A stretch of 64,000 bases of DNA, from the IMG/VR virus record IMGVR_UViG_3300023174_003694, positions 981 through 64,980 of that record. One strand, 5' to 3'. Under the pieces are notes generated by a model. That model worked only from the letters and a program-made list of their open reading frames with translations, searched no databases and was not told where the DNA came from. The DNA is from a virus. Below are positions 1 through 64,000 of the stretch, one piece after another; position 1 is the first letter of the stretch; every line of letters begins with the position of its first letter. The translations under genes and the position numbers were made by a program.

Positions 1-1
1 A

Positions 2-358
2 AGTATTGTGTTTGTGTCTGGATTAGCTAAAAGAGTATCAAAATTAGAAGATGATTCAAAAGGACATGAAAATTCAATTGAAGGTGCTTATAAGGAAATA
101 TCTGAAAGAGATATACAAAACAATCTGCGAATAGATCGAGAGATTGATAGAACTAACAAAATGTGCGACGAGTTGCACAGAGACTTAAATAAAAATCTTG
201 AAGAAGCTCATCGAGATTTAAGTAACCGAGCTGACGGAATCGATAGGACAATTAGTAATGAAATTAGTGAAATTTATAGTACTATTGACTCTCGAGTAGA
301 TAAGTTAGAACAGAAATTAACAGGTACCTTAGGTGCCAAACAAGTAATTAAAGGATAA
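2..358 (+). CDS. hypothetical coiled-coil protein, 5'-truncated at window edge
   Basis: ORF open to position 2 with no stop. Heptad-rich charged sequence (KLEDDSK, REIDRTNKMCDELHRDLNKNLEEAHRDL). Confidence 0.4.
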   Translation, partial: SIVFVSGLAKRVSKLEDDSKGHENSIEGAYKEISERDIQNNLRIDREIDRTNKMCDELHRDLNKNLEEAHRDLSNRADGIDRTISNEISEIYSTIDSRVDKLEQKLTGTLGAKQVIKG

Positions 359-387
359 TAATAACAAGAGACTGGCCTAATTAATTT

Positions 388-1782
388 ATGAAAAGAGTTT
401 TATTTATAATTAACAAAATGAACTTCCGTCCCTCTTCAGGGCACGGAATTTTCATGAAAGGAGCTATAGACACATTTCTAGAGAATGGTCACTTTATAGA
501 TGTCTTATCTGACGGGGAACCTGATGATAACTTCTTAAAGGACTATCCTATTAATTTTATATTTCCAGACAAACAAGACAGATTAGCATATTCAAAACAT
601 TCTAATTTGTTTCAATTTGCAGATAGCTTTAATTTTGAAAAAGCAATTAACTTTCGATCTGCAATTACCAAAGCATTGGCAACTAATGTATATGATTTAA
701 TAATTTGTAATGATACAGAATCAGCTTTTGTATGTTATCAAATGGAACTTTATAAACATATACACGTAACTTCATATGCTCATGAATGTGCTTCTATCAA
801 CCCTGAATTAGGAGCTGGCGTATTCAAAGACTGCTATTATAATTTAATAGAGCAAATGATGTACTTTCCAATTACAACATTAATTCAGACTGAACAAAAT
901 AAAGAAAAGATACTTCCTTTACTTCCATTTCCAAATCCTAATCTTTATGTACAGCTTTATCCATTAACAGATGCGAACGCTGTAAATATCAAAGAGAGAG
1001 ACGGGTTACTTTATATAGGACGTCATGAAGACCGTAAGAATCCGGCCGCTTATATCAAGTGTCTGGCAGACATAAAAGAGAAGTTTGGCATTGAATTGAA
1101 GGCTAATGTAATGACGCGTCAAGCACACGTTAAAAAGTTTGAAGCTGACTTTGCTTCTATAGGTCATACCAATTATGAAATTGTAGCTGATGTAGTAGGT
1201 GAAGAAAAAGCTCAAATAATTCAAAAGTCAAAAGTAGCATTTATGCCATATAAAAATGAATCATTTGGAATAGCAGTGTTAGAAGCATTAAGATATATGC
1301 CTACCATTGTGTTAGACAAATTTGATTGGCATTACAACTTCAAAGGATTTTCAAATTTCATTGTAGCTGATTCTAAAAATGTAGCAGAGACTGTATTTGC
1401 TTCTTATAATGCAAAGCCTATTGAGGAAGATGTAATTTTAAAAGAGTTTGCAGATTATCAAAACTCTTATGAACAATCTTTGTTAGGTTTGCTAGATGGC
1501 CCAATAATGGGTAAAGGTAAAGAGCCACGAAATAGATTATACACTTATCTACAAGAGAATAAAGGAACTTGGGTAGATCTCGCTAAATATTTTCAAACAG
1601 AAAATTCCAAAGGAGTGATGTATCTAACTTCAGATATTGAAACCATTTATGTAAATTTAGGTTGGTATCAAATTAAACAAACAAATCACGAAACATATTT
1701 AGGAATTCCAGACGACAATGGAAATTTAGAACATAAAGAAATTGAAAATCCTTCAGATGCTTTATCTAGTTTTTTTCAATAG
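388..1782 (+). CDS. GT-B fold glycosyltransferase (GT4-like)
   Basis: C-terminal E-x7-E-like motif (NESFGIAVLEALRYMPTIV) typical of GT4 retaining glycosyltransferases; 464 aa. Confidence 0.6.
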   Translation: MKRVLFIINKMNFRPSSGHGIFMKGAIDTFLENGHFIDVLSDGEPDDNFLKDYPINFIFPDKQDRLAYSKHSNLFQFADSFNFEKAINFRSAITKALATNVYDLIICNDTESAFVCYQMELYKHIHVTSYAHECASINPELGAGVFKDCYYNLIEQMMYFPITTLIQTEQNKEKILPLLPFPNPNLYVQLYPLTDANAVNIKERDGLLYIGRHEDRKNPAAYIKCLADIKEKFGIELKANVMTRQAHVKKFEADFASIGHTNYEIVADVVGEEKAQIIQKSKVAFMPYKNESFGIAVLEALRYMPTIVLDKFDWHYNFKGFSNFIVADSKNVAETVFASYNAKPIEEDVILKEFADYQNSYEQSLLGLLDGPIMGKGKEPRNRLYTYLQENKGTWVDLAKYFQTENSKGVMYLTSDIETIYVNLGWYQIKQTNHETYLGIPDDNGNLEHKEIENPSDALSSFFQ

Positions 1783-1812
1783 GAATCCTTATATTAAATA
1801 AAAATTAAGTTT

Positions 1813-2829
1813 ATGAGTAAAATTATTTATCTTCCTTTAGAAGAATTACCACAAAGGTATACAGGTATGATGAATGCAGCTATCTATCCAAAAGTAGATA
1901 TCTCTTTATATCCTAAAATTGAAATTGATACTGAAATTAAAAGAGGTCAATTTCTAGACATTGTCAATACATGTAAATTCAAAGCAGCCCAACTTCAAAT
2001 GATTGCAGATTTATTTAATGAAGGCAAAGTAGAAAATGGAGATGCATTTTTAATCGGAGATATATTCTTCCCAGGAATTGAAATGATTAAATATATGTCC
2101 GAACTTCAAGGTATGGATGTAAAAGTGTATGGAATTAATTATGCAGGTAGAGCTGATAAGACAGACTTTGTACAGCAATTATCATATTGGGCAGATGCTT
2201 CAGAAGCAGGATATCACTTTATCTGTGATGGAATTTTTGTAGGCAGTGATGACCATAAAGAAAATGTATGTAAACATTTTAATTTGAACCCAGCAACTGT
2301 GTACACGACAGGATTGGTATGGGACTTGGAATACATGAAGCAATTTCCAAACGACGGAGATAAAGAAGATTTTGTTATTTGGCCACATAGATTTTCCAAA
2401 GAAAAAGGAATTGCTGAATTAATTGAGTTTGCAAAATTCACAGACAAGAAAATTATTATCACTTCTTCAGGCCCAGCAAAAGATTTAGGTAAACTTCCTA
2501 AAAATATTGAGTATAGACATTCATTAACGAAAGCAGAGTACTTTGATTTAATGAGAAGAGCAAAATGGTACTTGTCGACAGCATATCAAGAAACGTTTGG
2601 TTACACTATTCAAGAAGCAATTTATTTCGGTTGTGAAATTTTAGTTCCAAATAGAGCATGTTGCCCTGAAATGGTTCCGGCTAAAAATGTTTATAATTCA
2701 GTAGATGAAATTGAAACGAAATTTAATGAGGGCGGCTTAGTAGTTCCAATGTCTTGGACAGAAAAATGGGATAACAATGCACAAACGATGATTGACATCA
2801 TAAAAGAAGATCAAACTAAAAATAACTAA
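1813..2829 (+). CDS. GT-B fold glycosyltransferase (GT4-like)
   Basis: QETFGYTIQEAIYFGCEILVPN matches the GT4 EX7E nucleotide-sugar binding motif. ATATTAAATAAAA motif lies upstream. Confidence 0.6.
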   Translation: MSKIIYLPLEELPQRYTGMMNAAIYPKVDISLYPKIEIDTEIKRGQFLDIVNTCKFKAAQLQMIADLFNEGKVENGDAFLIGDIFFPGIEMIKYMSELQGMDVKVYGINYAGRADKTDFVQQLSYWADASEAGYHFICDGIFVGSDDHKENVCKHFNLNPATVYTTGLVWDLEYMKQFPNDGDKEDFVIWPHRFSKEKGIAELIEFAKFTDKKIIITSSGPAKDLGKLPKNIEYRHSLTKAEYFDLMRRAKWYLSTAYQETFGYTIQEAIYFGCEILVPNRACCPEMVPAKNVYNSVDEIETKFNEGGLVVPMSWTEKWDNNAQTMIDIIKEDQTKNN

Positions 2830-2873
2830 ATTCTATAAGATTTTTTCTATAAAGTATATATTTATATTAGACA

Positions 2874-3035
2874 ATGGGACGCAAAAAGAAATATAATACA
2901 CCTGAAGAATTAGCTGAAGCTAGAAAACAGTATGCTAAAAATTTCTATGAACGAAACAAGGAAAGATTAAATAACGCTTCAATGAAAAAGTATTATGAAA
3001 AAAGGAATAATTTACAAGACAACGAATCTAATTAA
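2874..3035 (+). CDS. small basic ORF (53 aa) overlapping the start of the GIY-YIG gene in another frame
   Basis: ATG at 2874 preceded by the ATATTTATATTAG motif. Lys/Arg-rich peptide (MGRKKKYNTPEELAEARKQYAKNFYERNKERL). Overlaps 2995..3570 by 41 nt in a different frame. Confidence 0.25.
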   Translation: MGRKKKYNTPEELAEARKQYAKNFYERNKERLNNASMKKYYEKRNNLQDNESN

Positions 3036-3570
3036 TGGTAAATTTTATGTAGGAAAAGATCAAAATAATAACGATCGATACCTAGGATCTGGATTACTAT
3101 TAAAAAAAGCTATTAAAAAATATGGTAGAGAAAATTTTCTTAAAGAAATTTTAGAAGAATGTCTGATAGAAGTGTTAGATATTAAAGAAATGTATTGGAT
3201 TGACAAATTAAATGCAGTATCAAACGGCTATAATTTAGCAGAAGGTGGCAAAGGTGGTAATACACGTAAAGGATATTCAGAAGAACAAATGATAGAATGG
3301 AAGGATAAAAAGTCAAAAGCACAAATGGGAAAGATTGGTCACGCTTCCGGCCCTAGACCAACACAATCAGAAAGCTTAAAAAAGGCACATGAGGCTGGTA
3401 AATATAATTATAAACATTTGTGCAGACCGATGAGTGAATCTAATAAAGCAGCTTTGTTAAAAGGAAGACAAGAAGCAAAGCATGATGTTATATGTGATCA
3501 TTGTGGACGTAGTATACCGCATACACATATTAAAGTTCATATGAAAAGTTCCAAATGTAAAAAAATTTAA
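2995..3570 (+). CDS. GIY-YIG homing endonuclease (free-standing, Seg/I-TevI-like)
   Basis: N-terminal GIIYKTTNLINGKFYVGKD is the GIY...YVG motif. NGYNLAEGG further downstream matches the I-TevI catalytic domain pattern. Confidence 0.85.
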   Translation: MKKGIIYKTTNLINGKFYVGKDQNNNDRYLGSGLLLKKAIKKYGRENFLKEILEECLIEVLDIKEMYWIDKLNAVSNGYNLAEGGKGGNTRKGYSEEQMIEWKDKKSKAQMGKIGHASGPRPTQSESLKKAHEAGKYNYKHLCRPMSESNKAALLKGRQEAKHDVICDHCGRSIPHTHIKVHMKSSKCKKI

Positions 3571-3586
3571 ACGTATTAAATAAGTT

Positions 3587-6160
3587 ATGGCATATCAAAA
3601 TATAGCATATCAAAAGAATAAGAATTTAATTCACGTATGGGATGACAAAAAAGGTCATATGCAATTTCCATTCAAGAAGTATGCTTATAAAAAGTCTGCT
3701 CATGGAAAGTTTGTAGCACTTGATGGCTCTAAATTAGAAAAGGTAACTAAATGGGACGACTCTGATTTACAAAGAGGTCAAATTTATGAATCTGACATCA
3801 ACCCAGAAACAAGAACGCTAATTGATTTATATTTCGAAACGGATGATCCTTCCACAGGTCACAGAGAGATGTTTATCGATATTGAAGTCTCGACAGAAGG
3901 TGGATTTTCTTCAGCAGAAGAAGCTTGGCAACCAATGACTTCAATCGCATTTCATGATAGAACTGCAAAGCAATCTGTAGCAATTATTGTAGACAAAGAC
4001 AGGACTTTGAAACCATATACAGATAAAGATTTGATTTTAGAAGTAGTTCAGACAGAATACGAACTTATATCTAAATTTCTTACTTATTATATGGAAATCA
4101 ATCCAACTATTATAACAGGATGGAACATTGATTATTTTGATATTCCATATTTGTATAATAGAATTTCACAAGTAGCTGGAAAGGAATATGCAAATACTTT
4201 ATCTCCTATTAATGAAGTAATTTATCTTCCTCATAGAAATAGATATAGAATAATGGGAGTGTCTTGTTTAGATTACATGGCATTGTATAAACTATTTACT
4301 TACTCGGAAGAGTCTTCATATTCTCTAGACAATATTTGTAAAAAGGAATTAGGTAAAGGTAAGATTGAATATGAAGGAAACCTAGATCATTTATATAAAA
4401 CAGATCCTGAAAAGTTTGTAGAGTATAACGTAAATGACGTTACTTTAGTTTTAGAGTTAGATGAGAAGCTTAAGTTTTTATCTTTGGCCCGAGGTATCTG
4501 TCACAAAGGTCACGTGCCTTATGAAGATGTTTATTTCACTACAAGATATCTAGATGGAGCCTGCGTGACTTATATGAAGCGATTAGGAATAGTTGCTCCA
4601 GATAGAAAGCTAAAAGACCATTCAAAGGTTACTGAAGATGAGGATGGTACTGAAAATGACTTTGCAGGAGCTTATGTGAAAGATCCAATTCCAGGTGTGT
4701 ATGAATGGGTATTTGACGAAGATATGGCGTCTCTATATCCTTCTATTATTAGAACTTTAAACATATCTCCAGAGACTAAAGTAGGTAGAATTGAAAATTG
4801 GGATTCAGTAAAAGAGTCTTTTTGGAATAACACAAATGACACTACAAGTGCAAAAATTAAAGCAGGTGCAAGACATTCGCTAATTCCAATAAATGAATTT
4901 AGAGATTATTTAGTTGAGAATAAATTTACAGTATCTTCAATTGGAGTAGTGTATGATTATTCTAGAAATGGATTGATTCCTTCTATTCTTGAAACTTGGA
5001 TGAATGAAAGAGAAGAGTATAGAGCTCTTGCTAAAAAATATGGTAAAGAAGGAGACGCTGAAATGTCTAAATTCTTTGACTCTAGACAGCATACAATGAA
5101 AATTGTAAATAACTCTTTGTATGGTGCATTAGGAGCTCCCGGTTTTAGATTCCATGATTTGGATAACGCAGAGTCTATTACACTAACGGGACAGCAGGTT
5201 ATCAAGCACGCGATGTTCAAAGGTAATGAATGGTTTACTAAACAAACTGGAGTTGATAAAGAGTATGTAATTTATGTGGATACGGATTCAAATTACTTCT
5301 CTGCTAAACCTATAATTGATTTAATGGAATCGAAAATGGGTAAAGAATTAACTAAACAAGAAAAGATTGATGTAACTTATAAAACTTCTCAGGTAGTTGA
5401 AAAGTATATTAATGAGTCTTGGGATGCATTTTGTTTAAATATCTTAAACTCTAATAAACACTTCTTATCTATTAAACAAGAATATGTAGCAGAGTCCGGA
5501 TTATGGATTGCCAAGAAACGTTATGCACAAAAAATTATATCAGAGAAAGGAGTTCTAATCTCTGAAATGACTAATGGAGCTAAAGAATGGAAACTAGATG
5601 TAAAAGGAATGGATGTTGTAAGATCGAATTTCCCAAAAGCATTTAGAGAATTTATGTCTGGTATTTTAATTGACATCTTAAATATATCTCCTCAAAAGAA
5701 AATTGATGATAAGGTGTTAGCATTTCGAGAAGAAATGAAGCAAAAGCCTATGTTTGATATCATGTTCCCGACAGGAGTAAAGGAATTGAAAAAATACAAG
5801 ACTAAAAAAGCCAAAGGTCAAATGTTTGGAGATAGAGTTAAAGGAACTCCAATACACGCAAAGTCAGCTTTGAATTATAATGATTTAATGACTTACTATA
5901 AAATTACTTTATCACAGCCAATTATAGATGGCGAAAAGATTAAGTGGACTTATTTGAAAAATAATCCTTTTGGATTAGATACTTGTGCTGTAAAAGGATT
6001 TGATGATCCAGAAGAAATACTTAAATTTATAACTCAGTATATAGACTATGATAGAATATTCACTGCGTCTTTAGAAAATAAGCTTCAAGGATTTTACGAT
6101 GCTTTGAGTTATGGTAGAATTCCTAAAAATGATAATATGGCTGATTTTTTCAGCTTCTAA
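3587..6160 (+). CDS. family B DNA polymerase with 3'-5' proofreading exonuclease
   Basis: Exo I FIDIEV. Pol motif A DEDMASLYPSII. Motif B KIVNNSLYGALG. Motif C VIYVDTDSNYF. 857 aa. Confidence 0.95.
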   Translation: MAYQNIAYQKNKNLIHVWDDKKGHMQFPFKKYAYKKSAHGKFVALDGSKLEKVTKWDDSDLQRGQIYESDINPETRTLIDLYFETDDPSTGHREMFIDIEVSTEGGFSSAEEAWQPMTSIAFHDRTAKQSVAIIVDKDRTLKPYTDKDLILEVVQTEYELISKFLTYYMEINPTIITGWNIDYFDIPYLYNRISQVAGKEYANTLSPINEVIYLPHRNRYRIMGVSCLDYMALYKLFTYSEESSYSLDNICKKELGKGKIEYEGNLDHLYKTDPEKFVEYNVNDVTLVLELDEKLKFLSLARGICHKGHVPYEDVYFTTRYLDGACVTYMKRLGIVAPDRKLKDHSKVTEDEDGTENDFAGAYVKDPIPGVYEWVFDEDMASLYPSIIRTLNISPETKVGRIENWDSVKESFWNNTNDTTSAKIKAGARHSLIPINEFRDYLVENKFTVSSIGVVYDYSRNGLIPSILETWMNEREEYRALAKKYGKEGDAEMSKFFDSRQHTMKIVNNSLYGALGAPGFRFHDLDNAESITLTGQQVIKHAMFKGNEWFTKQTGVDKEYVIYVDTDSNYFSAKPIIDLMESKMGKELTKQEKIDVTYKTSQVVEKYINESWDAFCLNILNSNKHFLSIKQEYVAESGLWIAKKRYAQKIISEKGVLISEMTNGAKEWKLDVKGMDVVRSNFPKAFREFMSGILIDILNISPQKKIDDKVLAFREEMKQKPMFDIMFPTGVKELKKYKTKKAKGQMFGDRVKGTPIHAKSALNYNDLMTYYKITLSQPIIDGEKIKWTYLKNNPFGLDTCAVKGFDDPEEILKFITQYIDYDRIFTASLENKLQGFYDALSYGRIPKNDNMADFFSF

Positions 6161-6169
6161 AATTAAATT

Positions 6170-6526
6170 ATGAAAACAACGACAGCTGTAATAGTAAAAT
6201 TGTCTATAGACGCTTGCCACAATTTCCCTGCTGCTAAAGAATTATTTCCAGAGGTAGCTTTTTTATCTGATAGACATAGACATATGTTTCACTTTAAAGT
6301 ATGTAAAAAAGTATATCATGATGATAGAGATGTAGAATTTATAATGTTTAAGAGAGATATATTAGCATATCTTTCAGATAAGTATTATGACGCGACAACT
6401 CGAACTCATGAATTTGGTTCAATGTCCTGTGAAATGTTAGGAAGAGAACTTTTCAATCAATTTGATTGTAAATGGGTTGAAGTTTGGGAAGATGAAGAGA
6501 ATGGTGCTATAGTAGAAGGTTTATGA
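6170..6526 (+). CDS. queD: QueD-like 6-carboxy-5,6,7,8-tetrahydropterin synthase (PTPS family)
   Basis: 118 aa. IDACHNFP...RHRHMFHF aligns with the E. coli QueD FEAAHRLP...GRLHGHSF zinc/catalytic motifs. C-terminal similarity is weaker but present. Confidence 0.6.
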   Translation: MKTTTAVIVKLSIDACHNFPAAKELFPEVAFLSDRHRHMFHFKVCKKVYHDDRDVEFIMFKRDILAYLSDKYYDATTRTHEFGSMSCEMLGRELFNQFDCKWVEVWEDEENGAIVEGL

Positions 6527-7527
6527 TAACCATTTATGTGATATCAGATAATTTAGTAACTGAGCCTAATTCGTGGGAGACTCATTTAGCCTCTATACTT
6601 CAAGGATATATAGAAGCTAATAAATTAGACACTTATACGATTAAGGATATATCCAGTTTATCTGATATTAAAGAGTTATTTAAAACTAAAGCTATTCAAA
6701 CTGATGACAAATTTATATTTCCTAATGCATGGGGCTCTTCAGCAACTTACATTAAACATTGGTCAGAGTATTATAATATACCAGTTGAGACAATTGGAAT
6801 GTGGTCAAGAGGATGTTTTATTAATGATGACAAAGAATTTAGACCGATAGGAAATAGAGATTGGAGAAAGGTATTTGAAAGAGCATCTTTTAGATGTTTA
6901 GATAAATCATTTTTTATTTCAGAGTATTTCAAAGAGCAGTTTAGAATTTATGTATCTAAGTTTGTATTTCCCGATAGGTTAGGAGTAATTGCATTTCCAT
7001 TAGATTATTTAGAATTGGAAATGGCTTTGTACAAAAATAAACATTATAAGCAGGACATGATAATCTTTCCGTGGAATTCATATACTCCACTTCAAGAACA
7101 AATTATGTACGACTTTGTAAGAGTGTTTAAGAATATGCAAATTATATTTGCTCAAGAAAAAAGTCCTTTGGAAAGACATCAGCTTTTGACTCAAATTCAA
7201 AAATCAAAAGTTGCATTTTTACCATATGACTATCCTAATATAGGAGCTGAAATTTATGAATGTCTATTGTTAGGCACTATACCGCTAGTTCCGGATTTAG
7301 AAGGATTAAGAGATTTTGTTCCAATGGAGTTTAGATATCCTCCAGAATGGACAGAAACAATTTTTAATTATAGTAAATACGCGCCTGATTTGACTTCAAA
7401 GATTAAAGATTTGACAGACAATTATACAATGTATGTACCATTAATTAATAACCAGTTAGAACATTTATTTGAAACACATTACGACTCAGAAAAAATAATT
7501 GAGCAAATATTTGGAAATTCCAATTGA
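6523..7527 (+). CDS. GT-B-like glycosyltransferase (putative), between queD-like and TGT-like genes
   Basis: C-terminal QKSKVAFLPYDYPNIGAEIYECLLLGTIPLV parallels the QKSKVAFMPY...FGIAVLEAL block of ORF 388..1782. No QueC or QueE motifs. Confidence 0.35.
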   Translation: MITIYVISDNLVTEPNSWETHLASILQGYIEANKLDTYTIKDISSLSDIKELFKTKAIQTDDKFIFPNAWGSSATYIKHWSEYYNIPVETIGMWSRGCFINDDKEFRPIGNRDWRKVFERASFRCLDKSFFISEYFKEQFRIYVSKFVFPDRLGVIAFPLDYLELEMALYKNKHYKQDMIIFPWNSYTPLQEQIMYDFVRVFKNMQIIFAQEKSPLERHQLLTQIQKSKVAFLPYDYPNIGAEIYECLLLGTIPLVPDLEGLRDFVPMEFRYPPEWTETIFNYSKYAPDLTSKIKDLTDNYTMYVPLINNQLEHLFETHYDSEKIIEQIFGNSN

Positions 7528-7545
7528 AAATTATATATTTAGAAT

Positions 7546-8799
7546 ATGAAAGAAAAAAAGTTAGTTTATTTCCCGTCTCTATCGAGTGGAGCTTATGCAT
7601 CGCCTTTGACTAAAGACGCAGAGGTAGCTCCAGGAGTTCCATATAGATTTTGGGATGATAGAGTGCCTGAAGAGTGGCGTTATAAGTATTTCCTTATGAC
7701 AGCAGGTCACTTATACAAAAAAGAAGATATCCGACAAAAGTGGGGCTTGCAAGATACTTTAGTATTTGGAGACTCTGGTGGATTCCAAATTGCAACAGGA
7801 GCCTTGAAATGGGACATGGCATTGCGTGATCAAATATTTGAATGGTTAGAAGCTAATTCAGATATTGCATGTAATATTGATATCCCACCTCGTGTTACTT
7901 ATGAAGGAAGATTCCAAGAGTGTTTGGATATGAGTTTAGATAACTTCAAGTACTTTGAAAAGAAACAATCTGGTAAGACTAATTTCTTAAATGTAGTGCA
8001 AGGTTCGAATCCGCAAGAATTTAGACATTGGTACAATACAGTTAAAGGATTGGAATTTGGAGGTTGGTGTATTGGATCGTCTAGAAGATTAGTAGACTTC
8101 ATGTACATTTTATCTTTGATGATTAAAGAGAAAGAGTTTTTGAAAGAAAATAATACTTGGATTCACTTATTAGGTATTTCGAAAGTATCTGACTTTTTCG
8201 TGTTAGCTTATTTACAAAAGTTGATGAATCAGTATACAGATAACAGAATTACTATTTCGACAGATTCTTCTTCTCCAGGTCAATATCCTATCTTTGGACA
8301 AATGGTTTGGAGTCCGAATTGGAAAGATCAAGTATTTAATATGTTGTATTTTCCAAAAGATGGTTCTAATATGGGGTATCCTGATCATGGACATCTTCCT
8401 TCTTTAGTTAATCATCCAGGTGTTCCTTATTTCACTTATGATATTGCTAAAAATTGGTCGACAGAAGCAGTAACTCGAGCTACATATCACAATTTGCATA
8501 TGTATATCTATACTGTAGACAATGTTGAAAAATTAATTGAGACTTGTCCTTTAGAGGCTATGGTTGATATTATTCCAAATGACTTAATTCAAGTATTGCG
8601 ATCTATGGAAGAAATGTTCAATTCTCCAGATCCAATTGCAGTATATGAAAGATATAGACAATTTTATGTTAAGTATGGCGGAGAGAATGTAATGAATATT
8701 GCAAAAGAAGTTGCAACTGAATTCTTCGACTATACAGCATTTGATTCAGTAGATATGAAAAAACTTAAAAAAGAACAAAAACTATTAAAAACAAAGTAA
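7546..8799 (+). CDS. dpdA: tRNA-guanine transglycosylase family protein, DpdA-like (7-deazaguanine DNA transglycosylase candidate)
   Basis: LVFGDSGGFQI matches the TGT catalytic DSGGFQ block. NVVQGS and IHLLGIS match further TGT blocks. Sits in the replication module next to the queD-like gene. No CxCxxC zinc motif seen. Confidence 0.65.
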   Translation: MKEKKLVYFPSLSSGAYASPLTKDAEVAPGVPYRFWDDRVPEEWRYKYFLMTAGHLYKKEDIRQKWGLQDTLVFGDSGGFQIATGALKWDMALRDQIFEWLEANSDIACNIDIPPRVTYEGRFQECLDMSLDNFKYFEKKQSGKTNFLNVVQGSNPQEFRHWYNTVKGLEFGGWCIGSSRRLVDFMYILSLMIKEKEFLKENNTWIHLLGISKVSDFFVLAYLQKLMNQYTDNRITISTDSSSPGQYPIFGQMVWSPNWKDQVFNMLYFPKDGSNMGYPDHGHLPSLVNHPGVPYFTYDIAKNWSTEAVTRATYHNLHMYIYTVDNVEKLIETCPLEAMVDIIPNDLIQVLRSMEEMFNSPDPIAVYERYRQFYVKYGGENVMNIAKEVATEFFDYTAFDSVDMKKLKKEQKLLKTK

Positions 8800-8803
8800 T
8801 TAA

Positions 8804-10420
<1,617 letters not shown>

Positions 10421-10455
10421 TCAGAATTATTAAATTAAGTTAAATACAAATTAAA

Positions 10456-11169
10456 ATGGAAAAAAGTAAGTTTATTGGTTTTATTAACCGTTACTTCTTG
10501 GCAGGTAATACAGATAGTGCCAAATTAGTCGTGAAAGACAAAAAATTAAGTACTAACTTTATTAGTGCAGACCAAAATGTAATTGGCGAGGTAGTTTTAA
10601 ATAACTTTGAAGCTTCTGATGCTGACTTAGGTGTTTATGCCACTTCTCAATTAGTAAAAATGTTGAGTGCAGTAGATGAGAAAATGGATATTACCTTTGG
10701 GGAAGTAGACAAAAAGATTTACTCTATGAATTTTAAAGATTCTAGCACAAATGTAACTTATATGTTAGCTGACTTATCAGTTATTAGACAAGTTCCTAAT
10801 TTAAAGTCATTGCCTGACTTTGATGTAAAGATTGAGTTGAATAAAGACTTCGCGAATAACTTTAAAAAGGCAGCGAATGCTTTACCAGAATCAGATAATT
10901 TTGGTGTAGAGTCCAATGGTGAAGAAACTAAAATTATTATCAACCACTCAAGTGTGAACACAAATAGAATTGTATTCTCGACAGACACTGTAGAGACTGC
11001 TTCAATGGACACAGTTTGTTTTTCAGCAAAATTGTTTAAGGAAATCTTAAATGCGAATGCTGATGCGACTGGGTTGTTAGAAGTGTCATCTAAAGGATTA
11101 GCAAGAGTAACTTTTACAAATGCTGATTATTCATCAACTTATTTCTTAGTTAAATTAACGATATCATAA
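10456..11169 (+). CDS. putative sliding clamp (T4 gp45-like)
   Basis: 237 aa, T4 gp45-like size. Directly precedes the clamp loader, as in the T4 45-44-62 gene order. Acidic protein. No strong motif, so the call is positional. Confidence 0.45.
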   Translation: MEKSKFIGFINRYFLAGNTDSAKLVVKDKKLSTNFISADQNVIGEVVLNNFEASDADLGVYATSQLVKMLSAVDEKMDITFGEVDKKIYSMNFKDSSTNVTYMLADLSVIRQVPNLKSLPDFDVKIELNKDFANNFKKAANALPESDNFGVESNGEETKIIINHSSVNTNRIVFSTDTVETASMDTVCFSAKLFKEILNANADATGLLEVSSKGLARVTFTNADYSSTYFLVKLTIS

Positions 11170-12098
11170 TGTTTGGAAATTCGGAACATACCCTTTGGGT
11201 AGAAAAATATAGACCAGAGCAGTTAGACGGTTACGTAGGTAATCAAGCAATTGTAGAAAAGGTAAGGATATATCTTGAAAGTGGAGATGTTCCGCATTTA
11301 CTCCTTTATGGAACTGCAGGAACAGGTAAAACTACTCTTGCAAAATTAATTGCTAAAAATATAGATTGTGATTTGATGTATATCAATGCATCAGATGAAA
11401 ACAATGTAGATACTGTTAGAGAAAAGATTAAAAGCTTTGCTAGCACAATAGGCTTTCGTCAATGGAAATTAGTAATCCTTGACGAAGCCGACTACTTGAC
11501 TCCGAATGCACAAGCAGCTCTTCGAAATTTGATGGAAACGTTTTCGAAAACGACTCGATTTATTTTAACATGTAACTATGTTGAAAAAGTAATTGACCCA
11601 ATTCAATCACGTTGTCAAGTATTTGGTATTACTCCTCCTTCAAAGAAAGACGTTGCTATTCGTGTTAATGAGATTCTTCAAGCTGAAAAGGTTACGTTTA
11701 AGCCAGAAGACCTGGTTTCTATTATTAATGCAGGGTATCCTGATATCCGTAGGATACTTAATTCCTGCCAGCGTCAAGTAGTTAATGGCGAATTGAAAGT
11801 AGACAAGCAATCTTTAATTGCATCCAATTATATGGACAAGGTTATTGAATTGTTAGCCTCGAAGCCGGATAAAAAACAATTGTTTACTTCAATTCGTCAG
11901 TTGTTAGCAGATTCTCAAGTAAAAGACTATACAGCATTATACAGACATCTGTATGATAATTTAGATTCTTTTGCGACAGGTCACATCGCATCTATTATTC
12001 TTATCATTGCAGAAGCTCAATATCAAGATGCTTTTGCAGTTGATAAAGAAATTAATGTATGTGCTATGTTTGTAAAAATACTTAACGAAATTTACTAA
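11169..12098 (+). CDS. clamp loader ATPase subunit (RFC small subunit / T4 gp44-like AAA+)
   Basis: Walker A GTAGTGKTT, Walker B ILDEAD, SRC motif IQSRCQVF. 309 aa. Confidence 0.85.
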   Translation: MFGNSEHTLWVEKYRPEQLDGYVGNQAIVEKVRIYLESGDVPHLLLYGTAGTGKTTLAKLIAKNIDCDLMYINASDENNVDTVREKIKSFASTIGFRQWKLVILDEADYLTPNAQAALRNLMETFSKTTRFILTCNYVEKVIDPIQSRCQVFGITPPSKKDVAIRVNEILQAEKVTFKPEDLVSIINAGYPDIRRILNSCQRQVVNGELKVDKQSLIASNYMDKVIELLASKPDKKQLFTSIRQLLADSQVKDYTALYRHLYDNLDSFATGHIASIILIIAEAQYQDAFAVDKEINVCAMFVKILNEIY

Positions 12099-12100
12099 AA

Positions 12101-12490
12101 ATGTCTAGATTGAATTTTCCTGAGCCTTGGAAGAATATGAAGATTGACAGCCCAATCACTAAAACATCTCCAATAGATACCTCTGTTATTTCATTTAAAG
12201 ATCCTGCAACAGAATTAATTTTTGAAATAAATAGAGAAGGTCAAATTGTAATTGGTAAAGGATATACCCCTACAGAGGCAGCAGATATGTTTCTAGAAAG
12301 ACTTTCTGGCATAATGCCAGAATTTGTAAATTCTAAAACAGAACATTTACAAAAGGAAAATAAGGAACTATCTAGAAGAGTAAAAGAGCTTCAAGAAGAA
12401 AATCAATTGTTTGCACAAGCTAATAATGATTTAGTAATGGTAGCTCAAGCTTGGAGAGAAAATGTTATGCAATTAGAACAAAATAGATAA
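12101..12490 (+). CDS. hypothetical protein (positional analogue of clamp-loader subunit gp62; coiled-coil C-terminus)
   Basis: Tightly coupled downstream of the clamp loader. C-terminal heptad repeat ENKELSRRVKELQEENQLFAQ. Confidence 0.25.
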   Translation: MSRLNFPEPWKNMKIDSPITKTSPIDTSVISFKDPATELIFEINREGQIVIGKGYTPTEAADMFLERLSGIMPEFVNSKTEHLQKENKELSRRVKELQEENQLFAQANNDLVMVAQAWRENVMQLEQNR

Positions 12491-12494
12491 TATT

Positions 12495-12881
12495 ATGAAA
12501 CGACTAATTAAATTTTTTACTAATCTATTTAGTAAAAAACAAGAAGAGCCTGTACGTGAGCCTATGTTCACTCCAGAAGAAGGAATTAATGTAAATTACA
12601 TATTAGAAAGTCCAGAGCGTTTGCAAGAGTTAATGACATATCAAGCAGATCCGACTTTAAGAGATTATTCTAAATTTAATGTAACTAAAGAAACAGTTGT
12701 AGATTCAGAGCCAGTTAAATTAAAAAAAGCTGTTGCTGAAGCATGGGATGGTGTATGTTTAACTAGAGTATCTGGAGAAGCTCAAATTGAAATGGCAAAT
12801 ATTGCAAAAGCAGATATACAAAGACAAATCGACCTTAACAATAAAATACAAAAAGGTATATTCAAAGCAAACAAAAAATAA
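12495..12881 (+). CDS. hypothetical protein
   Basis: 128-aa ORF with consistent coding density. No recognisable motif. Confidence 0.3.
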   Translation: MKRLIKFFTNLFSKKQEEPVREPMFTPEEGINVNYILESPERLQELMTYQADPTLRDYSKFNVTKETVVDSEPVKLKKAVAEAWDGVCLTRVSGEAQIEMANIAKADIQRQIDLNNKIQKGIFKANKK

Positions 12882-12888
12882 TAATACA

Positions 12889-13119
12889 ATGCAAAAACAA
12901 CCAGTCGGGGCTCAAGGCCCAAAGATAGATATCACAAAGACAATTCCAATTTTATGTGATAATGAAGAATGTGATAATGATATGTTTATAAAAGCAATGA
13001 AATTTAGAAAAGTTTCAAAGCTTATAACAGGTCAACCTCAAGATGGAATTCTTCCTATAGAAGTTTATATGTGCACTGCGTGTGGTAATGTTAATAAAGA
13101 ATTTGATTTAAGTGTCTAA
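12889..13119 (+). CDS. small zinc-ribbon protein
   Basis: ATG at 12889 just after the previous stop, same frame as the track ORF 12787. CDNEECDND...CTACGN gives two Cys pairs. Confidence 0.4.
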   Translation: MQKQPVGAQGPKIDITKTIPILCDNEECDNDMFIKAMKFRKVSKLITGQPQDGILPIEVYMCTACGNVNKEFDLSV

Positions 13120-13588
13120 ACCAAAATCAACAGGAACCGGGGCAGCTTCTATCTTTGACCATATGTCAAACTTAACAGATAAGAAGAAGCCTTGGCATTC
13201 TATTAGCGAAGCTGATCAAAAGTCATTTACTCCATTTATTATTAATAGATGGTTGTCTATGAATATGGATTTTATCGAAGTAATTAATGAATTGCAAAGA
13301 TATACAATAGGTCAAATATCGCCGGCAGAAACCTATAAATTGTATTACGAGTTTCTTCCTAAACAAAGACAATTCAATAAGTACATTAAAGGTAAGAAGG
13401 CTGATAAATACAGCACAGAGTTAGTCGAATTACTGTCACAGCACTTCTGTGTGAGTGAAAAAGAAGCTACGGAATATATAGAGCTCTTGGAGTCTACTAA
13501 CGTTGGAGAGATTCGTTCCATAGTTAAATTGTATGGAAAGTCAGATAAAGAAATAGACAATTTATTAAAGCCGAAGGTTGCAAAATGA
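13112..13588 (+). CDS. hypothetical protein (start uncertain: GTG 13112 or ATG 13166)
   Basis: 158-aa ORF. No motif recognised. Confidence 0.3.
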   Translation: MSKPKSTGTGAASIFDHMSNLTDKKKPWHSISEADQKSFTPFIINRWLSMNMDFIEVINELQRYTIGQISPAETYKLYYEFLPKQRQFNKYIKGKKADKYSTELVELLSQHFCVSEKEATEYIELLESTNVGEIRSIVKLYGKSDKEIDNLLKPKVAK

Positions 13589-14244
13589 TAATATCAATTA
13601 CAGGTAAAATAGGTAGCGGTAAAGATACCGTTGCACAAATTATACAAGAATGTACTCCATACCACAAATGGGAAATTCAAAAGTGGGCAGGTAAACTTAA
13701 AACAATTGCAGAAATAGTTTCAGGTATACCAAAAGAAAAATTTGAAGATCAAGATTTTAAATATACTAATCTTCCTGAATGTTGGGACAGACAAGTTCAG
13801 TCTGGTAGATATAAAACTACTCAATCAATGACAGTGCGAGATCTTCTTCAATTGTTAGGCACTGAAGCAATGCGTAACGGATTACATGAGAATGTATGGG
13901 TGAATGCTTTGATGTCAGATTATAAATCTACTCATTATTTAGTAGGGGCATTAGAAACTGAATTATCGGAAGAATCTGCAGTATATCCAAATTGGATTAT
14001 TACTGACACTAGATTTCCAAATGAATTAAAAGCTGTTCAAGATCAAAAAGGAATCACTATTAAAGTGCATAGACCAGGCAGAAAGACAGATGGCAAACAA
14101 GCTCAACACGCTTCAGAGATTGCACTAGATCATGTAACAGATTGGGACTATGTAATTTCCAATGATGGAGATTTAAGTGACTTAAAAAACAAAGTATATG
14201 AAATTTTAGAAGCTGAAAAGTTGCTAATATTTGCTGGGTTATAA
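13585..14244 (+). CDS. deoxynucleoside monophosphate kinase (T4 gp1-like dNMP kinase)
   Basis: P-loop ISITGKIGSGKDT near the N-terminus, as in T4 gp1 (GVKRSGKDT). ~220 aa. Confidence 0.6.
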   Translation: MIISITGKIGSGKDTVAQIIQECTPYHKWEIQKWAGKLKTIAEIVSGIPKEKFEDQDFKYTNLPECWDRQVQSGRYKTTQSMTVRDLLQLLGTEAMRNGLHENVWVNALMSDYKSTHYLVGALETELSEESAVYPNWIITDTRFPNELKAVQDQKGITIKVHRPGRKTDGKQAQHASEIALDHVTDWDYVISNDGDLSDLKNKVYEILEAEKLLIFAGL

Positions 14245-14294
14245 TTAGGTTCTTACAATAGAATTACTTATCTTTATAAAATAAATTAGTAAGT

Positions 14295-15245
14295 ATGGGA
14301 GTAAGTGCATTAGGTCAATTGTTTAAAGCAGTTGTGCCAGAAAAGAAAGAAGGCGATAAAACGATATCGTATAGTCAGTTTGCAATGTGGAGTTCATGTC
14401 CACAGAAATGGAAATTGAATTATGTAGATAGAGTTCGATTAGGAGGTCCTTCAATACATATGGTATTTGGTACTGCCTTTCACGAGACTATACAATGGTA
14501 CTTACATATTATGTTCACTAAATCTATTAAGGAAGCAGATCGACTTAATTTATCAGAATGCTTACACGAGCAAATGATTCAAAATTATATGTTAGAAGTT
14601 TCCAATTTAGAAGGTGTGCATTTTTCAAATCCGCAAGAATTGCAAGAATTTTATTTAGATGGACTTGCAATTCTTGATTGGATTAAAAGACATAGAGGAG
14701 CTTACTTCTCTAATCAAACTCATGAATTGGTAGGAATTGAAATTCCACTTTACACTCAAGCGTCTGAAGATAATGAAAAAGTTATCATGAATGGGTTCTT
14801 GGATATTGTATTACGTGAAAAGGCAACTGGTAAGATACTTATTATTGACTTTAAAACGAGTACTAAAGGTTGGAATCAATATGCGAAAGCAGATAAAACC
14901 AAAGCTTCTCAATTGGTATTGTATAAGTCTTACTTTGCAAAACAATATGGGTATGATGAAGAGTCAATTGATATTAAGTATTTCATTGTAAAAAGAAAGC
15001 TTATTGAAGGGTTTATGTACCCACAAAAAAGAGTTCAAGAGTTTGTTCCAGCTTCAGGTAAGCCTACTAGAAATAAATTACAAAAAGAAATTGCAAATTT
15101 TGTAGCTACTAGTTTCAATGCAGACGGTTCTTATAATGACGCTGCAGTTCATCCTGCTATTGGATTAGCTGGATTAAAAAATTGTAGATGGTGTGAGTTT
15201 GCAAATAGAGAAGATTTATGTCCTAAAGATAAAAGAATAAAATGA
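14295..15245 (+). CDS. PD-(D/E)XK nuclease, Cas4/RecB-like with C-terminal Cys cluster
   Basis: LDIVLRE...ILIIDFKTS fits the D...(D/E)xK core. N-terminal Cys (WSSCPQKW) plus C-terminal CRWCEFANREDLC is the Cas4-type four-Cys Fe-S arrangement. Confidence 0.6.
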   Translation: MGVSALGQLFKAVVPEKKEGDKTISYSQFAMWSSCPQKWKLNYVDRVRLGGPSIHMVFGTAFHETIQWYLHIMFTKSIKEADRLNLSECLHEQMIQNYMLEVSNLEGVHFSNPQELQEFYLDGLAILDWIKRHRGAYFSNQTHELVGIEIPLYTQASEDNEKVIMNGFLDIVLREKATGKILIIDFKTSTKGWNQYAKADKTKASQLVLYKSYFAKQYGYDEESIDIKYFIVKRKLIEGFMYPQKRVQEFVPASGKPTRNKLQKEIANFVATSFNADGSYNDAAVHPAIGLAGLKNCRWCEFANREDLCPKDKRIK

Positions 15246-15703
15246 TAAACAAGTACAAAGTCATGAATTCATTAAGTTCAGACCCAGACAGAATCAAGAT
15301 TGCAATTATAGGGTCTAGAGAATACGAGAATAAAAGAAAAATAAGAGATATGATTTTCAAACTTAAACAAACGTTTGGAGATAAATTAGAAATTATATCA
15401 GGTGGTTGCCCTTCAGGAGCTGATAAGTATGCTAAAAAGTATTCTATCGAGCTAGGAGTTAATTATAGAGAATTCAATCCTGCGCATACTGTAAAGAATT
15501 TATATTCAGTGATGCCAGATTCATATTATAGTAAGCCTTTTCATACTACTCAATTCTTTCATAGAAATGAGTTGATTGCAAAGTATTGTGATAAAATGGT
15601 TGCCTTCATAGATTCTAATGTAGCATCTAAAGGTTCAAATCATGCCGTGACAATGGCACAAAAACATTCAAAGCCTGTTGTTATTGTAAATGAAAAATCT
15701 TAA
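15242..15703 (+). CDS. DprA/Smf-like Rossmann (SLOG superfamily, DUF2493-like) protein
   Basis: IAIIGSREY...ISGGCPSGADKYAKKYSIELG resembles the DprA/SLOG GxxxGxDxxA nucleotide-binding loop. Confidence 0.35.
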   Translation: MINKYKVMNSLSSDPDRIKIAIIGSREYENKRKIRDMIFKLKQTFGDKLEIISGGCPSGADKYAKKYSIELGVNYREFNPAHTVKNLYSVMPDSYYSKPFHTTQFFHRNELIAKYCDKMVAFIDSNVASKGSNHAVTMAQKHSKPVVIVNEKS

Positions 15704-15711
15704 TTAAATAT

Positions 15712-15849
15712 ATGATCAAATCTAAAATTTCTGAAATTCCTGTTAAAAAGACTTTTACGTGTTTGGATTGTGGACACAAATACACAATTAAATTGGCTAA
15801 AAAAGTCAAAACAGTTCCTCCTAAATATTGTAAAAATTGTAGTCGATAA
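15712..15849 (+). CDS. small zinc-ribbon protein (45 aa)
   Basis: CLDCGH...CKNC gives two CxxC pairs. Fills the gap between flanking genes. Not in the ORF track because it is under 60 aa. Confidence 0.35.
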   Translation: MIKSKISEIPVKKTFTCLDCGHKYTIKLAKKVKTVPPKYCKNCSR

Positions 15850-15874
15850 AGTATCGATAATCATAAGAATTACA

Positions 15875-15896
15875 TATTTATATTAAATTAATAAAG
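15875..15896 (+). promoter_or_regulatory. second recurrent upstream motif ATATTTATATTAAATTAATAAA (consensus ATATTTATATTAAATAA)
   Basis: Representative copy. Similar copies at 1788..1803, 2855..2870, 29495..29510, 34456..34470, 36467..36486, 43489..43508, 46939..46959, 48614..48628 and 59921..59940, each 5-65 nt upstream of a start codon. Confidence 0.4.
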
Positions 15897-15910
15897 GTTA
15901 AATTAAGGTT

Positions 15911-17293
15911 ATGTCAAAAAAGAAAAAGATACTACTACTATCGGATGACTTACGTATGCATTCAGGAATTGCAACTATGTCCCGTGAAATTGTCTTAAAC
16001 TCTGTAAAAGAATTTGATTGGATACAATTAGGCGCTGGAATTAATCATCCAGACGCTGGAAAGGTATTTGATTTATCAGCTGACACAATACAGCATACAG
16101 GAGTTGAAGACGCTAGCGTAAAAATTTATTGTTTCAATGATTATGGAAACCAAGAAGTATTAAGAGAATTAATACAACTTGAAAAGCCAGATGCTGTATT
16201 GCACTTTACAGATCCTAGATTTTGGGGTTGGTTATATGCAATGGAGCATGAATTGCGTCAAATGATGCCATTGATGTATTATACAATTTGGGACGATACT
16301 CCATATCCAATGTATAATCGACCATATTACGAATCATGTGATTTGTTAATGTGCATTTCAAAACAAACTCACAATATCGTTAAACAAGTATTAAAAGGAG
16401 CTGGTTATGAAGATTGGCAAATTACTTATACTCCACACGGTATTAATCACAAACAATTCTTCCCAATTACAGAATCTCATGAGCAATGGAATGAGTTTGC
16501 AGAATATAAAAAGAATATAATTCCTGAAGGCACTGAATTTACTATATTCCATAACGCTAGAAACATTAGAAGGAAGCATACTTCAGATTTAATATTAGCT
16601 TATAAAGAATTTTGTGATTCTCTGCCAAAAGAAAAAGCAGACAAATGTTTATTGCTGTTTCATACAGAACCAGCTGAAGAAGCAGGTACGGATTTAGTTG
16701 CAGTAATTAAAGAACTTTGTCCAATGTATAAAGTAAAGTTTACTCCTTCAAGAATAGTATCAACTAAAGAATTAAACTTCCTTTACAATATGTCAGACAT
16801 TTCTGCTAATATTGCTTCTAATGAAGGATTTGGATTAGGAACAGCTGAAGCTGTAATGGCAGGTACTCCTATAGTAGTTAATGTAACAGGAGGTCTTCAA
16901 GATCAATGTGGATTCAAGAAAGAAGACGGTACTTATTTAACTGCAGATGATTATTGTGATGAATTTCAAACTAATGCAGAAGGTAGATATAAAGATTGTG
17001 GTGAATGGGCTAAACCTACTTTTCCAGCAGTAAGAACTCTTCAAGGTTCTATTCCTACGCCATATATCTTCGATGACATTGCGTCTTATAAAGATACTGG
17101 ATTGAAATTTAAAGAATGGTATGATACTTCACATGAAGAAAGAGAACGAGTAGGTCAATTAGGTAGAGAGCATTACTTAAAACCAGAAGTTGGATTATCA
17201 GCTGAATCAATGGGTAACAATGTTATAGAGCATGTTAATACCTGTTTTGCAAATTGGAAACCTAGAAAACGAACAGAATTTATAAAAATATAG
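15911..17293 (+). CDS. glycosyltransferase, GT4-like
   Basis: N-terminal KILLLSDDLRMHSGIATM. C-terminal NEGFGLGTAEAVMAGTPIVVN is a GT4 EX7E-type block. Preceded by the ATATTTATATTAAATTAATAAA motif. Confidence 0.6.
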   Translation: MSKKKKILLLSDDLRMHSGIATMSREIVLNSVKEFDWIQLGAGINHPDAGKVFDLSADTIQHTGVEDASVKIYCFNDYGNQEVLRELIQLEKPDAVLHFTDPRFWGWLYAMEHELRQMMPLMYYTIWDDTPYPMYNRPYYESCDLLMCISKQTHNIVKQVLKGAGYEDWQITYTPHGINHKQFFPITESHEQWNEFAEYKKNIIPEGTEFTIFHNARNIRRKHTSDLILAYKEFCDSLPKEKADKCLLLFHTEPAEEAGTDLVAVIKELCPMYKVKFTPSRIVSTKELNFLYNMSDISANIASNEGFGLGTAEAVMAGTPIVVNVTGGLQDQCGFKKEDGTYLTADDYCDEFQTNAEGRYKDCGEWAKPTFPAVRTLQGSIPTPYIFDDIASYKDTGLKFKEWYDTSHEERERVGQLGREHYLKPEVGLSAESMGNNVIEHVNTCFANWKPRKRTEFIKI

Positions 17294-17295
17294 TT

Positions 17296-18606
17296 ATGAG
17301 TAAACCAGTATTAGTATTTCAAGCTCCGGTAGGTACTCGATCAGGTTATGGTGAAAGATCCCGTGATTTAGTTAGAGCTCTTATTGCATTAGACAAGTTT
17401 GATATTAAAATAGTAAGCACTCGTTGGGGAGCGACTCCAATGAATGCATTGACAGAATTAGACACTGACATTCTAGATAGAATATTAGTCGGTAATTTAT
17501 CACAGCAGCCAGAAATATTTATGCAAGTAACAGTGCCTAATGAATTTCAAAAAGTTGGAAAGTACAACATTGGAGTGACTGCAGGTATTGAAACTAATTT
17601 ATGTGATCATACTTGGTTAGAAGGCTGTAACAAAATGGATTTAGTTTTAGCTTCTTCTGAACACGCCAAAGCTGTATTTGAAGGAACTACCTTTGATAAG
17701 AAGGATAGCAGAACAGGTCAAATTGTAGAAACACTTAAATTAACTACTCCTGTAGAAGTTTTATTTGAAGGTATTAGATTAGATACTTTTCAAAAGAAAT
17801 ATACGGCAGAAGCTAATGTAGCTGAAATCTTTGATCAAATTCCTGAAGATTTTTGTTTTCTATTTGTAGGTCATTGGTTGCCAGGCGATTTAGGAGAAGA
17901 TAGAAAAAATGTAGGAGGTATGATTAAAACCTTTTATGAATCATTTAAAAATAAAGCTAAAGCGCCTGCCTTAGTATTAAAGACTTCAGGAGGTACGATA
18001 TCAGTATCTGATAAAATTGTTTTAGCAGAAAAAATAAATGCTATCAAAGCCACTATTGACTCTAAAAATTTACCTAATGTATATTTAGCGTATGGAGATT
18101 TCACAGATAAAGAACTTAATGATTTATACAATCATCCTAAAGTAAAAGCTCACGTTTCATTTACAAAAGGAGAAGGATTTGGTAGACCTTTAATTGAAGC
18201 TGCATTAACAGGTAAGCCTATTATCACTACGAATTGGTCAGGTCATTTAGATTTCTTAAAACCAGATTCGTCAGTGTTACTAAATGGTACTATGACAAGA
18301 GTTCATCATTCAGCTGCATGGAAAGGAGTTTTAAATTTAGAATCTGAATGGTTTACTGTAGATTATGGGCAAGCGTCTGCATATATGAAAGACGTGTTTA
18401 AAGAATATAAAAAGTATTTAGAAAAATCTAGAAAGACTTATCATCATATTAAAACTAATTTTTCTTTTGAAGCTATGACTGAAAAAGTAGGAGCTATTTT
18501 AGATTCTAGACTTCCTGAATTTCCAAAGCAAGTTCAGCTAAAACTACCTCAATTGAAAAAAATTGAATTACCTAAACTTAAAAAAGTTGAGCCAGTTGAA
18601 AATTAG
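17296..18606 (+). CDS. glycosyltransferase, GT4-like
   Basis: GEGFGRPLIEAALTGKPIITTN matches the GT4 EX7E motif. Confidence 0.6.
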   Translation: MSKPVLVFQAPVGTRSGYGERSRDLVRALIALDKFDIKIVSTRWGATPMNALTELDTDILDRILVGNLSQQPEIFMQVTVPNEFQKVGKYNIGVTAGIETNLCDHTWLEGCNKMDLVLASSEHAKAVFEGTTFDKKDSRTGQIVETLKLTTPVEVLFEGIRLDTFQKKYTAEANVAEIFDQIPEDFCFLFVGHWLPGDLGEDRKNVGGMIKTFYESFKNKAKAPALVLKTSGGTISVSDKIVLAEKINAIKATIDSKNLPNVYLAYGDFTDKELNDLYNHPKVKAHVSFTKGEGFGRPLIEAALTGKPIITTNWSGHLDFLKPDSSVLLNGTMTRVHHSAAWKGVLNLESEWFTVDYGQASAYMKDVFKEYKKYLEKSRKTYHHIKTNFSFEAMTEKVGAILDSRLPEFPKQVQLKLPQLKKIELPKLKKVEPVEN

Positions 18607-19231
18607 TTACGCGATAACAGTATGTAATGAAATAGAAGAGATCAAGAAATTGGTCTCTTTTATGTTATCTACTAAAAGAAATCAAGATGAAATAGTAATT
18701 CAACAAGATGAATTAACTAACCCTTCAATGGATACAGTAGCAGTACAAAATTATATTAATGATTTAATATTTGAAGATAAAATTAAATTTGTGAGCTGTG
18801 CATTAAATAATGACTTCGCTGCATTTAAAAATAACTTAACTGACAATTGTAGTGGAGATTACATTTTTCAAATAGATGCTGATGAAATGCCTAGCGAAGA
18901 ATTAATTGCTAACATTCCTTATATTTTAGAAGTAAATAGAGATGTAGATGTATTTCTTGTACCAAGAATCAATACGGTAGAAGGACTTACTCACGACCAT
19001 ATCCGACAATGGAGATGGAATGTAAACGAGAAAGGCTGGGTGAACTTTCCAGACTATCAATGGAGAATCTATAGAAATGCTCCTAGCATAAAATGGAAGA
19101 ATAAAGTTCATGAAGTAATTCAAGGGCATAAAACCTCCACGCTACTTCCAGCAGAAGAATCATATTGTCTGTATCATCCAAAAACAATTGATAGACAAGA
19201 AAAACAAAACAACTATTATGACACACTCTAG
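18563..19231 (+). CDS. glycosyltransferase family 2 (start overlaps upstream gene; ATG 18563 or TTG ~18590)
   Basis: ISYAITVCNEIEEI is the GT2 N-terminal block. QIDADEMP is a DxD motif. Confidence 0.55.
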   Translation: MNYLNLKKLSQLKISYAITVCNEIEEIKKLVSFMLSTKRNQDEIVIQQDELTNPSMDTVAVQNYINDLIFEDKIKFVSCALNNDFAAFKNNLTDNCSGDYIFQIDADEMPSEELIANIPYILEVNRDVDVFLVPRINTVEGLTHDHIRQWRWNVNEKGWVNFPDYQWRIYRNAPSIKWKNKVHEVIQGHKTSTLLPAEESYCLYHPKTIDRQEKQNNYYDTL

Positions 19232-20075
19232 TCCACTAACTCATTGTATTTCTACCTACAATAACCTACCATACTTAAAGTTAGCAGTAGAGTCAGTAAG
19301 GAAGAACTCTTTTTATAAAGACGCTCCTTTTATAATTCACGCAGAAAATTGCACAGATGGTACTAATGAATGGCTAGCTGAAAATGCAGAAACATATAAT
19401 ATTACATATTACATAGATACTCACTCTGAAGCTACTAAAGGAATTGGGGGCGGAATGAATTTTTGTGCTGATAAAGTAGAAACTGAATACATCAATTTCC
19501 TTCATTCAGATTTTTATGTAACTAAGGATTGGGATATAGAATTACTAAAAATTCATGAAAAGTATCCTGAAGAAACCCTATGGGTCAATTCATATAGAAT
19601 AGAACCTAATATGTTTAATTCTCCTCAAAGATACGGTACGCTATTAATAGATAAAGATATTTTTGGATGTTATCATGATAATTTTTTAGCTCAAGCTCTA
19701 GAGAATTGGATTGAAGAGTTTAAAGAAATAAATGACTATTTTGAAATTCCAAAAGGAGAAGGAGTTTCGGGTTTAGTAAAGAAATCTGTATGGGATGAAG
19801 TAGGAGGAAACGATCCAAGATTCGCACCAACATCTTGGGATGATATGGATTTATTCTTAAGAATGTTAAATCATGGAGTAAGATTTGTACTTCCATTTTC
19901 ATCTATAGTATGGCACTTTGGAGCAAGAGGTTCGCACAGATTAGAAGAAAATGACGGTCAGTCATCTCAAAGACAAAAAGACGCAGAACAAAAAAATGTA
20001 ATGAAATGGTTGGATAAATGGAAAGAAATGCCTATATTTAACGAGTTCGGAATGATACAACAATTTAAGCAATGA
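19188..20075 (+). CDS. glycosyltransferase family 2 (alternative start ATG 19218)
   Basis: HCISTYNNLPYLKLAVESV is the GT2 N-terminal block. FLHSDF is DxD-like. Confidence 0.5.
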   Translation: MIDKKNKTTIMTHSSPLTHCISTYNNLPYLKLAVESVRKNSFYKDAPFIIHAENCTDGTNEWLAENAETYNITYYIDTHSEATKGIGGGMNFCADKVETEYINFLHSDFYVTKDWDIELLKIHEKYPEETLWVNSYRIEPNMFNSPQRYGTLLIDKDIFGCYHDNFLAQALENWIEEFKEINDYFEIPKGEGVSGLVKKSVWDEVGGNDPRFAPTSWDDMDLFLRMLNHGVRFVLPFSSIVWHFGARGSHRLEENDGQSSQRQKDAEQKNVMKWLDKWKEMPIFNEFGMIQQFKQ

Positions 20076-20620
20076 TAAACGAAACAGAATTAAACTTAAT
20101 AGATCTCTCTAATAATGCACATCTAATTAATGAAGATGAGTATAGAAATTATTATCTAGGAAATCCAGGACAGGAACATTATAAATTATTAGCATATTAT
20201 AGCACACAATTTAATGATTCTGTTTTATTGGACATAGGCACGTATAAAGGATGTTCAGCTCTAGCGCTAGCTCACAATCCAACTAATCAAGTAAAATCCT
20301 TTGACATTAATTTTGGACTTAGAAATATTTCAGATTATCCAGATAATATAGAATTCATAGTTGATAATATTATTAATAAAGAATATGAATCTTTAATATT
20401 ATCAAGTAAGTTTATTATATTAGATACAGACCACCTAGGTGAATTTGAACATGAATTTTATAAACATTTAAAAACTATAGGATATAAAGGAATCCTATTA
20501 TTAGATGATATTTATCTAAATCATCAAATGACGGAATTTTGGAATTTTATCACAGACGAAAAACATGATATCAGTAATATAGGCCACCATTCAGGCACAG
20601 GCTTAGTAATTTTAAAATAA
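20072..20620 (+). CDS. class I SAM-dependent methyltransferase-like (CmcI/TylF family)
   Basis: LLDIGTYKGCSALALA resembles the Rossmann SAM motif I (LEIGTxxGxSA). LLDDIYL is acidic motif-like. Confidence 0.45.
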   Translation: MINETELNLIDLSNNAHLINEDEYRNYYLGNPGQEHYKLLAYYSTQFNDSVLLDIGTYKGCSALALAHNPTNQVKSFDINFGLRNISDYPDNIEFIVDNIINKEYESLILSSKFIILDTDHLGEFEHEFYKHLKTIGYKGILLLDDIYLNHQMTEFWNFITDEKHDISNIGHHSGTGLVILK

Positions 20621-20626
20621 AAACAA

Positions 20627-21184
20627 ATGGATCATTTTTTAAAAGTAGACGGAGTAATTGCAGCACAGACTCCTAAAATAGAACCTGCATTTAATTCAAT
20701 ACTAAATGATTTTTCTACAATTGTAGAAATAGGATTTCACAGAGGTGCACTATCTCTTTGGTTACATAGAAATAAAAAAAATACAACTAAATTAGTTTGT
20801 TATGATATTACTTTTCAACCTAAAGAAATTAATAATGATGCTATAGATTTTCGTCAAGGCGATTGTTTTGATCAACAAATTATGAACGAGATTAAAGCAT
20901 TAATACAAGCTCCAGGTAAAACGTTATTGTTATGTGACGGAGGTCATAAAGAAAAAGAATTTGAAGTATATGCACCTTTCCTTAAACAAGGAGATGTAAT
21001 TATGTGCCATGATTATGCTCATGATGAAGCTGACTATGCAGCAGTTATGGAAGCTATAGGATGGAAAACAGCTGCTGAATCAAGTTATGTAAATATTGCT
21101 CAAGCAGTTAATGATAACAATTTAGAGCCTTACAATTACGACATGTTTAAAAACGCACTTTGGGGTTCTTTTATTAAAAAATAA
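20627..21184 (+). CDS. class I SAM-dependent methyltransferase-like (CmcI/TylF macrocin-O-methyltransferase family)
   Basis: VEIGFHRGALSLW is motif I. LLLCDGGHKE matches the family's DGDH metal/substrate block. Confidence 0.5.
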   Translation: MDHFLKVDGVIAAQTPKIEPAFNSILNDFSTIVEIGFHRGALSLWLHRNKKNTTKLVCYDITFQPKEINNDAIDFRQGDCFDQQIMNEIKALIQAPGKTLLLCDGGHKEKEFEVYAPFLKQGDVIMCHDYAHDEADYAAVMEAIGWKTAAESSYVNIAQAVNDNNLEPYNYDMFKNALWGSFIKK

Positions 21185-21943
21185 ATGGAAACTAAATTAA
21201 ATAAACTAGCAGTAGTAATATGCTATTGTAGTAATGATCATAGATTCATAGAAAAGTGTCTAGACCAAGCTTTATTGATCAGTGATAATGTTATAGTGCC
21301 GATAAGTGACCATCTTTTTGGAGGAGATCCTGAAGATATAGAATCTATTGAAATTTTAGCTTCTAAATATCCGCAAGTTAACTTTTCTATATTTGAATGG
21401 CATACTGGAAAGCATCCTAGGTACTGGCACAATATGTCTAGAATATTAGGAAATTCTTTAGTTTCTGATGAATGTGAATGGGTACTTTTTTTAGATGCGG
21501 ATGAAATATTAGAAGCTGATTTATTTAATAAATTTGTTAATAGCAATACTTTTGAATCGTATGATACGTATAAATTAGCTACCTATTGGTATTTTAGAGA
21601 CCCTATATATCAATCTAAGTCTTTTGAATGCGCTCCTGTATTAATAAGAAAGCATTTAATTAATATCAATCCAAATGATGTTCATTGTGAAAGAGAGCAA
21701 ATGTTTGAGTATCTTAATGTGCCTAAACAATTTTTAGTATTGCAAGACGATAAACCTATGATACATCATTTTTCGTGGGTTCGTACTAAAGAAGAAATGT
21801 TGAATAAAGTAAAAAATTGGGGTCATACGAGTGACACTAATTGGAAAGCTTTAGTTGAAGAAGAATTTAGTAGACCGTTTAATGGGACTGATTTTATACA
21901 TAATTACGAATACAATATTGTAGAAAATAAATATAATATATAA
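21185..21943 (+). CDS. glycosyltransferase family 2-like
   Basis: KLAVVICYCSNDHRFIEKCL is the GT2 N-terminal block. FLDADEIL is DxD. Confidence 0.45.
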   Translation: METKLNKLAVVICYCSNDHRFIEKCLDQALLISDNVIVPISDHLFGGDPEDIESIEILASKYPQVNFSIFEWHTGKHPRYWHNMSRILGNSLVSDECEWVLFLDADEILEADLFNKFVNSNTFESYDTYKLATYWYFRDPIYQSKSFECAPVLIRKHLININPNDVHCEREQMFEYLNVPKQFLVLQDDKPMIHHFSWVRTKEEMLNKVKNWGHTSDTNWKALVEEEFSRPFNGTDFIHNYEYNIVENKYNI

Positions 21944-22581
21944 TGGCAAACGGAATTTATAAAATTACAGAAGATTTTGAAAAAGCGTTAGCAGAATATA
22001 CCGGAGCTCCGTACGTAGTGACTGTTGACAATCAATCAAATGCATTGTTTTTATCTTTAATGTATGAAAAGGTTAAAGGCAAAGAAATTACAATACCATC
22101 TCGAACTTATCCTTCTGTACCGTGTGAGATTATTCATGCCGGAGCTAAAGTTAAATTCTCTCCTGTAGATGGTAAAACCATAAAAGGTGCATATCAATTA
22201 GCTCCTACTAATGTATGGGACTCTGCGTTATGCTTTACTTCAAATATGTATAAACCAGGAACTCATATGTGTATTTCATTTACAGGTCCTTATAAACATT
22301 TTAAATTATCTAAAGGAGGAGCTATATTAACTGACAACCACGATGCATATCTTTGGTTTAAACGAGCAAGATATTCTGGAAGAAGAGAATGTTCTTATCA
22401 TGATGATAATTTAGATATGTTAGGTTGGAACTTTTACATGATGCCTGAGTTAGCAGCTAGAGGTCTTTTACTTATGAATCAATTTTATAACGGAGAAGGT
22501 AAACCAAAGCACAATGAAGATTTAGAATTGCCTTATCCTGATTTATCTAAATTCAAAGTATATACTGAAGCAAATAGATAA
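21943..22581 (+). CDS. DegT/DnrJ/EryC1-family sugar aminotransferase, unusually short (212 aa)
   Basis: FEKALAEYTGAPYVVTVDNQSNALFLSL matches the DegT N-terminal block. SFTGPYKHFKLSKGGAILTDN...ARYSG aligns with the PLP-lysine region of PglE (SYNGNKIITTSGGGMLI...ARFYS). Lacks ~150 aa versus canonical members. Confidence 0.55.
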   Translation: MANGIYKITEDFEKALAEYTGAPYVVTVDNQSNALFLSLMYEKVKGKEITIPSRTYPSVPCEIIHAGAKVKFSPVDGKTIKGAYQLAPTNVWDSALCFTSNMYKPGTHMCISFTGPYKHFKLSKGGAILTDNHDAYLWFKRARYSGRRECSYHDDNLDMLGWNFYMMPELAARGLLLMNQFYNGEGKPKHNEDLELPYPDLSKFKVYTEANR

Positions 22582-23246
22582 TGAAAAATATAGTATTGAT
22601 TGGAGGAGGTAACCAAGCTCATTATACAATAGATATAATTGAAAAAGAAGGTAAATACCGAATTGTAGGTATAATTGATTCTATTCAAGATGTCGGTGCT
22701 GATAGATTTGGATATCCAATTTTAGGTCGTCAAGAAGATATTAAAGAAATAATAGATAAATACAAAATTACCGGAGGACTCATAACTATTGGAGACAATT
22801 GGTCTAGGTACTATGTATCTAAACAAATTAAAAAATTAGTTCCTGAATTTGTATTTGTTAATGCAATTCACCCATCTGTTATAATAGGTAACAATGTAAA
22901 ATTAGGAGTAGGTATTACTGTCATGGCAGGATGTATATTCAATCCAAAAGCAATTATAGGAGATTTTACTTTTTTTGCTACAGGAGCTCAGATAGAACAT
23001 GATTGTATAATTGAAGATTATGCTAGCATATCAGCTGGTTCAATAACTGGAGGATATGTTAAGTTAGGTAAATTTTCAGCAATAACGTTAGGAGCTACTA
23101 TTTTTGATAGAGTAGAAATAGGAGAGAATACAGTAATAGGTGCTGGTAGTTTAGTAACTAAGTCATTACCTGACAATGTATTAGTATATGGCAACCCAGC
23201 AAAAATTATTAGGAATCGCGAAAAAGGTGAAAAATTTTTAAAATGA
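22581..23246 (+). CDS. PglD/NeuD-family sugar N-acetyltransferase (left-handed beta-helix)
   Basis: N-terminal MKNIVLIGGGNQAHYTIDII Rossmann-like domain, then hexapeptide repeats ([LIV]G..) and C-terminal VLVYGNPAKII. Confidence 0.65.
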   Translation: MKNIVLIGGGNQAHYTIDIIEKEGKYRIVGIIDSIQDVGADRFGYPILGRQEDIKEIIDKYKITGGLITIGDNWSRYYVSKQIKKLVPEFVFVNAIHPSVIIGNNVKLGVGITVMAGCIFNPKAIIGDFTFFATGAQIEHDCIIEDYASISAGSITGGYVKLGKFSAITLGATIFDRVEIGENTVIGAGSLVTKSLPDNVLVYGNPAKIIRNREKGEKFLK

Positions 23247-24028
23247 TAACACAAGAAGTTTCAGAATTAAAAAATAATGGGTATGTAATTCTTAAAGAAA
23301 GAATATCATATGAATTATTAAATAAGCTTATCACTGCTGTCGATAAAGCATTTATAGAACATAAAAAAATTCAAATTGAAAATAACAGTGATATTAAATC
23401 TGACGGAGTTGCATTGCATGCTTTATTAAGTGATAATACATTCATTGAACTTCTGCAACAATTACTTGATAAAGGATTTATTCAAGAATTACAAGATTGT
23501 TACTTTGATAGCAAGTGTATATTAAATTCATTAAGCGCATTAAATAACTTACCTAATCAACCTAATTTTTCAGCAGTAGTGCACAGAGATCTTAGGTTTT
23601 ATTCTGGAGACTTTCCAATGATGTTAAATTGTCTGTTAATGCTAGATGATTTTACAATTGAAAATGGAGGTACTTACTTATTACCGAAATCTCATTTAGA
23701 TGAGAGAAAACCATCCGACGAAGAATTTTTTAATAATGCTATTCAAGCTACTGGTAAAAAAGGAGATATTTTAATATTCAATGCCAATGTATGGCACGCA
23801 GCCGCTCCGAACACTACACAAGAAGGTAGACGAGCTATTCCAATTACAATTAGCAAACCATTCATGAAGCAGTTATTAGATTATCCTAGAGCTTTGGGAT
23901 ATGACAAAATAAATACATTCAGTGAGGAATTACAGGAACTATTAGGATATCATTCTAGAGTTCCAGCTTCGTTAGTTGAATGGTATCAGCCGAAAGAAAA
24001 TCGTTTTTATAAAAAAAATCAAGACTAA
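23243..24028 (+). CDS. PhyH-family Fe(II)/2-oxoglutarate dioxygenase
   Basis: HRD...H facial triad candidates: VVHRDLRF and NVWHAAAPN. 261 aa. Confidence 0.45.
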   Translation: MITQEVSELKNNGYVILKERISYELLNKLITAVDKAFIEHKKIQIENNSDIKSDGVALHALLSDNTFIELLQQLLDKGFIQELQDCYFDSKCILNSLSALNNLPNQPNFSAVVHRDLRFYSGDFPMMLNCLLMLDDFTIENGGTYLLPKSHLDERKPSDEEFFNNAIQATGKKGDILIFNANVWHAAAPNTTQEGRRAIPITISKPFMKQLLDYPRALGYDKINTFSEELQELLGYHSRVPASLVEWYQPKENRFYKKNQD

Positions 24029-24711
24029 TGAAAAAAATTCATATATTTTACAGACATTATAATATACAAGGCAATGATTTAAAAAACAGACCTAATTGGT
24101 TTGATTTTGAAAAATGTTTTGTAAATCTTTTAAAAACTATAGAAGGTAAAAACGTCGACTTACATGTTGTAATGGATGGCGACGTCGATACTAATTTCAT
24201 AGGAAAATATAAAGACAAATACACTTTGCATACTATATATGCAAGAACAGAATATGGTTCATATCTTGAAACTTATAAGTATGTTAAGTCATTAAACTTA
24301 GGTGATAACGATTTAATTTATTTTTTAGAAAATGATTATTTACATGTAGATAATTGGGTAGATAAAATTGTAGAGTTATTTTCTACTTATGATAATTTGA
24401 ATTATGTAAGTTTATATGATCATGGAGATAAATATTTCCTTCCTGATTATGATAATTTAGTATCAAAAATATTCACATCTGAAACACATCATTGGAGAAC
24501 CACTCCGAGTACTTGTGGTAGTTATGTAATTACTAAAAAAATATTTGATGAGGATGAAGATGTAAACACAGGAGGGCCTGGCGATCATCCTAAATTTTTA
24601 TATTTAGCCGAGACAAGAAATAGATTTGTACTCACACCTATTCCAGGACTATCAACGCATTGTATGGAGGGTCTTTTAAGTCCAACAATTAATTGGAAAG
24701 ATATATGTTAA
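24028..24711 (+). CDS. hypothetical protein, possible nucleotide-sugar transferase (DxD-like ENDYLH)
   Basis: LIYFLENDYLHVDNW resembles GT-A DxD regions. Weak. Confidence 0.25.
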   Translation: MKKIHIFYRHYNIQGNDLKNRPNWFDFEKCFVNLLKTIEGKNVDLHVVMDGDVDTNFIGKYKDKYTLHTIYARTEYGSYLETYKYVKSLNLGDNDLIYFLENDYLHVDNWVDKIVELFSTYDNLNYVSLYDHGDKYFLPDYDNLVSKIFTSETHHWRTTPSTCGSYVITKKIFDEDEDVNTGGPGDHPKFLYLAETRNRFVLTPIPGLSTHCMEGLLSPTINWKDIC

Positions 24712-25433
24712 TAGCAACACTTAATCATAATCTGCCTCAATGGACAGATAATTTAGTTAATCAATTACAAAAAGATCCATTATTTAAAGAATGTGAATTA
24801 ATTGTAGTTGATAATGGTTCTAAAAAAGAACCTCTAGCTAATTCAACAACTCATCAGCTAGAAGAGAATGTATTCTTTGGAGGAGGGTTCAATGTAGTTT
24901 TAGATTATTTTCTTACTACTAATCATGAGTATCTTTATTTTTTAAATAACGATTTGGTATTTCACGGACCTTCTTTCTTAACTACTTCTCTTAAAGAAGC
25001 TAAACAATCAGATGCAGCAGTATATTCTCCTTCAGTTATTAATGCTTCTATGGATCAATGTCATTGGAAACAAATGTGGAATTGGGGGCAAGGGTTAAGA
25101 GAAGTTAAATGGGTAGATTTTCAATGTCCTTTAATTAGAAGAGATGTGTTAGAAAAAATTAAACAGTATCCTAATGAGTTAATTTATGGATGGGGTCTAG
25201 ACTTTTACACAGGCTGCATTACAGAACAAAACAATTTAAAAACTATAGTGTCTGATACAAATACTATAACGCACATGAATTCATTAACATTCAAAGAAAA
25301 TAAAATTGAAATAGGAGTTAGTGAATTTTGTAGAAATGCAGAAACTAATATGTATAATTATTTTAGGAATTCAGATATGGAATCCTTATATTTAGATTTA
25401 AGAAAATATGGAGAAAGTTATGATGTTAGATAG
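24693..25433 (+). CDS. glycosyltransferase family 2
   Basis: IATLNHNLPQ...ELIVVDNGS is the GT2 N-terminal signature (VVDNGS). Confidence 0.55.
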   Translation: MERYMLIATLNHNLPQWTDNLVNQLQKDPLFKECELIVVDNGSKKEPLANSTTHQLEENVFFGGGFNVVLDYFLTTNHEYLYFLNNDLVFHGPSFLTTSLKEAKQSDAAVYSPSVINASMDQCHWKQMWNWGQGLREVKWVDFQCPLIRRDVLEKIKQYPNELIYGWGLDFYTGCITEQNNLKTIVSDTNTITHMNSLTFKENKIEIGVSEFCRNAETNMYNYFRNSDMESLYLDLRKYGESYDVR

Positions 25434-26052
25434 TTTAGCAGAAAAATACGGAACTGATAAAGGACCTAATGCGCATTTGTATACCAGTAAATACAGTATG
25501 TATTTAGAGTCGTATAGAGATATTGAATTTAATTTATTAGAGATTGGAGTCTTTGATGGAGCGTCTGTAAAAATGTGGAAAGAGTATTTTCCTAAAGCTA
25601 CTATAGTAGCAATTGACATAGATCCTAGATGTAAAGAATTTGAAGAAGACAGAATACATATTCATATTGGAGATCAAACTGACATTAAATTTTTAAATGA
25701 TGTAGCTAATACTTATGGTCATTTTGAAGTAATATTAGATGACGGAGGCCATAGTTGGAAACAACAAATTGTTTCATATGAAACTTTATTTCCTAGATTA
25801 ACGCCAGGAGGTTTGTATTTTTTAGAAGATATGCATACATCATATGTGCCTCAAAGTAGATGGGCAGATCATCATATTACCGGAGTTAATTATTTTAAAA
25901 ATTTAGTTGATAAAGTAAATCTTAATGGCAAAAGCTTTTGTGGTTATTCTGAAATTAACGGGCAGTTTTTAGATTATGATGAACGTAATATAGATTATGT
26001 ACACTTTTATAAAAGTATGTTAGCAATAGGAAAACGACAAACTAGTTTATGA
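25408..26052 (+). CDS. class I SAM-dependent methyltransferase-like (CmcI/TylF family)
   Basis: LLEIGVFDGASVKMW is motif I. VAIDIDP is motif II. ILDDGGHSW is the DGxH block. Confidence 0.55.
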   Translation: MEKVMMLDSLAEKYGTDKGPNAHLYTSKYSMYLESYRDIEFNLLEIGVFDGASVKMWKEYFPKATIVAIDIDPRCKEFEEDRIHIHIGDQTDIKFLNDVANTYGHFEVILDDGGHSWKQQIVSYETLFPRLTPGGLYFLEDMHTSYVPQSRWADHHITGVNYFKNLVDKVNLNGKSFCGYSEINGQFLDYDERNIDYVHFYKSMLAIGKRQTSL

Positions 26053-26858
26053 TATCATGCAATTTCAATGGAAGGTTAGGTAATAACTTATTTCAAATAG
26101 CTACGATTGCCTCTATTGCAAATCAATTAGGAGTTGAATTTACGGTTCCTGAATTGACCTATGCTGGTCATAGAGGTGATATTCCTGTCGACTTAAGTAT
26201 ATTTGATTATAAATTTAATATAGGTAAGTTAGAATCTCCTATTGAATATAACGAACCATCTTTTGAGTATGCTAAAATAGAAGGCACTGACAATTTAAAC
26301 ATATCCGGATTTTTTCAGTCATGGAAATATTTTGAAGATATTAAAGATTTATTAATTAATAAGTATTTTAAACCTTCTACGGAAATTTCTAATATACTAT
26401 CTGAATACTATATATCCGAAAACTCTTTGGGAATTTCAGTAAGAAGAGGTGATTATCTTATGTTGCAACATAACCATTGTGTGCTAACTGCAGATTATTA
26501 TCAAGATGTTATTAATAAACATTTTAAAAATAATATTGATCAAATTTATATTTTTTCTGATGATATTGAATGGTGCAAATCTGTGTTTGGCGATCAAGTT
26601 AATTATGTTGAAAGTTCAATTGGGGTGCAGTTATTTCTTATGAGTAAAATGAAACATTTAATAATGTCTAATAGCACATTTGCTTGGTGGGGAGCATACT
26701 TAAATCAAAATAACGGAATTATTGTTGCACCGACACCATGGTTTGGGCCAAATAATGAACACATAAACACTAATGATTTATATTATCCTTCTTGGATAAA
26801 ATTTAATCATATAATACAACAACAACAATATTCAGTAACTCCAAATATGTACAATTAA
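26049..26858 (+). CDS. GT11-family alpha-1,2-fucosyltransferase-like glycosyltransferase
   Basis: NGRLGNNLFQIATIA matches the GT11 GGLGNQMFQYA N-terminal motif. SVRRGDYL matches GT11 HVRRGDY. Confidence 0.65.
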   Translation: MISCNFNGRLGNNLFQIATIASIANQLGVEFTVPELTYAGHRGDIPVDLSIFDYKFNIGKLESPIEYNEPSFEYAKIEGTDNLNISGFFQSWKYFEDIKDLLINKYFKPSTEISNILSEYYISENSLGISVRRGDYLMLQHNHCVLTADYYQDVINKHFKNNIDQIYIFSDDIEWCKSVFGDQVNYVESSIGVQLFLMSKMKHLIMSNSTFAWWGAYLNQNNGIIVAPTPWFGPNNEHINTNDLYYPSWIKFNHIIQQQQYSVTPNMYN

Positions 26859-27724
26859 TGCACATACTATATCAAATGCACGTAACTTGGTTTGAAACTG
26901 AAATGGCTCTAGAGTCTATACAATCTCTTAAAGAAGCTATTCAGAATACAAACTTAGAAGTAAAAGTTAAATTATGTTTTAATAAACAAACTCGGTTTGA
27001 TACTCCAATTAATAAAAGTATTGACGAAATGTTTGATAGCCTTTTAAAAGATGATTTAGTATCACAGTCTGAAATAACATGGAAGACTGATGAAGACGAT
27101 TTTTACAATGTAGGCGATTGGCGTCGAGAATGTTATGATGCTAATAATATTACTATTTGGGGTGAGGCGGATTGTTTAGTACCTAATACATATTTTGGTT
27201 ATATAGAAAGTATATTCAGTGCAAATCAAACGTATCCATTTATAGTTACTATTAAACAAAAGAAAATGTGGGATACATCTTGGACTCCTACAGAACACGA
27301 AGCGTTTCAGCAATTTAGTATAGAGCAAGTTCGATCAATAAATAATAAATTTGTAACAGGAGAAGGTTCACTATCTATAGAAGAATTAAATTCTTTTAAT
27401 GATTCATTTAGTATGATGCATAGCATAACTTCAAGTGATTATTATAAAGGCGACGGCGCGTTAGTATGTTTAAGTCCAAATATGCCAACACCTTTTATTG
27501 ACCCTGAACTTCATATGTGCGGCGAAGATTCATATTTCTTTACTTATTGCCAACTTAAACAAGTGCCTTTATATAATATTGCATATTACTTGAAAGGTCA
27601 TAATACAGGCCATCCTTTGAAAAGAACTAATCACTCTAGAAATGAAACTCAACATAAAGAGTTTGCAGAGTTTGATCAAAGTATGAGAGTAGTAGCTGCG
27701 AATAGTTTTAGAAAATTAGTATGA
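26858..27724 (+). CDS. hypothetical protein
   Basis: 288-aa ORF inside the glycan island. No motif recognised. Confidence 0.3.
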   Translation: MHILYQMHVTWFETEMALESIQSLKEAIQNTNLEVKVKLCFNKQTRFDTPINKSIDEMFDSLLKDDLVSQSEITWKTDEDDFYNVGDWRRECYDANNITIWGEADCLVPNTYFGYIESIFSANQTYPFIVTIKQKKMWDTSWTPTEHEAFQQFSIEQVRSINNKFVTGEGSLSIEELNSFNDSFSMMHSITSSDYYKGDGALVCLSPNMPTPFIDPELHMCGEDSYFFTYCQLKQVPLYNIAYYLKGHNTGHPLKRTNHSRNETQHKEFAEFDQSMRVVAANSFRKLV

Positions 27725-28689
27725 TAATAACTGCATGTCCTTTAAGAATTTCTTTAGTAGGAGGCTCTACAGATCATCCTAAATTTTTAGAAAAATACAA
27801 TACTGGGTCTGTAATTAGCTTTGCATCTAATTTACATACTTACATTACACTTCATCAAGATATTTTTGGAGCAACTTCATTAGACAAAAAATACATTATT
27901 AATTATTCTAAACGAGAATCTGTTAATAATATAGATGACATTGAAAATGAATTAGTGCGAAATTGTTTTAAACATTTAGATGTAGAGCATCTTAATTGTT
28001 TTATGACTTCTGACGTATTTTCTTCCGGGTCAGGATTAGCATCTTCGTCAGCATATTTATTAGCTTTGATTAAATCAATTTATGAACTTCGAGGTAAGCA
28101 CATTACAGAATTTGAAGTTTGTAAATTAGCAGAAGAAATAGAAAAAACATTTAATCCTTTAGTAGGGCAACAGGATTTTTATGGGTCATTAGGAGGATTA
28201 AAAAAAATTAAATTTTATAAAGACCAAGATCCAGAAATTAGATACCTAAGCGCTAATATATTTGAACAGATGGACTTGTATTTAGTGTATACGGGAGTCT
28301 TACGCAACTCTACGACAGTATTAGAAAGCCTAGATGTAGATAAATCAATTCCATTAATTAAGGATGTAGAAGATTTAGAAATTGCAATTAATACTAATGA
28401 TTTAGATTTGTTTCATTCTGTTATTAATCGCACTTGGATAAACAAAAAAGCAACTTCAAAATATATTTGTGAGAACAAAGCGCTAGTAGATTTAGATAAT
28501 AAATTAATAAACGATTCAAATGTTCTATCTCATAAATTGTTAGGAGCTGGTAATGGAGGTTATTTTTTAATCTTCACAAACAAAGGAAAAGAATCTATCA
28601 TAAGGAATTTATATATTAATGTAAATAAAATTCACATTTCAGATGTTGGATTAAACACGACTAACTTATATGATACTAAATACGTATAA
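27721..28689 (+). CDS. GHMP-family sugar kinase (heptose-7-phosphate kinase HddA / fucokinase-like)
   Basis: CPLRISLVGGSTDHP is the N-terminal block. SSGSGLASSSA is the GHMP ATP-binding motif PxGSGLGSSAA. Confidence 0.7.
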   Translation: MIITACPLRISLVGGSTDHPKFLEKYNTGSVISFASNLHTYITLHQDIFGATSLDKKYIINYSKRESVNNIDDIENELVRNCFKHLDVEHLNCFMTSDVFSSGSGLASSSAYLLALIKSIYELRGKHITEFEVCKLAEEIEKTFNPLVGQQDFYGSLGGLKKIKFYKDQDPEIRYLSANIFEQMDLYLVYTGVLRNSTTVLESLDVDKSIPLIKDVEDLEIAINTNDLDLFHSVINRTWINKKATSKYICENKALVDLDNKLINDSNVLSHKLLGAGNGGYFLIFTNKGKESIIRNLYINVNKIHISDVGLNTTNLYDTKYV

Positions 28690-29167
28690 ACATTGTTTAG
28701 ATAGAATATCTCAGGATGATATAGATAAATTAAAATCTATTATAGATAGCTATCAAGATATTATAATTTTAGGAAATGGAGGTAGCAATGCAATTAGCTG
28801 TCACATTGCAGAAGATTATACAAAGGCACTAGGTAAACGAGCTTTATGTTTTGGAGACTCGGCTAGAATGAGTTGTTATGCAAATGATTATGGATGGGAC
28901 AATGCTTATACAAAATTTATAGAACATTTTGCTGTAAAAAATACTTTAGTTATTTTAATTTCTTCTTCTGGAAATTCACAAAACATATTAAACGCTGCTG
29001 AATATTGTTTAGGTAAACATCCTATAATAACATTGTCAGGATTTAGTGAAACTAATAAATTAAATATTAGATATTCTAAAGAAGCTTTAATTAATTTTTA
29101 TGTAAGCAGTACAGATTACGGAATAGTAGAATGCCTTCATGAATTAATATTACATTCTATTATATGA
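28670..29167 (+). CDS. SIS-domain sugar phosphate isomerase (GmhA-like)
   Basis: IIILGNGGSNAISCHIAEDY resembles the GmhA GNGGSAADAQHFAAEL block. 165 aa. Confidence 0.6.
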   Translation: MILNTYKHCLDRISQDDIDKLKSIIDSYQDIIILGNGGSNAISCHIAEDYTKALGKRALCFGDSARMSCYANDYGWDNAYTKFIEHFAVKNTLVILISSSGNSQNILNAAEYCLGKHPIITLSGFSETNKLNIRYSKEALINFYVSSTDYGIVECLHELILHSII

Positions 29168-29481
29168 TATACTGTTTTGATTTAGATAATACTTTATGCA
29201 CTACCCTAGGCAATGATTATGAAAAATCAGAGCCAATATCTAATATGATTGTAAAGGTAAATGAATTATATGATGCTGGTCATACAATATTAATTTATAC
29301 AGCTCGTGGAATGTCTACTTATAAAGGTGATGTGGATGCTGTGTATGATGCATTTTATTTATTTACTAAAAACCAAATTAAATCTTGGGGTATTAAGCAT
29401 CATAAATTACAATTAGGTAAGCCTTCATATGATGTATTCATAGATGATAAGAATATGTTAATTAATGATTTTTTAGGTTAA
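29164..29481 (+). CDS. HAD-superfamily phosphatase (GmhB-like, short)
   Basis: MIYCFDLDNTLC is HAD motif I (DxDxT). IYTARG is motif II-like. FIDDK gives motif IV Asp. 105 aa. Confidence 0.5.
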   Translation: MIYCFDLDNTLCTTLGNDYEKSEPISNMIVKVNELYDAGHTILIYTARGMSTYKGDVDAVYDAFYLFTKNQIKSWGIKHHKLQLGKPSYDVFIDDKNMLINDFLG

Positions 29482-29519
29482 TCTAAAAGAATTTCTTATA
29501 TTAAATAAAATTATAAAGA

Positions 29520-30710
29520 ATGGAAAAAATAACATTTTGTATTCCTAGCAAATCTAATTTGCGTTATTTAAAAACATGTATTCCTTCAATTAGAAAGAAT
29601 GCGTTTAGACCTGATCACGATATTATTGTCTTTGTAGATTCAGATGAAGACGGTACTGTAGAGTGGTTAGAGCAAGTTAAAGATGAATACAATCTTTCTT
29701 ATTACGTTAATCCAAATTTAGGAAAATATCTATTTGGAATTGGAAAGGCATATGATTATTGTATTGAAAAATCTACAACAGATATTTTTATGATTTTTCA
29801 TGCGGATATGATGTTAGGTAAGAATGCAGATAAATTAGCATATGACCATTTAGTATATAAAACTGTGGTTTCTGCTACTAGAGTTGAACCGCCTTTACAT
29901 CCTAATAATGGAGAAAAGATTCTAATGGATTTTGGAATGTGGCCAGAGGAATTTAAAGAAGATGAGTTTGATGTATTTGTAGATACATTCAAAGAAGATA
30001 CTAAAGTAACTGACGGTGTATTTGCTCCTTGGATGATGTACAAAAAAGAATTTTTAGCAATAGGAGGTCATGATGAAAGAATGCATTCTTGCAGAGAAGA
30101 TTCTGACGTATTTAATAGATTAGAGTTGGCAGGATTTACATTTGTGCAACCTTGGAATTCTATGGTATATCATTTAACAGGTAGAGGTGCTGGAAGCTTT
30201 GGAGGGGATGAAGCGAGACACGCAGCTTGGCAAAATGATATGATTAGATCTACTAAAGAATTTATTCGCAAATGGGGAAGTAATGTTAAACATACAGCAT
30301 TAATGCATCCAATAATTATTCCAAAATATAATATTGCGTTTGTAGTTGATAATTGCACATTACAAGCTATCGAAGCTTTAGAGCCATGGTGTGATAGATT
30401 ATATATTAAAGGGTCTTTAGATTCTATAGCACATTTACAAGCTGACTATATTACCAAAGAAGCTGAGCATACTTCATTTAGCTTAGTTAAAAGGGTGTTA
30501 AGTGATATGCACAATGATGCTGATGGAGAAAATGATATTGTAGTTCGAATAGATGGTAGAACATTTGACGGAGACGATTTTATTTACATTCAACAGTTAT
30601 CTGAAATAATTAAAGAGTCTGGAACTCCTAATGCAACTTTTGAATTAGGTCATTTACTAATTACAATAAACTCAATGAATGAACTTCAAAACAATTTAAT
30701 CAATGTCTAA
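29520..30710 (+). CDS. glycosyltransferase family 2-like
   Basis: KITFCIPSKSNLRYLKTCIPSI is the GT2 N-terminal block. FVDSDEDG is DxD. Upstream CTTATATTAAATAAAA motif. Confidence 0.45.
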   Translation: MEKITFCIPSKSNLRYLKTCIPSIRKNAFRPDHDIIVFVDSDEDGTVEWLEQVKDEYNLSYYVNPNLGKYLFGIGKAYDYCIEKSTTDIFMIFHADMMLGKNADKLAYDHLVYKTVVSATRVEPPLHPNNGEKILMDFGMWPEEFKEDEFDVFVDTFKEDTKVTDGVFAPWMMYKKEFLAIGGHDERMHSCREDSDVFNRLELAGFTFVQPWNSMVYHLTGRGAGSFGGDEARHAAWQNDMIRSTKEFIRKWGSNVKHTALMHPIIIPKYNIAFVVDNCTLQAIEALEPWCDRLYIKGSLDSIAHLQADYITKEAEHTSFSLVKRVLSDMHNDADGENDIVVRIDGRTFDGDDFIYIQQLSEIIKESGTPNATFELGHLLITINSMNELQNNLINV

Positions 30711-31623
30711 AAGAATATTAGTTACGGGAGGGTTAGGCTTTGTAGGATCTAATTTAGTTGATATGTTAATTAGTCAAGGGCATCAAGTAGATGTAATTGA
30801 TAACTTATCTTCAGAGTCAAGTTCAAAAAAATATGCAAACCCAAAAGCAAATTATGAACTTAGAGATGTCAATGACATTTTACAAATTAAAAATTCAGTT
30901 GGAGTATTAGAAACTAGAACTCAATATGATGTAATTTATCATTTAGCAGCTGAAGCTAGAATTCAACCTTCTTTTGAAGATCCAATGAAATGGTTTCAAT
31001 CTAATATAATGGGCACTGCAGCTGTAATGGAATATGCAAGACTATCAAATTCAAAAGCTGTGGTATATGCAACGACTTCATCTAAAAACCATGGGTCTAA
31101 ATATATATCTCCTTACACTTATTCTAAAGTAGCTGGAGAAAATATATTAAGCACTTACAAATATTGTTATAAAATTAATTGCGCTTCAGCAACATTTTAT
31201 AATGTATATGGACCTAGAGAACCTGAAGTAGGAGAGTTTGCAACAGTAAGAGCAAAATTCCAAAGACAATTTGATAATAATGAACCTATGACTGTTGTAG
31301 GAGATGGTAATCAAACAAGAGACTTTACTCACGTAGATGATATTTGTCAAGGAATGATTGCAATTGCAGAACATTTATTAACCAAACCTCAGCACTCGAA
31401 AATTGTACAAAATTATGATTTAGGTAGAGGAGAGCCGATACCAATAATAGATGTTGCTTTGATGATTTGCAACTATGACCCTTCTAAAATTATGCATGTA
31501 CCTTTAAGAAAAAATGAAGGTAGAGATACTTTGTCATTGTGGCAAGATACACAAAGACAAATTGGTTGGAGAGCAACTAAAGATTTAAAAACATATATAA
31601 ACATAATCAACAATGGAGAATAA
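30703..31623 (+). CDS. NAD-dependent epimerase/dehydratase (extended SDR)
   Basis: ILVTGGLGFVGSNLV is the GxxGxxG Rossmann motif. YTYSK gives the YxxxK catalytic pair. Confidence 0.75.
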   Translation: MSKRILVTGGLGFVGSNLVDMLISQGHQVDVIDNLSSESSSKKYANPKANYELRDVNDILQIKNSVGVLETRTQYDVIYHLAAEARIQPSFEDPMKWFQSNIMGTAAVMEYARLSNSKAVVYATTSSKNHGSKYISPYTYSKVAGENILSTYKYCYKINCASATFYNVYGPREPEVGEFATVRAKFQRQFDNNEPMTVVGDGNQTRDFTHVDDICQGMIAIAEHLLTKPQHSKIVQNYDLGRGEPIPIIDVALMICNYDPSKIMHVPLRKNEGRDTLSLWQDTQRQIGWRATKDLKTYINIINNGE

Positions 31624-31921
31624 CAATTTTCATGATTTACGCAATACATATATTGACTTGCGTAACATGCCTTCAATCGAATTGTTAAATTTTGAAGGAC
31701 CTGTGCTAAAAGCAATTAAAGCTCCTTTTGGGTGTGTAGTAGTAGACCAATGGGACAAAACAGTTGCTATTTGTAATAAAGAACAGCTTCAAGATTTCCT
31801 TTCTGGAAAGACTGATATTACAGATTCCAATAACAAAATCTGGCACTATCCAGCAGAACATGAAGGAGCTAAGTCTAGAACCTCAAAATTAAATGCATTT
31901 ATTAATACAATGTCAATATGA
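31613..31921 (+). CDS. hypothetical protein
   Basis: 102-aa ORF. No motif. Confidence 0.3.
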   Translation: MENNNFHDLRNTYIDLRNMPSIELLNFEGPVLKAIKAPFGCVVVDQWDKTVAICNKEQLQDFLSGKTDITDSNNKIWHYPAEHEGAKSRTSKLNAFINTMSI

Positions 31922-32775
31922 AATCAAAATTAGGAGTAATTGGTCAAGGCTTTGTAGGAAATGCTGTGACTGAAGGAATGTCTCATTGTTATGAAATGAT
32001 AACGTATGACAAAGACCCAAATAAGAAATGTACAGAAAAATCACTATATGATGTGATTAATAAAACAGAAGTAGTATTTTTATGTGTACCTACTCCTATG
32101 TATAAATCAGGAGCTTGTGACTTGTCAATAGTACACAATGCAATGAAAGAAATTTCTGATTCATGTGAAGCATTGAAGAAACATGTTACTGTAGTTCTTA
32201 AATCTACAGTACCGCCAGGCGTCACTGAAACTCTTAATGAGTTGTATGGCAATCATATTGCTGTGGTATTCAACCCAGAATTCTTAACAGAAGCTAATGC
32301 AGTTGAAGATTATAAAAACCAAAATAGAATTATTGTAGGAGGCAATCGCCCAGAGTCTTCTCAAGTAAAACAAATATTTGCAAAAGCATTTCCTCAAGTT
32401 CCGATTATCAAAACATCTTCAACAATTGCAGAAATGGTTAAGTACGTAACTAATACGTTTTTAGCGACTAAAGTTTCATTTGCAAACGAAATGTATCAAA
32501 TTAGCCAAGCTCTAGATATTGATTATGACAAAGTAATTGAGTATGCGCGCTATGATGATAGATTAGGGCAATCACATTGGTCAGTGCCAGGCCCAGACGG
32601 AGATTTTGGATTTGGAGGTCACTGCTTTCCTAAAGATGTAGCAGCTTTAACTTATTTAGCCAAAGCATTAGGAGTAGATCCTATTATGCTAAATGGGACT
32701 GCATATAAAAATAATGATGTTCGAACTGACTTTGATTGGACTAAACAAATTGGGAGAGCAGTCTCTGAAGAATAA
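31918..32775 (+). CDS. UDP-glucose/GDP-mannose 6-dehydrogenase family protein, lacking the C-terminal UDP-binding domain
   Basis: LGVIGQGFVGNAV is the NAD-binding loop. NPEFLTEANAVEDY is the family signature NPEFLxEG. GGHCFPKD carries the catalytic Cys. Only 285 aa. Confidence 0.6.
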   Translation: MKSKLGVIGQGFVGNAVTEGMSHCYEMITYDKDPNKKCTEKSLYDVINKTEVVFLCVPTPMYKSGACDLSIVHNAMKEISDSCEALKKHVTVVLKSTVPPGVTETLNELYGNHIAVVFNPEFLTEANAVEDYKNQNRIIVGGNRPESSQVKQIFAKAFPQVPIIKTSSTIAEMVKYVTNTFLATKVSFANEMYQISQALDIDYDKVIEYARYDDRLGQSHWSVPGPDGDFGFGGHCFPKDVAALTYLAKALGVDPIMLNGTAYKNNDVRTDFDWTKQIGRAVSEE

Positions 32776-33017
32776 TGCAGTACTATATTCTATTACCCGG
32801 AGACACTGAACAAGATGCTATGTTAGAAACTAATCTGTTAGGAGAAGCTTCATTTAAAACATTCTATTCAGGAAGAGGCTTAACAGCATTAATGAAAATG
32901 ATAGATAAAGCTCCTGAGATGCTTGAGCATGTTAGGATTAAATCAGACAAAAACGAAAATTTATCTGTGGAAGAATTTCTAACCAGATTACAACCATTAA
33001 AAATAATTAAATCATGA
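32775..33017 (+). CDS. hypothetical protein
   Basis: 80-aa ORF. Does not resemble the missing UGDH C-terminal domain. Confidence 0.25.
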   Translation: MQYYILLPGDTEQDAMLETNLLGEASFKTFYSGRGLTALMKMIDKAPEMLEHVRIKSDKNENLSVEEFLTRLQPLKIIKS

Positions 33018-33517
33018 TACAAGACGAAAATTCAAAAGTATATCAATCAGAATTAAATTCTGAATTTACAGTACATATTCTTTATAACGGACATCCTGAC
33101 TATGCAGTTATTAAAGAAGGATTAGATGAAATAAAATCAGTAGGAGCTTTATGGGTAGGCACCAAAGACATTTACATTGACGGGGAATCGGTAACGGATA
33201 ATAACGTTGATGAAGATCAAATTCTAGCTCTTGAAGCTCACGAAATAGCACATTCATTGCTTGGACATAAAGCTGGAATGGATGAGCAATCTGAAATAGA
33301 AGCTAATTTATTTGGCATTGCTATGTTAGATATGGACGGATATGAAAGAGCAGCTGAATATTTAAAAGATAAATTGCTAGTAGACAGTGGAATTGCTTAT
33401 GAAGATTTTGAAACTGAATTCAATCAAGATTTTGAAATTACAGAAGAAGAGCTAGCAAAGTGGGATTCTATCATTAAAGATGATATTTTCGAGCCAAAGG
33501 AAGAATTTAACAAGTAA
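33014..33517 (+). CDS. ImmA/IrrE-like HExxH zinc metallopeptidase
   Basis: ALEAHEIAHSLLGH matches the LAHELGHxxLH motif of ImmA/IrrE (COG2856). Confidence 0.45.
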   Translation: MIQDENSKVYQSELNSEFTVHILYNGHPDYAVIKEGLDEIKSVGALWVGTKDIYIDGESVTDNNVDEDQILALEAHEIAHSLLGHKAGMDEQSEIEANLFGIAMLDMDGYERAAEYLKDKLLVDSGIAYEDFETEFNQDFEITEEELAKWDSIIKDDIFEPKEEFNK

Positions 33518-33636
33518 CATATTTATTAGTATAGCGCCAATAACTTTGTTAGTCTTGGGTCAATGCCCTTGAGTAGTATTAAGCTACGAAAAGATTAGCA
33601 AAATTAGATGTTTAACATTTATCAAAAATTAAAACT

Positions 33637-34413
33637 ATGTACACTTCACACATGACCATGCTTCAACCAGAAGCCTTTGTAACGGTTAAGAAAAATCGTC
33701 TTAAGCTTTACGAACACAAAAATCACTATTTAAAAACAAAAACTAATTTCGAGATTGAGCTATTCAATCCGACAAATGAATCGGTGCTTGCTAAAATTTG
33801 GCTCAACGATAAATTAATGTCAGCGTCAGGTATTATTATCAAAGCAGGGCAAAGAGTTTATTTAGAACGTTTTTTAGACACTCCTGAAAAATTTCAATTC
33901 AATGTATTTGAAGTTGATGATGTAAAGGAAACTCAAGCAGCAAGAGAGAAAAATGGATTGGTAAAAGTATCTTTCTTTAGTAAGATAATGCCTAATTTGT
34001 TATTGAATTCCGGTACTACTTCCACTACGATATACCCTAATACACTAACGTATACAAGCACTACAAGTAACCCGTATAATATTACCGCAGGTGTCACTTC
34101 TACGCAAACTATTAATACAGCGTATTACTCAAATACAGTAAATACATTTGCAGGGCCTAATATTAGAAGTGCTGTAATTACAGATTCAGTTGAGACAGGT
34201 AGAGTAGGTAAAGGAGGAAAATCAAAACAAGAATTCAAACAAGAAGGAGGTAAGTACTCTGACTATTCATTTTCAAATTGGGAATTTCAATTGCTACCTG
34301 AATCAGCTAAACCTGTAGAAACTTCAGAGATAAGAAATTATTGCAATGAATGTGGAATCAGAATTAGAAAATCATCTTGGAAGTTTTGTCCTAATTGCGG
34401 GGCTGAACTATAA
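33637..34413 (+). CDS. hypothetical protein with Thr/Ser-rich segment and C-terminal zinc ribbon
   Basis: C-terminal CNECG...CPNCG. Thr/Ser/Asn-rich low-complexity region TSTTIYPNTLTYTSTTSNPYNITAGVTSTQT. Confidence 0.35.
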   Translation: MYTSHMTMLQPEAFVTVKKNRLKLYEHKNHYLKTKTNFEIELFNPTNESVLAKIWLNDKLMSASGIIIKAGQRVYLERFLDTPEKFQFNVFEVDDVKETQAAREKNGLVKVSFFSKIMPNLLLNSGTTSTTIYPNTLTYTSTTSNPYNITAGVTSTQTINTAYYSNTVNTFAGPNIRSAVITDSVETGRVGKGGKSKQEFKQEGGKYSDYSFSNWEFQLLPESAKPVETSEIRNYCNECGIRIRKSSWKFCPNCGAEL

Positions 34414-34478
34414 AAATCTAACTTAGTTATTGCGGGCGCTATAATATTAAGTTACGATATTTATATTAAACTCAATTG

Positions 34479-35603
34479 ATGAAGCCATTAAAATTAGAAT
34501 CTGATTTACTTAAAGTATCTAAGCCGTATGAATTGGCTAAAGGAGATTTAGTAAAAAATGTAGATCCGAATTGTAAGCATTATAAAACTACCGGAGAGGT
34601 AGTTGCTGTACATCCAAATGGAGATATTACATATCAAATAGATAATATGGGATCTACCAAGACTCCATATACTCAGGTTACTAAATTTGGAGATTTGTTT
34701 TTGAAAATATTCACTCATACTCCATTACCTTCCATTATGTCATCTGTCGATGCAAAAGACACAAACTTAAATGAATGTGTAGTTGCTAAAGTTAATGTAG
34801 ATGGAAAGACTATTCTAGCAAAAAATAGAGATAGAGGCTATACTGCGGATATTGAAATTATTCATGAGCTAATTGAAGGAGTTGAAGTTGTTTATTTACA
34901 TGATAAATTAACTGACTGGTCGGAAGGAATGAACCAGTATGGTATAGGAATTGTTAATTCATCTTTAACTGTAAATTTTGATGAAAAGGAAGGTAAATTA
35001 GCAAAGCAAAATTTAGATAAAGGTAAAGCTCCTAAAGTATCACATGATGGTCTTAAAATTAGAACAGCTTTATCAAAATCTAAATTATCAGACGCTATTA
35101 AATCTGTAGTAAATTTCGTAGGTGAAGATGATAAAGATGTAGGAGTTAAAGGAGAGACTATCGTCGCAAATACAAAATATGCATTTTTAGTTGAAATGAC
35201 TTCTAAACATTTACCTGTAATTACTAAGGTTGATGATCGTAAAGTTGTAGTTAGAACTAATCATGGTATTGAATATCCAGATACAGGATACACTTCTGGA
35301 GTTAAACGAACTTCTTCAATTTCTAGAAAAGACATTGCTACTAAAGAATTAGAAAAAGTAAAAGCTCCTTCTGAAGTGCTTGATGCATTGTCAAAGCAAT
35401 ATACTAAAGATCCATTCATGAATCCTTATCGCCGTAAGAATAAATTTAATATGGTTACTACTTCTCAAGTAATGTATAATTTAGATGATTTAGAATTTTT
35501 CTTGAGATGGGATAAAGACTTTTCAGAGTACAAAGGAATTGTAAATAGATTGCCAGAAGGATACAAACCTAAAATTAAAATTACAGTATCAAAGACTGAT
35601 TAA
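34479..35603 (+). CDS. hypothetical protein
   Basis: ATG at 34479 (track used the TTG at 34476). No motif recognised. 374 aa. Confidence 0.35.
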   Translation: MKPLKLESDLLKVSKPYELAKGDLVKNVDPNCKHYKTTGEVVAVHPNGDITYQIDNMGSTKTPYTQVTKFGDLFLKIFTHTPLPSIMSSVDAKDTNLNECVVAKVNVDGKTILAKNRDRGYTADIEIIHELIEGVEVVYLHDKLTDWSEGMNQYGIGIVNSSLTVNFDEKEGKLAKQNLDKGKAPKVSHDGLKIRTALSKSKLSDAIKSVVNFVGEDDKDVGVKGETIVANTKYAFLVEMTSKHLPVITKVDDRKVVVRTNHGIEYPDTGYTSGVKRTSSISRKDIATKELEKVKAPSEVLDALSKQYTKDPFMNPYRRKNKFNMVTTSQVMYNLDDLEFFLRWDKDFSEYKGIVNRLPEGYKPKIKITVSKTD

Positions 35604-35639
35604 TTTGTAATTTACAAAAGAATTACTTATCTTTAAGAT

Positions 35640-35879
35640 ATGAAAAATTATTTTAATCACTTAATGGTAGACAGTTATCTAATCTATACTCAAGATGTAA
35701 TAGATTGGCCAACAGAATTATGTACGGAACAAAAAGTAGATTTACTTACTCAAACTCTTAAGTATTTTGAGTCTATTGAAGATTATATGAAATGTGCAGT
35801 GTTAAGAGATAAAATTCAATTGATATTGAATCCTCCTAAAAAAAGAGGAAGACCAAAAGGAAGTAAAAATAAAAAATAA
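35640..35879 (+). CDS. small protein with C-terminal AT-hook
   Basis: KKRGRPKGSKNKK at the C-terminus is a canonical RGRP AT-hook. Confidence 0.4.
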   Translation: MKNYFNHLMVDSYLIYTQDVIDWPTELCTEQKVDLLTQTLKYFESIEDYMKCAVLRDKIQLILNPPKKRGRPKGSKNKK

Positions 35880-35890
35880 AAATTAAAGTT

Positions 35891-36460
35891 ATGGCAAAAA
35901 GAAAGTTACGTGTAGGAGTTGATGTAGATGGAGTATTGAGAGATTTCGATACTAAAACAATGCAAATCATCAAAGAGTTATATCCTGATAAGGTTTTAGC
36001 AGATTATGCTACTTCATGGGACTATGACAATGTAGATGTGCCAATTAAAGAGCTATCTAAAATTTGGCAAGAAACTCATTGTGAAGAAATTTACAGAGAA
36101 TCTGAATTAATGCCTGGAGTTAAAGAAGAATTTAAACTTCTTAAAGATTGGGGTAGAACTCAAAAACCTGGGTTTCAATGGGTATGTGTAACAGCACAAA
36201 TGCCTTACAATGCCAATCATACTTTGTATTGGTTAGGTAAACACTATTTCAATTTTTTAGAAACGTATATCACTAATTATAAACATAAAGTGGATATTGA
36301 TTTTCTAATTGATGATAGTCCGAAAAATTACGATAAGTGGGTAGCAGCAGGAAGAGATGAAAAAGAGTATATCTTATTTGATAGACCTTATAATCAAAAC
36401 TGCCCGGCTACAAATAGAATATATAAATTATCAGATGCAATAGAAATATTGAAAAAGTAA
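35891..36460 (+). CDS. 5'(3')-deoxyribonucleotidase (HAD family)
   Basis: VGVDVDGVLRDFD matches the NT5C-family IAVDMDGVLADF motif I. 189 aa. Confidence 0.6.
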   Translation: MAKRKLRVGVDVDGVLRDFDTKTMQIIKELYPDKVLADYATSWDYDNVDVPIKELSKIWQETHCEEIYRESELMPGVKEEFKLLKDWGRTQKPGFQWVCVTAQMPYNANHTLYWLGKHYFNFLETYITNYKHKVDIDFLIDDSPKNYDKWVAAGRDEKEYILFDRPYNQNCPATNRIYKLSDAIEILKK

Positions 36461-36538
36461 AAACCTGATATTTATATTAAATAAAATTGGATAAGAATAT
36501 TCAATTTATCAAGTACAATTATTAAACAAAAACAATTT

Positions 36539-36733
36539 ATGGAAAAGACAGTTTTCGACATCAAAGCAGATTTAGACACATTATGGGCAGATTTCAACGA
36601 TAATCACGTAATCTTTGCCGACAAAGGAAATAAAGCTGCAGCAGCAAGAGCGCGTAAAGCGATCAATGAAATTAAAAAACACGTTACCGCTTATAAGAAA
36701 GCTTCGGTAGAGCACGTTAAAGCAGGTAAATAA
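36539..36733 (+). CDS. small basic protein (possible DNA-binding)
   Basis: KAAAARARKAINEIKKHVTAYKK is a Lys/Ala/Arg-rich helix. 64 aa. Confidence 0.3.
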   Translation: MEKTVFDIKADLDTLWADFNDNHVIFADKGNKAAAARARKAINEIKKHVTAYKKASVEHVKAGK

Positions 36734-36784
36734 TACCTTAACCATTAACTCGTTTTCGAACAGATATTTTAGAATACAATTATT

Positions 36785-37072
36785 ATGACAAAAGAAGAAT
36801 TAACACAGATTATCAAAGAAGAAGTTGCTAAAGAATTGGCAAGTGCTAAATTAGTAAATGAAATTTATGATTTAGATCAAGTGAAATACAGTGCTTCTGT
36901 TCGAAAACAAGTTGATGATTTAGTTACTGTTATTCAAAAGACTCCTAACTTAAACAAGACAGCAGTCGCAGCTATACTAAATGACATCATTATGGCGCTT
37001 GGGTTAAATCGTACTCAAATTACTATGTATATGAATATGATTAAACAACAACGTCAAAAATATAACTTCTAA
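36785..37072 (+). CDS. leader-B family small protein (MTKEELTQIIKEEV N-terminus)
   Basis: N-terminus conforms to the MK.SEL..LI.EEV leader shared by 8 ORFs in this window. Confidence 0.4.
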   Translation: MTKEELTQIIKEEVAKELASAKLVNEIYDLDQVKYSASVRKQVDDLVTVIQKTPNLNKTAVAAILNDIIMALGLNRTQITMYMNMIKQQRQKYNF

Positions 37073-37371
37073 TGAAAAAGTCTGAACTAAGACAATTAAT
37101 TCGTGAAGAAGTAAAAAAAGCTATTAAAGAGTATGGATCAGAGTCTATGTATTACTCTGCCCCAGGAGGTTCCGAACAAATTCGACAAGTGTCAGTACCA
37201 AGAACACAGAAATTTACAGATATCGAAAGATGGAAGATAGTTGCTATGCAGTTAGGTGCTACTATACAAGATAGAGGTGACGATTTAATTGCAGTTATGC
37301 CAAACCAAGATGTATTAGGCACATTTGTTAAACCAAACAAAGTAGGTGAACTTTATTTATATACATCATAA
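37072..37371 (+). CDS. leader-B family small protein (MKKSELRQLIREEV)
   Basis: Canonical leader-B N-terminus. Translationally coupled to the flanking genes. Confidence 0.4.
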   Translation: MKKSELRQLIREEVKKAIKEYGSESMYYSAPGGSEQIRQVSVPRTQKFTDIERWKIVAMQLGATIQDRGDDLIAVMPNQDVLGTFVKPNKVGELYLYTS

Positions 37372-37517
37372 TGGCAGCGAAAGCAAAATCAGCAACTACC
37401 TCAATTAAGGTAAATTCCAACAAAAGAAAAAGACCTGGAGTACATTCTAAAAAGAAAAACTCAGTACACAAAACAGGCAAACATTACAAAAAATCATACA
37501 GAGGGCAAGGTAGATAA
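37371..37517 (+). CDS. small, extremely basic protein (48 aa)
   Basis: MAAKAKSATTSIKVNSNKRKRPGVHSKKKNSVHKTGKHYKKSYRGQGR has about 35% Lys/Arg/His. Start overlaps the upstream stop (TAATG). Under 60 aa, so absent from the ORF track. Confidence 0.35.
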   Translation: MAAKAKSATTSIKVNSNKRKRPGVHSKKKNSVHKTGKHYKKSYRGQGR

Positions 37518-37581
37518 TTACTAAAATTATTTGCATCTTTCAAAAGGAATACTTATTTTTATAAAATAAAATAAGTATCAT

Positions 37582-37845
37582 ATGATTATCGCTATTTGCA
37601 TCTTATCAATTATTACAATCGGATTAGGGTTATTTTTAATTTCCGCTATAATGCATATACGTAAAATTCAAAAAGAGTTAGAGGCTATTTCTTACGTTCA
37701 AAATGCAAATAACCAAGACATTATCAAATTGACAAATCACGCTCATCAAGTTGCTTACGCTGTTAATGACATTACTAGTTATTTAGTTGACGAAGCGAGT
37801 AAATCAAATAGAATTCCATATTACGGACCTATAGGCAAAGCGTAA
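37582..37845 (+). CDS. small membrane protein
   Basis: N-terminal TM helix IIAICILSIITIGLGLFLISAI. Confidence 0.35.
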   Translation: MIIAICILSIITIGLGLFLISAIMHIRKIQKELEAISYVQNANNQDIIKLTNHAHQVAYAVNDITSYLVDEASKSNRIPYYGPIGKA

Positions 37846-37870
37846 AATTTCTGAAAAGTTTCTTGAAAAA

Positions 37871-37918
37871 GATTAGGACGTAAGGTAAATTATCCTTATC
37901 TTTATGTATAGAAATTAA
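37871..37918 (+). promoter_or_regulatory. bipartite promoter-like motif GATTAGGAcgTAAGG-N-CTTATCTTTATGTATAGAAATTAA
   Basis: One of 7 near-identical copies. Ends 17 nt before ATG 37935. Upstream half GATTAGGA starts 24 nt before CTTATC. Confidence 0.5.
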
Positions 37919-37934
37919 TAAAAAGACAGAAATT

Positions 37935-38315
37935 ATGACAAATTTAATTAAAAGTGTAAATGTAGTAGATTTTATTCAAGGTAGAAAAGGTGCTTTCCGT
38001 GCCATTGTAAAAGTCCAGGCAGGTTTTTATTCAAGTGTTAATTGTGATAATGCTAGTTTAGCAAGTGTTGTTAGACGATTTAAAAAAGGAGCACTTCAAA
38101 CCGTTGAGTTTATACCAGAGGGTGCTGATTATCCATTGACAGTGTTTGCTAAAAAAGGTAAGAATATTATATTAGCAGACGAAGCTTTATTGAAAGAAAT
38201 GACAGTTGGAGATATCAATGGATTGTTTTACGATTCTAATTTATATGACCAAGCTCAATATAAAGCAGTAAATGCAAAGACTTGGGCAGATAAGGCATTT
38301 GTAATTAACTCTTAA
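37935..38315 (+). CDS. hypothetical protein
   Basis: Preceded by the bipartite promoter-like motif ending at 37918. Confidence 0.35.
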   Translation: MTNLIKSVNVVDFIQGRKGAFRAIVKVQAGFYSSVNCDNASLASVVRRFKKGALQTVEFIPEGADYPLTVFAKKGKNIILADEALLKEMTVGDINGLFYDSNLYDQAQYKAVNAKTWADKAFVINS

Positions 38316-38319
38316 TTAA

Positions 38320-38493
38320 ATGAAAAAAGTAAGTTTAGTAATAGTAGCACTCACTTTGATAGGTTGTAGTGCTACTCATAATATAGCAAAGAAGTCTAAA
38401 ACTCAAAAGTATCTGGAAAGGAAAATTGAAAACAATCATAGACAATTTGCAATAGTGAATAACCAAATAATAATGTTTGAAAATATCAATTAA
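38320..38493 (+). CDS. small lipoprotein (57 aa)
   Basis: Signal peptide MKKVSLVIVALTLIGCSA with lipobox LIGC. Under 60 aa, so absent from the track. Confidence 0.4.
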   Translation: MKKVSLVIVALTLIGCSATHNIAKKSKTQKYLERKIENNHRQFAIVNNQIIMFENIN

Positions 38494-38494
38494 G

Positions 38495-38677
38495 ATGAAA
38501 TTAATTTATATGGAATGCACATTAGGAATGCTAGCGGGTCAATATCCTGAGCATGTAGACGTTTTAGTACAATCAGGTACAGTCAAAGCTGTTAATGAAG
38601 TACCTTATTTGGTAATAGAAGTACCAGACGAAGAACCAAAGAAAACTAGAAGAAACACAAATAAAAATAAACAATAA
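38495..38677 (+). CDS. hypothetical small protein
   Basis: ATG right after the lipoprotein stop. Track start 38477 would overlap it. Confidence 0.3.
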   Translation: MKLIYMECTLGMLAGQYPEHVDVLVQSGTVKAVNEVPYLVIEVPDEEPKKTRRNTNKNKQ

Positions 38678-38681
38678 AGTT

Positions 38682-39119
38682 ATGGCAGCACAAAAATTTC
38701 AATTCGGAGACAAAGCATATGTAAATGCAAAACACACTCAATATGATGCAAAAAACTATGGAGTGCATGAAGGAATGGAAGTAATTACCGGAGGTATGGC
38801 ATACAACGGATATTACAATGTAAAATTACCAAATGGTCAACAAATCCAAATGGCATCGTCTGCTTTGGATAAAATTCCATCAAGAACTAAAAAAGAGCAA
38901 TTTGAAGAGCAGATTGAAAAAGCTCAAGCAAAAATTTATGCTACTCAAGCATTTATTGCAGAAACTAAAATGAAAATTGATTTCATGGACGAGATTAAGT
39001 CTGAGGACTTTGATGAAAATGAATTCAAAGCTTATCAGACTTTGACTTTAATTGAAAACACTTCAATGTCAAAATTAGAAAAAGCTAAAGCAATTGCATC
39101 TTTAATCAATTCTAAATAA
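38682..39119 (+). CDS. hypothetical protein
   Basis: 145-aa ORF. No motif. Confidence 0.3.
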   Translation: MAAQKFQFGDKAYVNAKHTQYDAKNYGVHEGMEVITGGMAYNGYYNVKLPNGQQIQMASSALDKIPSRTKKEQFEEQIEKAQAKIYATQAFIAETKMKIDFMDEIKSEDFDENEFKAYQTLTLIENTSMSKLEKAKAIASLINSK

Positions 39120-39125
39120 TAAGAT

Positions 39126-39497
39126 ATGATAGTAATTATAATTTTATTGGTAGTAGCTGTATTTATAGGAATTGCAGTAGAATTTATTAATATATTTGAA
39201 CATGGCACTCCTGCTAAAGATTCAGACATTCTGGAAATGTTAGAACTTCGTGCTGGAGATTATGATATAGACAGAAAATGGAATGATAAGTTTAAGCTTA
39301 AAGCACATTGGAAATCTGAAGCTCCTTCTATACAGCAAACTCAGCATAGTATTATATTTCCTTATTACATAGATGATGTAGGAGTAGTACCAATTTGGTA
39401 TAAGTCAGCCGCTAAAATTAAAAGTATATTCGAAGTAAAGATTGCTAACTCAAAATATACAGTATCGAAAAGAGACAAATTAGGTTTAAATAAATAA
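39126..39497 (+). CDS. hypothetical membrane-anchored protein
   Basis: N-terminal TM IVIIILLVVAVFIGIAV. Confidence 0.3.
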   Translation: MIVIIILLVVAVFIGIAVEFINIFEHGTPAKDSDILEMLELRAGDYDIDRKWNDKFKLKAHWKSEAPSIQQTQHSIIFPYYIDDVGVVPIWYKSAAKIKSIFEVKIANSKYTVSKRDKLGLNK

Positions 39498-39501
39498 GAC
39501 T

Positions 39502-40152
39502 ATGGAAAATTCATATACAGCAAATGAAATGGGAGATCCTCCTAAAGACTTTTTCGAAGACAGACCTAAATTAAACATCTTTGAAAAAATATCACTTTGG
39601 TGGAAATTTGATGGACGATACTACCATAAGTATTTCAAACAAGGAGTAAAGAACCTATGGTATTGGTTTCCAATTATCTGGAAAGATAGAAATTGGGATG
39701 GGCATTACATTTACGAAGTGATAAAGCACAAATTAAAAGCTCAATCTAATTACATCGGCCGTAGAGATTTTCATACTCGAGCACAACAAGATGCTAGAAG
39801 AATGAGAATTTGTGTTAAGTTAATTGAAAAGATTCAAGATGACTTCTATCAAATGGAGTATATGGATTATGCAAAAGATAAACAATGGTTTGAACCTTGT
39901 AAAGATAAAGAAGGATATTTTGAATGGAAATCAGAAAACGTTTGGGAATCTTATGAAGACTATTTTAAAAAATATCCATTAATTTATAAACAAGTAATGG
40001 TTGATAATAAAGGCCCATTTACTTTGTCGGGAAATACAGACACTAATTTTAAGCAAAGGATAGCAATGAATATTGCACATATAAATCACGATCGAGCAAG
40101 AAAATTGCTATTTAAAATAATGGAAGAAAACATCGAAGGGTGGTGGGACTAA
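39502..40152 (+). CDS. hypothetical protein
   Basis: 216-aa Trp/Tyr-rich ORF. No motif. Confidence 0.3.
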   Translation: MENSYTANEMGDPPKDFFEDRPKLNIFEKISLWWKFDGRYYHKYFKQGVKNLWYWFPIIWKDRNWDGHYIYEVIKHKLKAQSNYIGRRDFHTRAQQDARRMRICVKLIEKIQDDFYQMEYMDYAKDKQWFEPCKDKEGYFEWKSENVWESYEDYFKKYPLIYKQVMVDNKGPFTLSGNTDTNFKQRIAMNIAHINHDRARKLLFKIMEENIEGWWD

Positions 40153-40153
40153 T

Positions 40154-40693
40154 ATGGAAATAATCAATAACGACATAAACTTTACTAATAGTTTTATAAA
40201 TCAGTTAGTAACACTAATTCCAAAAAAAGTAATTGAATATTGGAATCCTGAATATTCTACTGCCGGATTAGTTAGATTTGATAATGGTAAGCTTGATGCA
40301 GTATATATTGAGGCGCCTAGTAAATATGGAGAGCATAACTTAATTAAATTCAATGTAGTTAAAGGAAAGTATGTATTTGATTCTGTGTATTCTCATTATG
40401 ATATTAAAACGTCAGCTGACGCTCATCCATGGGAGTATAGATATGATAAAGATTTAAATGTAATTGCTACATACAAATTTGCAGAGTCACCTGATGAGGA
40501 ATTTATATCTACCCAATATAAAAATGGTAAAAAATATAAAGAGTACATATATGCAAAAGCTCCTTTCAACCCTCCAGTATTTAAATCTTTAGAGAAAATG
40601 AATATCCTTGAATTCAAGGACAATGTAATTGATAATATCAATTGTTTAAAAGTTAATGGAAACGCTAATTTAGTGTATTATTGGATAAGATAA
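40154..40693 (+). CDS. hypothetical protein
   Basis: 179-aa ORF. Confidence 0.3.
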   Translation: MEIINNDINFTNSFINQLVTLIPKKVIEYWNPEYSTAGLVRFDNGKLDAVYIEAPSKYGEHNLIKFNVVKGKYVFDSVYSHYDIKTSADAHPWEYRYDKDLNVIATYKFAESPDEEFISTQYKNGKKYKEYIYAKAPFNPPVFKSLEKMNILEFKDNVIDNINCLKVNGNANLVYYWIR

Positions 40694-40697
40694 AGAT

Positions 40698-40940
40698 ATG
40701 GTAGTAATAGTATGTTGTATAGTAGCTGTTGCATTTATTATTACAGTTGCATTGTGGGTAAATGGTATAGATTACATGAAAGAAAATCATCCTGATTATA
40801 AAGGAGAAGATTTATTTGGAGAAGATCCTTTAGATGAAAAAGGTTCTGAAATTAAATTTGAAGATGTCTTCAACGAAGAGAAAAAAGAAAATCTTAAAAA
40901 ATTTATTTCGGAGCACAAAAAAAACATTGAAAAAGATTAG
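40698..40940 (+). CDS. small membrane protein
   Basis: N-terminal TM VVIVCCIVAVAFIITVALWV with an acidic C-terminus. Confidence 0.3.
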   Translation: MVVIVCCIVAVAFIITVALWVNGIDYMKENHPDYKGEDLFGEDPLDEKGSEIKFEDVFNEEKKENLKKFISEHKKNIEKD

Positions 40941-40982
40941 GACGTAAGGAAAATTATTCTTATCTTTATATATAGAAATTAA
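40935..40982 (+). promoter_or_regulatory. bipartite promoter-like motif copy
   Basis: GATTAGGACGTAAGG...CTTATCTTTATATATAGAAATTAA. Ends 12 nt before ATG 40994. Same 24-nt spacing. Confidence 0.5.
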
Positions 40983-40993
40983 AAAATAAGAAT

Positions 40994-41401
40994 ATGAAAC
41001 CATTTACTAAAAGAGTATCAGAAGTTAAGATTGTTTTAAGTCCTAGCCCAGCACAGTATCAAGATGCTAGACATCGTTATTCAGAGATAACCAGTACCGA
41101 TGACACTTATGAAAACCCAAATATTTGGGATAGCTTAATAGAGGCTAGAACATCGACGCTTGTGTTAGAGAATATATCAATAAGAGAAGCTGAAGCAGTT
41201 GCCGAGTCAATTCGAATTATGTTTCCAGACCAACACGTTAACCTTTATGGTAGTGACAATTCCTTTATTGGAAATGTTACTTGGAATGACCAATTGAAAA
41301 TGTTTTGGGGTTATCCAACCTATACTGAAATTGGTAAGTCTATAATGGCAAAAAGAACAGAGGAGCAGGCAGCTCTAGGTATACAACCTTCATGGGAATA
41401 A
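40994..41401 (+). CDS. hypothetical protein
   Basis: Preceded by the bipartite promoter motif (40935..40982). Confidence 0.35.
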   Translation: MKPFTKRVSEVKIVLSPSPAQYQDARHRYSEITSTDDTYENPNIWDSLIEARTSTLVLENISIREAEAVAESIRIMFPDQHVNLYGSDNSFIGNVTWNDQLKMFWGYPTYTEIGKSIMAKRTEEQAALGIQPSWE

Positions 41402-41418
41402 TTAATAAATAAATAAAA

Positions 41419-41682
41419 ATGAAAACGTTTGCAGATTTAGAATTCGGACCTCACCCAAATGGTAATGGGGTTCAGGCAAGAATCCAATTTCCTAATGGAT
41501 ATGGAGCTTCCGTAGTAAAGACTCCTTATACATATGGAGGTAGTCAAGGCAAGTATGAACTTGCAGTACTTGATAAAGATGGTAGACTTTGTTACTCCAC
41601 AGAAGTAACAAATGATGTAGTAGGGTATCTATCGCCAGGCGGAGTAACTGAGTATTTAAGACAAATTCAAATTTTAAAATAA
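41419..41682 (+). CDS. hypothetical protein
   Basis: 87-aa ORF. Confidence 0.3.
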   Translation: MKTFADLEFGPHPNGNGVQARIQFPNGYGASVVKTPYTYGGSQGKYELAVLDKDGRLCYSTEVTNDVVGYLSPGGVTEYLRQIQILK

Positions 41683-41900
41683 TGAAAACAGTCATTAAAG
41701 TTTTAGTAGTGCTCTTCCTAGGATTAGGATTGGTTCAGTTAGTAGATTTAGGTTTATATCTAATGAATAGACCAGACAGCTACCTATTTAATTTAGGAGT
41801 AGTAATACTTGCAGCAATGGGAGTATCATTTGCATTTTTATTATTATATGTAATAAAGATGATTAAGCCAGAGAATAAAAAAGAAAAAATAAACAATTAA
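41682..41900 (+). CDS. holin-like small membrane protein
   Basis: Two predicted TM helices (VIKVLVVLFLGLGLVQLV, LGVVILAAMGVSFAFLLLYVI) and a charged C-terminus KPENKKEKINN. 72 aa. Confidence 0.4.
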   Translation: MKTVIKVLVVLFLGLGLVQLVDLGLYLMNRPDSYLFNLGVVILAAMGVSFAFLLLYVIKMIKPENKKEKINN

Positions 41901-41922
41901 TTTTAAATTTAAACAACAAGTC

Positions 41923-42750
41923 ATGAAAAGAATTTTAGTAGTATTAGGAGTAGTTTTAGCATTATTTGCATTGACAATGTCGTGCGAGAACATTGACTCA
42001 GGTAACATTGGTATCAAAGTAAATAAATTTGGTACGGGTAGAGGAGTAAGTGGAGTAACTGAATGTACAGGTACAGTCTTTTATAATCCAATCACAACAA
42101 ACATCTATGAATTCCCAATCAATATTCGTCATAAAGAATATACAGAAGAAGGTTCGTTTGTAGTAAATTCAAAAGACGGTTCAGAATTTCACGTATCGCC
42201 TATTGTGAATTATAGAATTAATCCAGACAAAGCAACTCAAATCTTTGCAAAATATAGAAAAGATTTAGACGGAATCGAAAATGGATTTTTAAAGACAGCT
42301 GTAACGGAAGCATTTAGAATTGTAACAAACGGATATACCGCTGATCAATTAATCTCAAGTAGAGAAGCGTTTGATACTAAAGTAAAAGCTACATTAAGAA
42401 AACAATTAGAACCAGAAGGATTTGTATTAGATCAATTTACGACAAATTTAGAATATCCAGCATCATTTAAAAATGCTATCAATGCTAAAAATAATGCAGT
42501 GCAGAAAGCATTAATGGCTGAGAATAGAGTTAAGCAAGCAGAAGCAGAGGCTAAAATTAAAGTAGCGACAGCAGAAGGAGACGCTCAATCAACACTTACT
42601 CGTGCAAGAGCAGAAGCAGAGGCTAATAAATTAAAGCAAGCTACATTGACACCATTATTAATCCAGCAACAATGGATTGAAGCTTGGAAAGGTGATGTAC
42701 CAACGACAGTATTAGGTTCAGGTACAAATGTAATGTATGGTTTGAAATAA
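41923..42750 (+). CDS. SPFH/band-7 (prohibitin/HflK-like) domain lipoprotein
   Basis: Signal peptide with lipobox LTMSC. GIKVNKFGTGRGVSGV...VSPIVNYRINPDKA resembles the SPFH core. Ala/Glu-rich AEAEAKIKVATAEGDAQS...RAEAEANKLK tail is typical of the family. Confidence 0.55.
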   Translation: MKRILVVLGVVLALFALTMSCENIDSGNIGIKVNKFGTGRGVSGVTECTGTVFYNPITTNIYEFPINIRHKEYTEEGSFVVNSKDGSEFHVSPIVNYRINPDKATQIFAKYRKDLDGIENGFLKTAVTEAFRIVTNGYTADQLISSREAFDTKVKATLRKQLEPEGFVLDQFTTNLEYPASFKNAINAKNNAVQKALMAENRVKQAEAEAKIKVATAEGDAQSTLTRARAEAEANKLKQATLTPLLIQQQWIEAWKGDVPTTVLGSGTNVMYGLK

Positions 42751-42764
42751 TCAATATTAATTGA

Positions 42765-42790
42765 AGCCTGGGTTCGTCCCAGGTTTCTAA
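42765..42790 (+). terminator. rho-independent terminator
   Basis: GCCTGGG-ttcgt-CCCAGGT hairpin followed by TTTCT, directly after the stop of 41923..42750. Confidence 0.6.
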
Positions 42791-42802
42791 CATTTAAAAA
42801 TT

Positions 42803-43426
42803 ATGAAATACATTTCAATTGACATTGAAACAACAGGATTAGATCCTGAAAGATGTGATGTTCTTTCTATAGGAGCTATCATTGAAGATTCTGCCAATCC
42901 ATTGCCTTATGAAGAATGTCCTAAATTTCACGCTGCTATATTGCGCCATGAATTAAATGGATCTCCTAGAGCAATTACAATGAATGCAGACTTAATTGTT
43001 TCTATTGGATCTTATATGGAACCAAAGACAGAAACTACTCGAGCAGAATTAGAAGCTAGCACCGGAATGACTTTTTGGTATCCAGAGACTGTAGTGCAAG
43101 CATTTTACAGATTCCTTTATGAAAATGGAATAGCAGAGTCTCCAGAAATTCCAAACAATGGAAAGGCAGTTACAATTAATTGTGCAGGAAAAAACTTTGG
43201 AACCTTTGATAAACTCTTTCTAGAAAGACTTCCTAGATGGAAGCAATGTATTCGAATCTCTCAAAGAATTCTAGACCCTGCAATTCTATTTGTAGATTGG
43301 AAAGAAGATAATGCTCTTCCAAATTTGAATTTGTGCAAAGAGAGAGCGGGTATTAAGGGACTCGTAACTCATAATGCTTTAGAAGACGCTTGGGATGTAA
43401 TTGAAGTGTTAAGAAAAAAATACTAA
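42803..43426 (+). CDS. DEDDh 3'-5' exonuclease (DnaQ/oligoribonuclease-like)
   Basis: Exo I ISIDIETTGLDP. Exo III HNALEDAWDV (H-x4-D). Terminator hairpins before and after the gene. Confidence 0.7.
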   Translation: MKYISIDIETTGLDPERCDVLSIGAIIEDSANPLPYEECPKFHAAILRHELNGSPRAITMNADLIVSIGSYMEPKTETTRAELEASTGMTFWYPETVVQAFYRFLYENGIAESPEIPNNGKAVTINCAGKNFGTFDKLFLERLPRWKQCIRISQRILDPAILFVDWKEDNALPNLNLCKERAGIKGLVTHNALEDAWDVIEVLRKKY

Positions 43427-43438
43427 ATTATTTTAAAG

Positions 43439-43462
43439 TACCCCGTTAATCGGGGTATTTTC
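43439..43462 (+). terminator. rho-independent terminator
   Basis: TACCCCG-ttaat-CGGGGTA hairpin followed by TTTTC, after the stop of the exonuclease gene. Confidence 0.65.
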
Positions 43463-43572
43463 ATGATTGAAAGGTACTGGTTTTTGCTAGATATTTATAT
43501 TTATTTTAAAGTCGATGTAATTGTTTTGTAATAAGTTTCTAAATTTAGTTTAACTTTAAACAATTATATATT

Positions 43573-43821
43573 ATGGGATTCTTCCAAATTTTTAAAAAAT
43601 CAAATGACTACAATGAAAAAACTGTAATTGGATTTCTATCTTTTGCAGTGATGGTATTAGCTATCATAGTAGATCTTGTTACAGGTTATTTAGGTAAAGA
43701 GCTAAAATTAAATGAATACATCTTTGATTCATTTATGTACATTACTTTAGGTTCATTCCTTCCAGACGTTATCGAAAAATTTGCAGGTTTTAGAGGAGGA
43801 AACAAGTCTAACAACGAGTAA
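43573..43821 (+). CDS. small membrane protein
   Basis: Two TM segments (VIGFLSFAVMVLAIIVDLV, FMYITLGSFLP). Confidence 0.3.
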   Translation: MGFFQIFKKSNDYNEKTVIGFLSFAVMVLAIIVDLVTGYLGKELKLNEYIFDSFMYITLGSFLPDVIEKFAGFRGGNKSNNE

Positions 43822-43822
43822 A

Positions 43823-44926
43823 ATGAAAAACTTATCGAAAGAAGAGTTATTAAGTAGACTCGAAGCAATTAATAGGAGTAATGCTATTATTTACTTTGAC
43901 CTTAAAGGAATCATATTAGGTGTTAATGACATTTTCTTGGAAGCGATGGGCTATGGAGTGGGGAACCATGAAGAACTTATTGGTAAACATCATAGTACTT
44001 TTGTATGTGAAGAATATGCAAGATCTCTTGAATATGAAAAATTTTGGGATATATTAAGAAGCGGTAAGCATTATCAAGGAGAATTTGAAAGAAGAAAAAA
44101 AGACGGAAGTCTTATCAATCTTCAAGCAACTTACAATCCTATTTTTAATGAGGATGGTAAAATTACTAAAATAATGAAAATTGCTACCGACATTACGCCA
44201 ATTGTCGATAGCAAGAAACAAATAGATGCAATCAATAGAAGTACTGCCTTAATTAGTTTCAACACTGATGGATTCATAACAAATGCAAATTCTATATTTT
44301 TAAAAACTATGGGGTACAAATCCAATGAAAAAGACAAAGTCATTGGAAAGCATCATAGTATTTTTGTAAGCTATGAATATTCAAAATCTGACGAATATGC
44401 TAAATTTTGGGAGAATTTAAAAAGTGGTAAATACTTTGATGGAATATTCGAAAGAAGAAAAGTAGATGGTTCTATTGTTTATTTACAAGCAACATATAAT
44501 CCTGTATTTGATAGCAAAGGTAATATTACTGATGTAGTTAAGATAGCAACTGATGTTACAGAAGCTGTGAAGGATAAGAAGAAGATTGACGAGCTTACAG
44601 AGAATTTAACAATTGAATTAGAAAACTCTCAAAAACTTAAAGCTGCAATAGAGATAGAAAAGGATGCTGCTATAAATGATTTAGATGTAGTACTAAAAAA
44701 GAGTCAAAATGAGTTAATAAAAGTAATTGTTAAATGTGCTTTAGCAGTTATAGTTGGAGTAGGTGTTGTAACAACTATATTATATTGGTTAGCGATGCTT
44801 ACTGGTAAGGACACTCAAATTATTGGCTCAACTTGGTCAAATATGTTTAGTGTACTATTAACCAACGCTTTTTCAATAGTAGGTACGATTATGGGAATAA
44901 AGTACGCTACGCAAGAAGGTAAATAA
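43823..44926 (+). CDS. tandem PAS-domain protein with coiled-coil and C-terminal transmembrane anchor
   Basis: ATG at 43823, 2 nt after the upstream stop. Two ~115-aa repeats with PAS hallmarks: GIILGVNDIFLEAMGY...IGKHHSTF...GEFERRKKDGSLINLQATYNPIF, then GFITNANSIFLKTMGY...IGKHHSIF...GIFERRKVDGSIVYLQATYNPVF. C-terminal hydrophobic helices. Confidence 0.55.
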   Translation: MKNLSKEELLSRLEAINRSNAIIYFDLKGIILGVNDIFLEAMGYGVGNHEELIGKHHSTFVCEEYARSLEYEKFWDILRSGKHYQGEFERRKKDGSLINLQATYNPIFNEDGKITKIMKIATDITPIVDSKKQIDAINRSTALISFNTDGFITNANSIFLKTMGYKSNEKDKVIGKHHSIFVSYEYSKSDEYAKFWENLKSGKYFDGIFERRKVDGSIVYLQATYNPVFDSKGNITDVVKIATDVTEAVKDKKKIDELTENLTIELENSQKLKAAIEIEKDAAINDLDVVLKKSQNELIKVIVKCALAVIVGVGVVTTILYWLAMLTGKDTQIIGSTWSNMFSVLLTNAFSIVGTIMGIKYATQEGK

Positions 44927-44942
44927 TAATATAAAAACAAAT

Positions 44943-45260
44943 ATGTTTGCATCAGGAGGAATAATGATGATTATTGGAATAACAATGGGCCTAGGAGTAA
45001 TTCTAGGCTCAATTTATTTCGTTAATAAACTAATTGCTGATAATACGCAAGAGATTTTAGTAAGATTCATTTTAATGGTGTTTACGGCATTAGTTGCGCT
45101 ATTCATAGTTGATAAAGTAATTGCATGGCAAGTTAAATTATTAAGTGATGAACTAAGCAATCAGTTATTTGATTTGATCAAAACTCTAGTACTTATGATT
45201 TTCTCATACTATTTTGGTACGAAGGAAGGAAGTAATCCTAACAAGGGCGATAGAAAATAA
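44943..45260 (+). CDS. membrane protein (2 TM)
   Basis: Hydrophobic segments IMMIIGITMGLGVILGSIYFV and FILMVFTALVALFIV. Confidence 0.3.
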   Translation: MFASGGIMMIIGITMGLGVILGSIYFVNKLIADNTQEILVRFILMVFTALVALFIVDKVIAWQVKLLSDELSNQLFDLIKTLVLMIFSYYFGTKEGSNPNKGDRK

Positions 45261-45307
45261 TATTTTCTACAAAAGAAATTCATATATTTACTTTAAATAA
45301 GTAAAGT

Positions 45308-45649
45308 ATGCATTTTATTAAAGGATTATTATTCGCTGCTATCGCGCAAGCTCTCACTTTTGTACAACTTCAAGGTCAATTCCGTTGGGAATGGTTTAAA
45401 CAACACCCTCTCCTAGTAGCTTGTGTGGGTGGAATTCCTATATCTCTTTTATACATTTATTCAGTACAACATTTAGTTATAGCTTATGATGGAGAGAAGT
45501 GGCCTTCTAGATTATTAGGATTTGCAATTGGTGCAATTGTATTTACAGTAATGTCTTGGAGTTGGTTTCGAGAGCCACTTACAATGAAAACTCTTGTTTG
45601 TTTAGGTTTAGCTTTTTGTATAATGTTAGTGCAAGTATTTTGGAAATGA
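45308..45649 (+). CDS. multi-pass membrane protein
   Basis: Four hydrophobic helices across 113 aa. Confidence 0.3.
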   Translation: MHFIKGLLFAAIAQALTFVQLQGQFRWEWFKQHPLLVACVGGIPISLLYIYSVQHLVIAYDGEKWPSRLLGFAIGAIVFTVMSWSWFREPLTMKTLVCLGLAFCIMLVQVFWK

Positions 45650-45858
45650 TAGAAACAAATTACGTTATAGACGGAGTACATACAGTGTACTTTAATAAAA
45701 AAGAAATTGGTGTCTTTGCACTTGAAAATGATGGATATTATGGATTTTATCCTTCAAGCGCGGGATATTGGAGTTCGTATGCTTTAAGACTTATAGCAGA
45801 TAAGCTAGACGAATTGAATAAAGAATGGGATGAATATATTAATAAAAATTTAAAATAG
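45646..45858 (+). CDS. hypothetical small protein (ATGA-coupled to upstream gene)
   Basis: ATG 45646 overlaps the upstream TGA. Track start 45556 would run through the upstream membrane gene. Confidence 0.3.
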   Translation: MIETNYVIDGVHTVYFNKKEIGVFALENDGYYGFYPSSAGYWSSYALRLIADKLDELNKEWDEYINKNLK

Positions 45859-45860
45859 TT

Positions 45861-46448
45861 ATGACAAATCAAATTACACAAAAATTTATTGACCTTCTAG
45901 GTCCTATCACAGACGACAGACTTCATTTTGCTACATATTCATCTACTGCTGTTGCTGGAGGTTGCAATATTGCAGAAATGTCTAAAATACAAAGACAGCT
46001 AGCAGAAGAAATTTTAAAAGAACATTTCCTTTTCAAAGAAGTGAAATGGATAACTTATGTCGGTGGAGCAAGTGAGTATGGAAAGGCTCTTGTAGCTCAA
46101 ACACAAAGGTTAGCAGATTCTGACTATACAACGTATGATGGAAAAACTGCTTATGTTTATCAAATCATGTTCTCGCCAAAAATGTACGATCCTGCAGTAA
46201 TTTATAAGCCAGTAAAGGATGGATGTACATTTGGACCTTTAGTATACAATCCTGAAAATTTCGAGCCTTCTAGAACAATTACTCTTACTTTCAATCCTGC
46301 ATTTCCACAAGATATCGACAGCAAAGAAAATCAAGATGAAATAATGAGACAGTCTCTTCGAGATAAGCTTGAGAAAGTTTTATCTGAACCAGAAGCATAT
46401 ATGCCTGAAGCAAGTAGAGTTGCAATGATAAGAATGGCAGTAAAATAG
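45861..46448 (+). CDS. hypothetical protein
   Basis: 195-aa ORF. Confidence 0.3.
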   Translation: MTNQITQKFIDLLGPITDDRLHFATYSSTAVAGGCNIAEMSKIQRQLAEEILKEHFLFKEVKWITYVGGASEYGKALVAQTQRLADSDYTTYDGKTAYVYQIMFSPKMYDPAVIYKPVKDGCTFGPLVYNPENFEPSRTITLTFNPAFPQDIDSKENQDEIMRQSLRDKLEKVLSEPEAYMPEASRVAMIRMAVK

Positions 46449-46450
46449 AT

Positions 46451-46936
46451 ATGGGACAGTTAACAAATCGTTTTGGAGCTGTAGGAGCTAAAGGAGAAGC
46501 AGGCGAGATCTTCATGTTAGAAACTCTTAAAAAGCAATATAAAGTATCTGATTATAGATTAGATATGGTTCAACAAACTCAAGGAATTGATTTTGGAATT
46601 TCCAAAGATGGATGGCGAAGAGAATTTACTTTAGACGTCAAAAACAACCTCTACATCACCCCAGAGTTCTACGCATTTAAAATAGAATTAGAAGCTAATG
46701 GAAAGGCAGGTTGGTTCTTTACATCAAAAGCTGATAGGATTTATCATACCAATGCTTACATGAAGCAATACATCTACTATGACTTAAATGAACTGCGTTA
46801 TTTCGTCACTAAAAGATTGGTTAATAATGATTACTCAGACTTTGCTACTGTAAATCATAATGGAGATTTGTTATTACAATTTAAGTTTGAACCTAGTAAA
46901 AGGCACAATGTGCCAATATCAGTTTTATTTAAGTAA
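46451..46936 (+). CDS. hypothetical protein
   Basis: 161-aa ORF. Confidence 0.3.
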   Translation: MGQLTNRFGAVGAKGEAGEIFMLETLKKQYKVSDYRLDMVQQTQGIDFGISKDGWRREFTLDVKNNLYITPEFYAFKIELEANGKAGWFFTSKADRIYHTNAYMKQYIYYDLNELRYFVTKRLVNNDYSDFATVNHNGDLLLQFKFEPSKRHNVPISVLFK

Positions 46937-46963
46937 TACATATTTATATTAAAATAAAATACA

Positions 46964-47299
46964 ATGGCAAAGACTACATTAAAATCATTACTTGAAGGAT
47001 ATGCGTGGGATCGTAATGAAAGACCTTTTGGTAAAGCTCTTCCTACATTAGAAGATGTTCAAAAAGCATATCAAGCAAAACAAGCTAAACTTCAAGAAGC
47101 TGACGGTATGATGACTATCAATGATTTCAATGATATCTTTGAAAGCTTTTATTCAGGTATTGAAGCTAATGCCAAATATATGCAAGAGCCTACATTGAAA
47201 ACCTTGTCGGCAGCAATTAAATTATTGCAGCAAGCTCAAAGACAAGAGGCTGCAGCTCACGGAGTTAATATTACAAAGAGAACAGTTAAATTAGTATAA
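46964..47299 (+). CDS. hypothetical protein
   Basis: Upstream ATATTTATATTAAAATAAAA motif. Downstream terminator hairpin at 47354..47388. Confidence 0.35.
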   Translation: MAKTTLKSLLEGYAWDRNERPFGKALPTLEDVQKAYQAKQAKLQEADGMMTINDFNDIFESFYSGIEANAKYMQEPTLKTLSAAIKLLQQAQRQEAAAHGVNITKRTVKLV

Positions 47300-47353
47300 C
47301 GGCTTAGGACCGGTATTGTTGCCAGCTTTTCATCGGGCAGGTGTCAGGATAGT

Positions 47354-47388
47354 CTGAGTAAAGTGTCGCTACCTTGCTCAGATTTTCT
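47354..47388 (+). terminator. rho-independent terminator (imperfect stem)
   Basis: CTGAGTAAAG-tgtcgcta-CCTTGCTCAG then ATTTTCT. One mismatch and one G-U pair. Confidence 0.45.
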
Positions 47389-47393
47389 ACTGT

Positions 47394-47441
47394 TTATTAG
47401 GATCTTATTGTTTTTTGTCTTATCTTTATGTATAGAAATTT
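47394..47441 (+). promoter_or_regulatory. promoter-like motif copy (upstream half degenerate: TATTAGGATC)
   Basis: CTTATCTTTATGTATAGAAATTT at 47419..47441, 15 nt before ATG 47457. Confidence 0.45.
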
Positions 47442-47456
47442 AAAAATAAACAAATT

Positions 47457-47606
47457 ATGAAAAGATTTTCAAAGAATGATCGTTATGTTATTGCAATGAT
47501 TGCATTAGATGCAGAAAAAAATGGAATGACACCTGAAGAAGCTTTACAATATGCTATAAACCATGTGAACTCGACTAAAAGAGTATCATTGAAAAATCGA
47601 TTTTAA
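47457..47606 (+). CDS. small hypothetical protein (49 aa)
   Basis: ATG 15 nt downstream of a promoter-motif copy (47419..47441). Under 60 aa, so absent from the track. Confidence 0.3.
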   Translation: MKRFSKNDRYVIAMIALDAEKNGMTPEEALQYAINHVNSTKRVSLKNRF

Positions 47607-47619
47607 AATTCACTGAAAT

Positions 47620-47667
47620 GATTAGGATTGTAGAAGAATTATCCTTATCTTTATGTATAGAAATTAA
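47620..47667 (+). promoter_or_regulatory. bipartite promoter-like motif copy
   Basis: GATTAGGATTGTAGAAG...CTTATCTTTATGTATAGAAATTAA. Ends 13 nt before ATG 47681. Confidence 0.5.
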
Positions 47668-47680
47668 AAAAATAGAAATT

Positions 47681-47887
47681 ATGGAATTTGACGGTAGTAA
47701 AATTGATTATTCAAAATTAGAAAATGTAGTAATAGGAGGGATAGATTTTGAAGATTATCCTGATTTTTGTGATGCTTATATTGTAGCTGCAGATTATGAC
47801 GGAGTAGCATTGACAGAGTTAGAGTTAGATGAATTGAGCCAAGATGGAGAATTTGTTCATGAAACTCTTATTAAACAATTATTTTAA
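47681..47887 (+). CDS. small acidic hypothetical protein
   Basis: ATG 47681 lies 13 nt downstream of the bipartite promoter motif. The track start (47618) sits inside the motif, so it was trimmed. Confidence 0.35.
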   Translation: MEFDGSKIDYSKLENVVIGGIDFEDYPDFCDAYIVAADYDGVALTELELDELSQDGEFVHETLIKQLF

Positions 47888-47888
47888 T

Positions 47889-48212
47889 ATGGTAACGATT
47901 CCTTTCACAAAGACAGCTTATGGTACTCGTTTTGGTATTGCTAAAACATTGACAGGGACTTATGTCTGCCCAGGTTGGCATTTGGTTCCAGACGGAACTA
48001 AAATTGAAGATGTTCAATTTGCATATATTGAACCTATAGAAGTTGAAACTAAAAAAGCTATTGTAGAGCAGACAGAATGGAAAGTACCTGGCTCGAAGCC
48101 TGGAGTTGTTTATTCAGTAAATAGATATCCTGATGGAGATTGGACTTGTAGTTGTCCTGCCAAAGCATTTAAGCGAGGAGATTGTAAACATATTATAGCA
48201 TTAAAGAAATAA
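47889..48212 (+). CDS. SWIM zinc-finger protein
   Basis: WTCSCPAKAFKRGDCKHIIAL gives the CxC-x(n)-CxH SWIM signature. ATG at 47889 right after the upstream stop. Confidence 0.5.
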   Translation: MVTIPFTKTAYGTRFGIAKTLTGTYVCPGWHLVPDGTKIEDVQFAYIEPIEVETKKAIVEQTEWKVPGSKPGVVYSVNRYPDGDWTCSCPAKAFKRGDCKHIIALKK

Positions 48213-48595
48213 TGAAAAATCAATTCAAAGTTGCAAAATACGAAAAGACAGATGAAGGTTTTAAACACCTTGGATACGATGAGTATGTAATAGAATATCT
48301 TAAAGGCAAAAAGCCTCATCAAATTAGAATTGTCGTGAATGGAATTTTATCTACTAAAACTATTAATTTAGTTGATTGTCATTCAGGTTACAAAAACCAA
48401 ATCTTATCAGCGATAAGTGAAATAAAAAACGACAAGATTAAATCAAAGGATATAGTTTCTTGCAAGAAAAAGGTAACATTAAGTTACATAGGTACTTTCT
48501 ATAGCAAATTGATTGTTAAAAACGTTAAGAACTATTTAATAGGAATTAACAAAGAAGAAAGACGAGACACTCTAACTAAATTCGAATTAATTTAG
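48212..48595 (+). CDS. hypothetical protein
   Basis: 127-aa ORF. Confidence 0.3.
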   Translation: MKNQFKVAKYEKTDEGFKHLGYDEYVIEYLKGKKPHQIRIVVNGILSTKTINLVDCHSGYKNQILSAISEIKNDKIKSKDIVSCKKKVTLSYIGTFYSKLIVKNVKNYLIGINKEERRDTLTKFELI

Positions 48596-48647
48596 GTTCT
48601 ACCAAAAGAAAATCTTATATTTATATCCAATTAAAAATTAACAAATA

Positions 48648-49745
48648 ATGAGCGTAATTCAATCAGGCACAAAGTATTCATTTGCCAACATCACAGACAC
48701 TTTTACGACCTTGCCAAAAGGTAATTATCTTTTAAAATTTGATCCTAGAGAAGGATTCTTTTTAGAAAAGAAAGATGCATTTGTTCTTCCTAAGAAAATT
48801 TATGGAGACCAATCTATTATCAAAAGATGGATGACATCTTGGAAAACAAACTCTTCAAAGAATTTAGGTATTCTTTTAGCAGGAGTGAAAGGTTCTGGAA
48901 AGACAATCACTGCGCAGAAGTTTTGTGTGGAATCTGGATTACCAGTAATTATCATTAATGAAGTATTTCAAGGAAGTGATTTCATAGACTTTATTACTTC
49001 GCCTAAATTAGGAGAATGTATTATCTTTTTAGATGAGTTTGAAAAAATGTATTCTAAACAAGAACATCAACAAGAGTTGCTTTCTATCATGGATGGTAAT
49101 TACTCTACCAAGTTGATTTTCCTTTTAACTGTTAATGAAGATAGACTTAATGACTATTTGGTTAATAGATTGAATAGAATTAAATACTGTAAAACGTATT
49201 ATGATTTAGACGTTGATACTATCAATTCAGTTATTGATGATATGTTGGTTAATAAAAATCACGCTCAATCAATTCATACCTTCTTTGAAAAAGTCAATTT
49301 AAGAACATTCGATTTACTTGTTAATTTAATCAAGGAAATGAATTTGTTCAATGAAGATGCTTTGGAATGTGGTAGTCACTTAAATTTAAAGCCTCATAAC
49401 AAAACTTATGAAGTTTATGAAATCTTTGGCGGAAAAGAATATCCTTGCTATTCTTCTAACTTCTTCCCAGGATTGGAATATTTAGAAGTTGAAAGAAAGT
49501 CTTTGGAGTATTTACCTGACAATAAAACTGGTAAGTTAATATCACCTTCTTATGAAGAAGATCCTTTAGCATATGAAATGGGAGATGAAGTTGAAGAATA
49601 TAATCCAAGCAGAACTTGGTCTGTGAGATTAGCTGTTGCTGATTGTAAAGTTGTAAAGAATGGTAATATAATCTTAATTAAAGATCCTTCAGGATTAGAA
49701 TTTAGATTGAGAGAGCAAAAATTTAATTTTTCATTAGTATTTTAG
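48648..49745 (+). CDS. P-loop NTPase (AAA-like ATPase)
   Basis: Walker A GILLAGVKGSGKTITA. Walker B IIFLDEFEK. Confidence 0.5.
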   Translation: MSVIQSGTKYSFANITDTFTTLPKGNYLLKFDPREGFFLEKKDAFVLPKKIYGDQSIIKRWMTSWKTNSSKNLGILLAGVKGSGKTITAQKFCVESGLPVIIINEVFQGSDFIDFITSPKLGECIIFLDEFEKMYSKQEHQQELLSIMDGNYSTKLIFLLTVNEDRLNDYLVNRLNRIKYCKTYYDLDVDTINSVIDDMLVNKNHAQSIHTFFEKVNLRTFDLLVNLIKEMNLFNEDALECGSHLNLKPHNKTYEVYEIFGGKEYPCYSSNFFPGLEYLEVERKSLEYLPDNKTGKLISPSYEEDPLAYEMGDEVEEYNPSRTWSVRLAVADCKVVKNGNIILIKDPSGLEFRLREQKFNFSLVF

Positions 49746-49991
49746 ATGAAAAAAGATAAAAAGAAAAATATTGATTTATATGACAGAAAAGCTGCTTTTG
49801 CAGAATTAAAGCAGTTCTGTCATTTAGCCAAAGAACATGACTTTGTCGAAGTCACTGAATGGAATAATGGTGAAGGATTTGATATCAATGTAAGCAGTAC
49901 TGTCGACAGTGTTATGTCTGTTACCTATGGGCAATTTAAAGCAATTAAAACATTAATTAAAAAGCTAGAAGAAAGATATGAAACGTTATAA
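49746..49991 (+). CDS. hypothetical protein
   Basis: 81-aa ORF. Confidence 0.3.
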   Translation: MKKDKKKNIDLYDRKAAFAELKQFCHLAKEHDFVEVTEWNNGEGFDINVSSTVDSVMSVTYGQFKAIKTLIKKLEERYETL

Positions 49992-50009
49992 TTTAGCATT
50001 AAATTTATA

Positions 50010-50213
50010 ATGAAACAGTTATTAATTTTATTCATATCTTTATTCTTATTGTCTTGTTCAGTAGAACAAAGAATTAAAGAACATAGTTATACCAAAGAGT
50101 GGTACTATACTAAAGAGATGAGATATCAAGTTTATAAAACTAAAGCAGGTACCAAATACATTATTGTCTTAAATAAAAGACAAACTAGATTTAAACGACA
50201 ATACATAAAATAA
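50010..50213 (+). CDS. small lipoprotein
   Basis: Signal peptide MKQLLILFISLFLLSCSV with lipobox LLSC. Confidence 0.4.
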   Translation: MKQLLILFISLFLLSCSVEQRIKEHSYTKEWYYTKEMRYQVYKTKAGTKYIIVLNKRQTRFKRQYIK

Positions 50214-50908
50214 TGAAAATAACATTAATATCTGATACTCATACAAGACATCATGAAATAACAAATGACCTTCCGGGAGGAGATTTGCTTATTCATTCAG
50301 GTGACCTTATGAACTCAGGACGCAATATAGAAGATATCAAATCATTTTGTAAATGGTTTGACTCGTTAGATCGATACACTCACAAAGTATTTATTGCTGG
50401 AAATCATGATAGAATGTTTCAAGACGATTATCACGGTGCTATGGAAATAGTAAATTCATATAAAAACATTACATATCTTCAAGACTCTTGGGTTGAAGTA
50501 GGAGATGATAATGAAAAATGTAAAATTTACGGGTCTCCTTGGCAACCTTGGTTTTATGATTGGGCTTTCAATCTTCAAAGAAACTCTATAGGTTTAGCTG
50601 CAAAGTGGGAAGCAATTCCAGAAGATACTGATATAGTTGTTACTCATGGACCGGCATACGGTATGGTAGATACAGTGGCAGGACGCCAATATGACAATTT
50701 AGGTTGTGAGTTATTAAGAGAGCGATTAGACTTAATCAAACCTTCTATTCATACCTGCGGTCATATTCATACAGGATATGGATACACATTTAATGAAGGA
50801 ACTCACTATTTCAATGCTTCAGTGTTAGATGAAAGATATGAGTATGAGCAAAAGCCAAAGACATTTGATTGGGATAAGGAAACAAACACAGTAACTTTAT
50901 TAAATTAA
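50213..50908 (+). CDS. calcineurin-like metallophosphoesterase
   Basis: LISDTH, GDLMNSG, GNHD, VTHGP and CGHIH are the five conserved phosphoesterase motifs, in order. Confidence 0.75.
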   Translation: MKITLISDTHTRHHEITNDLPGGDLLIHSGDLMNSGRNIEDIKSFCKWFDSLDRYTHKVFIAGNHDRMFQDDYHGAMEIVNSYKNITYLQDSWVEVGDDNEKCKIYGSPWQPWFYDWAFNLQRNSIGLAAKWEAIPEDTDIVVTHGPAYGMVDTVAGRQYDNLGCELLRERLDLIKPSIHTCGHIHTGYGYTFNEGTHYFNASVLDERYEYEQKPKTFDWDKETNTVTLLN

Positions 50909-50963
50909 TGTGATTTATTTAAAATACGATATTTATTTAAAAATAATAATCTAATCATATCGT

Positions 50964-52001
50964 ATGAAATCAACTCAACTTAATATTTTACGAAACTTAA
51001 TTCGTGAAGAAGTTAAGAAGTCTTTGGCAGCCAAAGCTCCTATCAATGAAGCGTTTGCGTCTCCTATCTTAAGAAGACTTTTAGCTCAAAAAACTTATAG
51101 AGCGACTATCGCTCCAGCTTTCCAAAAAATGGCTCAAATTGCTTTAGATAAAGTAACAGACGCAGCTATTACTAAAATGGACCCAACTTCTGCTTACAAA
51201 GAACTTAAAAAAGCAGGTAGAAAAGTAGTCGTATTTTACGTTTCAGAAAAAGGAACTACTAACAGCTATGCAAAAGATGCTTATTATCAAAAAATTGAAC
51301 CAGGTACTGTGTTAGGACTTGCTTCAGGCGATAATAAATTCTTTGATGTAAATTACATTAGATACGGAGACGATAAAGGTAAGCGAACTATGAGTACTGG
51401 CGCAGGAGGAGACTCTATTGGTGTTCAAAAAACAGGATCAGGATATGGATCGACAGGATTATATAATGTTAAACGCGTAGCTGAAGTAGCTGACACTGCT
51501 TATGTAATTGATTTAGAAATGTTAAAAGATAAAGGATTAAGTACTTCATCTTTAGCATCACAAAGAGCAATGGCTAAAAGAGGAGCTATAGCATTTAAAT
51601 CAGATGAACAATTCAAAAGAGAAAATTTAGCTAGATATAAAGAAGCTTTGCAAGGTAGAGCAGCTAAAGGAGATGTAGACAGAATGGTGTTAGAAGCTAT
51701 TAATCAAGTAACTAAACAAATATCCGCAGCCGTTGCTGGTAAATCATTATCTCAATATGGAGATGTTCTTATTGGTAAAAGTCCAAAAGGTAGAGATGTA
51801 ACTGCATCAGATGCGTCTAATGCATTGAATAGATTACTTCAACAATTTGCTACATATTCATCTTCTAAAATAGAGTTAGAAAAATCTGCAGCTGGCGATC
51901 CTAATTATCGTTCTAGCTATGCAGAAACTAGATTAAAAGAAGCTGCGTTGGAAATTAAAACGCAATGTATCAAAATCAATAAATTAGATTACGGCTGGTA
52001 A
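50964..52001 (+). CDS. leader-B family protein (MKSTQLNILRNLIREEVKK)
   Basis: N-terminal leader-B motif with LIRE. 345 aa. The rest is Ala/Lys-rich. Confidence 0.4.
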   Translation: MKSTQLNILRNLIREEVKKSLAAKAPINEAFASPILRRLLAQKTYRATIAPAFQKMAQIALDKVTDAAITKMDPTSAYKELKKAGRKVVVFYVSEKGTTNSYAKDAYYQKIEPGTVLGLASGDNKFFDVNYIRYGDDKGKRTMSTGAGGDSIGVQKTGSGYGSTGLYNVKRVAEVADTAYVIDLEMLKDKGLSTSSLASQRAMAKRGAIAFKSDEQFKRENLARYKEALQGRAAKGDVDRMVLEAINQVTKQISAAVAGKSLSQYGDVLIGKSPKGRDVTASDASNALNRLLQQFATYSSSKIELEKSAAGDPNYRSSYAETRLKEAALEIKTQCIKINKLDYGW

Positions 52002-52010
52002 TCATAACTA

Positions 52011-52343
52011 ATGAAAAGACTCATAAACGATCATCTTAAGTATATCATCAGACAGGAAATTAAAAATGCCTTGACTGAAAATAAAATGCAAATTGGGAAT
52101 GGGCAATATTCTGTGCGTGTAATTACGGATAGAAAAGGATTGGCATTGTCATTTTTGCCTGATTCTAAAACTTTAGATATTCCTGTAAATACTCAGGTAG
52201 ATGCTATTAATGATTTACTTAAGAAAAAGCTAGGTGCTCTAGGCAAAGCTTTTTATTTTGAATCAGGTCATGACGCTGCAGGAAGAATATACAGATTAAA
52301 CCCGGATTTGTTCACTGATGTTCTAACTAAATTACTATCTTGA
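52011..52343 (+). CDS. hypothetical protein with a degenerate leader-B-like N-terminus (MKRLINDHLKYIIRQEI)
   Basis: IIRQE loosely resembles the leader. Confidence 0.3.
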   Translation: MKRLINDHLKYIIRQEIKNALTENKMQIGNGQYSVRVITDRKGLALSFLPDSKTLDIPVNTQVDAINDLLKKKLGALGKAFYFESGHDAAGRIYRLNPDLFTDVLTKLLS

Positions 52344-52386
52344 TATAAGTGGAAGATCCAACAGTTCCGATAACATACCTTCAAAT

Positions 52387-52421
52387 AGGTATATTCGTTT
52401 TGGGAGGTATATTATTCGTTT
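52387..52421 (+). repeat. short tandem direct repeat AGGTATATT(AT)TCGTTT x2 in an intergenic region
   Basis: aggtatattcgttt-tggg-aggtatattattcgttt, immediately upstream of gene 52451. Confidence 0.4.
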
Positions 52422-52450
52422 ATGAATGGCGAGTTAATAAAAAATAAATT

Positions 52451-52990
52451 ATGAAAGTATCAGAATTAAGACAATTAATAAAGGAACAGGTAACGCAAGT
52501 ACTTGCAGAATCAATCAATGAAGCTTTCGGCGTAGTTGATATTAAAGATATTCACTTTGAAACCGATCCAGTTAAAGCAGAAACTCTTAAAAAAGCTTAT
52601 GGTAAATCAACCGGAGAGATGTTTCCTTCTAAACAAATAGAGTCTGCAAATTATGCTTTAGCAAAATTTAGAAAGCAAATTAAATATGACAATGGTAAAT
52701 CAGGTCCAGCTGGGTCTACTGATGTATTTATTCCAGGTTCTTCAATGGCAGCATTTTCTACAATGGGAGATGGGCCTCATAAAAAAGCAGTTAGTCGTAA
52801 GACATGGAACCAAAGAGAATATGACAAATGGATTAAATCAATGGCTGGAGATGGCGGTGCAGAAAATGCTTACGATATGGCACAAAATGCTAAACATGAA
52901 CCAGGCTTAATTGATTGGGTAAAAAGAAATGCAGTAAATGGCGAAACTCCATTGGAAAGAATTCAATACGATATCGAAGCTTATACATAA
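52451..52990 (+). CDS. leader-B family protein (MKVSELRQLIKEQV)
   Basis: Canonical leader. Followed by a terminator hairpin at 52999..53024. Confidence 0.4.
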   Translation: MKVSELRQLIKEQVTQVLAESINEAFGVVDIKDIHFETDPVKAETLKKAYGKSTGEMFPSKQIESANYALAKFRKQIKYDNGKSGPAGSTDVFIPGSSMAAFSTMGDGPHKKAVSRKTWNQREYDKWIKSMAGDGGAENAYDMAQNAKHEPGLIDWVKRNAVNGETPLERIQYDIEAYT

Positions 52991-52998
52991 TATAAAGA

Positions 52999-53024
52999 AA
53001 GCTAGACATTAGTCTAGCTTTTCT
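52999..53024 (+). terminator. rho-independent terminator
   Basis: AAGCTAGAC-atta-GTCTAGCTT followed by TTCT, after 52451..52990. Confidence 0.6.
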
Positions 53025-53068
53025 ACTGATTTATCCGTACTTGATATTTATTATTAAATAAAGTTTAC

Positions 53069-53731
53069 ATGGGCAAATTTGGAGAATACAAAGGACTACA
53101 AATATTGGAAAGTCAGATTAGGTATGCTATGGATAATACCTCTTCTAATTCAGAGGCTGCTAAATGGCTTCACATTTCATTTTCTACATGGAAGAAATAT
53201 GCATCTATGTATATTGATGAACCTACAGGAAAGACTTTGTTTACACTACATAAAGAAACTGGGTTTGCAAAAAGATTAGTACTTCCACAAACAAGATATA
53301 GAAGAAAAGCCTCTGCTCCTTGGGCATTTCAACCTACGCCAATTCAAGAAGTGTTTGATAATAAACATCCTAAATACTCTTTGAATAGATTTAAGGAGCG
53401 TTTAATCAAAGAAGGTCATATAGAAGAAAGGTGTTCGTGCTGTGGGTTTCAAGAACGAAGGGAACACGACTATGATATGCCGTTGAAAATGCATTGGATA
53501 GACGGAAACAAAGCAAACTACGCTTTGGCTAATATACAGCTGCTTTGCTTTAATTGCTACTTTCTTAATGTAGGAAATCCTTTCGGTGGAAAGGAAAGAC
53601 AATATTACATAGATGAAAGCACAGGAGAACCTGTTCCTGTGCGTGGAGATAGAAAGTCTTTAAAAGAACAAATTATAAAGACTGGACCTCGCTATTATCG
53701 AGACAAGCTTGTTCCTCCTTCTTCTGAGTAA
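53069..53731 (+). CDS. HNH homing endonuclease
   Basis: CSCCGF...HDYDMPLKMHWIDGNKANYALANIQLLCFNCY gives the CxxC...H...N...H...CxxC HNH arrangement. Confidence 0.7.
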   Translation: MGKFGEYKGLQILESQIRYAMDNTSSNSEAAKWLHISFSTWKKYASMYIDEPTGKTLFTLHKETGFAKRLVLPQTRYRRKASAPWAFQPTPIQEVFDNKHPKYSLNRFKERLIKEGHIEERCSCCGFQERREHDYDMPLKMHWIDGNKANYALANIQLLCFNCYFLNVGNPFGGKERQYYIDESTGEPVPVRGDRKSLKEQIIKTGPRYYRDKLVPPSSE

Positions 53732-53893
53732 GTAGAAACTCTTCATATTGGAAATATTCATCCCAAAATTGATTTGCATTTTCTTCTTCAAAGAATCCTA
53801 TAGATTCTAAATAACGTTTAGTATAACTCATAATTTCTTTATTTGTCTAAATATAAGTATTTCTTATGAATTGATAATTATTATAAAGAAAAT

Positions 53894-54397
53894 ATGTCAT
53901 TATTAGACTCCTTAAAGAATTTAAGACCTGCAGAAAGGTTCAAAGCCTTTTTGATAGTAGTCTTGTTATCATCAATCACTCCATTAGCTACTATATACTT
54001 AAAAACTGATGATTGTAAAGGAATTTCAACTCAGTATGAAAGTTTAGTTGATAATCATACTAAATTAATGGAAACTAATAATAAAATAATTCAAGATAAT
54101 ACTTCGAAAACAGAAGCTATCAGAAGATTAGATTCTATTTTAGTTGCATTTTCTCAACAAAAAGCAATCGTGGCAACTCGAGTAGAGCAAATACCAGTTA
54201 AACAACAAAATCAAGTTGTAGTAAATGATGCTGGAATGGGAGGAACGGGAGAAGTTGCATTAGCTAAAAGTGTAATTGAAGAACCAGAACCTAAAGTATT
54301 AATTGTTAAATCGACTACAACGACAGAATTAAATAAAACACAAAAAGATTTAGTTCAGTGTGCATTGAAAATCACAAACGAATACAAAAATGATTAA
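53894..54397 (+). CDS. membrane-anchored hypothetical protein; first gene of the leader-A array
   Basis: TM FKAFLIVVLLSSITPLATIYL. Its stop codon (GAT TAA) lies inside the ATGATTAAAC leader-coding start of the next gene. Confidence 0.35.
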   Translation: MSLLDSLKNLRPAERFKAFLIVVLLSSITPLATIYLKTDDCKGISTQYESLVDNHTKLMETNNKIIQDNTSKTEAIRRLDSILVAFSQQKAIVATRVEQIPVKQQNQVVVNDAGMGGTGEVALAKSVIEEPEPKVLIVKSTTTTELNKTQKDLVQCALKITNEYKND

Positions 54398-55208
54398 ACT
54401 TAAAGATATATTAACAGAATTAAAGTCTATACAAAACATAGATAAGGTTGATACTACTAAACCATATTCCATAATATGGAACAATGGAGATTTAGTTGCT
54501 ATGTCTCCGGGTGCTATGCCTCCTATGTCTTTAGGTAAGATGTTTCCGATGATGGTTGAGCCTTCTAAGAAAATAGTTAAGCTGCAAGACTATGACGATT
54601 GGTCTAGCTTCAAAGACATTTTGAAAATGCAACAAGCTGTTAAAGATATGCTTAAAGCTAAATTAATTGATATGACCTGGAAGATTGATATTCCAATGTC
54701 TGATGTAAAAAAGAATATTGGTTCATTGAAAATTGCAGAGTTTTTAAAATACAATGCTACATTTTCAAACACAATACCAAAAGCATTTCACGGAACCACT
54801 GATAAAGAATTAGCGTCTATTCAAAAGATAGGTATTGCTCCTCCGTCTAAAACAGATCAAGAAATTCTAAAATGGGATCAATTCTATGGAGAAGATTCAA
54901 AAGATAAAACATATTGGTCAATTGATTTTGATCGTGCTAAGTATTATGCGGAGCATGCTGTTGGATTATATGATAGAATGGGAATAAAAGCAAAGCCTAT
55001 TGTAATTGAAATAAACAATTGGCCAATGTCAATAACAACTGCAGACGATGACTTTCAATCTAATATGAGTATGATTCAAATGTTAGCTGTAATGCAACAT
55101 GGTAAGTTAGATAACACATCAGCTATTCAATCAATTAGAATGACTTCGCAATTTGCTATTAAAGGAAGAGTGCCAGCTTCTAAAATCGTAAAAATATATA
55201 AAGTATGA
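54390..55208 (+). CDS. leader-A family protein (MIKLKDILTE); weak diphtheria-toxin-like H-G-T motif
   Basis: N-terminal MIKLKDILTEL. AFHGTTDKELASIQKIGI resembles the ADP-ribosyltransferase H-Y-E class YHGT block. YY dyad at AKYYAEH. Low confidence for the fold. Confidence 0.3.
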   Translation: MIKLKDILTELKSIQNIDKVDTTKPYSIIWNNGDLVAMSPGAMPPMSLGKMFPMMVEPSKKIVKLQDYDDWSSFKDILKMQQAVKDMLKAKLIDMTWKIDIPMSDVKKNIGSLKIAEFLKYNATFSNTIPKAFHGTTDKELASIQKIGIAPPSKTDQEILKWDQFYGEDSKDKTYWSIDFDRAKYYAEHAVGLYDRMGIKAKPIVIEINNWPMSITTADDDFQSNMSMIQMLAVMQHGKLDNTSAIQSIRMTSQFAIKGRVPASKIVKIYKV

Positions 55209-55792
55209 TAAAACTTAAAGACTTACTTTCTGAAGCTTGTTGGAAAGGATATAAACAAATTGGAATGAAAAAGAAAGGTAAAAGACAAGTGCCTAATTGC
55301 GTTCCAGTAGATGAAGAAATAGTAACAGAAGTGGGAGAAGGTTCTGTTAAACCTTATAAATTTGAAGAAGTTGATCAAGAAGGTAGATTTGTATACATTC
55401 GATTTACTACAGATAAAGGTACTGAATATGAAGTAGATTTAGAATCCATGGAATATCCAGACCCAGACGATGAAGATATGAATGTAGCTGCTATGGGAAT
55501 TGAATTTTTAGCAAAGCAAAAAGGAAAAGACGGATATTCTTCTAAAATAACTACTAATGAAGGAGATATCTTCAAAGTTATGTCTACAGTGTCTGATATA
55601 ATAAAAAAATATCTTAAAAAGCGTATATTCTCGGATGTTGAATATTTAATATACACTCCGTCAAAGAAGCCTGATCAAGGTTCTTCTAAAAACCAAAGAG
55701 ATATGTTGTATAGAAAGTTCATTACACATAACTTTTCAGGAGCTAAATTTATTACCGATTCAAATGGCTGGATTGTCGCTAAAATAAAATAA
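55205..55792 (+). CDS. leader-A family protein (MIKLKDLLSEA)
   Basis: Leader plus ATGA coupling to the upstream gene. Acidic stretch DPDDEDM. Confidence 0.35.
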   Translation: MIKLKDLLSEACWKGYKQIGMKKKGKRQVPNCVPVDEEIVTEVGEGSVKPYKFEEVDQEGRFVYIRFTTDKGTEYEVDLESMEYPDPDDEDMNVAAMGIEFLAKQKGKDGYSSKITTNEGDIFKVMSTVSDIIKKYLKKRIFSDVEYLIYTPSKKPDQGSSKNQRDMLYRKFITHNFSGAKFITDSNGWIVAKIK

Positions 55793-55793
55793 G

Positions 55794-56552
55794 ATGATTA
55801 AATTAAAAGATTTATTAAACGAGTTAGACTTCGGCAAATTTCCATTTACAGACCCAGACGCAGTACAATTAGGTATGATGGAGAAAATGTCTTTGGAAAG
55901 ATTAATTGACAAATACAAATATGTCACAGAACCTAATACCAAAGATGAGCAGAAACTCTTGAAAGATTTAAGTAAGTATTTCGAAAATGAAGAGAATACA
56001 GTGCAAGTTTCAGGATTGAAAGCTCTTTTAGCCGTTAAATCTAAATTTCCGGGTATACTTGACCCTGCTGAAGATGAAGATAATTCTTATGTATATCGAG
56101 GCACTTCAATGCCAATATCAGAGATCTTGAAATACAATTGGGATACATTTCAAAATTCATATAATGGAACTTCATGTGAATGTAAAGGTCCTGTAATGAT
56201 GTCTGCTAAAGGAGACAGAGGGTTTTCTTCATTTTCAGTATTTGAAGACACTGCTATTGACTTTGCTTATGAGCAATACATAGATTTTCCAGCATACTAC
56301 CGTCAAAAGAATTTAGTGCCTGTAGTTACCTCTGTATACATTTCAGAGCCTAACGCTTTATTTAATCCTAAATTTTCTAAAATATTTAACATACACGGTA
56401 ATGAAGGAGAAGTTTTATTAATAGGAACAAAATATAAATCTCCTAAAACTACATTGAAGTTTTTAGATGATTTATTTGATAACGTTAAAGACGCGGGAGA
56501 GTTAGGACCTGAATGGCAAGCTCTAGCTAAACATCTTAAAATTGAATTGTAA
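55794..56552 (+). CDS. leader-A family putative mono-ADP-ribosyltransferase (R-S-E class, T4 Alt/Mod-like)
   Basis: MIKLKDLLNEL leader. Arg motif YVYRGTSMP, then STS motif GFSSFSVF about 43 aa later, then EGE catalytic motif HGNEGEVLLIG about 57 aa after that. Order and spacing fit R-S-EXE ARTs. Confidence 0.5.
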   Translation: MIKLKDLLNELDFGKFPFTDPDAVQLGMMEKMSLERLIDKYKYVTEPNTKDEQKLLKDLSKYFENEENTVQVSGLKALLAVKSKFPGILDPAEDEDNSYVYRGTSMPISEILKYNWDTFQNSYNGTSCECKGPVMMSAKGDRGFSSFSVFEDTAIDFAYEQYIDFPAYYRQKNLVPVVTSVYISEPNALFNPKFSKIFNIHGNEGEVLLIGTKYKSPKTTLKFLDDLFDNVKDAGELGPEWQALAKHLKIEL

Positions 56553-56643
56553 TGGTATATTTTTTACTTTGGATGGCATATGAATTTATAAGACCAAAAT
56601 TAATTTGGTTATGGTATTTCTTAATTAAAAAAGGACAAGGAGA

Positions 56644-57915
56644 ATGATAAAACTTAAAAATTTACTTTTAGAAGTATATAAATTAGACGATTCTGCATTA
56701 AATGAAAACGCATTAACTGATTTATTTAAAAGTGTAAGAACTTATGGATTAGTAAATGCGGTATTAAGAAATGCAGGAACTCCTTTAGGCACCTCCTTAC
56801 TTAATGGATTTAAGACAGGAGCCGCATACAAACCAAATAAAAAAGGAGAAGTGCTTTTTAGTAAAGATGTGTCTTGGTACGACCCAGATAAAGTTCCAGG
56901 CCTAGCTAAACAAGTAGATAATGTTGAGCGTGAGTATGAAAAAGCATGGACAGGTCTTATGAATGTAAAGAAAAAATTATCTAAAAATTTAGGAACTGTA
57001 GATGTAGAAAAGATTAAATCTGGCGATGGAAAGTCTCAGATAACAAAAACTCCAGATATAATTATCAATCACAAAGAGTATCTTGAAGCTAATCTAATAT
57101 TAATGAAAGCAGAAGGTAGCAAAATATATTATTTACACAAGCTACAATTAGCTATGGGTGCTAAAGATAAAGAAAACCCGGAAGGGCTATCTGTACCTAT
57201 ATGGAATGAAAAAGGTGACTGGGTCGGCAACTCTTATGATAAAAAAGACTTATACAAAAAATATCCTAAAAATATAGTAGATGTTGCGTTTACAGACAAA
57301 CCTAAGCCTATGGGTACCAGAATTAAAGATATACAAATTTGGATCGCTGATCTAGAGAAGCAAATTAAAACTGGTGAGAAATTAACTCGAGGTGAAGAAG
57401 CTGAGGTATTAGCACAATACTTTATGCCTCCAGGAGAGGTTGATAAAATAAAAGATAAAAAAGAAGATACTTCTGCTAAGCCTTTGAAAAGTATGAGTGA
57501 TGAAGAGTTGTATAAGTCTTTAGATGATGCTAATGAGAAGCGAATGCATTGGAATGGATATAAAACAGAAAAACCCGAGCAAGCTGCTAAAGCGTTTTTA
57601 GTTTATGCTGAACATAAGTTAGAAAAGTTAATGAGAGCTAGGAAAAAAGAAAAAAATCCAGAGCAATCATTCTTTGACAATACAAGTGCTATGAAGAGGC
57701 TAGGAATTAAATCAACTAAAGACATTAAAGAGTATCCGGATTTAGAAGCAAAGATAGGTATGTCAAGTGAAGACTTATTAAATAGATACAATAAGTATGT
57801 AAATGACATGTATCGTGCTGACGAAGAGTTAGCTGGATGGCAAGATGAAATTAAAAAGAAAACGGCAGATTATAATCAAAAATATGAAACTCCATATAAA
57901 TCAATTTTAAAATGA
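56644..57915 (+). CDS. leader-A family protein (MIKLKNLLLEV), 423 aa
   Basis: Leader. No other motif recognised. Confidence 0.35.
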   Translation: MIKLKNLLLEVYKLDDSALNENALTDLFKSVRTYGLVNAVLRNAGTPLGTSLLNGFKTGAAYKPNKKGEVLFSKDVSWYDPDKVPGLAKQVDNVEREYEKAWTGLMNVKKKLSKNLGTVDVEKIKSGDGKSQITKTPDIIINHKEYLEANLILMKAEGSKIYYLHKLQLAMGAKDKENPEGLSVPIWNEKGDWVGNSYDKKDLYKKYPKNIVDVAFTDKPKPMGTRIKDIQIWIADLEKQIKTGEKLTRGEEAEVLAQYFMPPGEVDKIKDKKEDTSAKPLKSMSDEELYKSLDDANEKRMHWNGYKTEKPEQAAKAFLVYAEHKLEKLMRARKKEKNPEQSFFDNTSAMKRLGIKSTKDIKEYPDLEAKIGMSSEDLLNRYNKYVNDMYRADEELAGWQDEIKKKTADYNQKYETPYKSILK

Positions 57916-58244
57916 TAAAGCTTAAAAATATATTATCGGAAGCAGAGCCTGTAAAAGAAACAAAGGAATTTGAAGAATTTGCAGAAACTCGTATGAATGG
58001 AGCAGAGAAGATTGCAGACACTGCTCAAGAAAAAGGCGGATTAGCTTTACTAACTTGGCATCATTTTAAAGTAAAAGCTCCTTATTATAAGAAAGCTTCT
58101 GAAGGAGAGTTTGATGTAGAGCAAGCAAAAAAAGAATTTGAAGAAACTTACAAAAAGATATCTTTAAACATGACTCAAATTGAATTTCAAAGAGAGGTAG
58201 GTCGTTTAGAAGTTCTTGGAGAGCTATTAATCAAACAAAAATGA
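57912..58244 (+). CDS. leader-A family small protein (MIKLKNILSEA)
   Basis: Leader. ATGA overlap with the upstream gene. Confidence 0.35.
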   Translation: MIKLKNILSEAEPVKETKEFEEFAETRMNGAEKIADTAQEKGGLALLTWHHFKVKAPYYKKASEGEFDVEQAKKEFEETYKKISLNMTQIEFQREVGRLEVLGELLIKQK

Positions 58245-58762
58245 CAAGAGTAAATTTAGATATATTTCAAAAATCAGAGACTGATTTAATATTACGACTT
58301 AGCGATGAGCTTTTAAGTAGTAACTTCAATGCTGGTAATACAGTAATTATTTCAGTATCAGCTGATTATTCTAATATAATTAGTCAAATATTAAGACATT
58401 CGTTAAGTTATAAAGGAGAAATTTGTGATGGATTTAGTATAGACGTGCCTTATCCAGATGAAGTATGGGATTCTACTTACTTACGTGAGTTAGAATCATT
58501 AATGAGTTTATACAGATATAAATTAAATAATAAAAAAATACTATTAGTTGAAGCCGGCGTTATCAGAGGTTCTAATTACAAGTTTATTATAGATTATTTC
58601 AAAAACAATTTACGAATAACTCAAGATATTTATACGTTAGCATTATATGAAAATAGTAGTTCTAAATTTGAATCTGATTTTATAGGAGAATATTATGATG
58701 ATGAAACTCAAGATTTAACATTTTGGTGGGAACGATATAACAAACATTGGAATAATGATTAA
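58241..58762 (+). CDS. hypothetical protein without leader (weak PRTase-like KILLVEAGVIRGSNY)
   Basis: No leader. Its stop is embedded in the next gene's ATGATTAAAC start. Confidence 0.3.
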   Translation: MTRVNLDIFQKSETDLILRLSDELLSSNFNAGNTVIISVSADYSNIISQILRHSLSYKGEICDGFSIDVPYPDEVWDSTYLRELESLMSLYRYKLNNKKILLVEAGVIRGSNYKFIIDYFKNNLRITQDIYTLALYENSSSKFESDFIGEYYDDETQDLTFWWERYNKHWNND

Positions 58763-59909
58763 ACTTAAAGATTTATTAAAGGAATTAGAGTCTAAAGACA
58801 ATTATTACATTGCTAATAATATCATGGAACCTAGATTAGCAGTGAGAAAATATTTCAATGCTAATAAAGACTCTTTGGAAGTACTTATGGATCAAGATAG
58901 ATGGAATGAAGTATATCAAATAATCTTTAAAGAATTTCCACAATTTGAACAACATATACTATCCACTGCAATTAATAGTGAAGCTTTAGATGCAGGATGG
59001 CTAACTAAACAAGTACCTGTAAATACAAAATTATCTTTGGATTCTAATAGTGAAGTAGGAGAAATTCAAACTACAGTTTCTGCTTGGGTAGCTAAAAATA
59101 AAAATAAATTAATAAAGCTAGCAGACGATGATGATTATACAAAATTCTATCAAGCTGCTAGAGATCAATTTCCTGGAGTTCAAGACGATAAACTTTTATT
59201 TGCTTTAAAAGTAGCCGCTGTAGAACATGATATTCATTATGATGTATTGACAGACGGAGTAATCAAACTTAAAGATTTACTAAAAGAAAGCTATAAACTA
59301 TCACTGAAAGATTTAGGAGATGACAATTATAAAGTTATAGCTATTGATAATGGAAAGAATGTAGGAGAATTACAATTTATAAAAAGTAAATTTAAACCTG
59401 TATTGAAAGGAGCTTCAATTGTAGTAGATCCTAACTATCAAAGACAGGGAATTGGATCTGCTATGTATGTATTTGCAGAAAAGCAATTGAAATTAAAATT
59501 TGTTAAAACTGATGATGTTTTAACTGCTAGTGGTAAAGCACTTTGGAATGATCCAAATAGAAAATTTGGTCTTAAAGAATCAGCTCATGATGAAGCATTG
59601 TCTTACACTGAAGAAAAGGCTCTTGAGTTAGCACATAAAAATTGGAGTACATTTACTGGTAAAGTATGTAATTCAGGATTTTGTGATATCTATGCATCTA
59701 AATTATCTAAATTACTTCCAGGCTCTAAACAATGGGACACGGAAGAACAGGGTCCGTCAGGCACTCTTGGTCATGTATGGGTAGAGTTCAAAGGTAAATT
59801 CTATGACGCGGAGACACCTGACGGAGTACGAGATTGGAAAGATCTACCATGGATGCAGGAGTTTTACAAAGCTAAAAAGCAATATCCTAGCGATATTAAA
59901 CAACTATAA
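58755..59909 (+). CDS. leader-A family fusion protein with a second internal leader and a GNAT-like acetyltransferase motif
   Basis: N-terminal MIKLKDLLKEL. Internal in-frame GVIKLKDLLKES at about nt 59255..59290. Downstream VVDPNYQRQGIGSAMYVFAEK is the GNAT motif A (Q/RxxGxG/A). Confidence 0.45.
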   Translation: MIKLKDLLKELESKDNYYIANNIMEPRLAVRKYFNANKDSLEVLMDQDRWNEVYQIIFKEFPQFEQHILSTAINSEALDAGWLTKQVPVNTKLSLDSNSEVGEIQTTVSAWVAKNKNKLIKLADDDDYTKFYQAARDQFPGVQDDKLLFALKVAAVEHDIHYDVLTDGVIKLKDLLKESYKLSLKDLGDDNYKVIAIDNGKNVGELQFIKSKFKPVLKGASIVVDPNYQRQGIGSAMYVFAEKQLKLKFVKTDDVLTASGKALWNDPNRKFGLKESAHDEALSYTEEKALELAHKNWSTFTGKVCNSGFCDIYASKLSKLLPGSKQWDTEEQGPSGTLGHVWVEFKGKFYDAETPDGVRDWKDLPWMQEFYKAKKQYPSDIKQL

Positions 59910-59961
59910 ATAAAATACTTGAATATTTATATTAAATAATTTGGTAGAAAGGAATTAAATT

Positions 59962-59986
59962 CTTATCTTTATATACAGAAATAAAA
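59962..59986 (+). promoter_or_regulatory. promoter-like motif copy (downstream half only)
   Basis: CTTATCTTTATATACAGAAATAAAA just upstream of ATG 59990. Confidence 0.4.
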
Positions 59987-59989
59987 ACT

Positions 59990-61594
59990 ATGAAAAAATC
60001 GGAATTAAGAGAGCTAGTCAGAGAGCAAGTTCGCAATTTAATCAAAGAGGCTAACATATCTCAAGAAGCCTATACAATTCATAACATAACAAAATGTGGG
60101 CAAGATGCCGCTCAAAATTTCATTGATGACAATAAATTAGACGGTAAAAAGTTAGCTGCTTATGTTAGACAACACTCAAACTCAAAAGAAAAGTATGAAG
60201 TTCGAGATATTATTGCTGGTACAGGGGTAGGAGCTAACGTTAGTTTTAAAGCTAGATTCCTTAAACAATTTAAAGAATCTGTAATTAAAGAAGCTAAAGA
60301 ATATACTTTCACTTTTGATTACAATACAGATCCTGATGATATCGAATACATTGAAAATTTATTGAAAAAAGCAAGAGTAAATGCTTATGCTGAGCAAGGA
60401 ACTTTCGATGATGAAATGGTAATCAAAGCAGGAGATGCAATTGAATTACGTAAGGCTAAAAAAGCAATTGAAGCTGATGGATTTCAAATCAACGAAGCTT
60501 CTTTAAAAGAAGCTAACGAGTTATCTTCATATAAAATAGGAGATCAAATCAAATTTTCTAACGGGGAGATTTGGAAAGTAGCTAAACCAGGAGTGAAAGG
60601 AGATAAGATATTTTTAGCTCCATTCAATTCTATTGCAAAGAAAGGACATATTTCATTAGCAATTGAATTCAGTCAAGATGAATTAAACGATACAGTGACA
60701 GAATCTATAAACGAAGCTGCTAACGATATATCATACATCAACAAAGCTAGAGCAAAATCTTCTTTGGAACAAATTAAAAAAGGAAAACGTTCTGATGGTA
60801 TGGGTAAATTCGATGCTAAAGTATATGCTATCAAAGGAACTCAAGAGATTGAATTAACAGATCCTTCAGACTTAGCTAAATATTCCACAGGATACAAATA
60901 TGGATTGAAATCAGAATCTATTAATGAAGCATTAATAGGACCTTTTGCAATTTCAAACTCTACTCCAGATGACGAGTTGATAGCGATGTATCACGGAGCG
61001 TTAGACGGATATGCTAATTACAAACCAGGAATGAAATTTAAAAAATCAGACTATAAATTAGCTTATCAAACTATAGAGAAAATACTTCAGAAAAAAGGAG
61101 TTGCTATTACAGAAGCCGATGACCCAGAAGCTGGAGAAGCAGCTCCATACGGTTCAGGATATTCTGAAGTAAATGAAGACGCGGGAATGGTTATTGATGT
61201 AGCAATGGGCGTTGCAGTAGGCTTAATGGGTTTATGGGCATTGGTTCAAAGTGCTCCTTTAGTAGGTAGAGTATTTGGGGATGCAGCAGAGTATTTAGCT
61301 AATAAATCTGAAAAGAAAGCTAAATTAGCATTGAAAAATCAAAGAAAAGAAACGATAGCTCCTATCATTGCCAAATTTAAAAATGACAAGCAGTTAGCTG
61401 ATATGTATCAAAACTTAACTCCATATAGCGCAGCAGCTAAATTAGGTAGCAGTCAAGCTGGACTTAAAGCACAACAAGGAAGAGTGAACCAATTAACAAA
61501 AATTGGTAAATACATTAAATCTAAATTAACTCCTGAAGAATTAGTATATTTCAGAGACATATCTGCAATGTTAAGAGATGGAGACTTAAAATAA
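59990..61594 (+). CDS. leader-B family large protein (MKKSELRELVREQV) with C-terminal TM segment
   Basis: Leader. Hydrophobic VIDVAMGVAVGLMGLWALV near the C-terminus. Promoter-motif copy (59962..59986) and an ATATTTATATTAAATAA motif upstream. Confidence 0.4.
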   Translation: MKKSELRELVREQVRNLIKEANISQEAYTIHNITKCGQDAAQNFIDDNKLDGKKLAAYVRQHSNSKEKYEVRDIIAGTGVGANVSFKARFLKQFKESVIKEAKEYTFTFDYNTDPDDIEYIENLLKKARVNAYAEQGTFDDEMVIKAGDAIELRKAKKAIEADGFQINEASLKEANELSSYKIGDQIKFSNGEIWKVAKPGVKGDKIFLAPFNSIAKKGHISLAIEFSQDELNDTVTESINEAANDISYINKARAKSSLEQIKKGKRSDGMGKFDAKVYAIKGTQEIELTDPSDLAKYSTGYKYGLKSESINEALIGPFAISNSTPDDELIAMYHGALDGYANYKPGMKFKKSDYKLAYQTIEKILQKKGVAITEADDPEAGEAAPYGSGYSEVNEDAGMVIDVAMGVAVGLMGLWALVQSAPLVGRVFGDAAEYLANKSEKKAKLALKNQRKETIAPIIAKFKNDKQLADMYQNLTPYSAAAKLGSSQAGLKAQQGRVNQLTKIGKYIKSKLTPEELVYFRDISAMLRDGDLK

Positions 61595-61600
61595 TCTATC

Positions 61601-61816
61601 ATGAAAAATACAGAATTAAAAGCTCTTATAAGAGAAGAAGTTAGAAAAGCGCTAAATGAAGACATTGATATTCACAATGATGAGTCTGCAATGAAAGCTC
61701 TAGAAGATATCGCAGTTAACATGACAAAATGGAAAGGTTCTGAAGGAGCTCATTATACAGATTTACTAGAGAAAGTAATAGACTTTTTGAAATACGGTAA
61801 CCATAGAACGAATTAA
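61601..61816 (+). CDS. leader-B family small protein (MKNTELKALIREEV)
   Basis: Leader. Confidence 0.35.
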   Translation: MKNTELKALIREEVRKALNEDIDIHNDESAMKALEDIAVNMTKWKGSEGAHYTDLLEKVIDFLKYGNHRTN

Positions 61817-61817
61817 A

Positions 61818-62051
61818 ATGAAAAAATCAGAATTAAGATCTCTTGTAAGAGAATGTGTATGTGATACTTTAAAGGAAGGCACTATGGTAGACTTCGCTAA
61901 CTATTATAGAGCTTATGACTCAGATGTAAAAGAAGCTGCAAGAGCTTTAGATAAAATAATTGAGGAATCAGGAGCAGGATCGGAAGAACTATTTGATGCT
62001 ATTACTGATTTAGTTGATGCAGTTAGAGCAGATCAAGACGCTGAAATATAA
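61818..62051 (+). CDS. leader-B family small protein (MKKSELRSLVRECV)
   Basis: Leader. Followed by a 10-bp-stem terminator at 62063..62090. Confidence 0.35.
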   Translation: MKKSELRSLVRECVCDTLKEGTMVDFANYYRAYDSDVKEAARALDKIIEESGAGSEELFDAITDLVDAVRADQDAEI

Positions 62052-62062
62052 ATAACATTGTT

Positions 62063-62090
62063 GAGCTCAAAGATTCCTTTGGGCTCTTCT
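62063..62090 (+). terminator. rho-independent terminator
   Basis: GAGCTCAAAG-attc-CTTTGGGCTC (10-bp stem with one G-U) followed by TTCT, after the last leader-B gene. Confidence 0.6.
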
Positions 62091-62606
62091 ACTGAATATA
62101 ATCAACAGGAATCCTGAGGATGACGCGGGAAAGGGTTGACGAAGTCAGGGCCTGTAATAGAACAATATATATACTACTCAACGTATATATGCTCGTACTA
62201 TATATACAGATACTACATATACACTATATACAGATATAACATCAAAACTAAATACTATCATAAAAGCAATAGAAATAGGTATGATCTACTCTATATTTAA
62301 TATTGTTCAAATTAAGAATCAGACTCGTATAGGAAAAGGCAATTACTAGATCCTTATTAGACAGATCATACATATACGGTAATCTATATAGGTGACACGT
62401 AGATGGTTTTAAGGCTATTGAGAATAGGTTTGCACAGATAGATTTTTCTGCCGACACAAACGATTTTTTATATAGCGGATTTCTTTTACTTCGCTTCGCT
62501 CGTATATATAGGATTCGCATATACCTTTACTGCATCTTATATATAGTTCTATATATACTCGAGCGTAAAATACTTTACAAATGATTTGGTTCGTATAGAT
62601 ATTATC
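62091..62606. repeat. noncoding region rich in degenerate TATATA(C/G) / CGTATATATAGG iteron-like repeats plus a short GC-rich island; candidate replication origin or packaging/regulatory region
   Basis: About 0.5 kb without a credible ORF. At least 10 TATATA-core repeats (cgtatatatgctcg, actatatatacagat, atctatataggtgac, cgtatatataggattc, ttatatatagttc, cgtatagatatt). GC-rich segment gatgacgcgggaaagggttgacgaagtcagggcctg near the 5' end. Confidence 0.4.
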
Positions 62607-62630
62607 CTTATCTTTATGTATAGAAATTAA
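62607..62630 (+). promoter_or_regulatory. promoter-like motif copy (downstream half only)
   Basis: CTTATCTTTATGTATAGAAATTAA, 12 nt before ATG 62643. Confidence 0.45.
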
Positions 62631-62642
62631 AAAATATATATT

Positions 62643-62918
62643 ATGATTAGATTATCGGAGATTGACAGAATGAATGAGCAGTTGAATGCGATTACTAAAA
62701 CTCAAGTTCCATCTAAGATAGATGAGTTGAGATCGGCTATTGGTCGTATATATAGTGATAATTACTCTTCCACTAATCGATCCCGCCTCGTTAAGGTTTC
62801 AAAATGTGGGAATTATTGTTATACTGAGGAAGTTGCCTCTGAGTATAGTAAGATAGCCCCGAAGCCAGGCCTATCAAAACAACCTTCTTGGTTGGTTTGG
62901 AATGGAATATTTTCTTAA
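62643..62918 (+). CDS. hypothetical protein
   Basis: ATG 12 nt downstream of a promoter-motif copy (62607..62630). Confidence 0.35.
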   Translation: MIRLSEIDRMNEQLNAITKTQVPSKIDELRSAIGRIYSDNYSSTNRSRLVKVSKCGNYCYTEEVASEYSKIAPKPGLSKQPSWLVWNGIFS

Positions 62919-62933
62919 AAATATTTCAAAAAA

Positions 62934-62981
62934 GATTAGGATCTAAGGATTCTTTTTCTTATCTTTATGTATAGAAATTAA
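62934..62981 (+). promoter_or_regulatory. bipartite promoter-like motif copy
   Basis: GATTAGGATCTAAGG...CTTATCTTTATGTATAGAAATTAA. 24-nt spacing. Ends 10 nt before ATG 62992. Confidence 0.5.
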
Positions 62982-62991
62982 TAAATAATAA

Positions 62992-63999
62992 ATGACAAAT
63001 TTTATGAAAGCAGTTGTAACTCAAGAAGGAAGATTTTTAGTAGCTAGATTAGCAGATGGTACCGATGTATCAAATCAAATTGATAGAGATATCAGAAGAA
63101 AGGCAGTTGAATTAGGTGTCGAGTGTATATATACCGATGGCGAATGGCACGTGCCAGGCTATACAAAATCCGCTCCTTCATTTAGTTTTGCTAAGGCGCA
63201 AATGCCAGAGCCAGAAGTAATTGAAATCGTTGAACCTGACGCGGGTCATAAGGAAGTAACCGACTTCATACATAAGTCTGTGGGTCTTAAGCCTCAGTCT
63301 TTGATTATGAATGATTTAAAGTGGAAGTATTTAGTTCGCTCCGCTATGCGTGGAAGAAATATTATGATGACGGGTCCTGCAGGTACTGGTAAAACCATAG
63401 CTGCTAAGGAGTTAGTGAAGGCGTTAGAGCGTCCAGACTTTTATTTCAATTTAGGTGCCACGCAAGATCCCCGAGCTACCTTAATTGGTAATACTCACTT
63501 CTCCAAAGAAGATGGAACTTATTTTGCGGAGTCGTTGTTCGTTAAAGCGATCCAAACCGAAAATGCAGTAATCCTTTTAGATGAGTTGTCGAGAGCGCAT
63601 CCAGAGGCTTGGAATATCTTAATGACTGTATTGGATTTGAACCAACGTTATTTGAGATTAGATGAGAAAGATGGTGCTCCGACTATTAAGGTTGCTCCGG
63701 GTGTATCCTTTATAGCGACTGCGAATATTGGTAATGAGTATACTTCCACTCGTATTATGGACCGTGCCCTTCAGGATCGTTTCATTACCATTGAGATGGA
63801 CCAGTTAGATGAGATTACAGAGTTTGAGTTATTGAAGATGAAATATCCTTTAGCACACCAGCCATCACTTCAAGCTGTGGCAGAGATAGCTTCAACCACT
63901 CGTAAAGATATGAAGTCAGCCTCACCGAAGTTATCTAGTTGTTTATCAACCAGAGCATGTGTTGAGATCGCTTCGCTTATATTTGATGGCTTTTCATTG
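62992..63999 (+). CDS. MoxR/CbbQ-like AAA+ ATPase, 3'-truncated at window edge
   Basis: Walker A MMTGPAGTGKTIAAKEL. Walker B ILLDELSRAHPEAWNIL. Sensor SFIATANIG...RALQDRF. No stop before the window end. Not in the ORF track. Bipartite promoter motif upstream. Confidence 0.6.
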   Translation, partial: MTNFMKAVVTQEGRFLVARLADGTDVSNQIDRDIRRKAVELGVECIYTDGEWHVPGYTKSAPSFSFAKAQMPEPEVIEIVEPDAGHKEVTDFIHKSVGLKPQSLIMNDLKWKYLVRSAMRGRNIMMTGPAGTGKTIAAKELVKALERPDFYFNLGATQDPRATLIGNTHFSKEDGTYFAESLFVKAIQTENAVILLDELSRAHPEAWNILMTVLDLNQRYLRLDEKDGAPTIKVAPGVSFIATANIGNEYTSTRIMDRALQDRFITIEMDQLDEITEFELLKMKYPLAHQPSLQAVAEIASTTRKDMKSASPKLSSCLSTRACVEIASLIFDGFSL

Positions 64000-64000
64000 A

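Follow-up and report, generated by a model that had tools for sequence, protein, structure and literature searches.

Proteins that are injected together with phage DNA act ahead of any phage gene expression, and they are known to provide anti-restriction and host-takeover functions, as exemplified by T4 IPI* and Alt. To our knowledge, their recognition from sequence is limited to a few model phages. In phage P1, the accessory anti-defence Dar proteins are loaded into the capsid via N-terminal targeting regions and are then injected. Capsid targeting in P1 has been discussed elsewhere (PMC9024508). The internal proteins of T-even phages are diverse and have only a capsid-targeting sequence (CTS) in common (PMC3012670, PMC9026906). 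T4 head propeptides comprise 10–20 residues, and the CTS of IPIII corresponds to the first 10, of which residues 4 and 7 serve for targeting and residues 8 and 10 for processing (PMC9026906, PMC5694885). The T4 protein Alt loses 6 N-terminal residues (not 10) and 63 C-terminal ones (PMC5694885), and in phages phiKZ, 201phi2-1 and SPN3US many head-internal proteins are cut after Glu, at a three-residue motif, by a gp21-related protease (PMC9026906, PMC5694885).

Here, we analysed a 64-kb stretch of viral DNA (hereafter, the window) in which at least 14 ORFs carry one of two N-terminal leaders, termed class A and class B. The T4 internal proteins are among the closest described parallels. IPII and IPIII (MKTYQEFIAE↓A) have a 10-residue propeptide and IPI (...ITE, residue 19) one of about 20 residues, both ending in (L/I)-x-E, and the window leaders are alike in both respects. 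Further, IPI, IPII and IPIII also share one tag on otherwise unrelated proteins and have a leader that resembles the scaffold N-terminus, and their protease is of the S77 family that is found in the clade. By contrast, the window leaders, MIKLKDLLxE and MKxSELRxLIREEV(R/K)KxLxE, have no detectable homology to the CTS, and the scale is much larger: the 64 kb contain at least 14 such genes, and the IMG/VR matches listed include more than 200 distinct tagged ORFs. Many tagged genes of the clade also lie inside head and tail modules, and the proposed system is known from sequence.

The vertex, scaffold and core proteins that gp21 cleaves in T4, namely gp24, gp22, gp67 and gp68, show partial likeness as well. 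The gp24 start, MAKINELLRE, is near class A, and the small head proteins gp67 and gp68 have their genes between those for the portal and the protease, a position shared by many leader ORFs of the clade. No homology of the leader proteins to gp67 or gp68 was found, and the window members lie outside the head module. Alt, a packaged and ejected ADP-ribosyltransferase (ART), likewise combines an ART fold with a short N-terminal propeptide with a gp21-type end, and ORF 55794 shares its R-S-ExE class signature; however, ORF 54390 comes from another, Tpt1/DarT-like ART branch, and no BLAST similarity to Alt was found. The inner-body and ejection proteins of the giant phages phiKZ, 201phi2-1 and SPN3US belong to another lineage and differ in their (S/A/G)-x-E motif and in their propeptides, most of which span 60–130 residues and share no short tag. 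The P1 Dar proteins differ in having no known shared short leader with a protease site, in their capsid lineage and in that their loading needs other Dar proteins.

Two leader classes in the window

The class A leader, MIKLK(D/N)(L/I)LxE, comprises 10 residues and is found at the N-terminus of six ORFs. The class B leader, MK(K/V/N)(S/T)EL(R/K)xL(I/V)(R/K)E(E/Q/C)V, heads five ORFs (37072, 52451, 59990, 61601 and 61818), and diverged variants of it on three more (36785, 50964 and 52011) bring the class to between five and eight members. The leader ORFs and associated features are as follows (all coordinates are those of the window).

36785..37072, plus strand: diverged class B-like leader MTKEELTQIIKEEVAKELASAKLVNE on a 95-aa protein
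37072..37371, plus strand: class B leader MKKSELRQLIREEVKKAIKE, then a 79-aa protein
50964..52001, plus strand: diverged, longer class B leader MKSTQLNILRNLIREEVKKSLAAKAPINE, then a basic protein of ~316 aa
52011..52343, plus strand: weak class B-like leader MKRLINDHLKYIIRQEIKNALTE on a 110-aa protein; the weakest member
52451..52990, plus strand: class B leader MKVSELRQLIKEQVTQVLAE, then a 159-aa protein; no family match
54390..55208, plus strand: class A leader MIKLKDILTE (nt 54390–54419), then a 262-aa ART-fold protein of Tpt1/DarT type with an invariant FHGTT motif
55205..55792, plus strand: class A leader MIKLKDLLSE, directly followed by the CWKGYKQIGMKKKGKRQVPNCVP motif, then a weak DUF6934-like region; PHROGs 9737, 4359 and 727 match residues 8–42
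55794..56552, plus strand: class A leader MIKLKDLLNE, then an ART-fold protein with the R-S-ExE signature (R102, S146-x-S148, E204-x-E206)
56644..57915, plus strand: class A leader MIKLKNLLLE, then a 413-aa protein; no family match
57912..58244, plus strand: class A leader MIKLKNILSE, then a 100-aa acidic protein; 47% identical relative in L102
58241..58762, plus strand: leaderless ORF of 173 aa that interrupts the class A array; phrog_29004, E 9.5e-37
58755..59909, plus strand: class A leader MIKLKDLLKE on a fusion of N-terminal, GNAT acetyltransferase and C-terminal domains, with an internal leader copy ahead of the GNAT domain
59259..59288, plus strand: the internal class A copy, VIKLKDLLKE, residues 169–178 of ORF 58755, just before the GNAT domain
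59990..61594, plus strand: class B leader MKKSELRELVREQVRNLIKE (nt 59990–60049), then a 514-aa protein with one hydrophobic segment at 401–419
61601..61816, plus strand: class B leader MKNTELKALIREEVRKALNE, then a 51-aa acidic protein
61818..62051, plus strand: class B leader MKKSELRSLVRECVCDTLKE, then a 57-aa very acidic protein (pI 4.1)

The class A leaders share 80% pairwise identity, with residues 4, 8 and 10 invariant and residue 7 either L or I. Class B proved to be a 20-residue unit with a conserved (L/I/V)-x-E end at residues 18–20, while the LIRE at residues 9–12 forms another such site; a leader of 10–20 residues ending in (L/I)-x-E fits the six class A and the five clear class B ORFs. 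A scan of the window placed the strict motifs at residue 2 or 5 of plus-strand ORFs, with VIKLKDLLKE in ORF 58755, a seventh class A copy, as the sole non-N-terminal match, and gave no match among 56 minus-strand control ORFs. As the DNA upstream of the window's leader ORFs shows no conservation among them and synonymous codons differ between leader copies, the leaders are conserved at the peptide level.

A previous, sequence-only reading of this DNA had described six consecutive class A ORFs, eight class B ORFs and an array spanning 53894–62051. All six class A ORFs were recovered, but they are not strictly consecutive, since the leaderless ORF 58241–58762 sits between 57912 and 58755. The eight class B ORFs hold as five clear members, with 36785, 50964 and 52011 qualifying only as diverged variants. 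Regarding the array, nine of the 14 leader ORFs fall inside the proposed range and the other five lie at 36.8–37.4 kb and 51.0–53.0 kb; the first ORF in the range (53894–54397) has no leader. That the tagged proteins are unrelated beyond the leader was borne out: the mature parts (after residue 10 or 20) showed no mutual BLASTP similarity (E > 0.1 for every pair in a 14-sequence database), and their folds differ, with two ART branches and a GNAT.

The ART and GNAT assignments of the same reading were also upheld, with two ART-fold proteins (54390 and 55794) rather than one. ORF 55794 combines the ART fold with the R / S-x-S / E-x-E catalytic signature, and ORF 54390 combines it with a conserved NAD-site motif. 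Since the latter belongs to the Tpt1/DarT-like branch, its sequence suggests a nucleic acid rather than a protein as target. In ORF 58755, a GNAT domain at residues about 188–250 scored above the Pfam gathering threshold (Acetyltransf_7, 29.3 bits against a cut-off of 27, and Acetyltransf_1, 27.9 against 20.7, at residues 188–246), and processing at the internal leader copy that precedes it, predicted as a second cleavage site, would free the GNAT half. With respect to the remaining members, the CWKGYKQIGMKKKGKRQVPNCVP motif of ORF 55205 was found again in many related loci, ORF 50964 has a related N-terminus and sequence in L293, and the ORF 37072 ortholog in an 85% relative (L249) starts with MKVSEFRKLIREEVRKAIKE. 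Peptide patterns retrieved no relative of ORF 56644 in IMG/VR.

Leader ends, prohead protease and related phages

To judge from its genes, the phage belongs to the T4-like myoviruses as a distant member: the DNA polymerase shares 41% identity with that of Microcystis phage Mel-JY01 and about 30% with those of cyanomyoviruses, the gene order of the window is syntenic with Mel-JY01, and the phage encodes its own Cpn60 and Cpn10. Its cultured relatives are Mel-JY01 and Flavobacterium phage immuto. A bS21 gene is present in head modules of the clade, and the Bacteroidetes phages of PMC9723584, which carry a bS21 gene too, may belong to the same clade.

The prohead protease of the clade is a gp21-family Peptidase_S77 (PF03420, E 6e-30) with 30–35% identity to T4 gp21 and three invariant residues (H85, S140 and an Asp). 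It was present in every clade head module seen and can be grouped into at least 7,998 clusters when 90% identity is required; the 64-kb window does not contain it. Its C-terminal 58 residues (E 3e-26) share a 181.6-kb contig, together with a head or tail module, with a DNA polymerase 84% identical to that of the window. On the basis of this relative and of Mel-JY01 synteny, the protease and head module of the window phage are predicted to lie outside the window, and the synteny places the head module approximately 45 kb upstream.

We also compared the leaders with processing sites in the clade. Capsid proteins carry A(K/R)QL(L/I/V)xE↓(A/S/T), a predicted maturation site that aligns to the T4 gp23 site FLTE↓A, and scaffold-like N-termini read M(x)(K/D)DLLKE↓AIADAK, where the site is again predicted; the leader end matches both. 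This parallels T4, in which gp22 starts with MLKEQLIAE↓A, IPII and IPIII with MKTYQEFIAE↓A and gp24 with MAKINELLRE. The motif match alone is nevertheless weak support, since L-x-E is a common tripeptide in helical proteins.

The distribution of the leaders was examined in IMG/VR, using a class A pattern that fixed only MIKLKDLL and a class B pattern that fixed residues 1–13. Among the matches listed for class A, 97 of 111 unique ORFs carried E10, while position 9 was free (N in 17, L in 17, T in 16, K in 13, others) and the sequence was variable from residue 11 on. Similarly, among the 117 full-length class B ORFs listed (118 unique), residue 18 was L, I or V in 95 and E20 was found in 95, with residue 19 and those beyond 20 variable. 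Both leaders are therefore widespread, with more than 200 distinct tagged ORFs among the matches listed, and in orthologues the leader was better kept than the remainder of the protein.

Among the matches listed, ~35 of the 120 loci with class A and 47 of the 117 with class B had head or tail genes 45–70% identical to those of Mel-JY01, so that about a third of the loci retrieved by leader only hold the head/tail module of one T4-like clade. At such loci, leader ORFs directly adjoin the Peptidase_S77 gene or come after the tail tube gene, and many leader ORFs of relatives code for small proteins and are interspersed with the portal, protease and capsid genes. Cargo diversity is high, and its composition changes from one relative to the next. 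In two relatives, ORF 54390 homologues sit between the capsid gene and gp13, and this family has switched between head module and accessory region. The link to phages with an S77 protease is not proven for every leader locus, because about a fifth of the longer leader loci lack other similarity to the reference clade genomes.

In general, the computationally testable parts of the sequence-only reading came out as predicted. The (L/I/V)-x-E end that it ascribed to both leaders held across more than 200 independent ORFs with unrelated sequence thereafter, in agreement with the gp21 rule it had invoked, i.e., cleavage after L/I-x-E (PMC9026906, PMC5694885), and the match to capsid and scaffold sites, a comparison it had proposed, was found in the clade. 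Class A as a counterpart of the T4 CTS MKTYQEFIAE could be sustained as an analogue through the common pattern (M1, hydrophobic residues at 4, 7 and 8, an acidic residue at 6 and E10) and not as a demonstrable homologue. A Bacteroidetes-type host is plausible as well, given that a cultured clade member infects Flavobacterium.

Proposed propeptides and alternative explanations

These results make it likely that a new lineage uses the leaders for capsid targeting and cleavage in the style of T4, for which we infer that the tagged proteins dock to the core for packaging, are cleaved, stay inside the head and are ejected at injection. As propeptides working like the T4 CTS, the short amphipathic leader helices would dock the newly made proteins onto the scaffolding core of the assembling prohead, and the (L/I/V)-x-E end would be the site recognised by the gp21-family (Peptidase_S77) prohead protease of the phage. 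Once the shell is closed, the protease would cut off class A leaders behind E10 and class B leaders behind E20 (and perhaps E12), and the mature protein would remain confined to the head together with the DNA. During infection, the two ART-fold proteins and the GNAT fusion, as the enzymatic members, would at least exit with the DNA and act early in the host. The intact leader copy at a domain junction in ORF 58755 was counted in favour of this interpretation.

Cleaved head propeptides could also mark proteins that, for the most part, are components of the prohead core, scaffold-like in the manner of T4 gp67 and gp68, and are degraded or expelled at maturation instead of being injected. In relatives, many small leader ORFs are found among the portal, protease and capsid genes, in the place that gp67, gp68 and gp22 have in T4, and three members in the window (57912, 61601 and 61818) are both short and acidic. 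We consider this unlikely for most members, however, as the window array is situated in an accessory region ~100 kb from the predicted head module and holds two ART folds, a GNAT and proteins of 272–534 aa, atypical for scaffold, while its cargo diversity and turnover are those of T4 internal proteins. Several tagged members are acidic proteins of 50–100 residues that resemble core or scaffold parts more than effectors, and some of these may indeed be prohead-core parts. It is rather improbable that the leaders are uncleaved helices that dock the proteins on a partner other than the core, such as the GroEL/Cpn10 chaperonin, an assembly hub or a membrane site. They are predicted to be helical and amphipathic, the phage has its own Cpn60 and Cpn10, and the T4 gp23 N-terminus directs fusions to GroEL (PMC3012670), but such docking leaves unexplained the invariant E after a free residue, the abrupt drop in conservation after this E, and the likeness to the capsid maturation site and the scaffold N-terminus.

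Two further explanations were considered. A translation signal at the RNA or nascent-peptide level, for instance for initiation on Shine-Dalgarno-less mRNAs by phage-bS21 ribosomes, would agree with the A/U-rich leader lying exactly at the start codon, with the lack of a visible Shine-Dalgarno sequence upstream of leader ORFs, with a slight ATT/TTA codon bias in the leaders and with the bS21 gene in the clade head module, bS21 having been proposed to select late phage mRNAs (PMC9723584). This is nonetheless very improbable: every synonymous codon is used in the leaders, with E codons following body usage (p 0.74), upstream DNA is not conserved, an intact leader copy lies 168 codons into ORF 58755, and most late structural genes of the clade lack a leader. 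Finally, the leaders might be functionless patches of homology that derive from, and promote, recombination shuffling gene cassettes between phages, in line with the cargo turnover, the family that shifts between head module and accessory region, the frequent tandem arrangement of leader genes and the fusion of two of them in ORF 58755. We find this hardly credible, as conservation is at the amino-acid level with variable codons and a neutral patch would not hold E10/E20, yet leave 9/19 free, over hundreds of lineages; shuffling at the leader may well take place, though as a consequence of the shared tag.

Possible portable tags and a candidate late motif

Beyond their proposed role as propeptides, we tentatively suggest that the leaders might serve as portable address tags across a very large clade of uncultured T4-like Bacteroidetes phages, in which case a leader profile could list the whole packaged and injected proteome from sequence. 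Such a list would comprise thousands of host-takeover or anti-defence effectors, including nucleic-acid-directed ARTs delivered with the genome. If they are genuine targeting and cleavage signals, the leaders would be a sequence tag for injected proteins in a phage group among the most abundant of lakes and seas, would provide a predicted mature N-terminus for each protein, and would offer a ready packaging tag for engineering these phages. The literature searched contained no occurrence of the leader strings and no virion proteomics of any clade member. Since two cultured relatives, immuto and Mel-JY01, are available, the idea is directly testable by virion mass spectrometry.

With regard to expression, a ATATTTATA(T/A)(T/A)A motif was observed upstream of gp13 and tail genes in relatives. 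No clear ATATTTAT motif was found directly upstream of the class A array. In the window, the strand-specific intergenic motif ATATTTATATTA is located at 59923, upstream of the class B gene 59990, and again at 36468, upstream of a small operon (36539–37371) to which 36785 and 37072, both class B, belong; 50964 is preceded by a variant of the ATATTTAT motif. The presence of this motif upstream of class B genes would fit their late co-expression.

Two N-terminal leaders and their spread

ORFs in the window were called mechanically and are named here by their start nucleotide. Fourteen of them begin with one of two leaders, referred to as class A and class B, as follows (all on the + strand):

54390, 55205, 55794, 56644, 57912, 58755: class A ORFs (6), starting MIKLK(D/N)(L/I)L-x-E
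37072, 52451, 59990, 61601, 61818: class B ORFs (5), starting MK(K)SELRxL(I/V)(R/K)E(E/Q)V
36785, 50964, 52011: ORFs with diverged class B versions (3)
58755, residues 169-178: internal class A copy VIKLKDLLKE, directly before a GNAT (acetyltransferase) domain
58241-58762: 173-aa ORF (phrog_29004), the one ORF within the class A array that lacks a leader

Apart from the internal copy in ORF 58755, every strict leader motif in the window lay at the start of an ORF on the coding strand. The sequence-only reading had described six consecutive class A ORFs in a range beginning at 53894. All six carry the leader, but their run is interrupted by ORF 58241, and ORF 53894, with which the range begins, has no leader. 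Of the eight class B ORFs that it had listed, one as weak, five are clear and three are diverged. Its claim that the proteins are unrelated after the leader was borne out: BLAST detected no similarity among the mature parts (the protein after the leader) of the 14 leader proteins, whereas the class A leaders are 80% identical.

IMG/VR was scanned with a degenerate DNA pattern for MIKLKDLL, in which positions 9 onward were left free, and with the class B pattern M-K-x-x-E-(L/F)-R-x-L-I-R-E-E. Residues fixed by these patterns carry no information on conservation, and the matches listed are an arbitrary sample. The class A pattern matched at least 120 stretches, nearly all at ORF starts, and the class B pattern at least 120 loci. 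In the 111 unique class A ORFs among the matches listed, position 10 was E in 97, while position 9 (N 17, L 17, T 16, K 13, others) and positions 11 onward were free. Among the matches listed for class B (117 full-length of 118 unique ORFs), the pattern-free positions 14 and 16 were V/I and K, respectively, residue 18 was L, I or V in 95/117, residue 19 was free and residue 20 was E in 95/117, with diverse sequence thereafter, which indicates that class B is a 20-residue leader ending in (L/I/V)-x-E. The class B core L-(R/K)-x-L-I-R-E parallels L-K-D-L-L-x-E of class A, and hybrids between the two occur, e.g., MIKLKEIIREELLNE. In orthologues of ORF 55794 (45–92% identity) and of ORF 54390 (46–94% identity), the leader was kept better than the remainder, again with position 9 free. 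A tblastn search of cultured phages with a 21-aa class B leader gave no match, the query probably being too short.

A chance origin of the motifs was rejected on the basis of their confinement to ORF starts on the coding strand and of the at least 120 loci per scan, versus hand estimates of a few or a handful of chance matches for class A and less than one for class B. Recent paralogy within the array was also dismissed, as the mature parts are unrelated and their folds differ. Conservation at the RNA level was similarly discarded: all synonymous codons were in use among 101 leader ORFs of many phages, with only a mild A/T bias, and no conservation was found in the DNA upstream of leader ORFs; therefore, it is the peptide that is conserved and not the RNA.

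A paralogous family with a class A leader was observed on the jumbo-size IMG/VR contig 3300023179_004209 (295.8 kb), where five ORFs within about 7 kb (stretch L076:3771-10900) begin with MIKLKDLL(T/L)E and share P(D/S/N)IF(I/V)PR(R/K)(M/I)EDR after it. The stretch read showed no other similarity to the reference clade.

Head-assembly context and likeness to processing sites

Among the matches listed, all pulled by the leader alone, about 35/120 class A and 47/117 class B loci contained head or tail genes (terminase, portal, protease, scaffold-like, capsid, sheath or tube), 45–70% identical to those of Mel-JY01, a Microcystis phage of this T4-like clade. Leader ORFs in these modules adjoined the prohead protease gene on one side or the other, followed the capsid gene or came shortly after the tail tube gene, and about 78% of the leader loci of at least 5 kb shared at least one non-leader gene with reference clade genomes. 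In clade head modules, Pfam identified the protease as Peptidase_S77, the capsid as Gp23 and the portal as Portal_T4. The clade proteases share 30–35% identity with T4 gp21, and H85, S140 and an Asp do not vary. In metagenomes, the S77 family is very large, with at least 7,998 clusters (90% identity), and PF03420 was found on all of the best 120 of 7,998.

Clade capsid proteins contain a conserved LENQA(K/R)QL(L/I/V)xE↓(A/S/T)xxTG (↓, actual or predicted cleavage position), aligned to the T4 gp23 cleavage site FLTE↓AEIGG, and the Pfam Gp23 model begins directly after the QL(L/I/V)xE site. The scaffold-like protein encoded upstream of the capsid gene starts with M(x)(K/D)DLLKE↓AIADAK in most modules and with MIKRDILAE↓A in one. 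Thus, the last six residues of class A (K-D-L-L-x-E) copy the scaffold N-terminus and resemble the predicted capsid maturation site, so that the comparison of leaders with processing sites suggested by the sequence-only reading yielded a match. The same relation is found in T4, where gp22 starts with MLKEQLIAE↓A, and IPII and IPIII with MKTYQEFIAE↓A; in addition, gp24 starts with MAKINELLRE and the IPI propeptide has 19 residues, ending in ITE. T4 gp21 cuts after L/I-x-E, head propeptides are 10–20 residues long, and the first 10 residues of IPIII are enough to direct a protein to the head, with targeting depending on residues 4 and 7 and processing on residues 8 and 10 (PMC9026906, PMC5694885). 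These facts fit the class A leader: residues 4, 8 and 10 of its motif do not vary, and residue 7 is either L or I.

We consider it likely that the leaders belong to a capsid-targeting and cleavage system of the T4 type, used by a distant and very abundant clade of T4-like phages; within this system, they would be cleaved and the tagged proteins packaged and injected. A shared targeting tag has been described before in T-even phages (PMC3012670, PMC9026906); the novelty lies in the two leader sequences, the breadth of their use, their presence on head-module genes and an ADP-ribosyltransferase cargo. Full-text searches of the searchable literature found neither the leader strings nor anything relevant on Mel-JY01.

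The IMG/VR contig 3300027754_000039 (181.6 kb) encodes a DNA polymerase 84% identical to that of the window. About 50 kb read upstream of this gene contained recombination and replication genes, tail genes, gp13 and PhoH, a class B ORF (MKQSELQNLIRQEIKKSLKE) adjoining the tail tube gene, a capsid gene with AKQLVTE↓A, a scaffold gene with MKDLLKE↓A, a p154-like gene and a 135-aa ORF starting with MKLKDLLE. The DNA read ends in the C-terminal 58 residues of an S77 protease, 77% identical to that of a relative (E 3e-26). Homologues of ORF 54390 (74% and 62% identity) were located in the structural module of two ENA contigs (87 and 183 kb), flanked by the capsid/PhoH genes and gp13. Another (45%) was found upstream of bpMoxR in an accessory region that shares synteny with the window, where adjacent leader genes were fewer and different. 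These positions indicate that tagged genes move between the structural module and the plastic accessory region.

In many relatives (stretches L193, L194, L210, L212, L266, L323:10455, others), the tail tube gene is followed at once by 1–4 tandem class B ORFs, which makes this site a second hot spot for tagged genes in addition to the surroundings of the protease gene.

Cargo proteins and intergenic motifs

Pfam and PHROGs searches returned nothing for most cargo proteins, and a peptide-pattern search of IMG/VR found no relatives of ORF 56644. The GNAT domain of ORF 58755 scored above the Pfam gathering score; this ORF may have arisen by fusion of two leader genes, and its product would be cut by the protease into two proteins if the model is right. 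The motif CWxGYxxxGxKxKxGKxVPNCV, directly after the leader of ORF 55205 (Table), recurs in many unrelated clade phage proteins (e.g., L023:4869, L113, L315:9570) and has matches inside PHROGs 9737, 4359 and 727 as well. A stretch of the leaderless ORF 58241, KILLVEAGVIRGSNY, may resemble a phosphoribosyltransferase nucleotide-binding loop. ORFs 53894-54397 (residues 18-36) and 59990-61594 (residues 401-419) each contain one strongly hydrophobic 19-residue segment; the ORF 59990 product would be a membrane-active cargo if packaged.

Table. Protein and intergenic motifs (window positions unless stated).
55229-55330, + strand: CWxGYxxxGxKxKxGKxVPNCV, ORF 55205, residues 9-42
2858, 15874, 34457, 36468, 43491, 46940, 59923, + strand: ATATTTATATTA
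L310:8281, L310:10847, L313:10870, L323:10434, L323:10721 (relatives): near-identical copies of ATATTTATATTA
14267, 37895, 40959, 47419, 47644, 59962, 62607, 62958, others: second intergenic motif

The seven window copies of ATATTTATATTA (one with a single mismatch) are all intergenic, with none on the - strand, and in relatives, near-identical copies precede gp13, tail genes and leader ORFs by 10–25 nt. In our reading, ATATTTATATTA is probably the clade's late promoter. In the window, it stands upstream of the class B gene 59990 and of the small operon 36539-37371, which contains class B genes 36785 and 37072, and a variant precedes 50964 and 53069; no clear copy was found directly upstream of the class A array. 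A second, longer intergenic motif, roughly AAGAATTAyCTTATCTTTATrTATAGAAAT, has a core present in 14 copies on the + strand and three on the - strand; it is a possible early or middle promoter. ORF 59990 is preceded by both motifs.

The window phage and its clade

The window has a G+C content of about 31% and all of its genes on the + strand. Its family B DNA polymerase shares 41% identity with the Mel-JY01 enzyme and about 30% with those of T4-like cyanophages; clamp-loader genes and a long accessory region are also present. A megablast search of INPHARED phages returned nothing for the region, so a near-identical phage was not found there. Gene order is that of Mel-JY01, offset by about 69.6 kb, and the head module is therefore expected about 45 kb upstream of the window. 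The ENA contigs carrying the window (ERZ27247972 k141_76578, ERZ2680843 NODE_1070) reach about 60 kb upstream, of which 10 kb was read, and the head module should lie in this upstream part, with the portal, S77 protease, scaffold and Gp23 genes predicted roughly 43–48 kb before the window start.

The clade includes Flavobacterium phage vB_FspM_immuto (NC_055915), whose leaders begin with MKKSQ, and Mel-JY01 (PP395634), which encodes proteins starting with MIKLKSLLQE at 60276 and 60923. A bS21 gene is annotated inside the Mel-JY01 head module (L125:22183-22410), and short bS21-like ORFs were read by eye in the same place in L023:11550-11747 and L085:8121-8360, sharing their strand with the head genes; the published bS21 phages encode bS21 on the opposite strand (PMC9723584). 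Based on the shared bS21 gene in the head module, the clade is presumably that of the bS21-encoding Bacteroidetes phages (PMC9723584).

A chaperonin pair is phage-encoded, with Cpn60 (537 aa) at window 8807-10420 and Cpn10 at L123:8554-8889, about 1.1 kb upstream of the window start. PTPS/QueD-like, radical-SAM (weak Pfam match) and GTP cyclohydrolase I genes cluster about 0.5–3.2 kb upstream of the window (L123:6806-9526), which suggests a 7-deazaguanine (queuosine-precursor) pathway, possibly with a role in DNA modification. Sugar-nucleotide and glycosyltransferase genes occupy window 388-2829 and a 17-kb block at 15911-33517, with a syntenic block in Mel-JY01; among their products are GT1 and GT2 transferases, a DegT aminotransferase, a PglD-like acetyltransferase, a GHMP kinase, an epimerase/dehydratase and a UDP-glucose dehydrogenase.

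What the first reader, a model, noticed from the sequence alone, without database searches (positions are those of the whole stretch)
55794..56552. Leader-bearing putative R-S-E ADP-ribosyltransferase (Alt-like injected effector)
Behind the MIKLKDLLNE leader the protein has an Arg motif (YVYRGTSMP), an STS motif (GFSSFSVF) about 43 residues later, and a Q/E-x-E motif (NEGEVLLIG) about 57 residues after that. Order and spacing are those of cholera-toxin/C3/T4 Alt-ModA-ModB mono-ADP-ribosyltransferases. T4 Alt is itself a capsid-packaged, gp21-processed ART that modifies host RNA polymerase on injection. An analogous but sequence-divergent enzyme here would support the effector-array interpretation and would be a new phage ART.
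Basis: partly seen in the sequence, partly recalled or inferred. Interest (0 to 1): 0.7.

Follow-up and report, generated by a model that had tools for sequence, protein, structure and literature searches.

The report
Leader-tagged Mod-like phage ADP-ribosyltransferase
This gene from an uncultured T4-like phage encodes a previously undescribed ADP-ribosyltransferase, a distant relative of phage T4's ModA/ModB enzymes, and its 10-residue N-terminal tag looks like the signal T4 uses to load proteins into the capsid for injection into the host.

Summary

The MIKLKDLLNE leader ends in L-x-E, the T4 gp21 protease site, and is 10 residues long like the T4 capsid-targeting sequence. Six unrelated neighbouring genes carry it. 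The leader type varies with the genome, not with the cargo. In other T4-like viral contigs the same leader heads a conserved gene directly downstream of the gp21 homologue (74 of 80 loci).

Best reading: an arginine-directed mono-ART, packaged in the capsid, trimmed by the prohead protease and injected with the DNA. The fold and catalytic motifs are shown computationally. Packaging, injection and the target are inferred. I file it as a new family of a known kind, of moderate interest.

The parts
55794..56552 (+). Complete gene for the 252-aa precursor (leader, N-terminal extension, helical subdomain, ART core, C-terminal helices).
   Evidence: ORF list and sequence. An identical protein is called on 4 metagenome contigs. 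There are 14 close homologues and 158 family representatives at E<=0.001 in the 50%-identity cluster library.
55794..55823 (+). Leader or propeptide MIKLKDLLNE (residues 1-10). L8-x-E10 is the predicted prohead-protease cleavage site; cleavage would leave a mature protein starting at L11.
   Evidence: Six ORFs in the window share this leader. Codons vary synonymously and the upstream DNA is not conserved. Family-wide, position 8 is L/I/V in 108 of 113 sequences and position 10 is E in 106 of 117, while positions 1-7 and 9 are not conserved. T4 gp21 cleaves after L/I-x-E, and the capsid-targeting sequence is the first 10 residues of IPIII (PMC9026906).
55824..55874 (+). Conserved extended segment directly after the cleavage site (residues 11-27, LDFGKFPFTDPD...; family consensus DYGxxLFADP). 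Its role is unknown.
   Evidence: G14 is present in 121 of 125 sequences and D20 in 116 of 124. The segment is modelled as coil with pLDDT of about 87-93. It lies outside the region aligned to ModA/ModB.
55875..56063 (+). N-terminal helical subdomain (residues 28-90) carrying the near-invariant E46-P-N-T49-x-D-E52 motif and the K82-x-K-F-P-x-I-L-D-P91 motif.
   Evidence: Helices at 28-40, 50-64, 72-80 and 86-89 in the model. Residues 42 onward align with the ModA/ModB N-terminal region, where EPNTKDEQ pairs with E-x-FTDFEQ.
56085..56459 (+). ART catalytic core (residues 98-222). R102 is in strand 99-107. S146-F-S148 is in strand 144-148 and is followed by helix 151-164. E204-G-E206 is at the end of the loop entering strand 206-210.
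56463..56549 (+). C-terminal helical tail (residues 224-252).
   Evidence: Helices at 224-233 and 239-247. W241, L244 and H247-L-K249 are invariant only among the close homologues.
56552..56647 (+). A 31-aa hydrophobic small ORF (MVYFLLWMAYEFIRPKLIWLWYFLIKKGQGE). It overlaps the ART stop codon (TAATG) and the next gene's start (ATGA). It has no leader, and its function and any link to the ART are unknown.
   Evidence: It is conserved at the protein level, with synonymous and conservative changes, directly after the 252/253-aa ART gene in L001 and L004. It is called as a gene in L001, L002 and L003.
54390..55792 (+). Two upstream genes with the same leader. 54390..55208 (272 aa) has unknown function. 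55205..55792 (195 aa) carries a CWKGYKQ...PNCVP motif and a sub-threshold DUF6934 match.
56644..58244 (+). Two downstream genes with the same leader: 56644..57915 (423 aa) and 57912..58244 (110 aa). Flavobacterium phage immuto keeps the cargo of the second gene but gives it a different leader, MRLLELLRE.
58755..59909 (+). The sixth gene with the MIKLK leader, a 384-aa protein with a GNAT acetyltransferase domain.
   Evidence: Acetyltransf_7 scores 29.3 bits (cut-off 27) and Acetyltransf_1 scores 27.9 bits (cut-off 20.7). The leader is shown.
59990..62051 (+). Three genes with a second, 12-residue leader class MK(K/N)(S/T)EL(R/K)xL(I/V)RE, which also ends in [IV]-x-E: 59990, 61601 and 61818. 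The ORFs at 37072 and 52451 have the same pattern; 50964 has a longer variant (MKSTQLNILRNLIRE).
   Evidence: The same class appears on at least five genes in relative L004. Similar leaders sit beside gp21 homologues in other contigs.

Best explanation
The gene encodes a precursor of a mono-ADP-ribosyltransferase of the R-S-E clade. It belongs to a new, metagenome-only family that is distantly related to T4 ModA/ModB.

Proposed mechanism:
1. The 252-aa precursor is made during infection.
2. Its 10-residue N-terminal leader MIKLKDLLNE directs it into the scaffolding core of the assembling prohead, as the T4 capsid-targeting sequence does for IPI-III.
3. The phage's gp21-type prohead protease cuts after E10 (L8-x-E10). 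This leaves a 242-aa mature enzyme inside the DNA-filled head.
4. The enzyme is ejected with the DNA into the next host cell.
5. There it binds NAD+ in a cleft formed by R102, S146-x-S148 and E204-x-E206 and transfers ADP-ribose to host proteins. The target residue is most likely arginine, because the E-x-E form of the third motif goes with arginine specificity. NAD-capped RNA, the alternative ModB substrate, is also possible. The effect would be to reprogram or disarm the host at the very start of infection.

The fold, the motif placement, the conservation and the ModA/ModB relationship are shown computationally. Packaging, cleavage, injection, arginine specificity and the identity of the target are inferred.
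For: ART identity:
- The AlphaFold2 model built on 83 diverse homologues has pLDDT 93.1 and pTM 0.88.
- R102, S146, E204 and E206 are the only invariant columns across 83 members. In the wider set R102 is present in 163 of 163 sequences, E204 in 134 of 134 and E206 in 133 of 134.
- These residues lie on strand 99-107, on strand 144-148 followed by a helix, and on the loop entering strand 206-210.
- hhalign against a ModA/ModB alignment gives 85.7% probability, E 5.5e-6 and 146 aligned columns. R, S-x-S and E-x-E align in register. Reversed and 30 column-shuffled controls reach at most score 17.5 and 0.7% probability.
- R102 pairs with ModB R73. The R73A mutation inactivates ModB, and ModB modifies arginines (PMC10468400).

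Leader as a capsid address:
- It is 10 residues long and ends in L-x-E. That matches the T4 capsid-targeting sequence length and the gp21 site L/I-x-E (PMC9026906; PMC10229621).
- It resembles the N-termini of T4 gp24 (MAKINELLRE), gp22 (MLKEQLIAE) and gp21 (MNEPQLLIE).
- Six adjacent genes share the leader. Where function can be assigned, their cargo proteins are unrelated: the ART, a GNAT and a DUF6934-like protein.
- Conservation is at the peptide level, not the DNA level.
- The leader type follows the genome, not the cargo. In L008 neighbours of a family member share MKHIKLFEEHLNE-type leaders. In L010 they share MKTLRQLLLE-type leaders, on cargo that includes an ART-PolyVal protein and a kinase-like protein.
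- Phage immuto keeps the cargo of ORF 57912 at 80% DNA identity but has the leader MRLLELLRE.
- A scan of IMG/VR with the leader pattern hit at least 120 stretches. 24 of these contain a gp21 homologue, and in 18 of the 24 a leader-bearing ORF starts within 1.1 kb downstream of it.
- A conserved 136-aa leader-bearing protein lies directly downstream of gp21 in 74 of 80 loci and upstream of gp23 in 47 of the 47 loci where gp23 was found.
- The window is from a T4-like phage: it has a gp43-type polymerase, a sliding clamp and a clamp loader.
- Head-packaged ARTs are an established theme in myoviruses (PMC9503650).
Against: - There is no significant match to any Pfam ART family, including PF26816 (ModA/ModB) and PF03496 (Alt). 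There is no PHROG match and no PDB sequence match.
- The ModA/ModB link rests on a thin 8-sequence template profile.
- No gp21 homologue, head gene or virion data could be obtained for this phage itself.
- No promoter evidence for late expression was found.
- ModA and ModB, the closest relatives, are early cytoplasmic enzymes and are not packaged.
- No family member occurs in 50,697 isolate phage genomes, so no proteomics can be borrowed from a cultured relative.
Confidence: 0.62

Rival explanations
1. It is an active ModA/ModB-like ART that works in the cytoplasm of the cell where it is made, as T4 ModA and ModB do. It is not packaged. On this reading the shared N-terminal decapeptide serves another purpose, such as a translation-initiation or regulatory element, a degradation or localisation tag, or a relic of cassette recombination.
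For: The nearest detectable relatives, ModA and ModB, are not virion proteins (PMC9503650). The array lies among non-structural genes, and no late-promoter signal was found. No head genes or protease of this phage could be examined.
Against: The leader is conserved as a peptide, with synonymous codon changes and no conserved upstream DNA. Its family-wide conserved positions are exactly the L and E of the gp21 site. The identical leader heads a conserved gene between gp21 and gp23 in 74 of 80 T4-like loci. The leader type is swapped when cargo moves between phages. T4 alt also lies outside the head gene cluster, beside the ligase gene.
Confidence: 0.17
2. It is an ART-fold enzyme whose real chemistry is not protein arginine mono-ADP-ribosylation. 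It could be an NAD+ glycohydrolase that depletes or reshapes NAD-derived signals, a nucleic-acid ADP-ribosyltransferase, or mainly an RNAylating enzyme like ModB. It may be packaged or not.
Against: The strict R / S-x-S/T / E-x-E signature and the best structural matches (Vis, LT, ArtA, pertussis toxin S1, Tre1, C3) are those of protein-modifying R-S-E toxins. From general knowledge of the clade, E-x-E goes with arginine targets, whereas the DNA-modifying pierisin and Scabin types carry Q-x-E.
Confidence: 0.15
3. It is a catalytically dead, ART-derived internal head protein with a structural, DNA-condensing or decoy role.
For: Many packaged internal proteins are not enzymes, for example T4 IPI, which is a restriction-enzyme inhibitor (PMC3012670).
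Against: The only invariant positions across a family with 20% mean column identity are the four catalytic residues. That is the signature of selection for catalysis.
Confidence: 0.04

Closest known systems
T4 ModA / ModB (Pfam PF26816, 'Mod' family of the R-S-E clade)
   Same: Both are small single-domain phage ARTs of about 200-250 aa. Both have an N-terminal helical region followed by an R / S-x-S / E-x-E core. Profile-profile alignment covers 146 columns with all three motifs in register, and EPNTKDEQ pairs with E-x-FTDFEQ (85.7% probability; controls). R102 aligns with the catalytic R73 of ModB.
   Different: No member of the new family reaches the PF26816 model. The new family has a cleavable-looking 10-residue leader and a conserved DYGxxLFADP segment that ModA and ModB lack. 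It sits in an array of leader-bearing genes. ModA and ModB are early cytoplasmic enzymes.
T4 Alt (PF03496, Alt/VIP2 family)
   Same: Alt is an R-S-E arginine ART of a T4-type phage. It is carried in the capsid, trimmed by gp21 and injected with the DNA (annotation; PMC9026906). Its N-terminus MELITELFDE is also 10 residues long and ends in E. Both ExE regions read N-E-x-E-V-[IL]-L.
   Different: No sequence or profile relationship was detectable. Alt is 682 aa with a large N-terminal domain, and it is processed at both ends. The resemblance is in how the enzyme is delivered, not in family membership.
T4 internal proteins IPI, IPII and IPIII and their capsid-targeting sequence
   Same: Both have a 10-residue N-terminal propeptide ending in L/I-x-E. 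Unrelated cargo proteins share it. The genes lie in variable cassette arrays outside the head gene cluster.
   Different: The leader sequence differs: MIKLKDLLxE here against MKTYQEFIAE in T4 (the T4 sequence is quoted from memory). The number of cargo proteins is much larger. A second leader class coexists in the same genome. The cargo proteins here include enzymes.
Vis toxin of Vibrio splendidus (PDB 4xzj) and the cholera toxin / LT / pertussis toxin group
   Different: There is no detectable sequence similarity. These are secreted bacterial toxins, not phage virion cargo.
ARTs of phage polyvalent proteins (ART-PolyVal; Iyer et al. 2017 and 2022)
   Same: These are predicted head-packaged, injected ART effectors of myoviruses (PMC9503650). 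One member of the new family (P0147, 1310 aa) is embedded between Imm5-like and NT5C domains in a polyvalent-style protein. An ART-PolyVal gene with the local leader type neighbours a family member in L010.
   Different: Polyvalent proteins fuse many domains into one giant polypeptide. Here each cargo protein is a separate small gene addressed by its own leader.

Membership tests
ART superfamily, R-S-E clade | ART fold (split beta-sheet core forming an NAD cleft) | tested here: met
   [not shown]
ART superfamily, R-S-E clade | Catalytic Arg on the first core strand, preceded by an aromatic residue | tested here: met
   R102 is present in 163 of 163 sequences. Y/W/F101 is present in 158 of 163. 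R102 lies in strand 99-107 and aligns with ModB R73.
ART superfamily, R-S-E clade | S-x-S/T motif on the next core strand, followed by a helix | tested here: met
   S146 is present in 144 of 152 sequences and S/T148 in 145 of 152. The motif lies in strand 144-148, followed by helix 151-164.
ART superfamily, R-S-E clade | [QE]-x-E motif at the end of the ARTT loop | tested here: met
   E204 is present in 134 of 134 sequences and E206 in 133 of 134. The motif lies at the entry to strand 206-210.
ART superfamily, R-S-E clade | NAD+-dependent ADP-ribosyl transfer | not testable with these tools
   This needs a biochemical assay.
T4 ModA/ModB family (PF26816) | Match to the family's sequence model | tested here: not met
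   None of the 83 members matched PF26816 at E<=0.1, although the ModB homologues in the protein collection carry that domain.
T4 ModA/ModB family (PF26816) | Profile-level homology with the catalytic motifs in register | tested here: met
   hhalign of A2 against A3 gives 85.7% probability, E 5.5e-6 and 146 aligned columns. Reversed and shuffled controls reach at most 0.7% probability. I read this as a distant sister family, not membership.
T4 Alt / VIP2 family (PF03496) | Sequence or profile similarity to the Alt catalytic domain | tested here: not met
   hhalign probabilities are 0.2-1.6%. One of the 83 members touches PF03496, at E 0.097. The Alt profile was thin, with 5 sequences.
T4 Alt / VIP2 family (PF03496) | Large N-terminal domain ahead of the ART domain (Alt is 682 aa) | tested here: not met
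   The whole protein is 252 aa.
T4-type capsid-targeted internal proteins | N-terminal propeptide of about 10 residues ending in L/I-x-E | tested here: met
   MIKLKDLLNE has L8 and E10. Family-wide, position 8 is L/I/V in 108 of 113 sequences and position 10 is E in 106 of 117. The criterion comes from PMC9026906.
T4-type capsid-targeted internal proteins | The same propeptide on unrelated proteins of one phage, and different propeptides in different phages | tested here: met
   Six genes in the window share the leader. L008, L010 and immuto have genome-specific leader types on related or identical cargo.
T4-type capsid-targeted internal proteins | The phage encodes a gp21-type prohead protease and a scaffolding core | not testable with these tools
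   Neither is in the window, and the contigs I could reach end too early. Indirect support: in other T4-like contigs the same leader sits directly downstream of gp21 (74 of 80 loci).
T4-type capsid-targeted internal proteins | Presence in the virion in cleaved form, and ejection into the host | not testable with these tools
   This needs virion proteomics or N-terminal sequencing. No cultured phage carries the family.

The most novel reading that the evidence does not exclude
The ART may be one cargo of a large, modular capsid-addressing system in environmental T4-like phages. In this system short decapeptide or dodecapeptide 'zip codes' ending in [LIV]-x-E are swapped between phages and attached to many unrelated proteins. 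A capped sample of 120 viral-contig stretches gave 94 cargo clusters, including a Mod-like ART; a GNAT and kinase-like and ART-PolyVal proteins carry leaders in the window and in L010. Each virion would then inject a customised enzyme cocktail. The two coexisting leader classes in this genome could specify different packaging routes or copy numbers. In that setting a packaged Mod-type enzyme would ADP-ribosylate or RNAylate host proteins before any phage gene is expressed.
Probability: 0.35. Interest if true: 0.75.

Novelty: new member of a known kind. Interest (0 to 1): 0.55.

Why it matters
Phage ARTs such as Alt, ModA and ModB are the textbook example of host takeover by protein modification. 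ModB has recently been shown to attach RNA to proteins.

This finding adds a sizeable family that no Pfam or PHROG model covers and that no cultured phage carries: 158 representatives in the 50%-identity cluster library. It combines a Mod-type catalytic core with an internal-protein-type capsid address.

If the inferred delivery is right, environmental T4-like phages inject Mod-like enzymes directly. The 10-residue leader would then be a simple sequence handle for finding injected effectors in metagenomes, and possibly for loading foreign proteins into non-model phages.

The family's invariant residues give an immediate mutagenesis plan.

Tried and rejected
Searches that found nothing:
- Pfam and PHROGs on the protein gave no usable match.
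- A Pfam scan of 83 family members gave only one SidE_mART hit (7e-4) and one ADPrib_exo_Tox hit (0.097).
- PDB sequence searches with two profiles gave nothing at E<=10.
- tblastn of the protein and of two divergent members against 50,697 isolate phage genomes gave no match.
- Foldseek against BFVD viral models gave no convincing match: the best was E 3e-4 with a TM-score of only 0.28, and T4 Alt and Mod were not retrieved.
- No tRNA or Rfam family was found in the window.
- A literature search for capsid-targeting sequences in marine or metagenomic T4-like phages found nothing relevant.

Tests with a negative result:
- Direct homology to Alt was rejected.
- Single-sequence hhalign to ModA or ModB was weak (2.5% and 14.7%). 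It became meaningful only with a ModA/ModB alignment.
- The T4 late-promoter motif TATAAATA and the sigma-70 and terminator scans gave no enrichment, so there is no timing information.
- hhalign of the neighbouring 272-aa leader protein (54390) against the ART profile gave 8.6%, which is not significant. The PDB search for it gave nothing.
- The post-gp21 leader protein and four other leader proteins gave no PHROG match.

Attempts that failed technically:
- I tried to reach this phage's own head module and gp21.
With A1 it returned only one locus.

Full report
**Observation.** The ORF 55794..56552 (+) is real, starts with ATG and encodes 252 aa beginning MIKLKDLLNE. YVYRGTSMP begins at residue 99 (R102), GFSSFSVF at 143 (S146, S148) and NEGEVLLIG at 203 (E204, E206). 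R102 to S146 is 44 residues and S146 to E204 is 58. A loose R...S-x-S/T...E-x-E pattern matches no other of the 74 + strand ORFs of at least 100 aa in the window. It matches 0.14% of shuffles of the protein.

**The family.** The protein has no usable Pfam or PHROG match and no match in PDB sequences. It has no match in 50,697 isolate phage genomes, whether queried itself or through two divergent relatives. It does belong to a substantial metagenomic family. There are 14 close homologues, and an exhaustive profile search returned 158 representatives at E<=0.001 from the 50%-identity cluster library. In an HMM alignment of these hits, R102 is present in 163 of 163 sequences, S146 in 144 of 152, S/T148 in 145 of 152, E204 in 134 of 134 and E206 in 133 of 134. 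In a MAFFT alignment of 83 diverse members (mean column identity 20%) the only invariant columns are R102, S146, E204 and E206.

**Structure.** A first model built from 15 close homologues was mediocre (pLDDT 63). It already retrieved Vis, KptA, ArtA, LT and pertussis toxin S1. With the 83-sequence alignment the model reached pLDDT 93.1 and pTM 0.88.

- R102 lies in strand 99-107. S146-x-S148 lies in strand 144-148, followed by helix 151-164. E204-x-E206 lies at the entry to strand 206-210. This is the canonical R-S-E layout.
- Foldseek against BFVD viral models found nothing convincing.

**Which ART family.**

- hhalign of the family profile against T4 Alt found nothing. This held for the full-length protein, the catalytic domain alone and a five-sequence Alt profile.
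- Against single ModA and ModB sequences the scores were weak, but the R and S motifs already aligned.
- Against an eight-sequence ModA/ModB alignment the match rose to 85.7% probability, E 5.5e-6 and 146 columns. R, S-x-S and E-x-E aligned in register. The N-terminal helical motif EPNTKDEQ aligned with ModB's E-x-FTDFEQ.
- Reversed and 30 column-shuffled controls never exceeded score 17.5 or 0.7% probability.
- R102 pairs with ModB R73. The R73A mutation abolishes ModB activity, and ModB modifies arginines (PMC10468400).
- None of the 83 members reaches the Pfam ModA/ModB model PF26816.

The family is best described as a distant sister of the 'Mod' family of the R-S-E clade. It is not a member of that family, and it is not an Alt homologue.

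**The leader.** Six ORFs start with MIKLK[DN][LI]LxE: 54390, 55205, 55794, 56644, 57912 and 58755.

- Their codons differ synonymously and the upstream DNA is not conserved. The peptide is what is conserved.
- The leader is 10 residues long and ends in L-x-E. The T4 capsid-targeting sequence is the first 10 residues of IPIII, with processing determinants at residues 8 and 10, and gp21 cleaves after L/I-x-E (PMC9026906; PMC10229621).
- T4's own gp24 begins MAKINELLRE, gp22 begins MLKEQLIAE and gp21 begins MNEPQLLIE.
- Across the ART family only the L and the E of the leader are conserved. Position 8 is L/I/V in 108 of 113 sequences and position 10 is E in 106 of 117. The rest of the leader varies by lineage.

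**Leader type follows the genome, not the cargo.**

- In L008 a family member and its neighbours all carry MKHIKLFEEHLNE-type leaders.
- In L010 they carry MKTLRQLLLE-type leaders. The cargo there includes a second family member, an ART-PolyVal protein and a zeta/AAA_33 kinase-like protein.
- ORF 57912 has an 80% DNA-identical counterpart in the cultured Flavobacterium phage immuto, but there the leader is MRLLELLRE.
- Relatives of the window (L001, L004) carry two paralogues of the ART in the array, and their neighbouring cassettes differ.

**Link to head assembly.**

- 43 of these contain T4 gp17, gp18, gp20, gp21 or gp23 homologues. 24 contain gp21, and in 18 of the 24 a leader-bearing ORF starts within 1.1 kb downstream of gp21 on the same strand.
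- A conserved 136-aa leader-bearing protein was then found in 80 loci. The gp21 homologue lies directly upstream in 74 of them. The gp23 homologue lies downstream in all 47 loci where it was seen.
- The same loci contain a gp21 homologue starting MNKGLLIE and a scaffold-like protein starting MANSKLLKE. They also contain proteins with leaders like the window's second class.
- The 170 leader-bearing ORFs in the sampled loci fall into 94 cargo clusters. Four ORFs belong to the ART family.

**Context.** The window is from a T4-like phage. It has a gp43-type polymerase, a sliding clamp and a clamp loader, with the polymerase 41% identical to that of Microcystis phage Mel-JY01. G+C content is 31.7%. 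Its own gp21 and head genes are not in the window, and I could not reach them.

**Mechanism and rivals.** The best-supported account has five steps. The leader targets the precursor to the prohead core. A gp21-type protease trims it after E10. The 242-aa mature enzyme stays in the head. It is injected with the DNA. It then uses NAD+ to modify host proteins, probably on arginine because of the E-x-E motif and the ModB parallel. The ART identity is well supported (about 0.9). Delivery is circumstantial (about 0.65 to 0.7). The target is unknown.

The rivals are:
- a non-packaged cytoplasmic Mod-like enzyme (0.17);
- a different chemistry on the same fold, such as NADase activity, a nucleic-acid target or mainly RNAylation (0.15);
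- an inactive structural protein (0.04), which the invariance of the catalytic residues contradicts.

**Novelty.** Head-packaged phage ARTs and capsid-targeting-sequence-addressed internal proteins are both established (PMC9503650; PMC3012670). This is therefore a new family of a known kind. What is new is the family itself, which is absent from Pfam, PHROGs and isolate genomes. Also new are the pairing of a Mod-type core with an internal-protein-type leader and the scale of the surrounding leader system.

Noticed in passing
window 36785-37371, 50964-52990, 59990-62051: A second leader class, MK(K/N/V)(S/T)EL(R/K)xL(I/V)(R/K)E, is 12 residues long and also ends in [IV]-x-E. It is clear on the ORFs at 37072, 52451, 59990, 61601 and 61818. 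Looser variants occur at 36785, 50964 and 52011. Two leader classes therefore coexist in one genome. Relative L004 has at least five genes of this class, and similar leaders sit beside gp21 homologues in other contigs.
   Followed up: partly
window 56552-56647: A 31-aa hydrophobic ORF (MVYFLLWMAYEFIRPKLIWLWYFLIKKGQGE) is wedged between the ART gene and the next gene, with overlapping stop and start codons on both sides. It is conserved with synonymous changes in L001 and L004, always just after the 252/253-aa ART paralogue. It could be a small membrane peptide. Any link to the ART is unknown.
   Followed up: partly
window 57912-58244; L133 5959-6273 (Flavobacterium phage vB_FspM_immuto_2-6A): The 110-aa leader-bearing ORF is 80% identical at the DNA level to an immuto gene annotated, probably wrongly, as tRNA(Ile2) agmatinyltransferase. 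The cargo is conserved but the leader is replaced (MIKLKNILSE against MRLLELLRE). Immuto also has MKKSQLRQIIKE-type genes nearby. This gives a cultured model for testing leader cleavage and hints at a Bacteroidota host.
   Followed up: partly
window 58755-59909: The sixth MIKLK-leader gene encodes a 384-aa protein with a GNAT acetyltransferase domain above the Pfam cut-offs. It is a second putative enzyme cargo in the array.
   Followed up: partly
window 54390-55208: The 272-aa leader protein contains FHGTT followed about 40 residues later by YWSIDFDRAKYYAEHA. This loosely recalls an H-Y-E type ART or a peptidase: the Pfam GtgE match is E 0.026, and hhalign to the ART profile gives only 8.6%.
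   Followed up: partly
window 2859, 15875, 34458, 36469, 46941, 59924 (+ strand): The exact motif TATTTATATTA occurs six times. All six are on the coding strand and all are in intergenic DNA roughly 10-320 nt upstream of a start codon, five of them within about 130 nt. This looks like a phage promoter or regulatory element. None lies directly upstream of the MIKLK array, and one precedes the class-B gene at 59990.
   Followed up: partly
window 55238-55320 (ORF 55205..55792): The CWKGYKQIGMKKKGKRQVPNCVP segment just after the leader matches cyanophage S-RIM12 hypothetical proteins at 82% DNA identity. It also matches several PHROGs of unknown function at internal positions. It appears to be a widely shared short module.
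   Followed up: no
[not shown]
   Followed up: partly
P0147 (1310 aa family member, metagenomic): In this protein the ART domain is embedded between Imm5-like and NT5C-like domains, which is a polyvalent-protein-style architecture.
   Followed up: no
window 8807-10420 and 15911-32775: The phage encodes a full-length GroEL-type chaperonin (PHROG E 1e-177). It also has a long block of genes that includes glycosyltransferases. The block reading is based on only a few annotated ORFs.
   Followed up: no
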